This document shows positions 1-64,000 of a stretch of 64,000 nucleotides of DNA, one piece after another. The notes under the pieces are model-generated. The model saw only the letters and a program-made list of their open reading frames with translations, was not told the origin of the DNA and made no database searches. The DNA comes from Squalus acanthias (taxonomy: Eukaryota): positions 5,644,001-5,708,000 of the forward strand of contig JASTWF010000033.1 of assembly GCA_030390025.1 (NCBI GenBank). Reading direction: 5' to 3'. The translations under genes were made by a program, and so were the position numbers. Every line of letters starts with the position of its first letter. Position 1 is the first letter of the stretch.

Positions 1-3000
1 CCGAAAGTTTATTTCACAGATCCAGACAGCTCCATTCACAGACCGAGACAGATCCATTCACAGACCCAGACCCCTCCATTCACAGACCCAGACAGCTCCA
101 TTCACAGACCCAGACAGCTCCATTCACAGACCCAGGCAGCTCCATTCACAGACTCAGACAGCTCCATTCACAGACTCAGTCAGCTCCATTCACAGACGCA
201 GACAGTTCCATTCAGAGAACCAGAGAGCTCCATTCACAGACTCAGACAGCTCTATTCACAGACCCAGACAGTTCCATTCAGAGACCCAGACAGCTCCATT
301 CACAGACCCAGATCGCTCCATTCACAGACTCAGAGAGCTCCATTCACAGACTCAGACAGCTCCTTTCACAGACCCAGACAGATCCATTCACAGACTCAGG
401 CAGCAACATTCACAGACATGGAAAGCTAATTTGAAAAAAACAGACAGCTCATTTCACGAACAGATCAGACAATTCATTTGACAGACCCAGACATCTGCAT
501 TCAGAAACTCAAAAAGCTCATTTCAGACACTCAGACAGCTCCATTCAAAGATCCAGACGGCTGACTTCAAAGACTCTGAAAGCTCAGGTCACAGACCCAG
601 ACAGCTCCATTAACAAAGTCAGACAGCTCTATTCACAGACCCAGACAGCTCCATTTTCAGACCCAGAAAGCACATTTCACAGATCCAGACAGCTCATTCA
701 CAGACACAGACTGTTCCATTCACAGATCCAGACAGCTCCATTTACAGACTCAGACAGCTCCATTCACAGACCCAGACAGCTCCATTCACAGACCCAGACA
801 GCTCATTCACAGACACAGATAGCTCCATTCACAGACACAGACAGTTCCATTCACAGATCCAGACAGCTCCATTCACAGAACCAGACAGCTCCATTCACAG
901 ACCCAGACAGCTCATTCACAGACACAGACAGTTCCATTCACAGATCCAGACAGCTCCATTCACAGACACAGACAGCTCCATTCAAAGACCCAAACAGCTC
1001 CATTCACAGACCCAGACAGCTCCATTCACAGACCCAGACAGCTCCATTCACAGACTCAGACTGCTCCATTCACAGACTCAGTCAGCTCCATTCACAGACC
1101 CAGACAGTTCCATTCAGAGAACAGAGAGCTCCATTCAGAGACTCAGACAGCTCCATTCACAGACCCAGACCATTCAGACCCAGACAGCTCCATTCACAGA
1201 CCGAGATCGCTCCATTCAGAGACTCAGACAGCTCCATTCACAGACTCAGACATCTCCTTCACAGACCCAGACAGATCCATTCACAGACTCAGGGAGCAAT
1301 GTTCACAGACATGGAAAGCTAATTTGAAAAAACAGACAGCTCATTTCACGAGATTCAGACAATTCATTTGACAGACCCAGACATCTGCATTCAGAAACTC
1401 ATAAAAGCTAATTTCAGACACTCAGACAGCTCCATTTAAAGATCCAGACGGCTGACTTCAAAGACTCTGAAAGCTCAGGTCACTGACCCAGACAGCTCCA
1501 TTAACAAAGTCAGACAGCTCTATTCACAGACCCAGACAACTCCATTTTCAGACCCAGAAAGCACATTTCACAGATCCAGACAGCTCATTCACAGACCCAG
1601 ACAGCTCCATTCACAGACCCAGACAGCTCATTCACAGACACAGATAGCTCCATTCACAGAAACAGACAGTTCCATTCACAGTTCCAGACAGCTCCATTCA
1701 CAGAACCAGACAGCTCCATTCACAGACCCAGACTGCTCATTCACAGACACAGATAGCTCCATTCACAGACTCAGAGAGCTCAATTCACAGACCCAGACAG
1801 CTCATTCACAGACACAGACAGTTCCATTCACAGATCCAGTCAGCTCCATTCACAGACACAGACAGCTCCATTCAAAGACCCAAACAGCTCCATTCACAGA
1901 CCGAGTCAACTCCATTCACAGACACTGGCAGCTCCATTCACAGACTCAGACAGCTCCATTCACAGACCCAAACAGCTCCATTTACAGAACCAAACAGCTC
2001 CATTTACAGACACAGACAGCTCCATTCACAGACTCAGACAGCTCCATTAAAAGACCCAAACAGCTCCATTTACAGATCCAGACAGCTCCATTTACAGACC
2101 CAGACAGCTCCATTTACAGACTCAGACAGCTCCATTCACAGACCCAGACAGCTCCATTCACAGACCCAAACAGCTCCATTTACAGACCCAGACAGCTCCA
2201 TTTACAGACTCAGAAAGTTCATTTCAGAGACCTAGATAGCACCATTCACAGACAAATGCAGTTCCATTCAGAGACTCAGACAGCTCCATTCACAGACTCC
2301 GAAAGTTTATTTCACAGATCCAGACAGCTCCATTCACAGACCGAGACAGATCCATTCACAGACCCAGACCCCTCCATTCACAGACCCAGACAGCTCCATT
2401 CACAGACCCAGACAGCTCCATTCACAGACCCAGACAGCTCCATTCACAGACCCAGGCAGCTCCATTCACAGACTCAGACAGCTCCATTCACAGACTCAGC
2501 CAGCTCCATTCACAGACGCAGACAGTTCCATTCAGAGAACCAGAGAGCTCCATTCACAGACTCAGACAGCTCTATTCACAGACCCAGACAGTTCCATTCA
2601 GAGACCCAGACAGCTCCATTCACAGACCCAGATCGCTCCATTCACAGACTCAGAGAGCTCCATTCACAGACTCAGACAGCTCCTTTCACAGACCCAGACA
2701 GATCCATTCACAGACTCAGGCAGCAACATTCACAGACATGGAAAGCTAATTTGAAAAAAACAGACAGCTCATTTCACGAACAGATCAGACAATTCATTTG
2801 ACAGACCCAGACATCTGCATTCAGAAACTCAAAAAGCTCATTTCAGACACTCAGACAGCTCCATTCAAAGATCCAGACGGCTGACTTCAAAGACTCTGAA
2901 AGCTCAGGTCACAGACCCAGACAGCTCCATTAACAAAGTCAGACAGCTCTATTCACAGACCCAGACAGCTCCATTTTCAGACCCAGAAAGCACATTTCAC

Positions 3001-4568
3001 AGATCCAGACAGCTCATTCACAGACACAGACTGTTCCATTCACAGATCCAGACAGCTCCATTTACAGACTCAGACAGCTCCATTCACAGACCCAGACAGC
3101 TCCATTCACAGACCCAGACAGCTCATTCACAGACACAGATAGCTCCATTCACAGACACAGACAGTTCCATTCACAGATCCAGACAGCTCCATTCACAGAA
3201 CCAGACAGCTCCATTCACAGACCCAGACAGCTCATTCACAGACACAGACAGTTCCATTCACAGATCCAGACAGCTCCATTCACAGACACAGACAGCTCCA
3301 TTCAAAGACCCAAACAGCTCCATTCACAGACCCAGACAGCTCCATTCACAGACCCAGACAGCTCCATTCACAGACTCAGACTGCTCCATTCACAGACTCA
3401 GTCAGCTCCATTCACAGACCCAGACAGTTCCATTCAGAGAACCAGAGAGCTCCATTCAGAGACTCAGACAGCTCCATTCACAGACCCAGACAGTTTCATT
3501 CAGAGACCCAGACAGCTCCATTCACAGACCGAGATCGCTCCATTCAGAGACTCAGACAGCTCCATTCACAGACTCAGACATCTCCTTTCACAGACCCAGA
3601 CAGATCCATTCACAGACTCAGGCAGCAACGTTCACAGACATGGAAAGCTAATTTGAAAAAAACAGACAGCTCATTTCACGAACAGATTCAGACAATTCAT
3701 TTGACAGACCCAGACATCTGCATTCAGAAACTCATAAAAGCTAATTTCAGACACTCAGACAGCTCCATTTAAAGATCCAGACGGCTGACTTCAAAGACTC
3801 TGAAAGCTCAGGTCACTGACCCAGACAGCTCCATTAACAAAGTCAGACAGCTCTATTCACAGACCCAGACAACTCCATTTTCAGACCCAGAAAGCACATT
3901 TCACAGATCCAGACAGCTCATTCACAGACCCAGACAGCTCCATTCACAGACCCAGACAGCTCATTCACAGACACAGATAGCTCCATTCACAGAAACAGAC
4001 AGTTCCATTCACAGTTCCAGACAGCTCCATTCACAGAACCAGACAGCTCCATTCACAGACCCAGACTGCTCATTCACAGACACAGATAGCTCCATTCACA
4101 GACTCAGAGAGCTCAATTCACAGACCCAGACAGCTCATTCACAGACACAGACAGTTCCATTCACAGATCCAGTCAGCTCCATTCACAGACACAGACAGCT
4201 CCATTCAAAGACCCAAACAGCTCCATTAACAGACCCAGACAGCTCCATTTACAGACTCTGACAGCTCAATTCACCGACACAGACTTCTCCATTCAGAGAC
4301 CCAGACAGCTCCATTTACAGACTCTCGCAGCTCCATTCACAGACCCACACAGCTCGATTTACAGACCCAGACAGCTCCATTCACAGACCCAGACAGCTCC
4401 ATTCACAGACTCAGACAGCTCCATTCTCAGACGCAGACAGCTCCATTCACAGAACCAGACATCTCCATTCACAGACTCAGACAGCTCCATTCACATACCC
4501 AGACCACTCCATTCACAGATCCAGACAGCTCCATTCACAGAACCAGACAGCTCCATTCACAGACCCCA
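1..4568 (+). repeat. 22-bp satellite (consensus CAGACAGCTCCATTCACAGACC) with ~0.9-kb and ~2.3-kb higher-order periods; runs off the left edge
   Basis: Continuous tandem monomers. Variant block GAAAGCTAATTTGAAAAA recurs at ~421, ~1314, ~2741 and ~3643, and CCGAAAGTTTATTT recurs at 1 and 2299. Confidence 0.97.
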
Positions 4569-4569
4569 T

Positions 4570-7222
4570 ATGTGGAATCAATATGGGTTGAGCTGCAGAA
4601 CACCAAAGGGCAGAAAACGTTAGTGGGGGTTGTGTACAGACCTCCAAACAGTAGTAGTGAGGTGGAGGAGTGTATGAAACAGGAAATCAGAGGTGCATGC
4701 AAAAAAGGCGCAGCAGTTATCATGGGTGACTTTAATATGCATATAGATTGGGCTACTCAAACTGGAAGCAATACGGTGGAGGAGGATTTCCTGGAGTGTC
4801 TAAGGGATGGTTTCCTAAACCAATATGTTGAGGAACCAACTAGAGGGGAGGCCATCCTGGACTGGGTGTTGTGTAATGAGGAAGGACTAATTAGCAATCT
4901 TGTGGTGCGAGGCCCCTTGGGGAAGAGTGACCATAGTATGGTGGAGTTCTACATTAGGATGGAGAAGGAAACAGTTAACTCAGAGACCATGGTCCAGAAC
5001 TTAAATAAGGGCAACTTTGAGGGTATGAGGCGTGAATAGGCGAGGTTAGATTGGCAAGCGATATTTAAGGGGTTATCAGTGGAAGGGCAATGGCAGACAT
5101 TTAGAGACCGCATGGATGAACTACAGCAATTGTACATCCCTGTCTGGCGTAAAAATAAAAAATGGAAGGTGGCTCAACCATGGCTAAGAAGGGAAATCAG
5201 GTATAGTATTAAAAGCAAGGATGTGGCATACAAATTGGCCAGAAGTAGCAGCAAACCCGGGGACTGGGAGAACTTTAAAACTCAGCAGAGGAGGACGAAG
5301 GGTTTGATTAGGGCAGGGAAAATAAAATATGAAAGGAAGCTTGCGGAGAACATTAAAACGGACTGCAAAAGCTTCTATAAATATGTAAAAAGAAAGAGGT
5401 TAGTAAAAACAAACGTAGGTCCCCTGCAGTCAGAAACAGGGGAAGTCATAATGGGGAACAAAGAAATGGCAGATCAATTGAACAAGTACTTTGGTTCGGT
5501 GTTTACTGTGGAGGACACAAACAACCTTCCGAAAATAAAAGAGATCAAAGGATCTGGTAAGAGGGTGGAGCTGAGGGAAATCCTTATCAGTCGGGAAAAG
5601 GTGTTGGGGAAATTGATGGGACTGAAGGCTGATAAATCCGCAGGGCCTGATGGCCTGCATCCCAGAGTACTTAAGGAGGTGGCCTTGGAAATAGTGGATG
5701 CATTGACGATCATTTTCCAACATTCCTTAGACTCTGGATCAGTTCCGAAGGAGTGGAGGGTGGCTAATGTAACCCCTCTTTTTAAAAAAGGAGGGAGGGA
5801 GAAAGCAGGGAATTATAGACCGGTCAGCCTGACATCGGTGGTGGGTAAAATGATGGAATCAATGATTAAAGATGTCATAACAGACCATTTGGAAAGTGGC
5901 GACATGATAGGTCCAAGTCAGCATGGATTTGTGATAGGGAAATCATGCTTGACAAATCTTCTGGAATTTTTTGAGGATGTTTCCAATAGGGTGGACGGGG
6001 GGGGGGAACCAGTAGATGTGGTGTATTTGGACTTTCAGAAGGCCTTCGACAAGGTCCCACACAAGAGATTGGTGTGCAAAGTTAAAGCGCATGGGATTGG
6101 GGGTAATGTGTTGACGTGGATTGAGAACTGGTTGGCACACAGGAAACAAAGAGCAGGAGTAAATGGGTACTTTTCAGAATGGCAGGCAGTGACCAGCGGG
6201 GTACCGCAGGATTCGGTGCTGGGGCCGCAGCTGTTCACATTATATATTAATGATTTGGACGAAGGGATTAATTGTAATATCTCCAAATTTGCGGATGACA
6301 CTAAATTGGGAGGCAGTGTGAAAAATGAGGAGGATGCTAGGAGGCTACAGAGTGACTTGGACAGGTTGGGTGAATGGGCAAATGTATGGCAGATGAAGTA
6401 CAATGTGGATAAATGTGAGGTTATCCACTTTGGTGGTAAAAATAGGGAGGCAGACTATTACCTGAATGGTGGCAGATTAGGGAATGGGGAGGTGCAAGGA
6501 GACCTGGGCGTCATGGTACATCAGTCACTGAAGGTGGGAAGGCAAGTGCAGCAGGCAGTCAAGAAAGCAAATGGCATGATGGCCTTCATAGCAAGGGGAT
6601 TTGAGTACAGGAGTAGGGAGGTGATGCTACAGTTGTACAGGGCCTTGGTGAGGCCACACCTGGAGTATTGTGTGCAGTTTTGGTCTCCTAACTTGAGGAA
6701 GGACATTCTTGCTATTGAGGGAGTGCAACGAAGGTTCACTAGATTGATTCCTGTGATGGCCAGACTGACATATCAAGAAAGACTGGATCAACTGAACTTG
6801 TATCCTCTGGAGTTCAGAAGAATGAGGGGGGATCTTATAGAGACGTTTAAAATCCTGACTGGTTTAGACAAATTAGATGCGGGCAGAATGTTTCCAATGT
6901 TAGGGAAAACTAAAACCAGGGGTCACAGTCTAAGGATAAAGGGGAAGCCATTTAAGACTGAGATGAGGAGGAACTTCTTCACCCAGAGAGTGGCGAATCT
7001 GTGGAATTCTCTACCACAGAAGGTTGTTGAGGCCAGTTCGCTAAATATATTCAAAAGGGAGTTAGATATAATACTCACAACTAGGGGGATCAAGGGGTAT
7101 GGCGAGAAAGCAGGAATGGGGTACTGAGGTAGCATGTTCAGCCATGAACGCATTGAATGGCGGTGCAGGCTCGAAGGACCGAATGGTCTATTCCTGCACC
7201 TATTTTCTATGTTTCTATGTTT
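4570..7222 (+). mobile_element. 5'-truncated CR1 LINE, near-identical family to the full-length copy at 13473-17932
   Basis: APE motifs (GDFN, SDH), RT motifs (YLDFQKAFD, KFADD) and a 3' UTR ending in (CTATGTTT)n. One premature TAG at 5037-5039. Confidence 0.97.
4572..7127 (+). pseudogene. CR1 ORF2 (endonuclease-RT), 5'-truncated, one internal stop
   Basis: ORFs 4572-5039 and 5079-7127 are in the same frame and align to the intact 978-aa ORF2. Confidence 0.95.
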
Positions 7223-7462
7223 CCTATTTCTAACTTCAGACGGCAGATCCCCCTCGAACTGCCTTTCTGCCGCTGTTAAACTATCCTTGATTAACAATGC
7301 TACTCCTCCACCTTTCTTACCACCTTCCCTACTCTTACTGAAACATCTATACCCCGGAACTTCCAACAACCATTCCTGTCCCTGTTCCAACCATGTCTCC
7401 GAAATGGCCACCACATCGTAGTCCCAAGTACCAATCCACGCTCCAAGTTTTCCTACCTTATT
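7220..7462 (-). mobile_element. Short fragment of a different CR1 family (APE endonuclease N-terminus)
   Basis: Translates YDVVAISETWL...GGGVALLIKD...EVRNRK. Confidence 0.85.
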
Positions 7463-7711
7463 CTTACAAGAATTTTGTAAAAAGCAAATCTTCATTTATA
7501 TATCAAGCCATTTGATATTTTTCTGGACTGGACTTTCTTGGGGAATGTTTGTGGCGTGTTTCATAGCACATCCTGCTGTGGGATCTTACTCTCCCCTTAA
7601 TCAAAACTCAAACAAGACAAGACATTTGTTAAAGAAAAAGTATATGTTATATTTTTTAAATTATTTTCAGAGTAATACATTTGATTGTTTTCTGGTCTGG
7701 GCTTTATGAGG
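7463..7711 (-). repeat. Inverted fragment of the ~1.8-kb repeat unit found at 20838-25672
   Basis: Reverse complement matches CCACAAACATTCCCC...AGTCCAGAAAAATATCAAATGGCTT...TTTTACAAAATTCTTG of the array units. Confidence 0.9.
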
Positions 7712-8529
7712 TGCAGTAACCAAAATTAAATCACACTTTAGGTTAATGTTAGAATATGTATAATATAGCATCAATGTACAGTGTTGAGTTGGCAAATTAA
7801 TCCATGCCGAGTTAAACGGTAGACAGGTCTGTATTCATTAGACAAGACTAAGATGGTGGGAAATTAAACTGCAGAGTCAGCTGCAGAGTATGACTCGTGG
7901 GAAAATTAGGGAGGATACCTACTCAGCAAGGCAGGATAACACGCATACAAGATAACATACATAAGGATTGAGTGACGATGTTGCCCGAGATGGCCTTCGC
8001 TTGTTGTGAAGCTACAACATGGCTGACCAGAAGACAAAATGGCTTACATCGAAGTCAAGTTGAACTAATTATACTATGCTTGCTTTGCAAAAGTACATGA
8101 GCAGGTCACAAGGTCAGAATCTATGCTTTGAAGAGATTGTGACTCTCAGACTACACGAATAGATAAGAAAGAAGGCCACGATGATAGAGGGGTAGGGATA
8201 AGTCAATTAAGCTAAAACATGGTTGACTGCAGAATGTAGGAAGAAAGCATAAAAATGTCACGCGGTAGAAGTAATGGATATAATGGAATACTAGACACCA
8301 TGATGGATAAATTTGTACCCTCCCCTAGGGCAGGATGAGACTGATAAGATTGTGTATAAAAATGTAATTTACTAAGCTGTCGTTGGAGTCAGATCCAAGA
8401 GCGGTCTTGGAAGGTTCTCCCCAGGCCTGTGAATAAAGATCGTTTTGAACCATCATTCGAAGTCTGTCATCTGTACTGAAGCTAAGCGTCGACCTTGTAT
8501 ATCACTTGGTCCGCTGATTGCTTAGAACA
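7712..8529 (+). repeat. ERV-A 5' LTR (~818 bp)
   Basis: TGCAGTAACC...CTTAGAACA, with TATAAAA at 8355 and AATAAA at 8432. Direct repeat of 19930-20750. Confidence 0.96.
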
Positions 8530-8531
8530 AT

Positions 8532-8549
8532 TGGCGTAGTTGGCAGGAT
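8532..8549 (+). promoter_or_regulatory. Primer-binding site, tRNA-Ser
   Basis: TGGCGTAGTTGGCAGGAT lies 2 nt after the LTR and is complementary to the vertebrate tRNA-Ser 3' end (ATCCTGCCGACTACGCCA) with one G:U pair. Confidence 0.92.
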
Positions 8550-8588
8550 CACAGACTCTGACCAGTCCACAGGAACATTAATCTAAGA

Positions 8589-8597
8589 AGGGTGAGT
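8589..8597 (+). promoter_or_regulatory. Candidate major splice donor of ERV-A (candidate env acceptor TTTTTACAG|G at ~13265)
   Basis: AGG|GTGAGT shortly after the PBS, the usual retroviral position. Confidence 0.6.
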
Positions 8598-8984
8598 ATA
8601 TTTTAAATTACCACCCATAAATTAGAAAGCTCAGAACGTACTGTGAGATCTGGTAAGGCTGTGATTAAAAGGACCAAAATTTTAAAAAAAAGACAGACTC
8701 GAGGAAGTGGTGCAGTCTGATAAGCCGGGAAGGCGGCAAAATCCTCCAAGTAAAATTGGATCCTTGAGAGTCACGGGGTGATCGACACAGACAAGGGTGT
8801 TGAAATATCTCAAACACCTAGCCTGAGCCCGAATTAATAGGACGTAGTCCCACGTGACGGCCAGGATCAAGTAGATGTAGGGAACTAATAACACCACAGG
8901 ATCGTGACCCCGTGACTAAGTGTGTGTGGGTGAATGATAAAGTAACATAAGAACCACTGAGAAGTAAGTCAGAAGTTATATAGA

Positions 8985-9368
8985 ATGCCTAAAAAGGATG
9001 TAGAAATAAAGGAGGAGGGACCGTCCCCTTGGGGAGATCCCGACTCCGTCACTCGCTATTTAGTGGACAAAAATTAGAAACTCATTGAAACTATGAAAAA
9101 GAAATGGCGGGATCCCGAGGGCAGCGCAGAGAGCCAAAGGGCTTGGTGGAGGGGACAAACCAAAGATAAAGAAGGAAAAAGATCTAATTTGCAGGCTAAC
9201 CAATCTGAAAACTCAGCAAAGGAAGAAAAAAAAAGAGATTTGGAAAGCCAGGAAAAGCTGCTGAGACAATCATGTAAAAAGGAAAAATACAAAGTGAAAT
9301 TTAAAGTTTTACCGACATGGAAGTTATTAATGTCTGTGCCGAGACAAATAAAACACAAGATTTGCTGA
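8985..9368 (+). pseudogene. gag: ERV-A gag N-terminal relic
   Basis: MPKK...WGDPDSVTRYLVDKN*KLIETMKKKWRDPEGSAESQRAWWRGQ aligns with the ERV-B Gag start WGPMGSLTTFYADNRKGLVDKMTKEGWDP...QREWWEGQ. Confidence 0.75.
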
Positions 9369-10200
9369 GTGAAAGGAATCTTAAAAGGAATGCTGGGATC
9401 TCAGTTTGTGTGAAATTGTGATATAAAAGTGAGAAAGTTTCCAGACTGTGACTGTTTAAGGAGTTACAGTATTGCTTTTGTCTGAAAGTCTCTCTTTAAA
9501 AAAGTATCCGTCATTTTTGTTTTAGCTCCACCCACTCTTTTGTACACAGAGCGAAAAGCTGTTTAACCCTTTGAAGACTTGTCTTCAATGATAGTCAAGC
9601 GTGTGTTGTTTTAAGTTTGTTAATTGCTTTACAAAAGATAAGCTTCAGCCTTGAAGTCACAGTTGCCAACGTGACTGGAAGAAAATGAATTTGAATATTT
9701 ACAAGGCATGGGTAATTGTTTCTTTGTTAATATGGTTTCTTTCTTTTCCAAGTGATACTGGTTAGTTTAAAAAAAATGATCTGGATTGAATTGGAGTTAT
9801 TGAGGTTAATTAACCTATTAAAACCAGACTTTTGTTGTGGCCACGGTGAAATTGTGGTTGGTGTAAATTTGTGTAGACCGCATCGAATAAGATTGTGCAC
9901 CTAGAATTGAAACAAAATTTCAAACTGCAATCTAAGTAAAGCTGGTGTGTAAAAACTGAGAAGAAAAACAAAAAGTTTGTTTAACAAAAGATTAAGTTTC
10001 AGTCTAAGATTTAACCTTGGAGTGGCAGCTGCTATGGTGAAATCCTCCAAAGCAATTTGATTAAATGTGAAAAACTAATTTTTCTCCAGTTGTAAGCAAC
10101 AACTTTAGTATTGCTGAATGAAATTTAAAGATATTGGACATTATTAAATTTAAGTGTCTTCATTTTAAGTTAATATTTCCCCACAGTGACGGAAGGAAAA

Positions 10201-11780
10201 TTAAGATTCGATAAATTACCCCTTGGGCTCTTAAACAGAACGATATCAGATAGCCGGAAAGCAAAGTGGGAAGCAATCCTCCTACGAAGAGATAGATCAG
10301 TATAAATAGAAAAACATACAGGAATAAACCCAGCATCCGGAATATTAACAGAAGGGTATGAGCATAGTTGCCAAGTAAAAATAGAGGAAGAAGTAAGTAG
10401 TGGGGTAAAAGAGAACCCCCTCGATGACCCGGATGAAGTATTATTCGTGGATGGATGAAGAAAATACATAAATGGGAAACTTGGAACAGGATGGGCCGTA
10501 GTAAATGAGGAGGGGGAAACCTTAATGACTGGAGCACTACAGGGGGATAAATCAGCACAGGTGGCTGAATTGGTGGCCCTGATCAATGCATTAGAATCAG
10601 CAAAGGACAAAAAGTGAACATATACACGGACAGTTGATACGCATTTGAGGTGGTTCATGATTATATGGCTTCGTGGGCTTGAAGGGAATATGTAACCTCA
10701 ACCGGAGAGGTAGTAAAACATGGAAAACTAATAGAAAGGCTAGTGAAGGCCGCGCAGGCACCCCTGGAGGCAGCCGTAATAAAAGTTAAAGCTCTTACTA
10801 AGATAGGGGAAGGCTCAAGGGAAGCTCGAGATCTGCCCCTGCTAGGAAACCGATCTGCTGACACAGCAGCGAAAAGGGCCGCAGAGGACCTAAGGCCAGA
10901 ACCAGCCTTTAGGACCGAAGTAAACATGGTAATGGCCACTAGCGGAATAAAGGAGGTAAACGTAGCTGAGGTCCAACAGGACGTTAGCACAGAGGAAAAA
11001 GAAAGATGGAAGCAGGCGGGGGCACAAAAGCAGGATGAGATATGGAAATGGGGACCACGGAATCAGGTAGTAGCACCCGAGTGCTGCAGGCAACAACTGC
11101 TGACACTATATCACGGTATAACCCACACTGGGAGGAGTAGCATGCTACACCTACTATCCCAATACTGGTGGTGGCCCGGAAAGGGAAGGGATGTGGCAAA
11201 GCATTGCCAGAAATGTATAATATGTGCTAGAAATAATGTGGGACGAGGCTGTAAGGTAACGATGGGAAACCAACCGAGACCACAGGGGCCCTGGGAAAAC
11301 TTACAAATCGACTTTACCGGACCACTAGCCCAGGACAGAGGAAAGAAGTACTGCCCTGTAATAATTGACCAATTTACCAGATGGGTGGAAGCCTTTGCCA
11401 CCCGAGACTGCTCAGCAAGGAGAGTAGCATAAATACTGGCCAGTGAAGTAATACCCAGATGGGGAGTCCCACTCCAAATTGACTCTGATAATGGTACGCA
11501 TTTTACTGGGAAAATAATGAAGGAAACTTGTAAGTTGCTAGGGATAACCCAGAAGTATCACATCCCGTACCACCCGCAGAGCTCCGGGATGGTGGAAAGA
11601 ATGAATAGAACCTTAAAAACCACCCTGGCAAAGGCAATACAGGAAACCGGAAAAGGGTGGTCAGAATTAACCCCCAGTATACTATTGAGATTAAGAGCAA
11701 CCCGGGACGAGTAACCGGACTAACAGCCTATGAATTAATGACAGGCAGAGCAATGAGGCTACCAGAAGACCTACTAGGCA
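10201..11780 (+). pseudogene. pol: ERV-A pol relic: end of tether, RNase H and first integrase (HHCC + D,D35E); stops and frameshifts
   Basis: LFVDG*...SAQVAELVAL...VNIYTDS*YAF (RNase H), then H-x3-H...C-x2-C, QIDFTG, IDSDNG and SGMVERMN. Confidence 0.92.
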
Positions 11781-13002
11781 GTAAACAAGGTCGAAACAGA
11801 ACCAGAAACGCAGATAGACATAGCTGCTATTACTGCCCTGCCAGAGAATATAGACATATCCAAATTACATAAGGAATTATCCCAAGAGGAGAAGCAGCTA
11901 TGGGAACGAAGAGGTGCAAGAGAAAGGGCGGGGGGAATATGGAGAAAAGAGCAGCAAATATGTAAACCAAGCTGTATACAACAAGAATTAATTAAATTGT
12001 ACCATGGTAGACAACACGCAGGTATATCCAATATGTTAAACAACCTCCAGCGATGCTGGTGGAGGCCCGGAATGAAACAAGCTGTGGACAGATTCTGTAG
12101 ACACTGCCCCATATGTGCACAGTATAACATAGGGAAACCTGTCAAGGTAAAGTGGGGACATGAGCCGAGACCAAGAGGCCCATGGGAACAGTTGCAGATA
12201 GACTTCACTGGACCCTTACCAGAAGCAAAAGGAAAAACATATTGTTTGGTAATAATTGATCAATTTACTAGATGGGTTGAAGCATATGCCACTAGAGATT
12301 GTACAGCTACAACAGTGGCACAAATAATGGCAGAGGAAGTAGTGCCACGATGGGGAGTCCTGGTACAAATTGATTCAGACCAGGGAACGCATTTTACGGG
12401 AAAGGTCATAAAAGAGTCATGTGCATTATTAGGTATCAGAAAGAGGTTCCACATACCATACCACCCTCAGAGTTCAGGGATGATAGAAAGGATGAACCGG
12501 ACATTGAAATTATCCTCAGCTAAGGCAATAGAAGACACAGGAAAAGGATGGGCAGAATTACTTCCAAGTATACTAATGAGACTTAGGGCAACTCCGAATA
12601 AAACTACGGGGCTGACACCATTTGAACTGACGAGCAATGATACTGCCAGAAGGGGTCGTTACCGGGAGAGAGGATGTAGGGCCCCTGGAAGACAGAATCA
12701 GGAGATTTATTAAACAATTGTGTACGCAATTGCACGCTCTCAGACATGAGGCCAAAGACCAAAAGATTATACGGGATCTAGAACAGGATACACGGGACGA
12801 TCAGAAGGAGGTCCCAGCAATAGGTAGCAAGGTGATGGCAAAGATAATACCAACCAAACCAGAGCTAGCACCCAGATGGTCAGGACCTTACGAAGTATTA
12901 ATGAACAGTGACACATGCGCTTGTATAGATGAATTCGGAACGGGTAAAGGAAGCTGGAAACACTGGACTCAGTTAAAGGTATATAACAAGACTAATGAGT
13001 AG
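11781..13002 (+). pseudogene. pol: ERV-A second integrase (HHCC + D,D35E + C-terminal GPY domain); one frameshift near 12630
   Basis: YHGRQH...CPIC, QIDFTG, IDSDQG, SGMIERMN and PRWSGPY. Confidence 0.92.
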
Positions 13003-13192
13003 ACCAGAGATAGCGCCTTTTGACGAGAGTGAGGAGTATGTGCGAAAGTATGAAAAATGGAAGGAGGATGCTATACATATAGTAATACTAGGGCTGTGTG
13101 TGATGTTAATATTATATGTCGTGATATGTATCTTCAAGTATATCTGGAAACAGCCACAGACCAAGAAACGAACAATTTGTACAACATCTTGA
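12995..13192 (+). CDS. Small 65-aa single-TM ORF between pol and env (candidate accessory protein)
   Basis: ATG overlaps the pol stop. Hydrophobic AIHIVILGLCVMLILYVVICIF is followed by basic KYIWKQPQTKKR. Confidence 0.5.
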   Translation: MSRPEIAPFDESEEYVRKYEKWKEDAIHIVILGLCVMLILYVVICIFKYIWKQPQTKKRTICTTS

Positions 13193-13265
13193 ACTGGTAG
13201 AACAAATAAGAATAGAATAATCCTAATCGGCTGGTGACAACTGGCCGCTTTGTCTATTTTTACAG

Positions 13266-13472
13266 GAACGATATACTTGTAAGAAGAGGAAGTGGAGCAT
13301 CGTTTGCGCCCTCATCGGGATTTTATGGCTAAGTATAAGCCATGAGTCTAGTGGGAGGCGCAAGCAACTCGGGATTTTATGGTTAAGTATACGGCCCGAG
13401 TCTGTTGGGAATAAAGAGGGAGGGAGGCGCTGTCCAGCAGGATTTTCAGTATGTAGTAATGAAATCTGTACA
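13266..13472 (+). pseudogene. env: Probable env 5' part, upstream of the CR1 insertion
   Basis: Open frame after the splice acceptor: KKRKWSIVCALIGILWLSI (signal-like)...RCPAGFSVCSNEICT. Confidence 0.55.
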
Positions 13473-13574
13473 TACATAGAAACATAGAAACATAGAAAAT
13501 AGGTACAGGAGTAGACCATTCGGTCCTTCGAGCCTGCACCGCCATTCAATGCGTTCATGGCTGAACATGCTACC

Positions 13575-16511
13575 TCAGTACCCCATTCCTGCTTTCTCGC
13601 CATACCCCTTGATCCCCCTAGTTGTGAGTGTTATATCTAACTCCCTTTTGAATATATTTAGCGAACTGGCCTCAACAACCTTCTGTGGAAGAGAATTCCA
13701 TAGATTCACCACTCTCTGGGTGAAGAAGTTCCTCCTCAGCTCAGTCTTAAATGGCTTCCCCTTAATCCTTAGACTGTGACCCCTGGTTCTAGTTTTCCCT
13801 AACATTGGGAACATTCTGCCCGCATCTAATTTGTCTAAACCAGTCAGGATTTTAAATGTCTCTATAAGATCCCCCCTCATTCTTCTGAACTCCAGAGGAT
13901 ACAAGTTCAGTTGACCCAATCTTTCTTGATATGTCAGTCCGGCCATCCCAGGAATCAATCTAGTGAACCTTCGCTGCACTCCCTCAATAGCAAGAATGTC
14001 CTTCCTTAAGTTAGGAGACCAAAACTGCGCACAATACTCCAGGTGTGGCCTCACCAAGGCCCTGTACAACTGCAGCATCACCTCCCTACTCCTGTACTCA
14101 AATCCCCTTACTATGAAGGCCATCATTCCGTTTGCTTTCTTGACTGCCTGCTGCACTTGCATTCCCACCTTCAGTGACTGATGTACCATGACGCCCAGGT
14201 CTCGTTGCACCTCCCCTTTCCCTAATCTGCCACCATTCAGGTAATAGTCCGCCTCTCTATTTTTACCACCAAAGTGGATAACCTCACATTTATCCACATT
14301 GTACTTCGTCTGCCATACATTTGCCCATTCACCCAACCTGTCCAAGTCACTCTGTAGCCTCCTAGCATCCTCCTCATTGTTCACACTTCCTCCCAATTTA
14401 GTGTCATCCGCAAATTTGGAGATATTACATTTAATCCCTTCGTCCAAATCATTAATATATAATGTAAACAGCTGGGGTCCCAGCACCGAACCCTGCGGTA
14501 CCCCGCTGGTCATTGCCTGCCATTCTGAAAAGTACCCATTTACTCCTACTCTTTGTTTCCTGTGTGCCAACCAGTTCTCAATCCACGTCAACACATTACC
14601 CCCAATCCCATGTGCTTTAACTTTGCTCACCAATCTCTTGTGTGGGACCTTGTCGAAGGCCTTCTGAAAGTCCAAATACACCACATCTACTGGTTCCCCC
14701 CTGTCCACCCTATTGTAAACATCCTCAAAAAATTCCAGAAGATTTGTCAAGCATGATTTCCCTTTCACAAATCCATGCTGACTTGGACCTATCATGTCGC
14801 CACTTTCCAAATGGTCTGTTATGACATCTTTAATAATTGCTTCCATCATTTTACCCATGACCGATGTCAGGCTGACCGGTCTATAATTCCCTGCTTTCTC
14901 CCTCCCTCCTTTTTTAAAAAGAGGGGTTACATTGGCCACCCTCCACTCCATCGGAACTGATCCTGAGTCTAAGGAATGTTGGAAAATGATCGTCAATGCA
15001 TCCACTATTTCCAAGGCCACCTCCTTAAGTACTCTGGGATGCAGACCATCAGGCCCCGGGGATTTTTCAGCCTTCAGTCCCATCAATTTCCCCAATACCT
15101 TTTCCCGACTAATAAGGATTTCGCTCAGCTCCTCCCTCTTACCAGATCCTCTGACCCCTTTTATTTCCGGCAGGTTGTGTGTGTCCTCCACAGTAAACAC
15201 CGAACCAAAGTACTTGTTAAATTGATCTGCCATTTCCTTGTTCCCCATTACGACTTGCCCTGTTTCTGACTGCAGGGGACCTACGGTTGTTTTTACTAAC
15301 CTCTTTCTTTTTACATATTTATAGAAGCTTTTGCAGTCCATTTTAATGTTCTCTGCAAGCTTCCTTTCATATTTTATTTTCCCTGCCCTAATCAAACCCT
15401 TCGTCCTCCTTTGCTGAGTTTTGAAGTTCTCCCAGTCCCCGGGTTTGCTGCTACTTCTGGCCAATTTGTATGCAACTTCCTTGGTTTTAATACTATCCCT
15501 GATTTCCCTTGTTAGCCATGGTTGAGCCACCTTCCCTTTTTTATTTTTACGCCAGACCGGGATGTACAATTGTTGTAGTTCATCCATGCGATCTCTAAAT
15601 GTCTGCCATTGCCCTTCCACTGATAGCCCCTTAAATATCGCTTGCCAATTTAACCTCGCCAATTCACGCCTCATACCCTCAAAGTTGCCCTTATTTAAGT
15701 TCTGGACAATGGTCTCTGACTTAACTGTTTCCTTCTCCATCCTAATGTAGAACTCCACCATACTATGGTCACTCTTCCCCAGGGGGCCTCGTACCGCAAG
15801 ATTGCTGATTAGTCCTTCCTCATTACACAACACCCAGTCCAGGATGGCCTCCCTTCGAGTTGGTTCCTCAACATATTGGTTTAGGAAACCATCCCTTAAA
15901 CACTCCAGGAAATCCTCCTCCACCGTATTGCTTCCAGTTTCAGTAGCCCAATCTATATGCATATTAAAGTCACCCATGATAACTGCCGTGCCTTTTTTGC
16001 ACGCACCTCTGATTTCCTGTTTCATACCCTCCCCCACCTCACCACTGCTGTTTGGAGGTCTGTACACAACTCCCACTAACGTTTTCTGCCCTTTGGTGTT
16101 CTGCAGCTCAACCCATATTGATTCCACATCCTCCAAGCTGATGTCCTTCCTAGCTATTGCATTAATCTCCTCTTTAACCAGCAATGCTACCCCACCCCCT
16201 TTTCCTTTTATTCTATCCTTTCTGAATGTTGAATACCCCTGGATGTTCAGTTCCCAGCCTTGATTGTTCTGGAGCCACGTCTCTGTAATCCCAATCACAT
16301 CGTATCCGTTAACATCTATTTGCACAGTCAATTCATCCACCTTATTACGGATACTCCTTGCATTAAGACACAGAGCCTTTAGGCTTATTTTATTAACATC
16401 CTTTGTCCTTTTAGACTTATGATTTAGTATGGCCCTTTGTGTTTCTTGCCTTTGTTTACTCGGCCTTCCCCTATTGTTTCTCACCCTTCTAACATTTGTT
16501 TCTGACTGCAT
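13575..16511 (-). CDS. CR1 ORF2p, APE endonuclease + reverse transcriptase, 978 aa
   Basis: NARS, GITETWL, GDFN, SDH, QHGF, YLDFQKAFD, GVPQGSVLGP and KFADD are all present. Confidence 0.97.
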   Translation of the reverse strand: MQSETNVRRVRNNRGRPSKQRQETQRAILNHKSKRTKDVNKISLKALCLNARSIRNKVDELTVQIDVNGYDVIGITETWLQNNQGWELNIQGYSTFRKDRIKGKGGGVALLVKEEINAIARKDISLEDVESIWVELQNTKGQKTLVGVVYRPPNSSGEVGEGMKQEIRGACKKGTAVIMGDFNMHIDWATETGSNTVEEDFLECLRDGFLNQYVEEPTRREAILDWVLCNEEGLISNLAVRGPLGKSDHSMVEFYIRMEKETVKSETIVQNLNKGNFEGMRRELARLNWQAIFKGLSVEGQWQTFRDRMDELQQLYIPVWRKNKKGKVAQPWLTREIRDSIKTKEVAYKLARSSSKPGDWENFKTQQRRTKGLIRAGKIKYERKLAENIKMDCKSFYKYVKRKRLVKTTVGPLQSETGQVVMGNKEMADQFNKYFGSVFTVEDTHNLPEIKGVRGSGKREELSEILISREKVLGKLMGLKAEKSPGPDGLHPRVLKEVALEIVDALTIIFQHSLDSGSVPMEWRVANVTPLFKKGGREKAGNYRPVSLTSVMGKMMEAIIKDVITDHLESGDMIGPSQHGFVKGKSCLTNLLEFFEDVYNRVDRGEPVDVVYLDFQKAFDKVPHKRLVSKVKAHGIGGNVLTWIENWLAHRKQRVGVNGYFSEWQAMTSGVPQGSVLGPQLFTLYINDLDEGIKCNISKFADDTKLGGSVNNEEDARRLQSDLDRLGEWANVWQTKYNVDKCEVIHFGGKNREADYYLNGGRLGKGEVQRDLGVMVHQSLKVGMQVQQAVKKANGMMAFIVRGFEYRSREVMLQLYRALVRPHLEYCAQFWSPNLRKDILAIEGVQRRFTRLIPGMAGLTYQERLGQLNLYPLEFRRMRGDLIETFKILTGLDKLDAGRMFPMLGKTRTRGHSLRIKGKPFKTELRRNFFTQRVVNLWNSLPQKVVEASSLNIFKRELDITLTTRGIKGYGEKAGMGY

Positions 16512-16558
16512 ATTACTTCCCCCTGTTTCGCTACATAGGTTCCCCTTCCCCTGCCATA

Positions 16559-17503
16559 TTAGTTTAAATCCTCCCGAACTGCTTTAGCAAATATTACCCC
16601 GAGGACATCGGTTCCAGTCCTGCCCAAGTGCAGACCGTCCCTTTTGTACAGGTCCCACTTCCCCCAGAACTGGTTCCAATGCCTCAGGAATTTGAATCCC
16701 TCCCTCCTGCACCACTGCTCAAGCCACGTATTCAATCTCACTATCCTGTTCTCTCTATTCTGATTAGCACGTGGCCCTGGTAGCAATCCAGAGATTACTA
16801 CCTTAGAGGTCCTACTTTTTAATTTAGCTCCTAGCTCCCTAAATTCAGCTTGTAGGACCTCTTCCCGCTTTTTACCTATATCGTTGGTACCTACATGCAC
16901 CACGACAGCTGGCTGTTCACCCTCCCTCTTCAGAATGTTCTGCAGCCGCTCCGAGACATCCTTGACCCTTGCACCAGGGAGGCAACATACCATCCTGGAA
17001 TCTCGGTTGCGGCCACAGAAACTCCTGTCTATTCCCCTTACAATTGAGTCCCCTATCACTATAGCCCTACCACTCTTTTTCCCGCCCTGCTGTGCAGCAG
17101 AGCCAGCCATGGTGCCATGAACCTGGCTGCTGGTGCCTTCCCCTGGTAGGCCATCTCCCCCAACAGTATCCAAAGCGGCATACCTGTTTTGGAGGGAGAT
17201 GACCACAGGAGACTCCTGCACTACCTTCCTGATATTGCCCTGCTTCTTGGTCACCCATACACTGTCTGTCCTAGCCTTTACCTGCGGTGTGGACAACTCA
17301 CTAAATGAGCGATTCACTGAGTTCTCGGCATCGTGCATGCTCCAGAGTGAGTCCACCCGCAGCTCCAGCACCGCCATGCGGGCTGTCAGGAGCTGCAGCT
17401 GGACACACTTCCCGCACACGTAGTTGTCAGGGACACTGGAAGTGTCCCTGGTTTCCCACATGGCACAGGAGGAGCATGAAACGGGTCCGAGACTTCCTGT
17501 CAT
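16559..17503 (-). CDS. CR1 ORF1p (CxxC...CxxC zinc finger, coiled coil, SGNH esterase-like domain), 314 aa
   Basis: CSSC...CGKC, VIGDSIVRG, HVGTNDI and DGLHL motifs typical of esterase-type CR1 ORF1. Confidence 0.93.
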   Translation of the reverse strand: MTGSLGPVSCSSCAMWETRDTSSVPDNYVCGKCVQLQLLTARMAVLELRVDSLWSMHDAENSVNRSFSELSTPQVKARTDSVWVTKKQGNIRKVVQESPVVISLQNRYAALDTVGGDGLPGEGTSSQVHGTMAGSAAQQGGKKSGRAIVIGDSIVRGIDRSFCGRNRDSRMVCCLPGARVKDVSERLQNILKREGEQPAVVVHVGTNDIGKKREEVLQAEFRELGAKLKSRTSKVVISGLLPGPRANQNRENRIVRLNTWLEQWCRREGFKFLRHWNQFWGKWDLYKRDGLHLGRTGTDVLGVIFAKAVREDLN

Positions 17504-17932
17504 GACTTAACCCTTATGTTACTTTATTACTAAAATTTAAACTTATTTATCTTAGGTCCAGGAGTTAAGTCCCTGAAAACAAAATATAAAATCGAACCTA
17601 CCTTTTAAATTCCCTCTACCCCTAAAGGTTAGAGGAGGTGGGAGGGTGGGAGTCACTACTCGTGTAGTGTCTCGGGTTTAGCAACCGCTCCACCTATATA
17701 CGGGTACCAATGAATTGGCCCCGCCCCCTGCCTTTGAAAAAGCCCGCGAAGCTCTTACCCCGCTGGGGAAAAAGGCCACGTAGGTGAGTTTATTGACTCA
17801 CCTCAGGCCTCTGCTGCTCCAACCAGGTCCGCTCCTCCTTCCCCGCTGCCGACCGCTCTGTGGGAGAGAGAAAGAAAGAAAGGCTCCTCCTCCCCCGCTG
17901 TCGACGCTGGTCTGAGGCCTACCTGAGCCTCG

Positions 17933-19796
17933 GTACAATGAGAGTGGTAGGAGGACCAGATACGGGAACGGAGGATACGGGTACCACCGGAGTGTGTGGT
18001 TAAGATGATCCCCGGACAATGGGGCTCGTGTTTAAACGGCACCTTCTGTTTGAAATACATAACAAGTACAACAACGACGACGCCCTCCCCGATAACTACA
18101 ACAACCATCCCGCCAGCTCTCACATCCACAACCCCACTAACGTGCCCGTCAATGGAAAAAGGAGCTAGAGGGGTTTTAGTAATAAGAAAAACACAACATG
18201 AGGTGTATTTTAGTGTGACACATAGAGTTATTAAACTTGCTATCAGTATGAGTACTTTTACTATGCCTGCGATGTGTAACAATCATACAAGACAATTATG
18301 GGACTCCCTGTGGGTAAAACAATTAGAGGGCCCACAGGGAAAATCTATCTTACAAAAACGTAAGAAACGGGGAATATTGGAAATGGTCGGAGCAGGGTAT
18401 GCGGCCGGGTTAGCAACAGTTAATAGTTTGGATATAGAAGGATTAATGAAGGAGTAGAAGAACTACAAGCAAAAATAGAGAAGTTACTAAAACAAGCCAC
18501 TGGAAATAGCCAGCAAATGGCACTGGCGGGAAAACAAACGACAACACAATTGTTAGGGGTGGAAGAGATAGTAGCCCCCCATGCAAAAACAACTAATACA
18601 ATTATTGATCAGATCAGCAATGCATCACGCCAAACCCATAAGGAATTGGTATGTGCCATGTATGGTTCATGGCTATTGTCAAATGCTCAGCATAACCCGC
18701 AGCAAATAAATAGTGGACAGATCCCTGATTGGATTACTAATAAGGACCTGGAACCTTGGATTGACACAAATAAAGCCTATGCAAAGGGTGTAAAATGGGA
18801 CAAATATACAGGGCAGGCAATTGCCTGACCCCATGGACTAAGATAATTGGCTTTGTACTGACCATCCCACAACTCCCTGAAGAAGGACAGGCCCAATATG
18901 ATGTGAGTAATATAGGGGAGGTACAAAGGGAGAGTTGGGTTAAATATTATGATGTCCCCACAAAGGCAATTTGGGAAAGGAGCAAAGATAATAATCAGAA
19001 GAATGGAACCTTAAGTGGGGTGGTGATGGATGGGTGCCACCACAAGGGAAGGACATGGGTGTGCACGCAGCCCCCCACCGAGGGAGACACAGCCAAGTGC
19101 TGATTTACAAAAACCATCAATTGCACCCTTGAGATACACCCAAGGGTGATACACCGAACAAGGGTAGCACCAGAGAACAACGGGACATTTTGTGTCACCA
19201 CAGCTGAACAGAAATATGAGTATCAAGATCTGACTTGTCCCATTCCCCAGCCAAACTATTGTTTCTACCCAAAAAATACCTACACAGATAGGACACCAGT
19301 ATATACACCCACCAAGACCACAAGAGGAGAAAACCTGGTCACTCAATAATATGGAACTTAAGAGAATGATTGAAACTTATGTCACACCAGAGCCCAAGGC
19401 AATTCCCAAGTTAGAGGAAGAAAAGCTTGGAAGAAATTACAGTAGGAAACGAAGGCCTTTTTAAAGCATTATCATAAAATAGAAGAAGATTTAAAAGAAC
19501 AACTTAAAGACATTAGTAAAACCTTAGCAGAAACTCCTTGGTACAATAAGATCTGGAACTGGGGACTAAATGTGAATATACATCCATGGATCAGGATCAT
19601 GTCGCATGTGCTAGTTGTAGTTCAATTATTACTATCCTTATACATTCTGATTGATTTAAGCAGGAGATATCGCAGACCGAGAATGAAAACCCTAGCCAAA
19701 CGAGTGAAGAAGGAGGAAGAGAAAGACGAACTGTTGCTAAATACTAACAAACAAGGGGTAGGGCGTGAGAAGAATTATTATGAAAACTGTGTTTAG
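17933..19796 (+). pseudogene. env: ERV-A env (several stops/frameshifts): Thr/Pro mucin-like stalk, furin site RKKR, fusion peptide, heptads, Cys-rich region, Trp-rich juxtamembrane segment, TM helix
   Basis: KRKKR|GILEMVGAGYAAGLATVNSLDIE near 18360; TPWYNKIWNWG...IMSHVLVVVQLLLSLYILI near 19540-19650. Confidence 0.88.
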
Positions 19797-19917
19797 GATT
19801 GTGCAAATATGAGTACTAGACACCCTGGGCTGGTACCACCAGGGCGACGGGAACTCATAACAAACAATCTTAAACTGTAGTATATTGGCCATATTGGGTC
19901 AAGGTGACCAATGGGCC

Positions 19918-19929
19918 AAAAGGGGGGAA
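19918..19929 (+). promoter_or_regulatory. Polypurine tract
   Basis: AAAAGGGGGGAA immediately before the 3' LTR. Confidence 0.9.
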
Positions 19930-20750
19930 TGCAGTAACCAAAATTAATATCATACTTTAGGTTAATGTTAGAATATGTATAACATAGCATCAATGTACAG
20001 GGTGGAGGTGGCAAATTAATCCATGCCCTGAGTTAAACGGTAGACAGGTCTGTATTCATTGGACAAGACTAAGATGGTGGGAAATTAAACTGCAGAGTCA
20101 GCTGCAGAGTATGACTCGTGGGAAAATTAGGGAGGATACCTACTCAGCAAGGCAGGATAACACGCATACAAGATAACATACATAAGGATTGAGTGACGAT
20201 GTGGCCCGAGGTGGCCTTCGCTTGTTTGTGAAGCTACAACATGACTGACCAGAAGACAAAATGGCTTACATCGAAGTCAAGTTGAACTAATTATACTATG
20301 CCTGCTTTGCAGAAGTACATGAGCAGGTCACAAGGTCAGAATCTGTGCTTTGAAGAGATTGTGACTCTCAAACTACACGAATAGATAAGAAAGAAGGTCA
20401 GATGATAGAGGGGTTGGGATAAGTCAATTAATAAAAACATGATTGACTGCAGAATGTGGGAATAAAGCATAAAAATGTCATGCGGTAGAAGTAATGGATA
20501 TAAGGGATATACTAGACACCATGATGGATAAATTTGTACCCGCCCTTAGGGCAGGATGAGACTGATAAGATTATGTATAAAAATGTAATTTACGAAGCTG
20601 TCGTTGGAGTCGGATCCAAGAGCGGTCTTGGAAGGTTCTCCCCAGGCCTGTGAATAAAGATCGTTTTGAACCATCATTCGAAGTCTGTCATCTGTACTGA
20701 AGCTAAGCGTCGACCTTGTATATCACTTGGTCCGCTGATTGCTTACATCA
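19930..20750 (+). repeat. ERV-A 3' LTR (~821 bp)
   Basis: TGCAGTAACC...CTTACATCA, roughly 95-97% identical to the 5' LTR by eye. Confidence 0.96.
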
Positions 20751-20782
20751 ATTGTCTAACTATCTGTAGAAAGTATATTTTT

Positions 20783-20837
20783 TACTGAAGCTAAGCGTCG
20801 ACCTTGTATATCATTGGTCCGCTGATTGCTTACATCA
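20783..20837 (+). repeat. Duplicated terminal ~55 bp (U5 end) of the LTR
   Basis: TACTGAAGCTAAGCGTCGACC...GCTTACATCA is repeated 32 nt after the LTR end. Confidence 0.93.
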
Positions 20838-21828
20838 CCCACGCACATACAGACACACTCACACAGACTCTGCAATTTGCAGAAACTAACACACACACAT
20901 TTATTTTAAAAGATTTGCAGCCTGGGACTGTGAATTTCTGATGATGTCCCTTCCTGGTTGCCCGGCCATGTTTGATGAAGACAATCAAACAGGAAGAAGT
21001 GAACCGAGGCCCCAGATATCCAGGTCCCCGAGAGGAAATTAAAGCCCGGGAGGGTGAAAAGAAGTAAATACAATCAGGAATACATAAAAATATATATACT
21101 TTACTTTTGTTAACTAAATGTCTGCCTGTCTGTGGTTTGCCAGGAGTGTAATAAAATGAATGGAAAGATACCACAGCAGTTTTTGCTCTGAAAACATCCC
21201 AATCACATTCCCCAATAAAGCCCAGTCCAGAAAGAAATCAAATGGATTATTGTGAAAATAATTTTAAAAATATAATATAGATATATATTTTTAAAAGATC
21301 TCGTCTTGTTTGGGTTGGTCTGAAGGTGAGAGTAAGATCCCAAAACAGGAAATGCCATGAAACAATCCACAAACATTCCCCTATAAAGTCCAGACCAGAA
21401 AAATATCAAATGGCTTAATGTATATATGTAGCCTTGCTTTTTACAAAATTCTTGAAAGAAAGGCAAAGTAAGATCCCAAAGCAGTGCAGTCTGGAATGAA
21501 ATCAGTTTGATCTATTCAGTTTTTTTCAGACATGAGATGTAATGCACACGGCAGATAACTTGAACACAGACAAGCCCTGCATACACAGCTTTTGCTGTCT
21601 GTCTCTCTCTCTCACAAACACACACACACACTCACACAAGCCAGCCTGCAAAATTGCCACAAATCACTGTCAGCAATGAAAGAAAGTTGATTTCTATCAT
21701 TGCTCTGCTCAGTTTGGCAGTTTAAAAGCAAACAGACAGTTTTCAGTATTTTATCTTTTCAGTTTGCGGCCTACAGAAACAGGCTTTCTAATCTACATCA
21801 AAAGTAAATGCTGTGGATGTGGAAAACT

Positions 21829-22040
21829 GAAATAAAATCAGAAAATGCTGGAAATACTCAGCAGGTAAGGCAGCATCTGTGGAGAGAGAGAGAAACAGAG
21901 TTAATGTTTCAGTTCGATTACCTTTTGTCAGATTCTGGCAAGGTTCAGACGAAAGGTCATCGAGCTGAAACATTTACTCTGTATCTCTACTGATGCTGCC
22001 TAAAATACTGAGTATTTCCAGCATTTTCTGTTTTTATTTC
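21829..22040. mobile_element. ~210-bp foldback element made of two inverted Penelope-type termini
   Basis: Arms CAGAAAATGCTGGAAATACTCAG / CTGAGTATTTCCAGCATTTTCTG match the Penelope end at 27700-27805. Confidence 0.8.
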
Positions 22041-23377
22041 TATTCTGCATGTTGTCTTGATTTCATGTGACTCTCTCACTGCCAGCCTGCCTTGACTTGA
22101 TTTGAGAAGAGTGGAATGAAAAGAATGCAAAGATCCCAGAGCAGCTTTTATTGTCAGACAGTCCGCACAGACATTTTTCAGTATCTCACTGACTGACTGT
22201 CTGTCTTGAAGTGAAATGAAATAAAGTGCAATAAAGTGATACACAACAGCATTACATGTGGACCAGCCCAGAATGAAATCAATAGGGTTTAATACAACAA
22301 CAGCAGGTAATAATGCAGCAGAACACATCTCACACAAACACCAGCTTTTGCCCAATGTTTTCTCTCCATCTCTCACACACACTCACAGCCTGGCCACCCT
22401 GCAGAGGGATGACTGCCGTGTTGGAAGATTAAAATCAAAATGACACTTTTCAGTATCTTATCTTTACACTCTGTGGCCTACAGAAACAGACTTTCTATTC
22501 TGCTACTTGTCTGTTGATTTCATGTCTCTCTCTCTCTCACTGACTCTCTGTCTGTCTCTCACTCACACAGTCTCTCTCCCACCCACATTGAACTAAAATT
22601 TACAGTAACATGACACACACACTCACACAGACTCTGAAATTTGCAAAAACAGAAACACATTTATTTTGAAAGCATGCAGCCTGGAGTGTCAGTTTTTGAT
22701 GATGTCACTTTCTGGCTGTGCGTCCATGTTTGACGAGGACAATCAAACAGGAAGAAGTGAAGCCGAGGCCCCAGAAATCCAGGTCCCTGAGAGGAAATGA
22801 AAGCTCGGGAGGTAGAAAAGAAGTAAATACAATCAGGAATAAATAATAATATATATATTTTACTTCTGTTAACTAATGTCTGCCTGTCTGTGGTTTGCCT
22901 GGAGTGAAATAAAATGAATGGAAAGATCGCACAGCAGCTTTTGCTCTGAAAACATCCCAAGCACATTCCCCAATAAAACCTAGTCCAGAAAAAAATCAAA
23001 TGGATTATTCTGAAAATAATTTAAAAAATATAATATATACTTTTTCTTTAAAGAATCTCTTGTCTTGTTTGAGTTGGACTGAAGGGGAGAGTAAGATCCC
23101 ACAGCAGGATGTGCCATGAAACACTTCACAAACATTCCCCAATAAAGTCCAGTCCAGAAAAATATCAAATGGATTGATGTATATATGGAAATTTGCTTTT
23201 TACTAAATTCTTGAAAGAAAGACAAAGTAAGATGCAACAACAGCGCAGTCTGGAATGAAATCAGTTTGTTCTAATGGAGTATACTTTATGTTTTCTTCAG
23301 ACATAAGATGCAATACCAATGCACACGGCAGATAACTTGAACACAGACAAGCCCTGCATACACACCAGCTTTTGCTG

Positions 23378-23412
<35 letters not shown>

Positions 23413-23602
23413 GCCAGCCTGCAAAATTGCCACAAATCACTGTCAGCAATGAAAGAAAGTTGATTTCTATCATTGGTCTGCTCTGTTTGGCAGTTTAAAA
23501 GCAAACAGACAGTTTTCAGTATTTTAGCTTTTCAGTTTGCGGCCTACAGAAACAGGCTTTTTATTCTGCATCAAAAGCAAATGCTGTGGATGTGAGAAAT
23601 CT

Positions 23603-23821
23603 GAAAGCAAAACAGTAAATGCTGGAAATACTCAGCTGGTAAGGCAGCATCTGCGGAGAGAGTGAGAAACTGAGTTAATGTTTCAGCTCGATTACCTTTT
23701 GTCAGATTCTGGCAAGGTTCTGACGAAAGGTCATCGAGCTGAACTTTTACTCTGTTTATCTGTAGCTTAACTGATGCTGCCTAACCTACTGAGTATTTCC
23801 AGCATTTTCTGTTTTTATTTC
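23603..23821. mobile_element. Second copy of the foldback element
   Basis: Same inverted arms, located in the next 1.8-kb unit. Confidence 0.8.
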
Positions 23822-25272
23822 TATTCTGCATGTTGTCTTGATTTCATGTGTCTCTCGCACTGCCTGCCTGCCTTGACTTGATTTGAGTATATTGGAATAA
23901 AAAGAATGCAAAGATCCCAGAGCAGCTTTTATTTTCAGACAGTCCACAAAGACATTTTTCAGTATCTCACTGACTGACTGTCTGTCTTGAAGTGAAGTGA
24001 AATAAATTGCAATAAAGTGATACACAACAGCATTTCATGTGAACCAGAATTAAATCAATAGAGTTTAATACAGCAACAGCAGGTAATAGGACAGCAGACC
24101 ACATCTCACACAAACACCAGCTATTGACCTCTCTCTCTCTCATGGACACACACTCATAGTCTGGCCAGCCTGCAGAGGGATGACTGCCGTGTTGGAAGAG
24201 TAAAACCAAAAAGACACTTTTCAATATCTTATCATTTCACTTTGTGGCCTACAGAAACAGGCTTTCTACTCTGCTACTTGCCTGTTGATTTCATGTCTCT
24301 CCCACTCTCACTGACTCTGTGTCTGTCTCTCACTCACACAGACTCCCTCCTACCCACATTGAACTAAAATTTACAGTAACATGACACACACACTCACACA
24401 GACTCTGCAATTTGCAGACACACAGACACCCACTCACTTACAGACACACTCACACAGACTCTGCAATTTGCAGACACACAGACTCTCACTTACAGACACA
24501 CTCACACAGTCTCTGCAATTTGCAGAAACTCAACCTCACACACACACATCCATTTTGAAAGATGCGGAGCCTGGGAGTGTCAATTTTTGATGATGTCCCT
24601 TCCTGGCTGTGTGGCCAAGTTTGATGAGGACAATCCAACAGGAAGAAGTGAAGCCGAGGCCCAAGAAATCCGGGTCCCCGAGAGGAAATGAAAGCCCGGG
24701 AGGTAGAAAAGAAGTAAATACAATCAGGAATAAATAATAATATATATACTTTTCTTCTGTTAACTAAATGTCTGCCTATCTGTGGTTTGCCTGGAGTGTA
24801 ATAAAATGAATGGAAAGATCGCACAGCAGCTTTTGCTCTGAAAGCATCCCAAGCACATTCCCCAATAAAGCTCCGTCCAGAAAAAAATCAAATGGATTAT
24901 TCTGAAAATAATTTTAAAAGTATAATATATACTTTTTTTTAAAACAAATGTCTTGTCTTGTTTGGGTTGGGCTGAAGGGGAGAGTAAGATCCCACAGCAG
25001 GATGTGCCATGAAACAATCCACAAACATTCCCCAATAAAGTCCAGTCCAGAAAAATATCAAATGGCTTGATGTATATGTGTAGATTTGCTTTTTACAAAA
25101 TTCTTGAAAGAAAGGCAAAGTAAGATCCCACCATAGCGTAGTCTGGAATTAAAACAATATGATCTAATGGTATATACTTTCAGTTTTTGTCAGACATGAG
25201 ATGCAATAGCAATGCACACGGCAGATAACTTGAACACAGACAAGCCCTGCATACACACCAGCTTTTGCTGTC

Positions 25273-25307
<35 letters not shown>

Positions 25308-25767
25308 GCCAGCCTGCAAAATTGCCACAAATCACTGTCAGCAATGAAATAAAGTTGATTTTCATCATTGCTTTGCTATGTTTGGGAGTTTAAAAGCAAA
25401 CAGACAGTTTTCAGTATTTTATTCTGCATGTTGTCTTGATTTCTCTCACTGCCTGCCAGCTTGCCTTGTCACACACAAACTCACAGCCTGGCCACCCTGC
25501 AGAGGGATGACTGCCGAGTTGGAAGATTAAAACCAAAATGACATACTCACAGAATCTGCAATTTGCAGACACACAGAAACTCACTCACACAGACACACTC
25601 AGACAGACTCTGCAATTTGCAGAAACTGACACTCACTCTCACATCCATTTTGAAAGGGGTGCAGCCTGGGAGCGGATGAGTCACGTGACCCTGTGGCTGG
25701 GCCTCTGACATCACAATGGGTGATGACGCGATCAGCTCGAGCGGGAAACCGTTCAATTAAAATTAAA

Positions 25768-25858
25768 TCAATTAACAATCACTCTCAATCCGGGTCTTGT
25801 TCCCTGCAGCGCCCTCAGGAGTCTCGCTCCGTCTGAACTGAACCGATTGTCCCCCAGC
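25768..25858 (-). CDS. NLR terminal LRR exon: LGDNRFSSDGARLLRALQGTRPGLRVIVN*
   Basis: Acceptor TTAATCTGTTTCAG|G, in frame (phase 2) with the preceding exon, ends in TGA. Confidence 0.85.
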
Positions 25859-26027
25859 CTGAAACAGATTAAAGATTAAACAGGAAATAAACAGATTGAA
25901 CATCAGTGTAAATAACCGCGAGACTGGGGTTAATAATTCAATAATAATTACAGACAAATATTACCCACAGTGACTGAATCCCATTGATATTTTATTTATT
26001 ACATTAAACATTAACACAAACACTCAC

Positions 26028-26195
26028 TCGATCCGCTCCAGACTCCGGCAGGTCAGTGTGAGGCGGCGGAGAGCGGGGACAGATCGGTCAGTGAAGGAGT
26101 TTGATCCCAGGTCCAGATCCGTCAGTGAGCGGATTGTACTGAGAGCGGAGGCGAGATCCTTGGCACAAGAATCTGTGAGACCGACAGACCCTAGA
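26028..26195 (-). CDS. NLR 168-bp LRR exon: LGSVGLTDSCAKDLASALSTIRSLTDLDLGSNSFTDRSVPALRRLTLTCRSLERI
   Basis: CCCCAG| acceptor, |GTGAGT donor, phase 2-2, LxxLxLxxN motif. Confidence 0.92.
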
Positions 26196-26336
26196 CTGGG
26201 GATCAGAGAGAGAAATAACAGGAATCAGAGTCAATCCCCAGAGTTTATTAATAACACTATTACTGATACTAATAATAATGTTCAGTGTCAGACATCCTGT
26301 TATTATAAACACAATCTCACACAGTCTGGTACTTAC

Positions 26337-26423
26337 TGCAGTGTCTGTATTTTACAGTCCGGGTTCCTCAGAGCCGCAGACACTAGTTTCACTCCGGAAT
26401 CTCCCAGATTATTGCCGCTCAGT
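26337..26423 (-). CDS. NLR 87-bp LRR exon: LSGNNLGDSGVKLVSAALRNPDCKIQTL
   Basis: TTTTGTGTTCAG| acceptor, |GTAAGT donor, phase 2-2, classic NLR LGDSGVK...CKIQxL motif. Confidence 0.93.
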
Positions 26424-26564
26424 CTGAACACAAAAGGAGAGAGAAACAAACTGAATCAGAGCCCGGATCTGATATATTTTCCTCTCTCGGATATTACAGC
26501 AATCACTGAAAGTACTTCAGGCCATTAATAACCCGGTTTCCCCCCGCGAATTCGCCCCTTGGCG

Positions 26565-27405
26565 AGTCGGGTGGGGTCGGGGGCGGGTCGGGTGGGGTCG
26601 GTGGATGGTCGGGTGGGGCCGGTGGATGGTCGGGTGGGGCCGGGGTCGGTGGATGGTCGGGTGGGGCCGGGGTCGGTGGATGGTCGGGTGGGGTCGGGGT
26701 CGGTGGATGGTCGGGTGGTGTCGGGGTCGGTGGATGGTCGGGTGGGGCCGGGGTCGGTGGATGGTCGGGTGGGGTCGGGGTCGGTGGATGGTCGGGTGGG
26801 GTCGGGGTCGGTGGATGGTCGGGTGGGGCCGGGGGCGATTTGGGTGGGGTCGGGGTCGGTGGATGGTCGGGTGGGGTCGGGGTCGGTGGATGGTCGGGTG
26901 GGGTCGGGGTCGGTGGATGGTCGGGTGGGGCCGGGGTCGGGGGATGGTCGGGTGGGGCCGGGGTCGGTGGATGGTCGGGTGGGGTCGGGGTCGGTGGATG
27001 GTTGGGTGGGGTCGGGTCGGGGATGGTCGAGTGGGGTCGGTGGATGGTCGGGTGGGGTCGCTGTATGGTCGGGTGGTGTCGGTGGATGATCGGGTGGGTT
27101 CGGGGTCGGGGGATGGTCGGGTGGGGCCGGGGTCGGGTCGGGTCGGGTGGGGCCGGGGTCGAGTCGGGTGGGGCCGGGGGTGGGGCCGCGGTCGGGGTTG
27201 TACCGGGGCGGGTCGGATCGGGTGTGGTCGGGGCCAGGCTGGGTGGGGCCGGGGTCGGTGGCGGGGTTGGACCGGGTCGGATCGGGTGGGGCCGGGGTCG
27301 GGTGGGGGCGGGTCGGGTCGGTGGCGGGTCGGGTGGGGCCGGGGTCTGTGGTGGCTCGGGTGGGGTCGCGGTCGGTTGCGGGTGGTGTGGGGCCGGAGTC
27401 GGGGG
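26565..27405 (+). repeat. G-rich 27-bp minisatellite (GGGGTCGGTGGATGGTCGGGTGGGGCC), decaying rightwards
   Basis: Direct tandem repeats with extreme G skew and high CpG content. Confidence 0.95.
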
Positions 27406-27444
27406 TCCCTCTGTCCGGTCTCGTTCCCTGATTATCAGAATTAC

Positions 27445-27496
27445 CCTCCTGGAGCTCAGTGACCGGCCTTGTCATGTTTGGAGAAACTTGGCTCAT
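27445..27496 (-). CDS. Candidate first coding exon of the NLR gene: MSQVSPNMTRPVTELQE(G), phase-1 donor
   Basis: Acceptor CCCCATTCCCAG| at 27524, ATG at 27496, donor G|GTAATT. Confidence 0.5.
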
Positions 27497-27699
27497 TTCT
27501 GCTGCTCCTTAAATCCAGGATTTTCTGGGAATGGGGCTATTTTCCCAGAATTAAATGATAAAGTGTTGATTCCCTGTACTTTACACTCTGTGCATTATAT
27601 TAATCTGTATAATATCTCGGGGTGAGTTATATTGTGAAACGCTAACTGCTGCTGTAAAATCAGTCCCCCAGGATTTTATATAACAAGGAGAATTTATTC

Positions 27700-29005
27700 T
27701 GAAATAGAAACAGGAAATGCTGGAAATACCCAGCAGGTCAGGCAGCATCTATAGAGAGAGAAACAGAGTTAATGTTTCAGGTCGAGGACCCTTGGTCAGA
27801 ACTGGAAAATGTTACAGATGTAACAGATTTTTAAGCAAGTGTCGGGGCCGGGAAAGGTGGGGGGAGCGGAGGAAAGAACAAAAGGGAAGGTCTGTGATAG
27901 GGTGGAAGACAGGAGAGATTAAAAGATAAAAGGGATGATGGTGCAAGCAAAAGGAGCTGGTAATGGGACAAGTTAAAAATCAAAAGATGAATCTAGATGA
28001 GGTGTGAATGGCAATGGCAGAATCATCAACAGCTGTCATAAAGGGGAAAAAAGGGAAAAGGAAAAACAATAATGAAAAAATAAAATAGGGGCCGAGTTTA
28101 TAGTCTGAAATTGTTAAACTCGATGTTAGTCCAGAAGGCTGTAAATTGCCTAATTGAAAGATGAGGTGCTGTTCCTCGATTTAATGTTGTACTTTGTTGG
28201 AAGAGTGTAAGAGGCCGAGAATGGAGAGATCAGAGTGGGAGTGGAGCGGAGAATTCAAGCGATAGGTGACCAGAAGTTCGGGGTCACACTTACGGACTGA
28301 GCGGAGGTGTTCCGCAAAGCGGTCACCCATTCTGCAGTTTGGTCTCCCCAATGTAGAGGAGACCGCATCGTGAGCAGCGAATACAGTATACTAAATTGCA
28401 GGAAGTACAAGTAAATCGCTGTTTCACCTGCAAGGAGTGTGTGGGGCGACAGTGGGAAGGGAAGTGGTAAAAGGGCAGGTGTAGCATCTACTGCGCTTGC
28501 ACGGGAAGGTGCCGTGGGAAGGGGAAGGGGTGTTGGGGGTGATCGAGGAGTGGACCAGGGTGTTGCGGAGGGAGCGGTCCCTACGGAATGCTGAAAGGTG
28601 AGGTGAGGGGAAAATGAGTTTGGTGGTGGGATCACGCTGGAGGTGGCAGAAATGGCGGAGGATGATCCGTTGAATGCAGAGTCTGGTGGGGTGAAAGGTG
28701 AGGACAAGGAGAACTCTATCGTGGTTCTGGGAGGGAGGGGAAGGGGTGAGAACAGAAGTTCGGGAAATAGAACGGACACGGTCAAGAGCCGTGTCAACCA
28801 CAGTAGAGGGGAATCCTCAGCTGAGGAATAAGGAAGACATGTCGGAATCACTAGTATGGAACGTGACATCATCAGAGCTGATGCGGCAGTGACGGAGAAA
28901 CTGGGAGAATGGACCAGCGTCCTTACAGGAAGCGAGGTGGGAGGAAGTGTATTCCAGGTAGCTTTGGGAGTCAGAGGGCTTACAGTGAATGTTTGTCAAT
29001 AGCAG
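27700..29005 (-). mobile_element. 5'-truncated Penelope-like retroelement (RT thumb, Cys linker, GIY-YIG) with degenerate hammerhead-like terminus
   Basis: KPSDSQSYL...SSH...PFSQFLR; LVLTFHP; GTFPCKRSRCYTC; NLVYCIRCSRCGLLYIGET. Confidence 0.9.
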
Positions 29006-29139
29006 CAATAGAGTTTATTCTGTCCCGTTACAAGTTTTAAATGTCCCTGTGCTCCAAGTTTACAGGGGAGGGGAGTCTCTCACTTTATTCCCATTAAACT
29101 GGCTCTACATTTATTTCAGGTGTAACTGGCCCGAGAGGT

Positions 29140-29275
29140 TTTGGGGAATTTTCGGAAGTTACCTCCCCGAGCGGAGCCTCACTCACACAGGGGGCGGATT
29201 ATGGGGAATTCCCGGATTCACTGCCCCCGGTTTCCCCAGGAGCCGCCCGCTGTGTGCGAGGCCCCACCGCTGGCC
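29140..29275 (-). promoter_or_regulatory. Candidate NLR promoter / first exon with NF-kB-type sites and a GC box
   Basis: GGGAATTCCC at 29204-29213, GGGAATTTTC at 29144-29153, GGGGCGG at ~29191 and minus-strand donor GAG|GTAACT at 29163. Confidence 0.55.
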
Positions 29276-29859
29276 GGTGTGTGTCTGTACTCCGGTTAGA
29301 TTGGAACCTTTTCACCGGCAGGTTTAAGAACCTGAATATCAATCTTTACTCAATGTTTAGGACTGTGAATAATTGTAAACATTTACAGCTGAAAGAATTC
29401 CCGATTCCCCAATATTCCCAATCCAGGAAACTACCCCCTCGACAGGACACACCCTGTACGGTATTGGAGTAAATATCGAACTGTTAGTGATTTAAACTCG
29501 GGTTTCTCTCCTGTTCCCAGTTGAAATGGTGGATGTGGAAAACATTTTAAATTAATTTTATCTTTACTGCCGGATTATATTTTATGTTAACATTCTGCTG
29601 TCCAGCCTTATTAAATATGATTTATTGTAATTAAATTATCAGACTCTCAGTGACCTGTATTTGCTGATCCGATAAAGAATGTAGATTCCCTACTTGTTCA
29701 CAAGGATCCGTTTTAGATTCTCCAGTCCTGAGGGAATTACTAACGAATCCTCTTATGATTGGTCATATTTGTGTTGAATCTGCTTCTCCCTGGTTTAACT
29801 GAACTGTTTGTTTCCCTGCATTACGGAGCGAAAACACAATCCGTGACTTCTACAATTCA

Positions 29860-30270
29860 TACTCATGTGACTCGGCCAACGTTGTCTACCTCATACGTTG
29901 CAGGAAAGGATGCCCCAGAGCATGGTACATCGGCGAGACCATGCAGACACTGCGACAACGTATGAACGGACACCGCACAACAATCGCCAGGCAGGAGGGT
30001 TGCCTCCCAGTCGGGGAACACTTCAGCAGCCAGGGGCATTCAGCCTCGGATATGCGGGTAAGCGTTCTCCAAGGCGGCCTTCGAGACACACGACAACGCA
30101 AAATCGTCGAGCAGAAACTGATAGCTAAGTTCGGCACCCATGAGGACGGCCTCAACCGGGATCTTGGGTTCATGTCATGCTACATGACGTAGAGTCATCC
30201 AGACTCGAGTCGTCGTTGGCTTGTTCTCTCTACACGGATGCGGTCGGACCTGCTGTGATTTCCAGCATAA
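29860..30270 (+). mobile_element. Penelope-like GIY-YIG endonuclease fragment and terminus
   Basis: CDSANVVYLIRCRKGCPRAWYIGETMQTLRQRMNGH...GLNRD. Confidence 0.9.
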
Positions 30271-31249
30271 AAAGTATTTTGTTTTCCATACAGACCCCAG
30301 CATCAGCCACATTTGACCCCTTGGGACCCCACCTCATTGTCTTTGATGTAATGTTTTCCTGACTGACCTGTTTGGCCACCATCCACACCTTTGATTGCCG
30401 TGATTATCTCTCTGCCGAGGTGTGATAAAGGGCAGTTAGAAAGATAGGCCCAAAAATTAGTCTTACTATACGAGAGTACGCACTGTGTACTCTCGCGTAT
30501 TCGGTCTCCAATTGCCGGTTTTCTGCATGCACTGCGCATGCGCTGGAAACCGGCACTTCATGTGGCTTCACCTAATGGTATCTCCGTGGAATCGTGTGGG
30601 CCGGAGATTCTGCGCGTGCGTCAAGAACATGGATATTTTTCTGAATGGTGGTAGTGTGTGTAAGCTCCTAGCAGTTACACATGTAAAAAGCAGGAGTAAG
30701 AGATATTTTTGAAGATCCGGAGACAGCAGGAGGAATAAATCCTTTTGCAGTGGGGCTACTGAAGTGAGTTTTTTTTAATCTGAAAGCCACCAAAGTTTAT
30801 TTAATTAAGTCTTAGGTAAGTTTGCAATTTTAAAAAAAGTTTAAAAACGGGTTTTGACCATTTGGAGTAGTATAGCAACTGTGGGTGTGTACAAGGCATA
30901 TTGATTAAGGTTTCTATCATAAATGTGAAAAAGAATGTTTAAAAATGAACTATTTACATTTCAAAAATTTTTAAAGAAGAAAATGATCATCAATTATATT
31001 CCTCTAATTAAGTATGTATGTATGTATGTATGTATGTATGTATGCATTAATTTCTGAAAATGTTACAGTTCTGGAAAATCATCTCGGGCCGTGAGGCGGG
31101 TAGACGTTTTCCCAATCCGATAGCTCACGTTTGCCACCATAGCCCGACCTGATTTTATAGCCACTCACTTTACTAAAGTTACTTTAACAACTATTTCCAT
31201 TTTTTCATTCGATCTTTCTGTTTAAAGAGGAAGCCTGTGAGGGAGAAAG

Positions 31250-32389
31250 ATGCCCTTTCAGAATCAAGTCCTGTTCCTCTGTGGGATTTTGTATCAGAGA
31301 ATTTTAGACGCCAGGCGACAAAACAGACGGAGGAACCAAGCCCGTCTCCTCGTGAGAAGGAGAAACTACTACCCACCAAATAGAGTGTACAGGGAGAGGC
31401 TGTCATTTGAGATGCTGTCGGAGGAGTTGTGTGTGAGGAGGCTGCGCTTCAGTAAAGAGTCAATCGGCCGAATCTGTGACATGTTAAAGGAGGACCTTCA
31501 AACACGCTCGAAGAGCCGCACTGCTTTGTCAGTGAGCATGAATGTAACCACAGCACTGAACTTCTTTGCAAGTGGGACTTTTCAGGCAAGCACCGGTGAC
31601 ATTTCCAACATATCCAAGAATGCTACGAGGGCCAGCATTCACCAGGTCACAGAAGCCATTTTCCGTAGGGCTTCAGAGTTCATTAACTATGACTTGTCTG
31701 CTCGCCATCAAAAGGAGATGGCGCTTGCATTTCATAACATTGCTGGATTCCCCAAAGTGATTGGGGCTGTCGATGGAACCCATGTAGCATTGAAGGCACC
31801 AGGGGTTGCACCTGTGACATTTATCAACAGGAAGGTGTTTCATTCATTGAATGTCCAGATTGTCTGTGATGCGCATCTCAGGATCTTAAATGTGAATGCA
31901 AGTAACCGGGGAAGTAATCATGACTCCTTCGTCCTCCGTAACGCTAACTTATATGGCGCCCTCAACGCATTGCCTCCAGGATCCGCATGGATATTGGGCG
32001 ACAAGGGCTACCCGCTAAGACCATGGCTGATGACTCCCTACTGCAAGACCAATAATGAGGCTCAGGAGAGATACAACCAAGCACACGTGTCCACACGGCA
32101 AGTGGTGGAGAGGACAATCGGAGTTCTGAAATCATGCCTGGACAGGTCAGGGGGGGCCTTGCAGTATTCTCCTCTGAAAGTGGCAAAGATTGTGGTGGTC
32201 TGTTGTGCTTTGCATAACTTTGCCCTGCGGGAAGGACTGACCCTTAACGCTGCAGATGAACTACATGCAGAAATGGAGGACGTGGACAATGCCAATGTGC
32301 CTGTGGGAAGGCCTGATGGGGAAGAGACAACTGCTGCTCAAAGTAAGGCTGTTCGGGAGCAGCTGGTAGCCAACACCTTCACGAGGTAG
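31250..32389 (+). CDS. Harbinger DDE transposase (HARBI1-like), 379 aa
   Basis: RRLRFS, GAVDGTH, GSNHDS, LGDKGY, VERTIGVLK and CCALHN motifs. Confidence 0.93.
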   Translation: MPFQNQVLFLCGILYQRILDARRQNRRRNQARLLVRRRNYYPPNRVYRERLSFEMLSEELCVRRLRFSKESIGRICDMLKEDLQTRSKSRTALSVSMNVTTALNFFASGTFQASTGDISNISKNATRASIHQVTEAIFRRASEFINYDLSARHQKEMALAFHNIAGFPKVIGAVDGTHVALKAPGVAPVTFINRKVFHSLNVQIVCDAHLRILNVNASNRGSNHDSFVLRNANLYGALNALPPGSAWILGDKGYPLRPWLMTPYCKTNNEAQERYNQAHVSTRQVVERTIGVLKSCLDRSGGALQYSPLKVAKIVVVCCALHNFALREGLTLNAADELHAEMEDVDNANVPVGRPDGEETTAAQSKAVREQLVANTFTR

Positions 32390-32885
32390 TGTCGCCTTGT
32401 ACCTCCCCCTCCCCCAGCAAGGCAAAGAAAGGAACAGACACAATTTAAAGTGAAACAGTGCTCTTTTATTGCAGCATTATAGACTTCTGAGGTTCAGTGT
32501 TGATGTACATAGTTTATAACTTTTCAATGTTAACTAGCTACTTTTCAACTTTGCAAACATTCGTAAACAGAAATAGGTTATAAAAAAATTTGTAAACAGT
32601 TTTGACTTACTTTTTTGCTTCGTTACTGCAATAAAGACATTCAAGATTGAAAATAACTCTTTCCTAAATGTAAAACAGTTTTAATGTTCAATTTTTTTGT
32701 GCAAGTAAACAATTTGAATTTTTTAAAAGAGAATAGAGGCTGTACTTTTTCAATGAAAAGTTTACATACACTTTCAGTGACAAATATATATTTCAATAAA
32801 AAAAACAATGAAAACATGCAACTTTTAAATAAAACAAAAAATTAAACAATTGAAAGATTTACCCGCTCGAAACTATGCCTGAGGG

Positions 32886-34382
32886 TCAATGGATGTGCAT
32901 TGTGGAAAATGCTCCCCGTGACCGGTGCCCTGTGCTGCGACTTGAAACGGCCCTGCTTGCCGTCTCTTGCCCTTCAGCAATTGCCTCCTGACAGGGTTGT
33001 TGCTGCTGCTGCTGCTGCAAGGCAATGTTTGCTTGCATCATCACAAGCGGAGCAGCTGGCTCTTGGAACTGCACTGTTTCTGCGCTGGGAGCAGGTAAGG
33101 TTGGTTCTGCGGGAGTCACAGTAATGGCAGCAGTAATTATTTGCAAGAGTCCAACAAGAGACTCAGTTATTTTATGAAGCTCCATTCCCACATTTTGACC
33201 AATGATAGACTCTTTCAATTCATTAAATGACATGCACAGACATTCCACTCCCTGCTTGACCGAGGCAAGACACTCAACTTCTTTCTCTGTAAGAGAAGAC
33301 ATCGATTGCCTCAACCCTTCAAGATGGTGGATGTGACCTTGTAACTCCTGTTCTGTTGCATGTATATCTGTTTCTCCAACATGCACTGCAGTATCAAGCT
33401 GCTGTCTGTCTGGCACAGAGCCAGAGGTGCCAGGAGATGGAGAGGACCTCTCCAGCAACCCAGATTCCAGACCCTCCAATTCCATTTCAGCAACAATTTC
33501 CTCTTGCTGCTCCTCCACCACCACCTCACTGGCATCTCCCACTGGCTCAACATGCCCTTCACCAATGACCTCTTAGGCTGCAGACTCAACGCACTGCTCA
33601 TCCCGTGACTGAAAAGTCTGCTGTAAACCTATGTAAAGGAAACAGTAAAGATTAGCAAAGGTAAAGCATGATGTGCCACATCACAGAAGCTGATATTCAG
33701 CACACATCACCTCTGTCGATTTGTTCAGTTTCAAAGGGACATCCGCGAAGATATCCAAATATGTGCTCGAGCCTTTCCTCATGTTCGGTTAAAGCCCTTA
33801 ACGTGACAACACCACCGCCTGTCAGTGCACGTTCTCTGGCGTTGTGAGCAGTTTTAGTCTAAAATTGAAACATAAAATCTGAAATGTAAGGGTTTTTACA
33901 CCAAAACTTCATTGGCACTCACACAGTTGACTCAGTAAACAACTCAAAGCAGTGGAATCAAGATAACATTAGCATTTTATGACACTTGCCTGGCTACAAA
34001 AGCCATAAAAATTTATGGCAGCATCTTGTGACTTAAGTTAACTCAGCTTAGCAAACAAACACTGTTTAAAAGTATTTCATATTAAATTTAAAGACATTTT
34101 AACATTGACTTTTGTTATAACTATACAAACCTTGAGCGTTCGCAATAAATCACTGAATTTTTTGCGACATTGTTCAGCTGTACGAGGAATGGTCGAGGTT
34201 GCGGTCACACTTTGAGCAACCTCTTTCCACGCTGCCATTTGGCCTTTTCGAGGCGGTTTGGACTTCTCAGTTACAATGATCCTTAACCGCTTAGCATCGA
34301 CCTCGTCGAGAGGTGTGCGGAGATCATCGTCACTGAAATTTTGTGTTCTTTTGATAAATTGGATATTGCTGATAGGAGCCAT
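32886..34382 (-). pseudogene. Harbinger Myb/SANT-like DNA-binding protein; exons 34382-34131, 33858-33711, 33628-32886; one in-frame TAA at 33573-33575
   Basis: NFSDDDL...AWKEVA...RTAEQCRKKFSDL and TGGG motifs; GT-AG junctions with compatible phases (0, then 1). Confidence 0.85.
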
Positions 34383-35368
34383 TTCCGTTTGCTGATTGTA
34401 AACAGTAAAATCAATGAAAAAAATGATTTCAGGGCTTTTAAAACTATTTCAATTACTTTAAATCTCTTTACAACTGTTTAAAATTACTCCAATTCATCTA
34501 AAATACTTTAAAAGTTTTCAAAACATGCATTTAAATGCAACTTACTTTAAATGCTACGTCTACCACTGTTAGAAATCTGCCTTCAGCTGATGTGAAAATT
34601 CCATTGAAGTGAAGGAAAAATTGGGGGCGTGGCCTATGGTGAAGAGACCTTCCAGGGCGTGTCTTCACTGGACATCGCACGTGATATAACGCGCACGCTG
34701 CGCTTCACGGCGGTGTGACGTCATACGCTGCCCTGCAGTGCAGCTCAGAAAACAGCAAGTTCCTGTGTGCGAAAAGGCAAACGGCAGACGCGGTAAGTAC
34801 TACCGCGCCTGCTCCATACCCCCGCGTGAACACTCACACTTTAATTTCTGGGCCAATATTAGGCTTAAAAAGTGAAGCGTAGATTTACCAGAATGATACA
34901 TAGAGGCCAAGGGACAAATTACAATGGGAGATTGCACAAACTATGGATATATTCCCCGGAATTTAGAAGCTTAAGTTATGATTTGATTAAGTGGAACTGA
35001 AAGTGTCGAGCTAAGCTATTTCCGATGATTGGCCCGTCTAGGAGTACGGGACACAGACTCAACATTAGTTCCAAGCCTTTCAGGAGAGAAGATAGGAAAG
35101 GGTTCTACATGGAATGGATGTCAGAAACTTGTAACAAACTTCCGCAAACCGCAGTTAAAGCTGGGTCAATTGTCAATGTTAAACTTGATGTTTGTTAACC
35201 AAAGATAAAAAAGGGATCTGCTGCAAAGTGATGCAAACGGTGTTCGATCACAGATCTAATTGAATGGCAGAAAGGCTCGAGCGGTTAAAAGTTTTACTCC
35301 TGTTGTTATTCTCATTGCTAAAGGATCAGAGCACGAATGTAGAAATGAATATCGTGATTTAAAAGCAG

Positions 35369-35441
35369 CGCCCGAACAGGGACTTGAACCCTGGAACCTC
35401 AGATTAAAAGTCTGATGCTCCACCGACCGAGATATCCGGGC
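35369..35441 (-). tRNA. tRNA-Lys(TTT) copy 1, 4 substitutions, probably pseudogene
   Basis: Matches GCCCGGATAGCTCAGTCGGTAGAGCATCAGACTTTTAATCTGAGGGTCCAGGGTTCAAGTCCCTGTTCGGGCG with changes mostly in the D arm. Confidence 0.85.
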
Positions 35442-37133
35442 TCTTGCTAGCTAGAGTTCACAAAAGGACTTTAATTGGCTGCAGTGCATCATTGCACCTT
35501 CTACAAATTCCGTTTCCTTGTCCATAATCCAGCCTGTTCAGCGCATTTCTCCCACAAATCCTCACACCAGCTTCACGTCAAAAATATTCTCCCTCTCACA
35601 AACGACATGCTCTTTAGCAGTGGCGTCAGCTGTGACAACTGCCGTTCCCCAAATATCTGTATTGGATCTTCAACTTTTCACCGTATTTATGATTGACTTG
35701 GATGGAGCAATTGAGCGCTGTAGATGGAAGTTTGAAGATTGCCCGAAGTTAGAAGGTCCGGTCGTGGTGCAAATGGGAACGGGAGCAAACCAAAGGGACA
35801 GAGACAGACGAAGTAAGCCAGCAAAACAATGGTAAATCGAGTTCACTGTGCGCTAGTGTGACACGATCCACCTTGCAACATTATAAGATAGTTCGGAGTA
35901 TTTTCTAAATAATGGGAGGTTATTAACTGTTGAGGAGCAAAGGTTTTTTTATGAGTCCCAGTTCACAAATCATTATTAGCCAGTAGACATGAAGCAAAAA
36001 ACAATTTCATTGTTCTGGTTAGGAAATTGGTTGCGCGACAGGAGACAGTTTACGGATAATGATCTGGTACTTTATTTGGCAGGATATGACGAGTGGTGTC
36101 CCTGAGGGATCTCTTATGTGTCCTCATCTATTCACCGATTTTACTAACGACTTACTTGATGGGATTGAGAGCCACACATTCAAGTTTAACGATGACAAAA
36201 TAGATAGGCGGCATTATAAGCAGTTTAGGTGGAATCAAGAAATTTGACCAGATATTCATAGATTAAGTGAATGGGCAAATCTGTGGCAAATTGAATTAAA
36301 TATTCGCAAGTGTGATGTCATCCATCTCGGATCCAAGAAGTGGCGTTCAGAATACACTCTATATAATGTTAAGATGGAAGCAGTTGAGATCCAAATAGAC
36401 TTAAGGGTCCATGTAGATATATCATTAAATGGCCATGGACAGGTACAGAAAAGAATCAAAAAGGCGAATTGAAAGGTGATACTTATATCTATAGGATGAC
36501 AATATAAGGGGGATAAATTATGCCACAGCTATACAATGCACTGGTTAGACCACACCTGTCGTACTGTCAACAGTTCTGTGCATCACACATTAGGAAGGTA
36601 ATATTAGGCTTAAAAAGTGAAGCATAGATTTACCAGAATGATTCATAGAGTCCAAGGGACACATTAGAATGGGAGATTGCAGAAACTAGGGATATATTCC
36701 CTGGAATTTGGATGCTTAAGTGGTGATTTGATTGAAGTATTCACGATATTAAGTGGAACTGAGAGTGTCGATAGAGCGAAGCTATTCACGATGATTGGCC
36801 CGTCTCGGAGTTCGGGACACAGACTCGACATTAGTTCCACGCCTTTCAGGAGAGAAGTTAGGAAAGGCTTCTAATTGGAATGGGTGTCAGAAATTTGTAA
36901 CACACTTCCGCAAACAGCACTTAAATCTGGGTCAATTGGCAATGTTAAACTTGAGATTGATAGATGTTGGTTAACCAAAGATATGAAGGGATGTGGAGCA
37001 AAGGGAGCTCGATCACAGATCCAATTGAATGGCAGAAAGGCTCGAGCGGTTAAAAGGCCTAGTTCTGTTGTTATTTTCATTGCTGAAGGATCAGAGCACG
37101 AATGTAGAAATGAATATCGTGATTTAAAAGCAG

Positions 37134-37206
37134 CGCCCGAACAGGGAGTGGAACGCTGGAACCTCAGATTAAAAGTCTGATGCTCTACCGGCTGAGCTAT
37201 CCGGGC
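37134..37206 (-). tRNA. tRNA-Lys(TTT) copy 2, 5 substitutions including T arm / B box, pseudogene
   Basis: T arm reads GCGTTCCACTCCC instead of GGGTTCAAGTCCC. Confidence 0.85.
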
Positions 37207-38899
37207 TCTTGCTGACTCAAGCTCACAAAAGGACTTTCATTGGCTGCAGTGCATCATTGCACCTTCGACAAATTCCGTTTTCTTGTCCATAATCCAGCCT
37301 GTGCAGCTCATTTCTCCCACAAATCCAGATTGACTGCCTCAAACCGGCTTCACGCCAGAAATATTCTCCCTCTCACAAGCGACATGCTCTTTAGCAGTGG
37401 CGTCAAATGTGACAACTGCCTTCCCTCAAATATCTGTATTGGATCTTCAACTTTTCACCGTATTTACGATTGACTTGGATGGAGCAATTGAGCGCTGTTT
37501 ATCCAAGTTTGAAGATCGCACTAAGTTAGAAGGTCCGGTCGTAGTGCAAATGGGAACGGGAGAAAACCAAAGGGACAGAGACAGACGAAGTAAGTCGGCA
37601 AAACAAAGGCAAATCGAGTTCACTGTGCCCAAGTGTGACAGCATCCACCTTGCAACATTATGAGATAGTTCGGAGTATTTTCTAAATAATTGGAAGCTAT
37701 TAACTGTTGAGGAGTAAAGAGGTTTATGAGCCCCAGTTCACAAATCATTAGTAGCTGGCAGACATGGAGCAAAATACAGTTTTATTGACCTGGTTAGGAA
37801 ATTGTTTGCGCGACAGGAGACGCAGTTTACGGATAATGATCTGGTACTTTATTTGGCAGTATATGACGAGTGGTGTCCCTGAGGGATCTCTTATGTGACC
37901 TCATCTATTCACCGATTTTATTAACGACTTACTTGATGGGATTGAGAGCCAAACATTCAAGTTTAACGATGACAAAATAGATAGGCGGCATTATAAGCAG
38001 TATAGGTGGAAGCAAGAAATTTGCCCAGATATTCATAGATTATGTGAATGGGCAAATCTGTGGCAAATTGTTTTAAATATTAGCGAAGTGTGATGTCATC
38101 CACTTCGGAAATAAAAAGGGGCGTTTACAATACACTCTATACAATGTTAAGCTGGAAACAGTTGAGATCCAAATAGATTTAAGGGTCCATGTACATATAT
38201 CATTTAATGGTCATGGACAGGTACAGAAAATAATCAAAAAGGCTGAATGAAAGGTGATACTTATATCTATAGGATGACAATATAAGGGGGAGAAATTATG
38301 CAACAGCCATACAAAGCACTGGATAGACCACACCTGGAGTACTGTGTGCAGTTCTGGGCATCACACCTTAGTATTAAAAAGTGAAGCGTAGATTTACCAG
38401 AATGATACACAGAGTCCAAGGGAAAAAATTACAATGGGAGATTGCACAAACTGGGAATATATTCCCTGGAATTTAGAAGCTTACGTGGTGATTTGATTGA
38501 AGTATTCACGATATTAAGTGGAACTGATAGTGACGATAGAGCGAAGCTATTTCCGATGATTGGCCCGTCTAGGAGTACGGGACACAGACTCAACATTAGT
38601 TCCAAGCCTTTCAGGAGAGAAGTTAGGAAAGGCTTCTGCATGGAATGGGTGGCAGAAATTTGTAACACACTTCCGCAAACACCACTTAAATCTGGGTCAA
38701 TTGGCAATGTTAAACTTGAGATTGATAGATGTTGGTTGACCAAAGATATTAAGGGATCTGGATGCAAAGGGAGTTCGATCACAGATCCAATTGAACGGCA
38801 GAAAGGCTCGAGCGGTTAAAAGGCTCAGTTCTGTTGTTATTCTCATTGCTGAAGGATCAGAGCACGAAAGCAGAAATGAATATCGTGATTTAAAAGCAG

Positions 38900-38972
38900 C
38901 GGCCGAACAGGGACTTGAACCCTGGACTCTCAGCTTAAAAGTCTGATGCTCTACCGACTGAGCTATCCGGGC
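38900..38972 (-). tRNA. tRNA-Lys(TTT) copy 3, 3 substitutions (acceptor stem, anticodon stem, variable loop)
   Basis: Direct comparison with the canonical vertebrate sequence. Confidence 0.87.
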
Positions 38973-39658
38973 ACTTGCTGACTCAATCTCACAAAAGGAC
39001 TTTCATTGGCTGCAGTGCATCATTGCACCTTCGACAAATCCATTTTCTTGTCCATAATCCGGCCTGTACAGCTCATTTCTCCCACAAATCCAGATTGACT
39101 GCCTCAAACCGGCTTCACTCCAGAAATATTCTCCCTCTCACAAGCGACATGCTCTTTAGCAGTGGCGTCAAATGTGACAACTGCCGTCCCTCAAATATCT
39201 GTATTGGATCTTCAACTTTTCACCGTATTTACGATTGACTTGGATGTTGCAATTGAGCGCTGCAGATCCAAGTTTGAAGATCGCACTAAGTTAGAAGGTC
39301 CGGTCGTAGTGCAAATGGCAACGGGAGTTAACCAAAGGGACAGAGACAGACGAAGTAAGTCGGCAAAACAAAGGCAAATCGAGTTCACTGTGCCCAAGTG
39401 TGACAGCATCCACCTTTTATCATTATGAGATAGTTCGGAGTATTTTCTAAATAATTGGAAGCCATTAACTGTTGAGGACTAAAGAGGTTTATGAGCCCCA
39501 GTTCACAAATCATTAGTAGCTGGCAGACATGGAGCAAAATACAGTTTTATTGTCCTGGTTAGGAAATTGTTTGCGCGACAGGAGATGCAGTTTACGGATA
39601 ATGATCTGGTACTTTATTTGGCAGGATATGACGAGTGGTGTCCCTGAGGGATCTCTTA

Positions 39659-42643
39659 ACATAAGAACATAAGAAATAGGAGCAGGAGTAGGCCAATCGG
39701 CCCCTCGAGCCTGCTCCGCCATTCAATAAGATCATGGCTGATCTGATCCTAACCGCCAATCTACTATCTACTACCACAGAACCATCTCCTGCATCTAACA
39801 GAATTGCACACACGAAATAGGAGCAGAATCAGGCTACACGGTCCCTGGGCCCGCTCCACTACCCACAGGGCCATGACCGATCCGAACCTAGACTCATGTC
39901 CAAATTCCTGCCCGGTCCCCGTAACCCTTAATGCCCTTTACTTCTAGGAAACTGTCTATTTCTGTTTTAAATTTATTTAATGATGTAGCTTCTACAGCTT
40001 TTTGTGGCAGCATATTCCATGGACCTACCACCCTCTGAGTGAAGTAGTTCCTCCTCATCTCAGTTTTGAAAGAGCAGCCCCTTATTCTAAGACTATGTCC
40101 CCTAGTTCTAGTCTCACCCGTCATCGGGAACATCTTCCCCGCATCCACCCGATCCAACCCCTTCACAATCTTATATGTTTCAATAAGATCGCCTCTCATT
40201 TCTCTGAACTCTAATGAGTAGAGTCCCAATCTACACAACCTCTCCTCATATGACCACACCCTCATCCCCGGGATTAACCGAGTGAACCTTTTTTGCACTG
40301 CCTCGAGAGCAAGGATGTCTTTCCTTAAGTAAGGACACCAAAACTGTATGCAGTATTCCAGGTGCGGTCTCACCAATACCTTGTACAACTGAAGCAATAC
40401 CTCCCTATTTTTATATTCTATCCCCCTAGCAATGAAAGCCAACATTCCATTTGCCTTCTTAATCACTTGCTGCACCTGCATACTAACCTTTTGAGTTTCG
40501 TGCACCAGGACCCCCAGATCCCTTTGCACTTCAGTACTCTCCAGTTTCTTGCCATTAAGATAATAAATTGCTCTAGGATTTTTCCTGCCAAAGTGCATCA
40601 CCTCACACTTTCCAGTGTTGTATTCTATCTGCCAAATCTCTGCCCACTTACTTAGCCTGTCTATGTCCCCTTGCAGGTTTTTTATGTCCTCCTCACTCAC
40701 TACTTTCCCTCCCATCTTAGTATCATCTGCAAATTTTGATATGTTACACTTGGTCCCTTCCTCCAAATCGTTCATATAGATTGTAAAGAGTTGGGGACCC
40801 AGCACTGACCCCTGTGGAACACCACTAGTTACTGATTGCCAGTCTGAGAATGAACCATTTATCCCAACTCTTTGCTTTCTGTTAGATAGCCAATTCTCTA
40901 TCCATGCCAGAATATTACCCCCAATCCCGTGATTTTTTACCTTAAGCAATAATCTTTTGTGTGGCACCTTGTCAAATGCCTTTTGGATGTCTAAATACAC
41001 TACGTCTACTGGTTCCCCTTTAACCACTCTATATGTTACTTCCTCAAAGAACTCCAGCAAATTTGTCAAACATGACTTCCCCTTCGTAAAACCATGCTGA
41101 CTTTGTCCTATTAAATTATGATTATCCAAATGTCCTGTTACTGTTTCCTTAATAATGGACTCCAAAATTTTACCTACCACAGATGTTAGGCAAACCGGTC
41201 TATAGTTACCAGCCTTCTGTCTACTGCCCTTTTTAAATAAGGGTGTTACATTAGCAGTTTTCCAGTCTGCCGGGACCTTAGCGGAATCCAGGGAGTTCTG
41301 AAAAATTATTACCAATGCATCTACAATCCCTACCGCCACTTCCTTCAAGACTCTAGGATGTAAGCCATCAGGTCCAGGTGATTTATCCGCCTTGAGTCCC
41401 ATTATTGTACCGAGTACCACTTCCTTAGTGATTTTGATCGTGTTTAGCTCCTCTCCCCCTATAGCCCCCTGTTTGTCCAGTGTTGGGATATTCTTAGTGT
41501 CCTCTACTGTAAAGACTGATACAAAATATTCATTCAGTGTTTTTGCCATCTCCATATTTCCCACCATTAATTTCCCGGTCTCATCCTCTAAGGGACCAAC
41601 ATTTACTTTAGCCACCCTTTTTCTTTTTATATAACTATAAAAACTCTTACTATCTGTTTTTATATTTTTTGCAAATTTACTTTCATAATCTATCTTCCCT
41701 TTCTTAATCAATCTTTTTGTTATTTTTTGCTGCCTTTTAAAGTTTTCCCAATCCTCTGTCCTCCCACTAGATTTCACTACCTTATATGCCCTTGTTTTTA
41801 GTCGAATACTATCCTTAATTTCTTTACTTAGCCACGGATGACTGTCCTTTCTTTTACACCCTTTTCTTTTCAGTGGAATATATATTTTTTGGAAGTTGTA
41901 AAATAACTCCTTGAATGTACACCACTGATCATGTGTCGTCTTACCCTTTAATCTATTTTCCCAATCCATTCTACTCAATTCCGCTCGCATACCTTCATAG
42001 TCTCCTTTATTCAAGCTTAGCACGCTTGTTTGAGATCCAACCTTCTCACCCTCTAATTGAGTATGGAATTCAACCATGTTATGGTCACTCATTCCAAGGG
42101 GATCCTTTACTAGGACATTTTTAATTAATCCTGTCTCGTTACACAGGACCAGATCTAAGGTTGCTTGCCCCTGGTCGGTTCAGTTACATACTGCTCAAGA
42201 AACCCATGCCTAATACACTCAATGAACTCATCCTCAAGGCAGCCCTGCCCCATTTGATTTGTCCAATTAATATGATAGTTAAAATCCCCCATAATTATAG
42301 ATGTTCCCTTATTACATGCCTCAACTATTTCCTGATTGATACTCCGTCCAACAGAGTTGCAACTGTTCGGAGGCCTATAGACTACGCCCACTAGTGTTTT
42401 TTTCCCCTTATTATTCCTTATCTCCACCCAAACTGTTTCATTATCATGATTTTTTGACCCAATATCATTACAGTGATTCCTTCCTTTATTAACATAGCCA
42501 CCTCACCTCCCCTTCCTTCCTGCCTGTCCTTCCTGATCGTTAAATAACCTGGTATGTTTAATTCCCAGGCATTGTCACCCTGCAGCCATGTTTCTGTAAT
42601 GGCCACAATATCATAACCATATGTAGTTATTTGTGCCATTAAA
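39659..42643 (-). mobile_element. 5'-truncated CR1 of a third family inserted in one array unit
   Basis: ORF 39894-42092 (732 aa, RT) plus frameshifted APE pieces, a (TTCTTATG)n tail, and the array unit resuming on both sides (GGGATCTCTT / TGTGTCCTCATC). Confidence 0.95.
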
Positions 42644-43675
42644 TCTTCTGTGTCCTCATCTATTCACCGCTTTTATTAACGACTTACTTGATGGGATTGA
42701 GAGCCAAACATTCAAGTTTAACGATGACAAAATAGATAGGCGGCATTATAAGCAGTATAGGTGGAAGCAAGACATTTGCCCAGATATTCATTGATTATGT
42801 GAATGGGCAAATCTGTGGCAAATTGATTTAAATATTAGCGAAGTGTGATGTCATCCACTTCGGAAATAAAAAGGGGCTTTTAGAATACACTCTATACAAT
42901 GTTAAGCTGGAAACTGTTGAGACCCAAATAGACTTAAGGGTCCATGCAGATATATGATTTAATGGTCATGGACAGGTACAGAAAAGAATCAAAAAGGCTG
43001 AATGAAAGGTGATACTTATATCTATAGGATGACAATATAAGGGGGAGAAATTATGCAACAGCCATACAAAGCACTGGATAGACCACACCTGGAGTACTGT
43101 GTGCAGTTCTGGGCATCACACCTTAGGAAGGTAATATTAGGCTTAAAAAGTGAAGCGTAGATTTACCAGAATGATACACAGAGTCCAAGGGACAAATTAC
43201 AAGGCGAGATTGCACAAACTAGGGATATATTCTCTGGAATTTAGAAGCTTACGTGGTGATTTGATTGAAGTATTCACGATATTAAGTGGGACTGATAGTG
43301 TCGATAGAGCGAAGCTATTTCCGATGATTGGCCCGTCTCGGATTACAGGACACAGACTCAACATTAGTTCCAAGCCTTTCAGGAGAGAAGTTAGGAAAGG
43401 CTTCTACATGGTTTAGGTGGCAGAAATTTGAAACACACTTCCGCAAACAGCACTTAAAGCTGGGTCAATTGGCAATGTTAAACTTGAGATTGATAGATGT
43501 TGGTTTACCAAATATATTAAGGGATCTGGAGCAAAGGATGCAAACGGAGTTCGATCACAGATCCAATTGAATGGCAGAAAGGCTCGAGCGGTTAAAAGGC
43601 CTAGTTCTGTTGTTATTCTCATTGCTGAAGGATCAGAGCACGAATGTAGAAATTAATATCGTGATTTAAAAGCAG

Positions 43676-43748
43676 CGCCCGAACAGGGACTTGAATCCTG
43701 GACCCTCAGATTAAAAGTCTGATGCTCTACCGACTGAGCTATCCGGGC
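43676..43748 (-). tRNA. tRNA-Lys(TTT) copy 4, single G>A change at the T-stem / B-box G
   Basis: GGATTCAAG instead of GGGTTCAAG. Confidence 0.9.
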
Positions 43749-45447
43749 TCTTGCTGACTCAAGCTCACAAAAGGACCTTCATTGGCTGCAGTGCATCATT
43801 GCACCTTCGACAAATTCCATTTTCTTGTCCATAATCCAGCCTGTACAGCTCATTTCTCCCACAAATCCAGATTGACTGCCTCAAACCGGCTTCACTCCAG
43901 AAATATTCTCCCTCTCACAAGCGACATGCTCTTTAGCAGTAGCGTCAAATGTGACAACTGCCTTCCCTCAAATATCTGTATTGGATCTTCAACTTTTCAC
44001 CGTATTTACGATTGACTTGGATGGAGCAATTGAGCGCTGTAGATCCAAGTTTGAACATCGCACTAATTAGAAGGTCCGGTCGTAGTGCAAATGGGAACGG
44101 GAGCAAACCAAAGGGACAGAGACAGACGAAGTAAGTCGGCAAAACAATGGCAAATCGAGTTCACTGTGCCCAAGTGTGACAGCATCCACCTTGCAACATT
44201 ATGAGATAGTTCGGAGTATTTTCTAAATAATTGGAAGCTATTAACTGTTGAGGAGTAAAGAGGTTTATGAGCCCCAGTTCACAAATTATTAGTAGCTGGC
44301 AGACATGGAGCAAAATACAGTTTTATTGTCCTGGTTAGGAAATTGTTTGCGCGACAGGAGACGCAGTTTACGGATAATGATCTGGTACTTTATTTGGCAG
44401 GATATGACGAGTGGTGTCCGTGAGGGATCTCTTATGTGGCCTCATCTATTCACCGATTGTATTAACGACTTACTTGATGGGATTGAGAGCCAAACATTCA
44501 AGTTTAACGATGACAAAATAGATAGGCGGCATTATAAGCAGTATAGGTGGAAGCAAGAAATTTGCCCAGATATTCATAGATTATGTGAATGGGCAAATCT
44601 GTGGCAAATTGATTTAAGTATTAGCGAAGTTTGATGTCATCCACTTCGGATTTAAAAAGGGGCGTTTAGAATATACTCTATACAATGTTAAGCTGAAAAC
44701 AGTTGAGATCCAAATAGACTTAAGGGTCCATGTACATATATCATTTAATGGTCATGGACAGGTACAGAAAAGAATCAAAAAGGCTGAATGAAAGGTGATA
44801 CTTATATCTATAGGATGACAATATAAGGGGGAGAAATTATGCAACAGCCATACAAAGCACTGGATAGACCACACCTGGAGTACTGTGTGCAGTTCTGGGC
44901 ATCACACCTTAGTATTAAAAAGTGAAGCGTAGATTTACCTGAATGTTACACAGAGTCCAAGGGACAAATTACAATGGGAGATTGCACAAACTAGGGATAT
45001 ATTCCCTGGAATTTAGAAGCTTACGTGGTGATTTGATTGAAGTATTCACGATATTAAGTGGAACTGATAGTGTCGATAGAGCGAAGCTATTTCCGATGAT
45101 TGGCCCGTCTCGGATTACAGGACACAGACTCAACATTAGTTCCAAGCCTTTCAGGAGAGAAGTTAGGAAAGGCTTCTGCATGGAATGAGTGGCAGAAATT
45201 TGTAACACACTTCCGCAAACAGCACTTAAAGCTGGGTCAATGGCCATGTTAAACTTGAGATTGATAGATGTTGGTTAACCAAAGATATTAAGGGATCTGG
45301 AGCAAAGGGATGCAAACGGAGTTCGATCACAGATCCAATTGAACGGCAGAAAGGCTCGAGCGGTTAAAAGGCCAAGTTCTGTTGTTATTTTCATTGCTGA
45401 AGGATCAGAGCACGAATGTAGAAATGAATATCGTGATTTAAAAGCAG

Positions 45448-45520
45448 CGCCCGAACAGGGACTTGAACCCTGGACCCTCAAATTAAAAGTCTGATGCTCT
45501 ACCGACTGAGCTATCCGGGC
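45448..45520 (-). tRNA. tRNA-Lys(TTT) copy 5, single C>T giving a G:U pair in the anticodon stem; best candidate for a functional gene
   Basis: Intact A and B boxes and a TTTT terminator 4 nt downstream. Confidence 0.92.
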
Positions 45521-46710
45521 TCTTGCTGTCTAATTCTCACAAAAGGACTTTCATTGGCTGCAGTGCATCATTGCACCTTCGACAAATTCCATTTTCTTGT
45601 CCATAATCCAGCCTGTACAGCTCATTTCTCCCACAAATCCAGATTGACTGCCTCAAACCGGCTTCACGCCAGAAATATTCTCCCTCTCACAAGCGACATG
45701 CTCTTTAGCAGTGGCGTCAAATGTGACAACTGCCGTCCCTCAAATATCTGTATTGGATCTTCAACTTTTCACCGTATTTACGATTGACTTGGATGGAGCA
45801 ATTGAGCGCTGTAGATCCAAGTTTGAAGATCGCACTAAGTTAGAAGGTCCGGTCGTAGTGCAAATGGGAACGGGAGCAAACCAAAGGGACAGAGACAGAC
45901 GGAGTAAGTCGGCAAAATAAAGGCAAATCGAGTTCACTGTGCCCAAGTGTGACAGCATCCACCTTGCAACATTATGAGATAGTTCGGAGTATTTTCTAAA
46001 TAATTGGAAGCTATTAACTGTTGAGGAGTAAAGAGGTTTATGAGCCCCAGTTCACAAATCATTAGTAGCTGGCAGACATGGAGCAAAATACAGTTTTATT
46101 GTCCTGGTTAGGAAATTGTTTGCGCGACAGGAGACGCAGTTTACGGATAATGATCTGGTACTTTATTTGTCAGGATATGACGAGTGCTGTCCGTGAGGGA
46201 TCTCTTATGTGGCCTCATGTATTCACCGATTTTACTAACGACTTACTTGATGGGATTGAGAGGCAAACATTCAAGTTTAACGATGACAAAATAGATAGGC
46301 GGCATTATAAGCAGTATAGGTGGCAGCAAGAAATTTGCCCAGATATTCATAGATTATGTGAATTGATTTAAATATTAGCGAAGTGTGATGTCATCCACTT
46401 CGGATCTAAAAAGGGGCGTTTAGAATACACTCTATACAATGTTAAGCTGGAAACAGTTGAGATCCAAATAGACTTAAGGGTCCATGTACATATATCATTT
46501 AATGGTCATGGACAGGTACAGAAAAGAATCAAAAAGGCTGAATGAAAGGTGATACTTATATCTATAGGATGACAATATAAGGGGGAGAAATTATGCAACA
46601 GCCATACAAAGCACTGGTTAGACCACACCTGGAGTACTGCGTGCAGTTCTGCGCATCACACTTTAGGAAGGTAATATTAGGCTTAAAAAGTGAAGCGTAG
46701 ATTGACCAGA

Positions 46711-47497
46711 AGTTTTATGCCCATCCACTGTCATACATTCTTCACTACTGCTCCCGTAAAGTGAGTTCCCTGATCTGAGTCAATTTGGATCGGTATTCCC
46801 CACCTGGGAATTATTATCTCTGCCATTATTCGTGCCACGGTTGTGGCACTACCGTCCCGGGTTGGGAATACCTCAACCCACCTAGTAAACTGGTCTATTA
46901 TTACCCGGCAATACCTCTTACCCCTTGATGTGGGCAGGGGTCCGGTGAAGTCTAGTTGTAAATTTTCCCATGGGCCCCTCGGCCGTGGTTGGTGGGCCAT
47001 CCGTATCTTAACGGGTCGTCCTGGGTTGTGCTAGGCACACGCGATACACCGCTGGCAATGTTTTGCCACCTCTCTTCCTAACCCAGGCCACCACCATTCT
47101 TTACTTATTAGGTCAATCATCGGCCCTCTTTCTGTATGGGCGTCTGCATGGTGAAGTTCTAAGAGCATTTGTCTGATACATGCAGGGGCTATCACCTTCC
47201 CGTTTTTCCGCCATATTGCTTCCTTGTCTGATCCACCTCCTGTGCGGTACCATTCCTGTTTCTCCCCTTCTTGGGTCTGTTTGTGTAATTTCCTAATAGC
47301 TATTTCTTCCACCTGTGCACTGGCTATGTTTTCTTCAACCACTTCTTGTTCAAGAGCTTGCTGTGCTGCTAAATCAGCGGCATGGTTCCCTTTTTGTTCC
47401 TGATTTTGTATTTTCTGGTGCGCCTTTATTTTTATTACTGCTGCGAGTGTTGGGGACTTTGCGGCTTCCAAGAGGGCCTCTATCCGCTGCTGGTGTT
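46711..47497 (-). pseudogene. pol: ERV-B RNase H C-terminus and truncated integrase
   Basis: AVIKIKAH...GNHAAD; HHADAH...CIAC; stops at 47031 and 46731. Confidence 0.9.
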
Positions 47498-48634
47498 TTA
47501 TACGATCCCCTCTTTAGCAACTATGTGACACGCCCACTGGACCACCACATGATATGTATACGCCGCCACTATTCCCATTTTTAATATCGCTTGGTGGGAT
47601 TGGGACAACCCATCCTTAAGCATTTGAATAAAGGGCTGGCCTGTCATCTGGGGATCTGCTTGTCCCGATGATTCCTGGTATACGACGAACAATCGTTCGC
47701 CATAATCACTACTGCTTTCCCCTTTCCGCTGTTTTATCATCATTATACGTTACCAATTTGGTGAGGATCCTCCTAAGGCCGCCTGGACCGCTGTTTTAAA
47801 GGGGTTGTAGGCCGCGAGTTGGGCCGCCTTGTCCGCAATTAAGGCGATACGGTCGGTCCAGCCACCGTCTTGGTGGCCGATTTGTTTATCCACCTCCCTC
47901 CATTTATCAGTTGGGCATTTAGCCCTTACTAACTGGTGGATGTCCCGAGGATGGACGTCGTGTATATCCCACATCTCCTCGAGATTTCTCCAAAATTCCC
48001 CATTTGTGCTGCGGGGCTTCAGTGTTCCCAAATATTTCAATATTGTTTGTTTTTCTAAGGGGCTAAAAGCTTGGTACTTGGCTGTGGGATTTTGTACCGT
48101 TCCCCCTCTTTTTAAAGGGGCTGCCTTGACTACGTTTGGGTTCTTTTTCTCTTTCTCTAAGTTTTCGTCATCACTGTCTTCCATGGAAGTGGCTGATGCC
48201 TCTGGGATGTAAGGAGGTGGCATCTCGTCCTCATTTTCGGAGCCCTGGACTTTTACCGCGGCGAACAAATGTGCCCGCCTTTCATTCCATAGTTCCGTTT
48301 TGTCCAGCCGGTACCCATCAAGGATCGTCTGGCCTCCTTTGTATAATACTAACTCTTGTTCTAATTCCAGAATTCTTTCACGTTTAATTGCAAGTCTAGT
48401 GTGGAGTCGCGGCACCTTGTTAGTTAATGCGACTAATTGGTTTCCTAGTATCACCCCCGCCTTTTTTGTCTTTTTCTGTTTTTGACCCTCCCACCACTCT
48501 CTTTGTACTTTCGGATTCTGGAGCGGGTCCCACCCCTCCTTCGTCATCTTATCAACTAAACCCTTCCGGTTGTCTGCATAGAACGTAGTAAGGGACCCCA
48601 TTGGTCCCCATTCTATTTATTTCCCCGACGCCAT
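47498..48634 (-). pseudogene. gag: ERV-B gag (stop near the start, frameshift near 47745)
   Basis: PPPY late-domain motif, MHR-like IKQRKGESSSDYGERL, and position downstream of the PBS. Confidence 0.85.
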
Positions 48635-49104
48635 TTGTAGTCCAACTTACAGTCTTACCAAATGCTGAGTTCCTCTACTCGGGCTTGTTCTTGATAATTT
48701 AAAGACCTTCAAGCGGTTAATCAGTCACAACAAGCATATATATTTGCTGACTTCACGGTCCCAGGGTGTTTTGGAGCCTCTACCCCTACTTGATCCTGGC
48801 CGTCACGTGGGACTATGTCCTCTTAAGTCAGACTCAGGCTAGGTGTTAGAGACAGGCACCCTCCTTGTCCAAGTCATTCCGTCACTCACTCATTCCTTCG
48901 CGACATTTATCGCTACACAGTGTTCCCTTTAGTACTTGCGATCCGCACTCTCACAACTGTGTTCTCCTACCTCTCGCAGACTTTACTTGATTCGTGATGC
49001 TACGGCACTGTCACTCCGCCTTTCCAGGTGACTCAATTTCTGGATGGTCAAAATTGACTTCTCGTCCGGGTTCACCGGTGCGGGTGGTCTTTCAGTTCCA
49101 GAGC

Positions 49105-49122
49105 ATCCTGCCGACTACGCCA
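49105..49122 (-). promoter_or_regulatory. Primer-binding site, tRNA-Ser
   Basis: TGGCGTAGTCGGCAGGAT, an 18-nt complement of the tRNA-Ser 3' end, 2 nt from the LTR. Confidence 0.94.
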
Positions 49123-49124
49123 AT

Positions 49125-49603
49125 TGTTGGTGAAAAATTAATTCACTCGAGTCTGTCTCAAAGCAGAAGATAACAGTTTATTTAACAGAGGCACTGGGAG
49201 AAGAGCCATAGACCCCGCGGTCTCGTGAATTCACTTCTCGACCTTACAGTGATATCGGAACTTCTTTTATACATTATAGGGTCGGCAACGCAATGCATTA
49301 CATACAAATGTCTTCACCCAATCACGTTCCCCCAGCAACAGACTTCTAATTATAAACTGCACTTTAAGCTAAAAAATGTTACTTCCCTATCGAAACTATA
49401 AACATCGAAATGTCGTGTCAGCTTTGTCTAGTCAGACTAGATTGTCATGCGGTGATTGGTTCTCAAGTGTAACCGTTGTACCTCGCACAAACACTTGTTG
49501 ACCACAGACATTACTCATCGCACTGTGTCAGCGAAACCATTCTGTATTTACGAATTTACTTTTTATATTACATTCTTTAAGCCCTATAATTTTTACTCCA
49601 ACA
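49125..49603 (-). repeat. ERV-B 5' LTR (~479 bp)
   Basis: 6-bp terminal inverted repeat, TATAAAA near 49270 and AATAAA near 49180 on the minus strand; sharp boundary with the CR1 relic. Confidence 0.85.
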
Positions 49604-50765
49604 GTGTCCTCTTCCTTGAAGACAGAACCAAAGTCTTTGTTTAATTGCTCAGCCATTTCCTTGTTGCGCATTATAAATTCTCCCGTTTCTGACTGTAAGG
49701 GCCCTACATTTGTCTTCACTAATCTTTTTCTTTTAAGATGCTTGTAGAAGCTTTTGCAGTCCACTCTTATATTGCTTCTTAATCAATCTCTTGGTTCTTT
49801 TTTCTGAACTCTAAACTGCTCCCAGTCCACAGGCTTGCTATTTTTTCTGTCAACTTGATATGATTCCTCTTTGGATCTAATACTATCCTTAATTTTTTTG
49901 TTAGCCATGGTTATACTGCTTTTCCTTTTGCGTTTTTGTGCCAGAAAGGAATGTATACCAGATGCAATTCATGCATTCGTTCCTTAAATGTTAGCCATTG
50001 CCTATCCACCATCATGAATTTTAATGAAGCTCCACAATCTATCATAGCCAACTCACTCCTCATACCTTCGTAGTTTCCTTTGTTTAGTTTAAGAATCCTA
50101 GTTGCGGATTGGAATTCTTCACTTTCCATCTTAATGAAGAATTCTATCATGCTATGGTCACTCTTCCCTAAAGGAATCTGCACAACAAGATTATTAATTA
50201 ATCGCTTCGCATTGCACAATACCCAATCTAGGATAGCCTGTTCCCTAGTTGGCTCCTCAACGTACTGGTCTAAAAAAACATCTCGTACACACTCCAGGAT
50301 TTCATCCTCCACAGTATTATTGCTAATTTGGTTTGGCCAGTCTATATGTAGATTAAACTCACCCATGATTACTGTAGTACCCTTGTTACATGCATCTCTA
50401 ATTTCCTGTTTGATGCCGTCCCCTACATTACCACTACTGTTTTGAGGCCGAGAGACAACTCCCACCGATGTTTTCTGTCCTTGGTGCTTCTTAGCTCCAC
50501 CTCGACAAGTTCTACATCTTGATTTTCTGGGCCAATATCCTTTCTCACTATTGCTCTGATTTCATCCTTTACTAACAACGCTACCCCCCACCTTTTCCTT
50601 TTTGCCTATCCTCCCTACATATCGAATATCCTTGGATATTCAGCTCCCAGTCGTGGTCACCCTGCAGCCATGTCTCCGTAATATCAATTAAATCATATCC
50701 GTTTACATCGATTTGCGCTGTTAATTTGTTTACCTTATTATGAATGTTTCATGCATTCAGATACA
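49604..50765 (-). mobile_element. Old CR1 ORF2 fragment (APE and linker) into which ERV-B inserted
   Basis: EPTREQAILDWVLCN, LGKSDH, DCKSFYK...FGSVFKEEDT. Confidence 0.9.
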
Positions 50766-51170
50766 GTCAATGAGCAGCGGAGAATCTGAAGCAGGAAATG
50801 TTAGTTAGAACAGTGAATTCAATACCAAATCAGGCACAGAAAGCGAAATAAAGAGAGGAAAAGAAAGATTAGATCAAGAGAGATAAAAGAAACAGAATAA
50901 AGTAAAATTATTTTTATTATTTAAAAACCTAAAACAAATGAATTCTGAATGAATGAGTCTCCACACGTATAAAAGTGAATTTTCGGTGCCAGAGAGGTTA
51001 TTTGGCTGTAATTAAGACTCACTAAGACCGTTGAAAATGGGACTTAGACTGAAATGGACGGGGTTGTTGCGGTGTGTGAAATATTGTTAAGATCTATGGT
51101 TAATAATCGAGGGGATGTTGTGGGATCCTTTAAAGATTGGTGGCAATTCAAACAGCCCCAAAACTCACTG

Positions 51171-51245
51171 TTTTCTGACCGGGAATCGAACCCGGGCCGG
51201 CTGGGGGGTGACAGCGCCGCATCCTAACCACTAGACCACCAGGGA
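51171..51245 (-). pseudogene. tRNA-Glu-derived pseudogene carrying a GTC anticodon
   Basis: TCCCTGGTGGTCTAGTGGTTAGGAT...GGCCCGGGTTCGATTCCCGGTCAG is a tRNA-Glu(CTC) body; acceptor and anticodon stems are broken. Confidence 0.85.
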
Positions 51246-52659
51246 ATCTGCAACAAAATCCGTGCCAGAAAGCATAGTAACACAGTCTTTCCTGCGTGCT
51301 CCTTTGAAATTCAGATACTTTCGCGACAGGCAAACTGTTCGTACAAAATGCATTTTTTTTAGTTGAGAACACATAAGACGTGTTCGCGAAACCACGGCAC
51401 CAAGTGCGGGCAGGCATCCACTTGAAATCGATTTCCTTCTGTGCTTTTCTCTGGATGTTGTCTCTCTCGGGGCCGGGCGAACATTTTATTGATTCATTTG
51501 TCCTGAACTGAAGCCTTTTGCCCATTTCGCGGGGTCAGACCCGCTCTGTCTGTCTCTTCCTGCTTGTGACCATTAACGGGAACAGGCCGCCAGTTCAAAG
51601 TTCATCAGCAAACCCAGAAACACAAATAAACAGAAAGATGAGTCTCTCCGCCCCGCTGGCAAAGGTGGCCGTCATTTTACAGAAGGCAAGGAAGTGTATT
51701 TTGGATTGCTGTACCGAATGATGCGCTGCTGACTGTTGCGGCAGTAGCAGCGGTGCAGCAAGTTGAAAGCTTGATCAGGCTGCTTTGATTGGTGGCAGTT
51801 CAAACAGCCGCAAAACGCAATGTTTCCTTACCGAGAATCGAATACGGATCTTACCTTTTCCTCCGAGACAGAAATAAACACAGAGACACACAGACAGAGA
51901 GAAGCCGTCGGGAAATTGAACACTGATCACTATACTATCAAGGACCTGGTAGAGGAAGTAGTTATGCAGTGCTTGAGGCAAAGATTCAAACACTCACACA
52001 GACATGTGTGTGTGCTCTCTCTGTGTATGTATGTCTCAGATATCAGCCCTGCAAATTTTTCCCATTCAATGATTTATCCAATTCCCTTTTGAAAGTTACT
52101 ATTGAATCTGCTTCCACCGCCCTTTCAGGCAGCGCAATCCGGAACACACTCCCTGAGTCACTGGGCTTATCCACTTGTTTGCTGCCGCTGTTTTTTCTCA
52201 GTGCAATATTTAGTTTTGAGCTTCTGGCAATAATTGGCCACTAATCGATCAAAGGGGAAAGTGACTGAGAAATAAACAGTGTCTGTGGCTGCATGAAACA
52301 GACATACTTTTTCCACTGATATGTCAATTTATTTATGAGCATCAAATCAGAAATTGAGCAGCTAAGATGATATTACAGTTCAATACAGAGCAGAGTGAAT
52401 AAATTAATATACCTCAGGACGGGGATGGAGCCTCGGCCCTTCCCACAGACGATCTAAATTATATGATTGATTATTGATGCTGGCCGATTTATTTCTACAC
52501 CTTGGAATTCTGGAGAACCTGCTTCATTATTTGAAGAACAAGCTGAGCCGACAGCTCCCTCCCTGTAACAACAGATAAGGGTAAGCCAGCAATAGTTCTG
52601 GCTGGTTTACCCGGTACACTCTGAGACTCTTAACTTACAGGGAGGTTCGGTCGAGCCCC

Positions 52660-55110
52660 ACGTTGCGGTGATTGCCTGGTACCCTGGCAGCAGTCATGAT
52701 GCTTTCATCCTGCACCAGTCTGGTGTGCCAGCAATCTTCCAGCCACCATGTCAAACTAAAGGGTGGCTGCTCGGAGACAAGGGCTTTCCGCTATGCACCT
52801 GGCTGATGACACCTCACCAATACCCCACCACTCGCGGCCAGCAATCATATAATGAGAGCCATGCTGCCACGAGGTACCTCATCGCGCAGACTATCGGGGT
52901 GCTAAAGCAAAAGTCCCTCAGCCTTGACCGCTCATGAGGAGCTCTCCAGTAAACACTGGAGTCCCATTTAGTGGTGATCTGCTGCATGCGCCACAACTTG
53001 GCCATCTTGAGGGCGAAGTGATTGCCACCACGGGTTCTGGGACCACCTCAGGAGGAGGAGGAAGAGGAGGAAGAGCAGGAGGAGGAAGAGCAGGAGGCGG
53101 AATAGATAGAAATGGAAGAGCAGGAGAACGAAGAAGAGGAGGATGGAGAAGGGAGGAGGCAGGCAGTAGATCCTTGTTCTGGACAGGCTGTCCGTGAGCG
53201 CCTCATCAGATTCCAGTTCCAGTGAATGAAATTCCACATGCCTGTTGCTCAGCAGTTCCCCATCTTACCATCCCTCTGTCACAGAACATCACAGCGTCTT
53301 CCTGGTCACAAAGCTGAAATGAGAGCCACCACAAAACAAACATTCCAAACATAATTTATAAAGTTATCAAATCACAATCAGAATAACAAAGTCAACTCTA
53401 ATCAACCTTGTGCTTTCCCTCAGTGTCTGTCTTTCTTTCGTGTTGCTTCTCCTACTCTCGTGCTCCTACGAAGTGCTCCCCCAGTGGCTACAGAATGGCT
53501 GATGGTAGGCTGCTGACTTTCAATGGGGAGACTGCAGATGGCCTTGCAGGAAGACCTCGAGCAGCTCTGGGCCTAGAATGCCCGGCTGTAGACCGCACCA
53601 CCTCGGCATGGACGGCAGCAGCCTGAGTTGGCTGGATGACAGGCAGCAGCAAGGGCACTGCCAGAGTTGCAGTGGTGGGAGTATGAATACTGTCATCCTG
53701 AGAGAGGACTGCAGGTTCTTGCTCTGTGGAGCCACTGCCACTTCCCAGGGTGGCGCCTCTGCAATTCTAGCCTTCTATTTGGTGAAAGATTGCCGGAGTG
53801 CTGTGAGACCCCGCACTTCATACTCGTAAATCCAGCCACGATGGCAGCAATGTGAGCTTCCACTGCAGTACTGAGACGTTGGGTCGCTTCCGCCTGTGCT
53901 GCAATGGAAGCTGTGACATCACCCATCACACACAGCATCATGGCTGGGTCTACTAGGTCTCTCATGGAGTTTCCCATCATTTCCATCCTGGAAATCACGG
54001 GCTCCAAGCTCCGTGCAAATTCCTGTGCAATGTTGGAAATTGACATGTCTATGCTCCTTGGCACTGACAAGAGGCCCTCTGGCAAGCTTGCCATTGCACC
54101 TAGCATTTCAGTGTGCATACCCATCACCGTTCTTCTGATGGCCGCCCCATTGAGGTACTGATCTGATTCCTGTGCATCAGAACTCGTGCATGAACTCACC
54201 CACTGGGGAGCTGACACCCATCTATCCTTTCCCCCTGACCTGGCTGCAGCCCACTGGTGTCCAGTAACTCACCTCCTGCAGAGCCTGCCTCTATACTACA
54301 CTCTAAAATCCTCGCAGTGCCATTTTCTGAGCTGGTGCCTGTGAATATCAGATGCATTGACGGTGCTCCTGCACTGCTCTCCTCCAAAGATTCGGGGACA
54401 GTTTGGCGTAGTTGGAATTCGTGCGTATCTGAAAGGAAAAAGGCACAAGGGTCGAGATGTGGTGAGGGATGGGGGATAGCAAGATATGCATGCCTACACC
54501 ATCAGTGTGTTGCATTGAGCAATGTGTGAGGCTTGTGGTGCAGATGGTGCGATATGGCATTTGATGATGCATTCACCCACCTTGACTACTCGTCTGAGGT
54601 CATTAAACTTTTTGCGGGATTGCATCCAGGTCTTGGGGCTAACACTTGTGGCACTGACGGCTTCAGCGATCATCTCCCGCAGCCTTCTGTTGTCCTTCCT
54701 TGAAAGCCTCTTGCCACCCTGAGATAGACGGCCTGACAGCGTCTTTGAAATTCGAGGACCAAGGCCTCCATTGCTGCATCTGAAAATCACCTCGTCCTTT
54801 CTCTTAGCTGTTGGAACATGGTTTTCTCCACAATGACAATGTGGTGCTTCTGCAACACGGCACTTCCTCTTTAATAGTGCAGCGAACCTAGGCCTAACTT
54901 TATTGGCCAGTAGACTGCACACGATATTGTCCCCCCTGGTCAGCACTAAGTCAATCAGCAGCGGATTTAGCGCTGAGATCAGCATTGCAATCATTACAAT
55001 AAGCTGGAATAACGAATTGTGTGTGCTGCCTGCAACACTTAGAAAGGACTGGGGCAGATCGAGCTTTGCGCTGCCTGCGCCTGTTTTCAGGACTTGTAAA
55101 ATTTCTAGAG
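52660..55110. mobile_element. Decayed second Harbinger: transposase 3' part (+) and Myb/SANT gene remnants (-)
   Basis: YPGSSHDAFIL...WLLGDKGFP...WLMTP at 52668-52937 (+); AEAVSATSVSPKTWMQSRKKFNDL near 54600 (-). Confidence 0.82.
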
Positions 55111-55111
55111 C

Positions 55112-55370
55112 TATATTCCAGATCAGAACAAATTGCCGCATTACAACAATGCTCCTGATATTCCTCCTGGATTTTTTCTTGCAAATTATCCTAAATCTGT
55201 GTCCTTTGGTTACCGACCCTCCTGCCAGTGGAAACAGTTTCTCCCTATATACTCTATCAAAACACTTCATGATTTTGTTCGCCTCATTTAAATCTCCATT
55301 TAACCCTCTCTGCTCTAAGAAGAACAATCCCAGATTCTCCAGTCTCTCCACATAACTGAAGTCTCCGGTA
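55112..55370 (-). mobile_element. Decayed CR1 ORF2 3' fragment
   Basis: ERLENLGLFFLEQRGLNGDL...TKGHRFRI. Confidence 0.8.
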
Positions 55371-56354
55371 ACAATTTAGGGATTAGCTCTTTGTCTGATT
55401 GGGATCCCTGGACATGTGATTTATTTGCACTCTGCAACTGGAAGTGAGAAAATAAGTGTAAGGAACTCCTGACAGTGAGTTCTTTGCAGGGGTTCTGTGG
55501 AACAGTTAGTATTTGCGAATGGGTTCCCAGGAATTGTGCCATAACTCCAGTAAGTTCCATGCAATTGTAAATGTTTATTCAGGTACCAATGATTACATCA
55601 CCATCTACAGGGTTGGTGCTCTTGGGATCTTGTTATCCCGGTTCCTGGAGGTGTATCAATATTAGTGGGGAGTCCTCAGGAATGTTTCAATGTTTAGAGC
55701 AGGTACATGGCCATATCTGACTATGTACAGTGTCAATGGTTGTGTATTTCTGGGAAAGATTCACGGGTCATGAGCACACATTCTTTGGGGTCGCCAGGAG
55801 TGTGTCTGCATTTTAAGGGCAATGGAAATAGGACAATGTTTGCCATGGATCTTCAGAAATGAGCAAAGGATATTCCCAGGGGCTCTACCAGATGGTTTGC
55901 TTTCACTGACTGAGGTTAAAGTCCACATTGAGAATTGGATAGAAATTCTCTGAAATTACAGAACCTCATTATCACAGAGATAACCAGAAACCTGTAACTA
56001 AACCTGTTCCCGCTCCACCCAATGCAGTCATACTGAAGATTCCACATAGTCTGATTAACCCTGAGCTTTGGGGAGATTCACTTTATTTCTGTGCAATATC
56101 GGGCTAAATATAATTTATGATATTGCAACACGTTGTGTAAAAGAGATTAACTGAATCTGTTTATTCAGTCACTGTAAATAATGTCAGTCTCCTTGCGCCC
56201 TAATGATGTCAGTGGAGATTTCTCTCGCCTTACATAAGGGCCTTCGCTCAGTGTGTTAACCCAGAGTGTCTCTCGGAGCTTGGTCTGCAGAACAACCCGG
56301 GATCAGCGTTCAGCAGAAGTTGGAAAAACGGATCGGAGTCCTCCATGAGAAAAT

Positions 56355-56424
56355 ATGGCAAAGCGTGCAATTCTACGTGTACAGAAGATTTATTATCCCA
56401 CCCTCGCTGTTTTTGGTGTCCCTG
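56355..56424 (+). CDS. GPCR coding exon 1: MAKRAILRVQKIYYPTLAVFGVP
   Basis: ATG at 56355, IYYP...GxP TM1 motif of the GPR139/142 family, phase-1 donor G|GTAAGT. Confidence 0.88.
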
Positions 56425-57327
56425 GTAAGTCTCTATCTCCAGGTATTAATCCTGTAACCATTTTAATTGTATTCCTGTCTGTAACTGTCATATCCCAGTG
56501 CTGTCGGTGTTCCTTGTAAGTGACCATATTACTATTTCATGCTGGAAACGATATTTAACTGTAAACACTGTGTTCATTATGCAAGTCTGCATATCCAAAA
56601 AATCATTGTATTCAGTTTATTCCTCTTGCTTTGTGTCTGAAAGTAATTTGTTCCCCGACAGTTTCACTGGGTGATTTATTGAATGAATATCTTAGAATCT
56701 GCAGTCCGGTCTGAGTCTGCGAGTAGATTTTACACTTTACCCTCTGGGCGTTAAACAGCGACTGAGGAGGCCGGTGGAACAAGAAGTGGGCGAGAAGGAT
56801 TTACAACACCAGCCACAGTCGTTCCATTGATTTTCAAGGAAGGTGAATCTGGCGGGTTCTATTATTGGTGAGGGTTCTGTTCCCCGCCCCGATTATCTGT
56901 GTGTGCTCCGGACAGGCGGTGATGGATTGTTAAACAGTGAAGATCGAATCAAATCCAATCAGGAATATGTTCATGGCTTCAAGGATATTTTTTATATCTG
57001 TTGGGTAAAATTAATGATACAGAGTTGCAATTGGCGATAAATCATTCCAACTGATTTTAATTCCAATTGATTGTAAATGGAGTAAGGTGCATTGTAGATT
57101 CCTTTATCATTTTATCGTTTTGTATTCCCTCTATCAATTTCAAACCTATTCAGTTCTCACTCACATGTGGACAGCGCCAGATTAGTATTGTTTCACTTCC
57201 ATTCAGATTCTTTCTCAAAAACAAGGTGGCAGATCGAATCGTTAGTTACAGCATCAGCCCCTTTATAGTGGCTGCCCATCCGAATAGCTTAGAAATACGA
57301 ATGGAAATTCTCCCATTACAAAATCAT

Positions 57328-57337
57328 TAGATAGATT

Positions 57338-57399
<62 letters not shown>

Positions 57400-57544
57400 G
57401 TGATAGATAGATGGACAGACATATATATAGATAGATAGAGAGACAGACAGATAGATAGATAGAGAGATAGATAGATAAATTGATTGATAGACAGATAGAT
57501 GGACAGACAGATAGATAGATAGATAGATTGATAGATAGACAGTC

Positions 57545-57575
<31 letters not shown>

Positions 57576-57632
57576 CAGATAGATAGATAGATGGACAGAC
57601 AGATAGATAGATAGATTGATAGATAGACAGAC

Positions 57633-57680
<48 letters not shown>

Positions 57681-57868
57681 TGATAGATAGACAGACAGAT
57701 AGATAGATAGACAGATAGATATTTAGATAGACAGACAGACAGACAGACAGATAGATAGACATATAGATAGATAGACAGACAGATAGATAGATAGATAGAT
57801 AGATAGATTAACAGACAGACAGATAGATAGATAGATAGATAGACAGAGAGACAGATAGATAGATAGAC

Positions 57869-57899
<31 letters not shown>

Positions 57900-58180
57900 C
57901 AGACAGATATTCAGATAGACAGATAGATATATAGATATACAGACGGATAGATAGATAGATAGACAGACAGATAGATAGATAGATAGACAGACAGATAGAC
58001 CGACAGACAGATAGATAGACCGATAGACAGATAGACAGACAGATAGACAGATAGATAGATAGACAGATAAACAGACAGGCAGACAGATAGATAGATAGAT
58101 AGATAGATGGATGGACAGACAGATAGATAGTTAGATAGACTGATAGACAGACAGATAGGTAGATAGATAGACAGACAGAC

Positions 58181-58229
<49 letters not shown>

Positions 58230-58376
58230 GATAGATAGACAGACAGATAGATAGATAGACAGATAGACAGACAGATAGATAGATGGACAGACAGACAGAT
58301 AGATAGATAGATAGATAGAGATATAGATAGATAGATAGATAGATAGACAGATAGACAGATAGACAGACAGACAGAC

Positions 58377-58423
<47 letters not shown>

Positions 58424-58436
58424 CAGATAGACAGAC

Positions 58437-58487
<51 letters not shown>

Positions 58488-58523
58488 CAGTGGATAGATA
58501 GATAGATAGATAGATAGACAGAC

Positions 58524-58598
<75 letters not shown>

Positions 58599-58671
58599 CA
58601 GATAGATAGACAGATAGATAGATAGATAGATGGACAGACAGTGGATAGACATACTGACTGATAGACAGACA
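57328..58671 (+). repeat. ~1.35-kb compound (GATA)n/(GACA)n microsatellite in the GPCR intron
   Basis: Direct reading. Confidence 0.98.
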
Positions 58672-59753
58672 GGCAGTACATTTTGTATTGGTAATAGTGT
58701 AAGATCGGTTATGTAACACTGGCCTCCCATTATACACCTCTCACGAATTTCCTTTGCATTGATTTTAATGGATAGTGAAACCGAGTGGGGTTTTAGAAAC
58801 ATTGGCACATTCGATATTGTCTCGTTTACTTCTTTGCTGAAAGTTAAAAGTTGCGCCAGTAATCAATGATTGAAATCGGGCAGTGTGTACAACACTCAGC
58901 AAATCCGCTATTGACCATTTTTATCCGGGAGCAAAAGATAATATTCCGTTATTATTGCCAATACTGATTTTTTTTAAAGTTTCTCTCTCTTCCTCTCCAG
59001 AAGGTATTGTGTCCTTGATGAGTTTTCACAAGACAGCTATCTCATGTTCCACACATGATTACAGATGATTCTCCTTTGGTCCATTTTTCCACTGCCGTTT
59101 CACACCCCAGATGTTTCCTGCCCAGAAGGAGACGGTTCAGCCTTCTCTCAGTCTCAGCTGTTTGCTGCAGTATTTCAAAAACGACTCCCCAGACCCACTC
59201 TCTCCTCATGACCCGATGTCTTCCTCTGCTCCTTGTACTGTTCTCCTCTTTAGTTAGAAGTATATACTCTAAGAGTGATTTACGCTGTCTCTAGATCCGA
59301 CCCATCTCACGGCTGATGTTAATTTGAAATATCTCATTGATGATTTTAATTCACTCTTGTTCTCTGCCTCTGTATCTAATTTCAGCTATCATTTGAAGCC
59401 AACCCGCCCGGCGGGAACCAGGCGAGTTCGGGCCGGACACCCGTTTTACAGCCCGCCCGATTTCGCTGTGCATTGACTTCAATGTTGCGGACCATTGGAC
59501 CTTGAGTAAAAAAGGTGTCCGACTTGAACACACTCCATTCCCGCTGGTCGGTCTCGTTTAACCTCTGGGTTTATACAGGCCCTTCCTAGGTTTCGGTACC
59601 AGGGACCACTCTGAAATTACCGTTCATTAAGTTTGAGGCGAGGCAGCAGGTGTAAAATGTCATTCTGCAACGGCACATAACGTGGCTGAACAATCCTTTT
59701 ACTCGTCAAACATTCAAACAGACACTTTCCAGCAGAAGTCATTACACAGTGTA

Positions 59754-60010
59754 CAGGAGCAGGACCCAGGCGTATACCCCACCATATCCCAGGGTCACTG
59801 ATCAGGAGCAGGACCAAAGCGTATAACCCAGCATATCCCAGGGTCATTGATCAGGAGCAGGACCAAGGCGTATACCCCACCGTATCACAGGGTCATTGAT
59901 CAGGAGCAGGACCAAGGCGTATACCCCACCGTATCACAGGGTCATTGATCAGGAGCAGGACCAAGGCGTATACCCCACCGTATCACAGGGTCACTGATCA
60001 GGAGCAGGAC
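59754..60010 (+). repeat. 49-bp minisatellite, ~5 copies; diverged copies resume at ~60677-60850
   Basis: CAGGAGCAGGAC recurs at 59754, 59803, 59852, 59901, 59950 and 59999. Confidence 0.95.
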
Positions 60011-60019
60011 TCATGTGAA

Positions 60020-60660
60020 CAATGGTTAACAGAAGAGGTGAGAGATAACATAAAGCTAATGGAAAGAACATACAAAAGTGAAAATAATAGTGTAGATCGA
60101 GGGGGCTGCCAGAGATAGAAAGAACAGCAAAGGAAGACAACACAGATATGAAAAGCTGGAAAGAGGGAATACGAAAATAACATTGCGATGGATTTCAAGA
60201 GCAACACAAAAGGTTTTTACAATTATATAAGAGAAAAAGTAGCCGGGGTAACGTAAGCAAGAAAACAGTATCAGCAAATATAATGGCACTGAAGACTGAT
60301 AATCCCGAGAACCAGCTGGTTTCCACCCCAGGGTTATAAAGAAAGTAGTGAGGAAATTGCAGATGGTTTAGCCGTAATCTTCCGAAGCTCTCTCGAGTCA
60401 GGAATTGTCCCATTAGGTTGCAAAATTACAAATGCAATTGTTATTTAGGAAAGGTGAGAGAGAGATACCAGGAAATTAAAGATTAGATAGTCTAACATTT
60501 GTTTTGGGAAGTGATTCAGCTAAACTGAGCAATTGTTGGATATTAAGTTATACAGACACGAGGCAGATGAATGGAGTTTGGATACAGATAGCCCAGATCT
60601 CATTAAATGGCGGAACAGGATCGTTGGGCTGAATGGCACACTCCTGCTCCTAAGTTCATA
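60020..60660 (+). mobile_element. Highly decayed, internally deleted CR1 splitting the 49-bp minisatellite
   Basis: Remnants resembling K.FYNYIR.K and the GGCTGAATGG...ACTCCTGCTCCTA 3' UTR. Confidence 0.65.
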
Positions 60661-61219
60661 TGTGACATCCCATTAATACCCAGGGTCTCTGATCAGCATC
60701 AGGAGTCAGGGGATTACATACTCAGCATATCTCAGGGTCAGTGATCAGGAGCAGGACCAATGGGAGTTTCACCCTCAGCACAGCCCAGAGTCACTGCTTA
60801 GGAGCTGGAACCAGGGGGATCAACCCCACCATATCTCAGGGTCATTGATTCCAATTGTAACTGACTAGGCCCAGATTTGACCGTGGGACCTTCTGTCAGC
60901 ACCATCAGGTTTTGTTGGCACCAGTCAGTGTGTTTACTCTTTGTTCATTAGGGCAAACCACATTCTATTGTTGGACATTTCTGAATAAATATAACCGTGT
61001 TATTTTCATGTTTATTTATCCAATTTGATCAGACCTTGACTTCACAAATCATTACTGACAGTTGATTTGAAGTCTTAGCTCTAACATTGACTTCTGTGAC
61101 ATCGGATTCCATCACGGGATGTTGTGAGCTCTCAGTAAATTACATCCATTGATCCACGACACTGATATTTCTGCTCCCATCCTGATGTGTAATTTCCCTT
61201 GCCCCCCACTTCCTTCCAG

Positions 61220-62121
61220 TTAACTTAGTGACGATTGTGATCCTGTCTCGGGGAAAGTGTGGTCTCTCCAAATGTGTCACTCGGTACCTGGTGGCCATGG
61301 CAGCGGCGGATCTACTGCTCGTTATCTTCGATCTGATACTGAGGCACATTGCAATTGTATTTCATACAGAGTTTGACTTTGTGTCCTACATTCCCGTGTG
61401 TAATATCCACGCCGTCCTACTTTATGCAGCCACAGACTGTTCTGTCTGGTTCACCGTCTCTTTCACCTTTGATCGATTTGTGGCCATTTGTTGCCAGAAG
61501 CTAAAAAACAAATATTGCACCGAGAAATCGGCGGCGGTGGTTATTGGAACAATGACTGTGTTGTTCTGTGTGAAGAACATTTTCTGGTACTTTATGCTTA
61601 CAGGCAACTATATGCTAATGAGAGTTCCCTGGTTCTGCGCTATGACCTACAGTGTTATGTATTCACCAGTATGGGCAGCAATTGAATTTCTACATTATAT
61701 TTTCACCCCGTGTGTACCATTTATTCTAATTCTGATGCTCAATGTTTTAACTGTCAGACACATTTTAGTGAACATCAGAATTCGGAAGAGACTTCGGGAC
61801 CGGGTCAGTGGGGAGAGTCCCAGCGATCCAGAGACAAAAAACAGGAGAAAATCAATTACTGTACTTTTTGTGATCTCGGGGAATTTTATCCTTCTATGGG
61901 CTGTGCTCGTGCTCAATACGATGTATACTAGAATTGTTCTGGTGAGCGAGTTCCCTATTGCTGAGCTCCCCAATATTGTACGAGAAATTGGGTTTATGCT
62001 CCAGCTCCTGAGTTGCTGCACAAACACTTTTATTTATGCCGTGACCCAGAGTAAGTTCAGAGAGGAGCTGAAGAATGGGGTGAAATTTCCCTTCACTGTA
62101 CTTTCTAAGATTATAAAATAA
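61220..62121 (+). CDS. GPCR coding exon 2; spliced product ~323 aa, class A GPR139/GPR142-like receptor
   Basis: Acceptor TCCTTCCAG| restores the frame (GVP-V-NLV); seven hydrophobic segments; YLVAMAAADLL, FTFDRFVAIC and NTFIY motifs; no stops. Confidence 0.92.
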
Positions 62122-64000
62122 CGAGGAAAACGGGAGATTTTCACCCGTAGGCTACAATGTTGTTTCACACGGTATCCCAGCCCCTCACCACCCAGTCTCT
62201 GTAATCCTGTTGTTTTTAAGGCAAACCGAGCTGATTTGATTGAGATTGAATTTGATGCAAGGTGTGTTTGTAAACTTGGAGCAGCTGCCGTGTGTGGAAA
62301 ATCCTTTACTGTAATCACACATTTAAATAAAATTAAACTGACATGGAACAACTACCGTGACAATTGTTTATTGTGTTTTATTGCTGTTTGTGTTCATGGA
62401 TTTCGGCCGGACGGACTGTGATTCTATGTAATGGACTGTAACTGGGAAAAGATACAACACCAGTCGGCAATACCGCGAGTTCCCCTTTACAGAGACCATC
62501 TCCGGGTAGTTTACTGATTCCTGCAGTCCTACTGATGAAATACAAGTTATTCTGAGTGTAACCTTCTTCATGAGGTGTATATGAGGAGTAATTTACCACT
62601 CGGCTGATGGATACTGCGCGCATTACAATGGTTACCTTTATAAAGCCTGGAATTTGCGGTGGTTAATGACGGCGAACGAACAACATTCGCTGTTATTACC
62701 CCTCTGAAACTGACCGCAACTTCAGGATGTAGCGCATGGGCATCTAAACAGGGAAATCCTGAAGTTGCGGTCAGTCATTCACTGCTCCGACACTGGCTGC
62801 GCTGTGCCCCCGCCCCCACCCCCATAGCCGGCAATCAGTGGAATCAGGGAAATCAGTGAAACTGACCAAACTCGGGCTTTTCCCGGCAATATCGCTGTTA
62901 AATACCCCGTTAAATGGATTCGGTGTAACTGGGGTTTTAACAGCGAATTGACTGCTAAACAAGCGTTATGGCCCTGAATAAATATTTTTAATTTTATGTA
63001 GTGTCAAATTTCTCCATTGTGATAAAATGAAGTTTATTATAAACTTTAAACAAAATTATATTATTTTAAAGTTTGTTGATATTTATTTCAGGTTTATCTT
63101 TTCCCCATGTGAGAGCCCCAATCTTTGATTTTCTCTCTATAACATTTTAAAAAGTCTGAATAAACGCAACTTCTTCGCGTCCTGCTTCCTGTGAGAATTC
63201 TGCATTGTGCTGCACAGACTTTAAATTAATAAATCAGCGTCATTAACAAATATAATTAGTTGATGCTAAAGCCAAAAGTCAGTAGATATAATAAACAGGT
63301 AAGGATGAAATTGTTCCTGGGCGGGACAGTAAAACGGGCGATAGTGAATCGGCAGCCTTTTTGTCGAGCCCAGGATTTTCTTTTCAATTCAACACGGTGC
63401 TCCATACGGGGTCTGAGCAAGGCTCTGTATAACTGAAGCCTTATTTCCTCCTGTTGAGCTCCCTTCAGATGTTATGTTTAATCCCCTCAGGACACATTGG
63501 GATTGGGAAAAAATGATGCCTTGCCAGAGCTGCCCACAAACCAAGGAGCAACAATTGAAAAAACTGAATTAATAATTGAAAAAGTGATAATGATGTGGTG
63601 CAGATTAAATAAAAGAAGTTAAGATTTTTTTATTTAATTATTGCAAAATACATCACATTATCGGGACAATAGTAGAGGCAGTTCAAACACCAGCGACAAC
63701 TAATATACATGGATGAGTGATTTGATTTCAATCTTACACCACGTATGTCTCGTAATCTTCTGCTGTGCCTTTTCTAATTTCAGTTTTACTAGAACACTTG
63801 GACAACTATCATCGTGGCTTCTTTAACATGAGAACCTCCGTAAAGCAAATGCATAGGGTTTATGCAACCTGTCATCATAACTTAACCCTATAAGCCCTTG
63901 TATCATTCTGGTGAATCTGGGCTGTTCCTCCTCCAGGGCCATATATACATTTCCTGAGGGTCGATGCCCAAAATTAAATGCAGTTTCCCAAATGGGGTCT

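What the first reader, a model, noticed from the sequence alone, without database searches (positions are those of the whole stretch)
10950..13002. Retrovirus with two diverged integrase domains in tandem
Seen: after RNase H, ERV-A encodes a full HHCC + D,D35E integrase lacking the C-terminal domain. It is followed immediately by a second full HHCC + D,D35E integrase that carries the GPY C-terminal domain. Both keep all three catalytic residues with exact 35-aa spacing, yet they differ at many positions (WWWPGKGRDVAKHCQKCIIC vs WWRPGMKQAVDRFCRHCPIC), so this is not a recent local duplication. After correcting a 1-nt loss near 11702, IN2 sits one frame away from IN1 at the junction (~11775-11790). 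Known: retroviral Pol normally has a single IN. Inference: either a lineage with a dual-IN Pol (covalent heterodimer or frameshift-controlled second IN), or a template-switch chimera of two related viruses.
Basis: partly seen in the sequence, partly recalled or inferred. Interest (0 to 1): 0.85.

Follow-up and report, generated by a model that had tools for sequence, protein, structure and literature searches.

The report
Defective recombinant provirus with two integrases
The two integrase genes in a row are real, but they sit in a broken hybrid of two related endogenous retroviruses that was copied with outside help, so this is not a virus that uses two integrases.

Summary
Window 10950-13002 carries two integrase (IN) units, each with an HHCC finger and a D,D35E core. 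They are about 72% identical in DNA and 58% in protein.

The structure is a mosaic provirus (7712-20757):
- LTRs, leader, IN2 and env come from lineage B.
- A patch at 9164-11777 (a repeat segment, RNase H, and IN1 without its C-terminal domain) comes from lineage A.

Both lineages occur elsewhere in the genome as ordinary single-IN elements. The IN1|IN2 breakpoint is at 11777/11778, and IN2 lies +1 out of frame with IN1.

The junction occurs 10 times in the assembly. Eight copies are segmental copies of one insertion. Two (C3, C19) are separate integrations with their own 5-bp target duplications.

All ten copies lack gag, protease and RT. All ten also share a 1-nt deletion and a TGA in RNase H, and an 8-nt deletion between the IN2 core and its GPY domain. 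The hybrid was therefore already non-coding while it was still being copied.

Best reading: a recombinant formed by template switching and moved in trans by a helper. A working dual-IN Pol is not supported. It is an ordinary kind of element with an unusual look.

The parts
7712..8536 (+). 5' LTR (TG...CA), lineage-B type
   Evidence: Pairs with 19930-20757. Identity is 792 of 823 compared bases, 96.2%, and 95-96% to the LTR of the B-type element on C26.
8537..9181 (+). Leader with a PBS-like 18-mer and the start of the gag region, lineage-B type
   Evidence: The leader probe matches the B-type element on C26 at 88% only as far as query position 645, which is window 9181 (alignment).
9164..10227 (+). 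Segment X: non-coding, highly repeated internal segment shared with A-delta (L013) and many gag/RT-less ERV derivatives. The 5' crossover lies in the 18-nt purine tract 9164-9181.
   Evidence: 94% to L013 from 9164 on. No Pfam family in its ORFs. No tblastn match to B gag or pol. 2924 first-look candidates in the genome, and 40 of 40 scored are at least 91% identical. The crossover tract matches both parents.
10228..10682 (+). RNase H remnant, lineage A, with a 1-nt deletion at 10608 and a CGA>TGA change at 10635 shared by all 10 copies
   Evidence: tblastn of B pol; Pfam RNase_H/RVT_3 on 10459-10614; shared lesions.
10683..11777 (+). IN1 (lineage A): HHCC at 11112-11225; D at 11310, D at 11487, E at 11595. 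TAA at 11430; 1-nt deletion at 11700/11701. Ends where the C-terminal domain should begin.
   Evidence: 94% to A-type loci up to the junction. A-type loci continue into a GPY domain and env.
11777..11778 (+). IN1|IN2 breakpoint. The A part ends ...CTAGG and the B part starts at the RNase H/IN linker of lineage B. About 1 nt of microhomology; the B frame is +1 to the A frame.
   Evidence: Pairwise alignments to 4 A-type and 3 B-type loci. In the 91-nt probe, all 17 of 17 candidates were scored.
11778..12627 (+). IN2 N-terminal and core domains (lineage B): HHCC at 12003-12116; D at 12201, D at 12378, E at 12486. Open frame 11778-12713.
   Evidence: 92% to the B-type element on C26 from 11783.
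12628..13002 (+). IN2 C-terminal (GPY) domain, out of frame because of an 8-nt deletion at about 12627, found in every copy that could be aligned there
   Evidence: The gap is present in 8 of 8 aligned chimeric copies relative to B-type L011 and L015. c5 and c8 were left out of those alignments because large insertions disrupt IN2.
12977..13476 (+). Start of the lineage-B env region (short ORF with a membrane span), cut by the LINE
   Evidence: ORFs; collinear with the B-type element.
13477..17933 (-). CR1-like LINE inserted into env, private to the window copy
   Evidence: A 1002-aa ORF on the minus strand. All 9 other copies join 13476 directly to 17934.
17934..19929 (+). Rest of the lineage-B env (RKKR cleavage site, fusion-peptide-like stretch, membrane anchor), in several frames
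   Evidence: ORFs; 94.8% to the B-type element.
19930..20757 (+). 3' LTR, lineage-B type

Best explanation
The locus is a non-autonomous, mosaic class-I (MLV-like) endogenous retrovirus of a cartilaginous-fish-type genome. Its backbone (both LTRs, leader, IN2, env) comes from lineage B. A patch at 9164-11777 (repeat segment X, RNase H, and IN1 up to the end of the catalytic core) comes from an already gag/RT-less derivative of lineage A. It replaces B's gag-pro-RT-RNase H. The 3' crossover is non-homologous: it links the end of the IN1 core to the B RNase H/IN linker, about 890 nt out of register. This placed a second, heterologous IN behind the first. The 5' crossover lies in an 18-nt purine tract that both parents share. 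Most likely (inferred) both crossovers were template switches by reverse transcriptase between co-packaged A-type and B-type RNAs. The hybrid RNA kept B's LTR ends and leader. It could therefore be packaged, reverse-transcribed and integrated by proteins from a B-type helper (inferred), which gave at least three integrations (shown). One integration was later amplified eightfold by segmental duplication (shown). Neither IN was expressed as part of a Pol protein in the common ancestor of the surviving copies (shown from shared lesions and missing genes). The intact-looking catalytic motifs reflect recent descent from working parents, not selection on a two-IN enzyme.
For: (1) Parentage. The window is 94.2% identical to A-type L013 over 9164-11804 and no further. 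It is 92.4% (11783-13476), 94.8% (17934-20092) and 95-96% (LTR) identical to the B-type element on C26. The leader is B-like to 9181. In the tree, IN1 (10 rows) sits with A relatives (support 96/94) and IN2 (9 rows) with B relatives (100/99).
(2) Both parents are canonical at the breakpoint. A-type loci run on into a GPY C-terminal domain and env. B-type loci run from RT-RNase H into IN.
(3) Copying. The 91-nt junction probe gave 17 of 17 scored candidates: 10 with the junction, 4 A-type and 3 B-type. Eight junction copies share flanks beyond both LTRs. c9 (C3) and c10 (C19) have unrelated flanks, 5-bp target duplications (ACTCT, CTGCA) and LTR pairs 97.3% and 97.7% identical.
(4) IN1 and IN2 differ by about 28% in DNA, against 2.3-3.8% between LTR pairs. 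The join therefore predates integration.
(5) Non-coding state. No gag, protease or RT was found by Pfam in 21 ORFs or by tblastn with B gag and pol. The 1-nt deletion at 10608 and TGA at 10635 are in 10 of 10 copies and 0 of 3 A relatives. The 8-nt deletion at about 12627 is in 8 of 8 alignable copies and in 0 of 2 B relatives that cover the site. c9 and c10 also share a 2-nt deletion at 11284 and a 1-nt deletion at 12562, so an already broken genome was copied again.
(6) Codon-position differences in IN1 among the three insertions are flat (5/8/11, 8/10/10, 3/6/5).
(7) Mosaic ERVs with matching LTRs, the same internal mosaic and different flanks are the published criteria for re-integrated recombinants (PMC4724089, passages read). 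Template switching is known to give recombinants, deletions and duplications (PMC5086612, passages read).
Against: - No target-site duplication could be found for the window's own insertion (5' flank ...TGAGG, 3' flank ATTGT...). A 51-nt LTR-tail repeat follows the 3' LTR.
- No intact helper exists in this assembly: all 3 B-type loci found are themselves broken.
- Nothing here separates an RNA-level template switch from a DNA-level rearrangement of integrated proviruses followed by transcription and mobilisation.
- IN2 differs more between the window and c9/c10 (39-41 differences in 278 codons) than IN1 does (24-28 in about 360 codons). It also shows a mild third-position excess (13/7/19, 13/8/20). 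This could mean later exchange with B-type genomes or some past constraint. The neutral control (segmental copies, window vs c2) gave NG86 ratios of 0.67 and 0.34 on 9-13 differences, so these ratios cannot settle it.
- The TAA at 11430 has a patchy distribution (window, c7, c8, c9) that does not fit the copy tree.
Confidence: 0.85

Rival explanations
1. A retroviral lineage whose Pol really carries two integrases, made either as a fused heterodimer or with the second one reached by programmed frameshifting or readthrough.
For: Both units keep HHCC and D,D35E with identical spacing. The junction-bearing genome integrated at least three times. The 1-nt deletion at 11700 in the window family puts the first part of IN1 and IN2 in the same frame.
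Against: There is no gag, protease or RT in any of the 10 copies. A shared frameshift and a TGA lie upstream of IN1, and a shared 8-nt deletion lies in IN2. In the copies without the 11700 deletion, IN2 is +1 from IN1, whereas retroviral recoding is -1 or stop readthrough (recalled). In the window family, stops at 11715 and 11775 lie between the two. IN1 codon positions vary evenly.
Confidence: 0.02
2. The hybrid arose at the DNA level, by illegitimate recombination or deletion between integrated A-type and B-type proviruses. It was then transcribed and mobilised in trans.
For: The same end product is expected. The genome is crowded with related, recombining defective ERVs. The window family sits in a region prone to large duplications. 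About 1 nt of microhomology at 11777/11778 fits end joining as well as a polymerase jump.
Against: It needs two separate DNA breaks and joins that leave a B-A-B arrangement with both LTRs of B type. Co-packaging with two polymerase jumps gives this in one replication cycle. The 5' crossover lies in a short shared tract, as expected for a homology-guided template switch. No genomic locus with A and B proviruses side by side was seen, though none was searched for systematically.
Confidence: 0.12
3. Assembly artefact, or a nested insertion of one provirus into the integrase gene of another.
For: Repeat-rich region; many copies lie on small unplaced contigs.
Against: The junction is present in 10 copies that differ from each other by 1-5%, including two on chromosome-scale contigs. 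An 871-nt contig of public run X1 spans 11400-12200, though it may be from the same sample. There is no LTR at the junction. The B part starts at its RNase H/IN linker, not at an LTR edge.
Confidence: 0.01

Closest known systems
Harlequin and other mosaic human ERVs that re-integrated as recombinants (Vargiu et al. 2016, PMC4724089; passages read)
   Same: The internal sequence is patched together from different ERV groups, all in sense orientation. The same LTR is at both ends, with no internal LTR. Several copies share the same mosaic but have different flanks. The published explanation is co-packaging plus polymerase jumps, with defective recombinants moved by more complete 'midwife' elements.
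   Different: Here one crossover is out of register, so a whole homologous gene segment (IN N-terminal and core domains) is present twice, from two lineages. The host is a cartilaginous-fish-type genome. Copy number is small (3 insertions, 10 copies).
Non-autonomous ERVs mobilised in trans, such as mouse ETn by MusD (recalled; not checked in a paper here)
   Same: LTRs and leader are shared with a coding-competent relative. The element's own gag-pol is missing or broken. New insertions have target duplications.
   Different: ETn carries non-retroviral internal sequence. This element keeps recognisable but dead RNase H, two INs and env. No intact helper was found in this assembly.
Duplications and deletions made by reverse-transcriptase template switching in experimental retroviral vectors (Pathak and Hu 1997, seen only as cited in PMC5086612)
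   Same: A misaligned jump between templates creates a duplication at the jump point with little or no homology.
   Different: Those are intramolecular events within one virus, giving identical repeats. Here the two copies come from lineages about 28% apart in DNA, so the jump was between two different genomes.
Canonical gamma-type (MLV-like) retroviral Pol with a single IN
   Same: The RT/RNase H of the B-type relative is closest to MoMLV and XMRV RT among solved structures (E=5.7e-92). Each IN unit has the usual HHCC and DDE layout, and the parents have a GPY C-terminal domain.
   Different: There are two IN units, with the first truncated. The target duplications are 5 bp, whereas MLV makes 4 bp (recalled). 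The nearest database proteins are only 42-57% identical to IN2.

Membership tests
Re-integrated mosaic (recombinant) ERV, criteria of Vargiu et al. 2016 | Several copies with the same internal mosaic, all in sense orientation, but different flanks | tested here: met
   Ten copies share both breakpoints. There are three flank classes (window family of 8, c9, c10), and c9 and c10 have 5-bp target duplications.
Re-integrated mosaic (recombinant) ERV, criteria of Vargiu et al. 2016 | Same LTR at the 5' and 3' ends, and no third, unrelated LTR inside | tested here: met
   LTR pairs are 96.2-97.7% identical. No LTR-like repeat lies at 11777/11778 or elsewhere inside.
Infectious (autonomous) recombinant retrovirus | [quoted passage not shown] | tested here: not met
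   No gag, protease or RT by Pfam or tblastn. RNase H, IN1, IN2 and env are all interrupted.
Retroviral integrase (three-domain IN): IN1 | HHCC N-terminal domain, D,D35E core, C-terminal domain, in one open frame | tested here: not met
   The N-terminal domain and core are present. The C-terminal domain is absent because the A sequence stops at 11777. The frame is cut off upstream by a shared frameshift and TGA.
Retroviral integrase (three-domain IN): IN2 | HHCC N-terminal domain, D,D35E core, C-terminal domain, in one open frame | tested here: not met
   All three parts are recognisable. An 8-nt deletion in every alignable copy puts the C-terminal domain out of frame, and nothing upstream can deliver ribosomes in frame.
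   There is a +1 offset at the junction in c9 and c10, and stops at 11715 and 11775 in the window family. No recoding signal was searched for.
Class I (gamma/epsilon-like) ERV | RT/RNase H closest to MLV-type enzymes | tested here: met
   phmmer of the B-type 662-aa ORF against PDB sequences: MoMLV and XMRV RT, E=5.7e-92 to 1.3e-90. Foamy and HIV RT score far weaker. Tested on the B relative, not on the window copy, which has no RT.
Non-autonomous ERV moved by a helper | A coding-competent relative with the same LTR and leader exists and supplied the proteins | tested here: inconclusive
   The B-type element on C26 has a 351-aa gag ORF, a 947-aa pro-pol ORF, a 96% LTR and an 88% leader, but it is itself frameshifted in IN. 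Trans-mobilisation is inferred, not observed.

The most novel reading that the evidence does not exclude
When the hybrid first formed, before the shared lesions arose, it may have expressed a C-terminally truncated IN1 (finger plus core) beside helper-derived full IN. That fragment may have mattered: it could have joined mixed intasomes, or acted as a dominant-negative brake on the helper. In that case the tandem IN arrangement would have been kept for a reason rather than carried as dead cargo.
Probability: 0.03. Interest if true: 0.6.

Novelty: new member of a known kind. Interest (0 to 1): 0.22.

Why it matters
It removes a tempting false lead. Two intact-looking integrase units in one provirus do not indicate a new retroviral replication strategy here. 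It is also a clean natural example of an out-of-register recombination between two retroviral lineages about 28% apart in DNA. Both parents, both breakpoints and at least three later integrations are still readable in one genome. This shows that cartilaginous-fish ERVs form recombining swarms of defective elements, as primate and rodent ERVs do. For annotation, it warns that duplicated pol domains can inflate counts of 'intact' integrase genes.

Tried and rejected
- Expression. The look-up of sequencing runs listed no RNA holder, so nothing can be said about expression.
- Read support from other samples.
  - Only run X1 has a contig spanning 11400-12200, and X1 may be the assembly's own sample.
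  - In X2, an 86-nt contig reaches only 21 nt past the junction, below the 31 needed.
  - X2 and X6 show loose ends at 11783 that read like the B-type RNase H end.
  - X7 shows a contig stopping at 11778 and loose ends at 11781.
  - No bridging contig was listed for X2, X6 or X7. That is not evidence of absence.
- dN/dS by NG86. There were too few differences, and the neutral control (segmental copies) gave 0.34-0.67, so the ratios among chimeric copies (0.34-0.75) are not informative. Only the codon-position counts and the contrast with IN2 vs the B parent (0.14-0.17) are used.
- A first junction display without gaps was misaligned and was replaced.
- Target-site duplication for the window family: none found.
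- Possible intermediates. These are loci with the B-leader|X junction but no IN junction (C3501 twice, C12). The one I fetched (C3501) is a heavily deleted derivative that breaks off at 9893, so it says nothing about order of events.
- Pfam on the IN2 C-terminal piece and on env ORFs gave no significant family.
- Literature. A search for phrases such as 'two integrase domains', 'duplicated integrase' and 'tandem integrase' gave 58 papers. None of the 20 listed concerns a retroviral double IN. This is one search of open-access text only.
- Earlier notes of this scan: nothing near this place and nothing for the words tried.
- The identity profile is not used.
As a result only one A-type and one B-type element were examined beyond 3.3 kb.
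Full report
**What is at 10950-13002.** Stop-to-stop frames give the following pieces.
- An RNase H tail plus IN1 in frame 0: 10683-11432, then after a TAA, 11433-11714.
- The end of the IN1 core in frame 2: 11609-11872.
- IN2 in frame 0: 11778-12713.
- A GPY-containing C-terminal piece in frame 1: 12631-13002.

Pfam finds the integrase zinc finger and the rve core twice. Both units have H-x3-H...C-x2-C, two Asp residues 59 apart, and exactly 35 residues between the second Asp and the Glu. IN1 and IN2 share 145 of 251 aligned residues, and about 72% of about 455 nt.

**The provirus around it.** LTRs lie at 7712-8536 and 19930-20757 and are 96.2% identical. A CR1-like LINE on the minus strand (13477-17933) interrupts env. 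It is private to this copy, because all nine other copies join 13476 to 17934 directly. Between the 5' LTR and RNase H there is no gag, protease or RT:
- Of 21 plus-strand ORFs scanned, only one (10459-10614) hits RNase_H/RVT_3.
- tblastn with the gag and pol ORFs of a related complete element finds only RNase H, IN1 and IN2 here.

**Two parents.** A 601-nt probe across the junction found 10 full-length matches at 96-100% (40 of 328 first-look candidates were scored). It also found loci matching only the left part, up to window 11804, and others matching only the right part, from 11783. A narrower 91-nt probe, for which all 17 candidates were scored, gave the same 10 junction copies, 4 left-only (A-type) loci and 3 right-only (B-type) loci.

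- A-type loci are 93-95% identical to the window up to the junction. They then continue into a normal GPY C-terminal domain and an env gene.
- B-type loci carry RT-RNase H running into an IN that is 91-92% identical to IN2 from 11783 on.
- The B-type element on C26 has a 351-aa gag ORF with two CCHC knuckles and a 947-aa pro-pol ORF. Its downstream region is 94.8% identical to the window's env region, and its LTR is 95-96% identical to the window's LTRs.
- The A-type LTR is unrelated to the window's LTRs.
- The window's leader (8537-9181) matches that same B element at 88% and stops matching at 9181. Homology to A-type L013 starts at 9164.

The element is therefore B (LTR, leader) | A (9164-11777) | B (11778 to the 3' LTR).

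A maximum-likelihood tree of the IN core region had 39 rows. L029 and the IN2 of L008 gave no usable segment.
- All ten IN1 copies group with the A relatives (96/94), next to a larger family C.
- All nine IN2 copies group with the B relatives (100/99).
- The window's other ERV, at about 46.9 kb, is sister to the B group.

**The breakpoints.** At 11777/11778 the A sequence ends in ...CTAGG. The B sequence begins about 15 codons after the B RNase H domain, with about 1 nt of shared sequence. The A reading frame and the B reading frame differ by +1. The 5' crossover lies in an 18-nt purine-rich tract (9164-9181) that matches A-delta 18/18 and the B leader 16/18.

The A donor was itself already defective. 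L013 shares segment X (9164-10227) and small indels with the chimera, whereas L012 and L016 diverge upstream of 10237 and still read like the RT connection domain. Segment X is a very abundant repeat, with 2924 first-look candidates, and 40 of 40 scored were at least 91% identical.

**Was it copied?** Fetching 14 kb around the nine other junction copies gave two results.
- Seven copies share the window's flanks beyond both LTRs: left from 7233 or further, and right to at least 21392, with six of the seven reaching 23000. With the window they are one insertion amplified by segmental duplication.
- The copies on C3 (c9) and C19 (c10) have unrelated flanks. Homology starts and ends at the LTR edges. 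They have 5-bp target duplications (ACTCT, inside a roughly 33-nt satellite; CTGCA) and LTR pairs 97.3% and 97.7% identical.

No target duplication was found for the window family. LTR-pair divergence (2.3-3.8%) is far below the IN1/IN2 divergence (about 28%), so the two INs were already joined when the genome integrated. The structure meets the published criteria for a re-integrated mosaic ERV (PMC4724089, passages).

**Was a two-IN protein ever made by this lineage?**
- All 10 copies, and none of 3 A relatives, have a 1-nt deletion in an A-run at 10608 and a CGA>TGA change at 10635 in RNase H.
- All 8 copies that can be aligned there have an 8-nt deletion at about 12627. It separates the IN2 core from its C-terminal domain. 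It is absent from the 2 B relatives that cover the site. c5 and c8 have large insertions in IN2 and were left out.
- c9 and c10 share two further frameshifts, at 11284 and 12562.
- The window family shares the 1-nt loss at 11700.

An already broken genome therefore went through more than one round of copying. Where the 11700 base is present, the IN1 frame runs into the B part and stops at 11870. Where it is lost, stops at 11715 and 11775 separate IN1 from IN2.

Codon-position counts among the three insertions are flat for IN1 (5/8/11, 8/10/10, 3/6/5). They lean mildly to third positions for IN2 (13/7/19, 13/8/20, 4/3/8). IN2 against its B relative is strongly third-position biased (19/13/43, ratio 0.17), as expected for divergence under selection in a working virus. 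IN1 against A relatives is flat (13/18/13, 12/18/19). Counts are small, and the segmental-copy control gives ratios of 0.34-0.67, so I rely on the shared lesions rather than on these ratios.

**Mechanism.**
- Shown: mosaic parentage, breakpoints, at least three integrations, and a non-coding state in the common ancestor.
- Inferred: two template switches during reverse transcription of co-packaged B-type and A-delta RNAs, one guided by a short shared tract and one non-homologous and out of register. Propagation by proteins of a B-type helper, which recognises the shared leader and LTR ends, is also inferred.

Template switching is documented to give recombinants, deletions and duplications (PMC5086612, passages). 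A DNA-level origin of the hybrid, followed by the same mobilisation, cannot be excluded. No intact helper is present among the three B-type loci in this assembly.

**Comparison and novelty.** The RT/RNase H of the B relative is closest to MoMLV and XMRV RT among solved structures. The nearest database proteins to IN2 are 42-57% identical. Earlier notes of this scan describe this genome as shark-like, with other ERVs; I did not test that.

Mosaic, defective, trans-mobilised ERVs are well known (Harlequin, 'midwife' elements). What is unusual is only that the misaligned crossover left two heterologous IN units in tandem. I found no paper describing such a case in one phrase search. I rate it a new member of a known kind, of low to moderate interest.

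**Read evidence.** Only one public contig (run X1, possibly the assembly's own sample) spans the junction. Other runs show A-like and B-like ends at the breakpoint but no listed bridging contig. No RNA holder was listed.

Noticed in passing
window about 5700-23000 and G000 contigs C2561 (second copy 107.5 kb away), C3314, C3841, C3679, C3529, C146, C196: The provirus together with at least 0.5 kb of left flank and at least 0.6 kb of right flank (over 2 kb on the right in six of the seven other copies) is present eight times at 95-99% identity, mostly on small unplaced contigs. This is a segmental or macro-repeat amplification. Five copies (c2-c6) share a roughly 438-nt insertion in the 3' LTR near 20060.
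   Followed up: partly
window 9164-10227: Segment X upstream of RNase H is a very abundant repeat (2924 first-look candidates; 40 of 40 scored at least 91% identical). It lies next to IN genes of at least two lineages that differ by more than 20%, so it is exchanged among defective ERV families.
   Followed up: partly
window 13477-17933 (minus strand) and 5040-7127 (plus strand): Two copies of one CR1-like LINE family with long open ORFs (1002 aa and 695 aa). The first inserted into env only in the window copy, after the segmental duplication, so the family was active recently.
   Followed up: no
A gag fragment (B gag residues 41-222) abuts the end of RNase H and an IN that breaks off in the core at 46737. 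This is another internally deleted ERV, sister to the B/IN2 clade.
   Followed up: partly
window 8539-8556: The 18-mer TGGCGTAGTTGGCAGGAT just after the 5' LTR looks like a primer-binding site. From memory it resembles the complement of a tRNA-Ser 3' end. This was not tested.
   Followed up: no
window 20758-20837: A 51-nt repeat of the LTR tail lies 34 nt after the 3' LTR, and no target-site duplication flanks this provirus. The insertion site may have been rearranged, or may lie in an older LTR fragment.
   Followed up: no
L053 (G000:C3501:163275-167800): A derivative with the same B-leader|X junction that breaks off at window-equivalent 9893. It is followed by a 110-nt RT fragment, a LINE piece and a partial LTR. 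Two similar loci (C3501:126329, C12:77480020) were not examined.
   Followed up: partly
window 1-4000 and 26500-27400: Long arrays of 22-nt and 27-nt tandem repeats.
   Followed up: no
window 11430: The TAA in the IN1 core is present in the window, c7, c8 and c9 but not in c2-c6 or c10. This pattern does not follow the copy relationships and suggests recurrent mutation or gene conversion. Public contigs mostly read C there.
   Followed up: no
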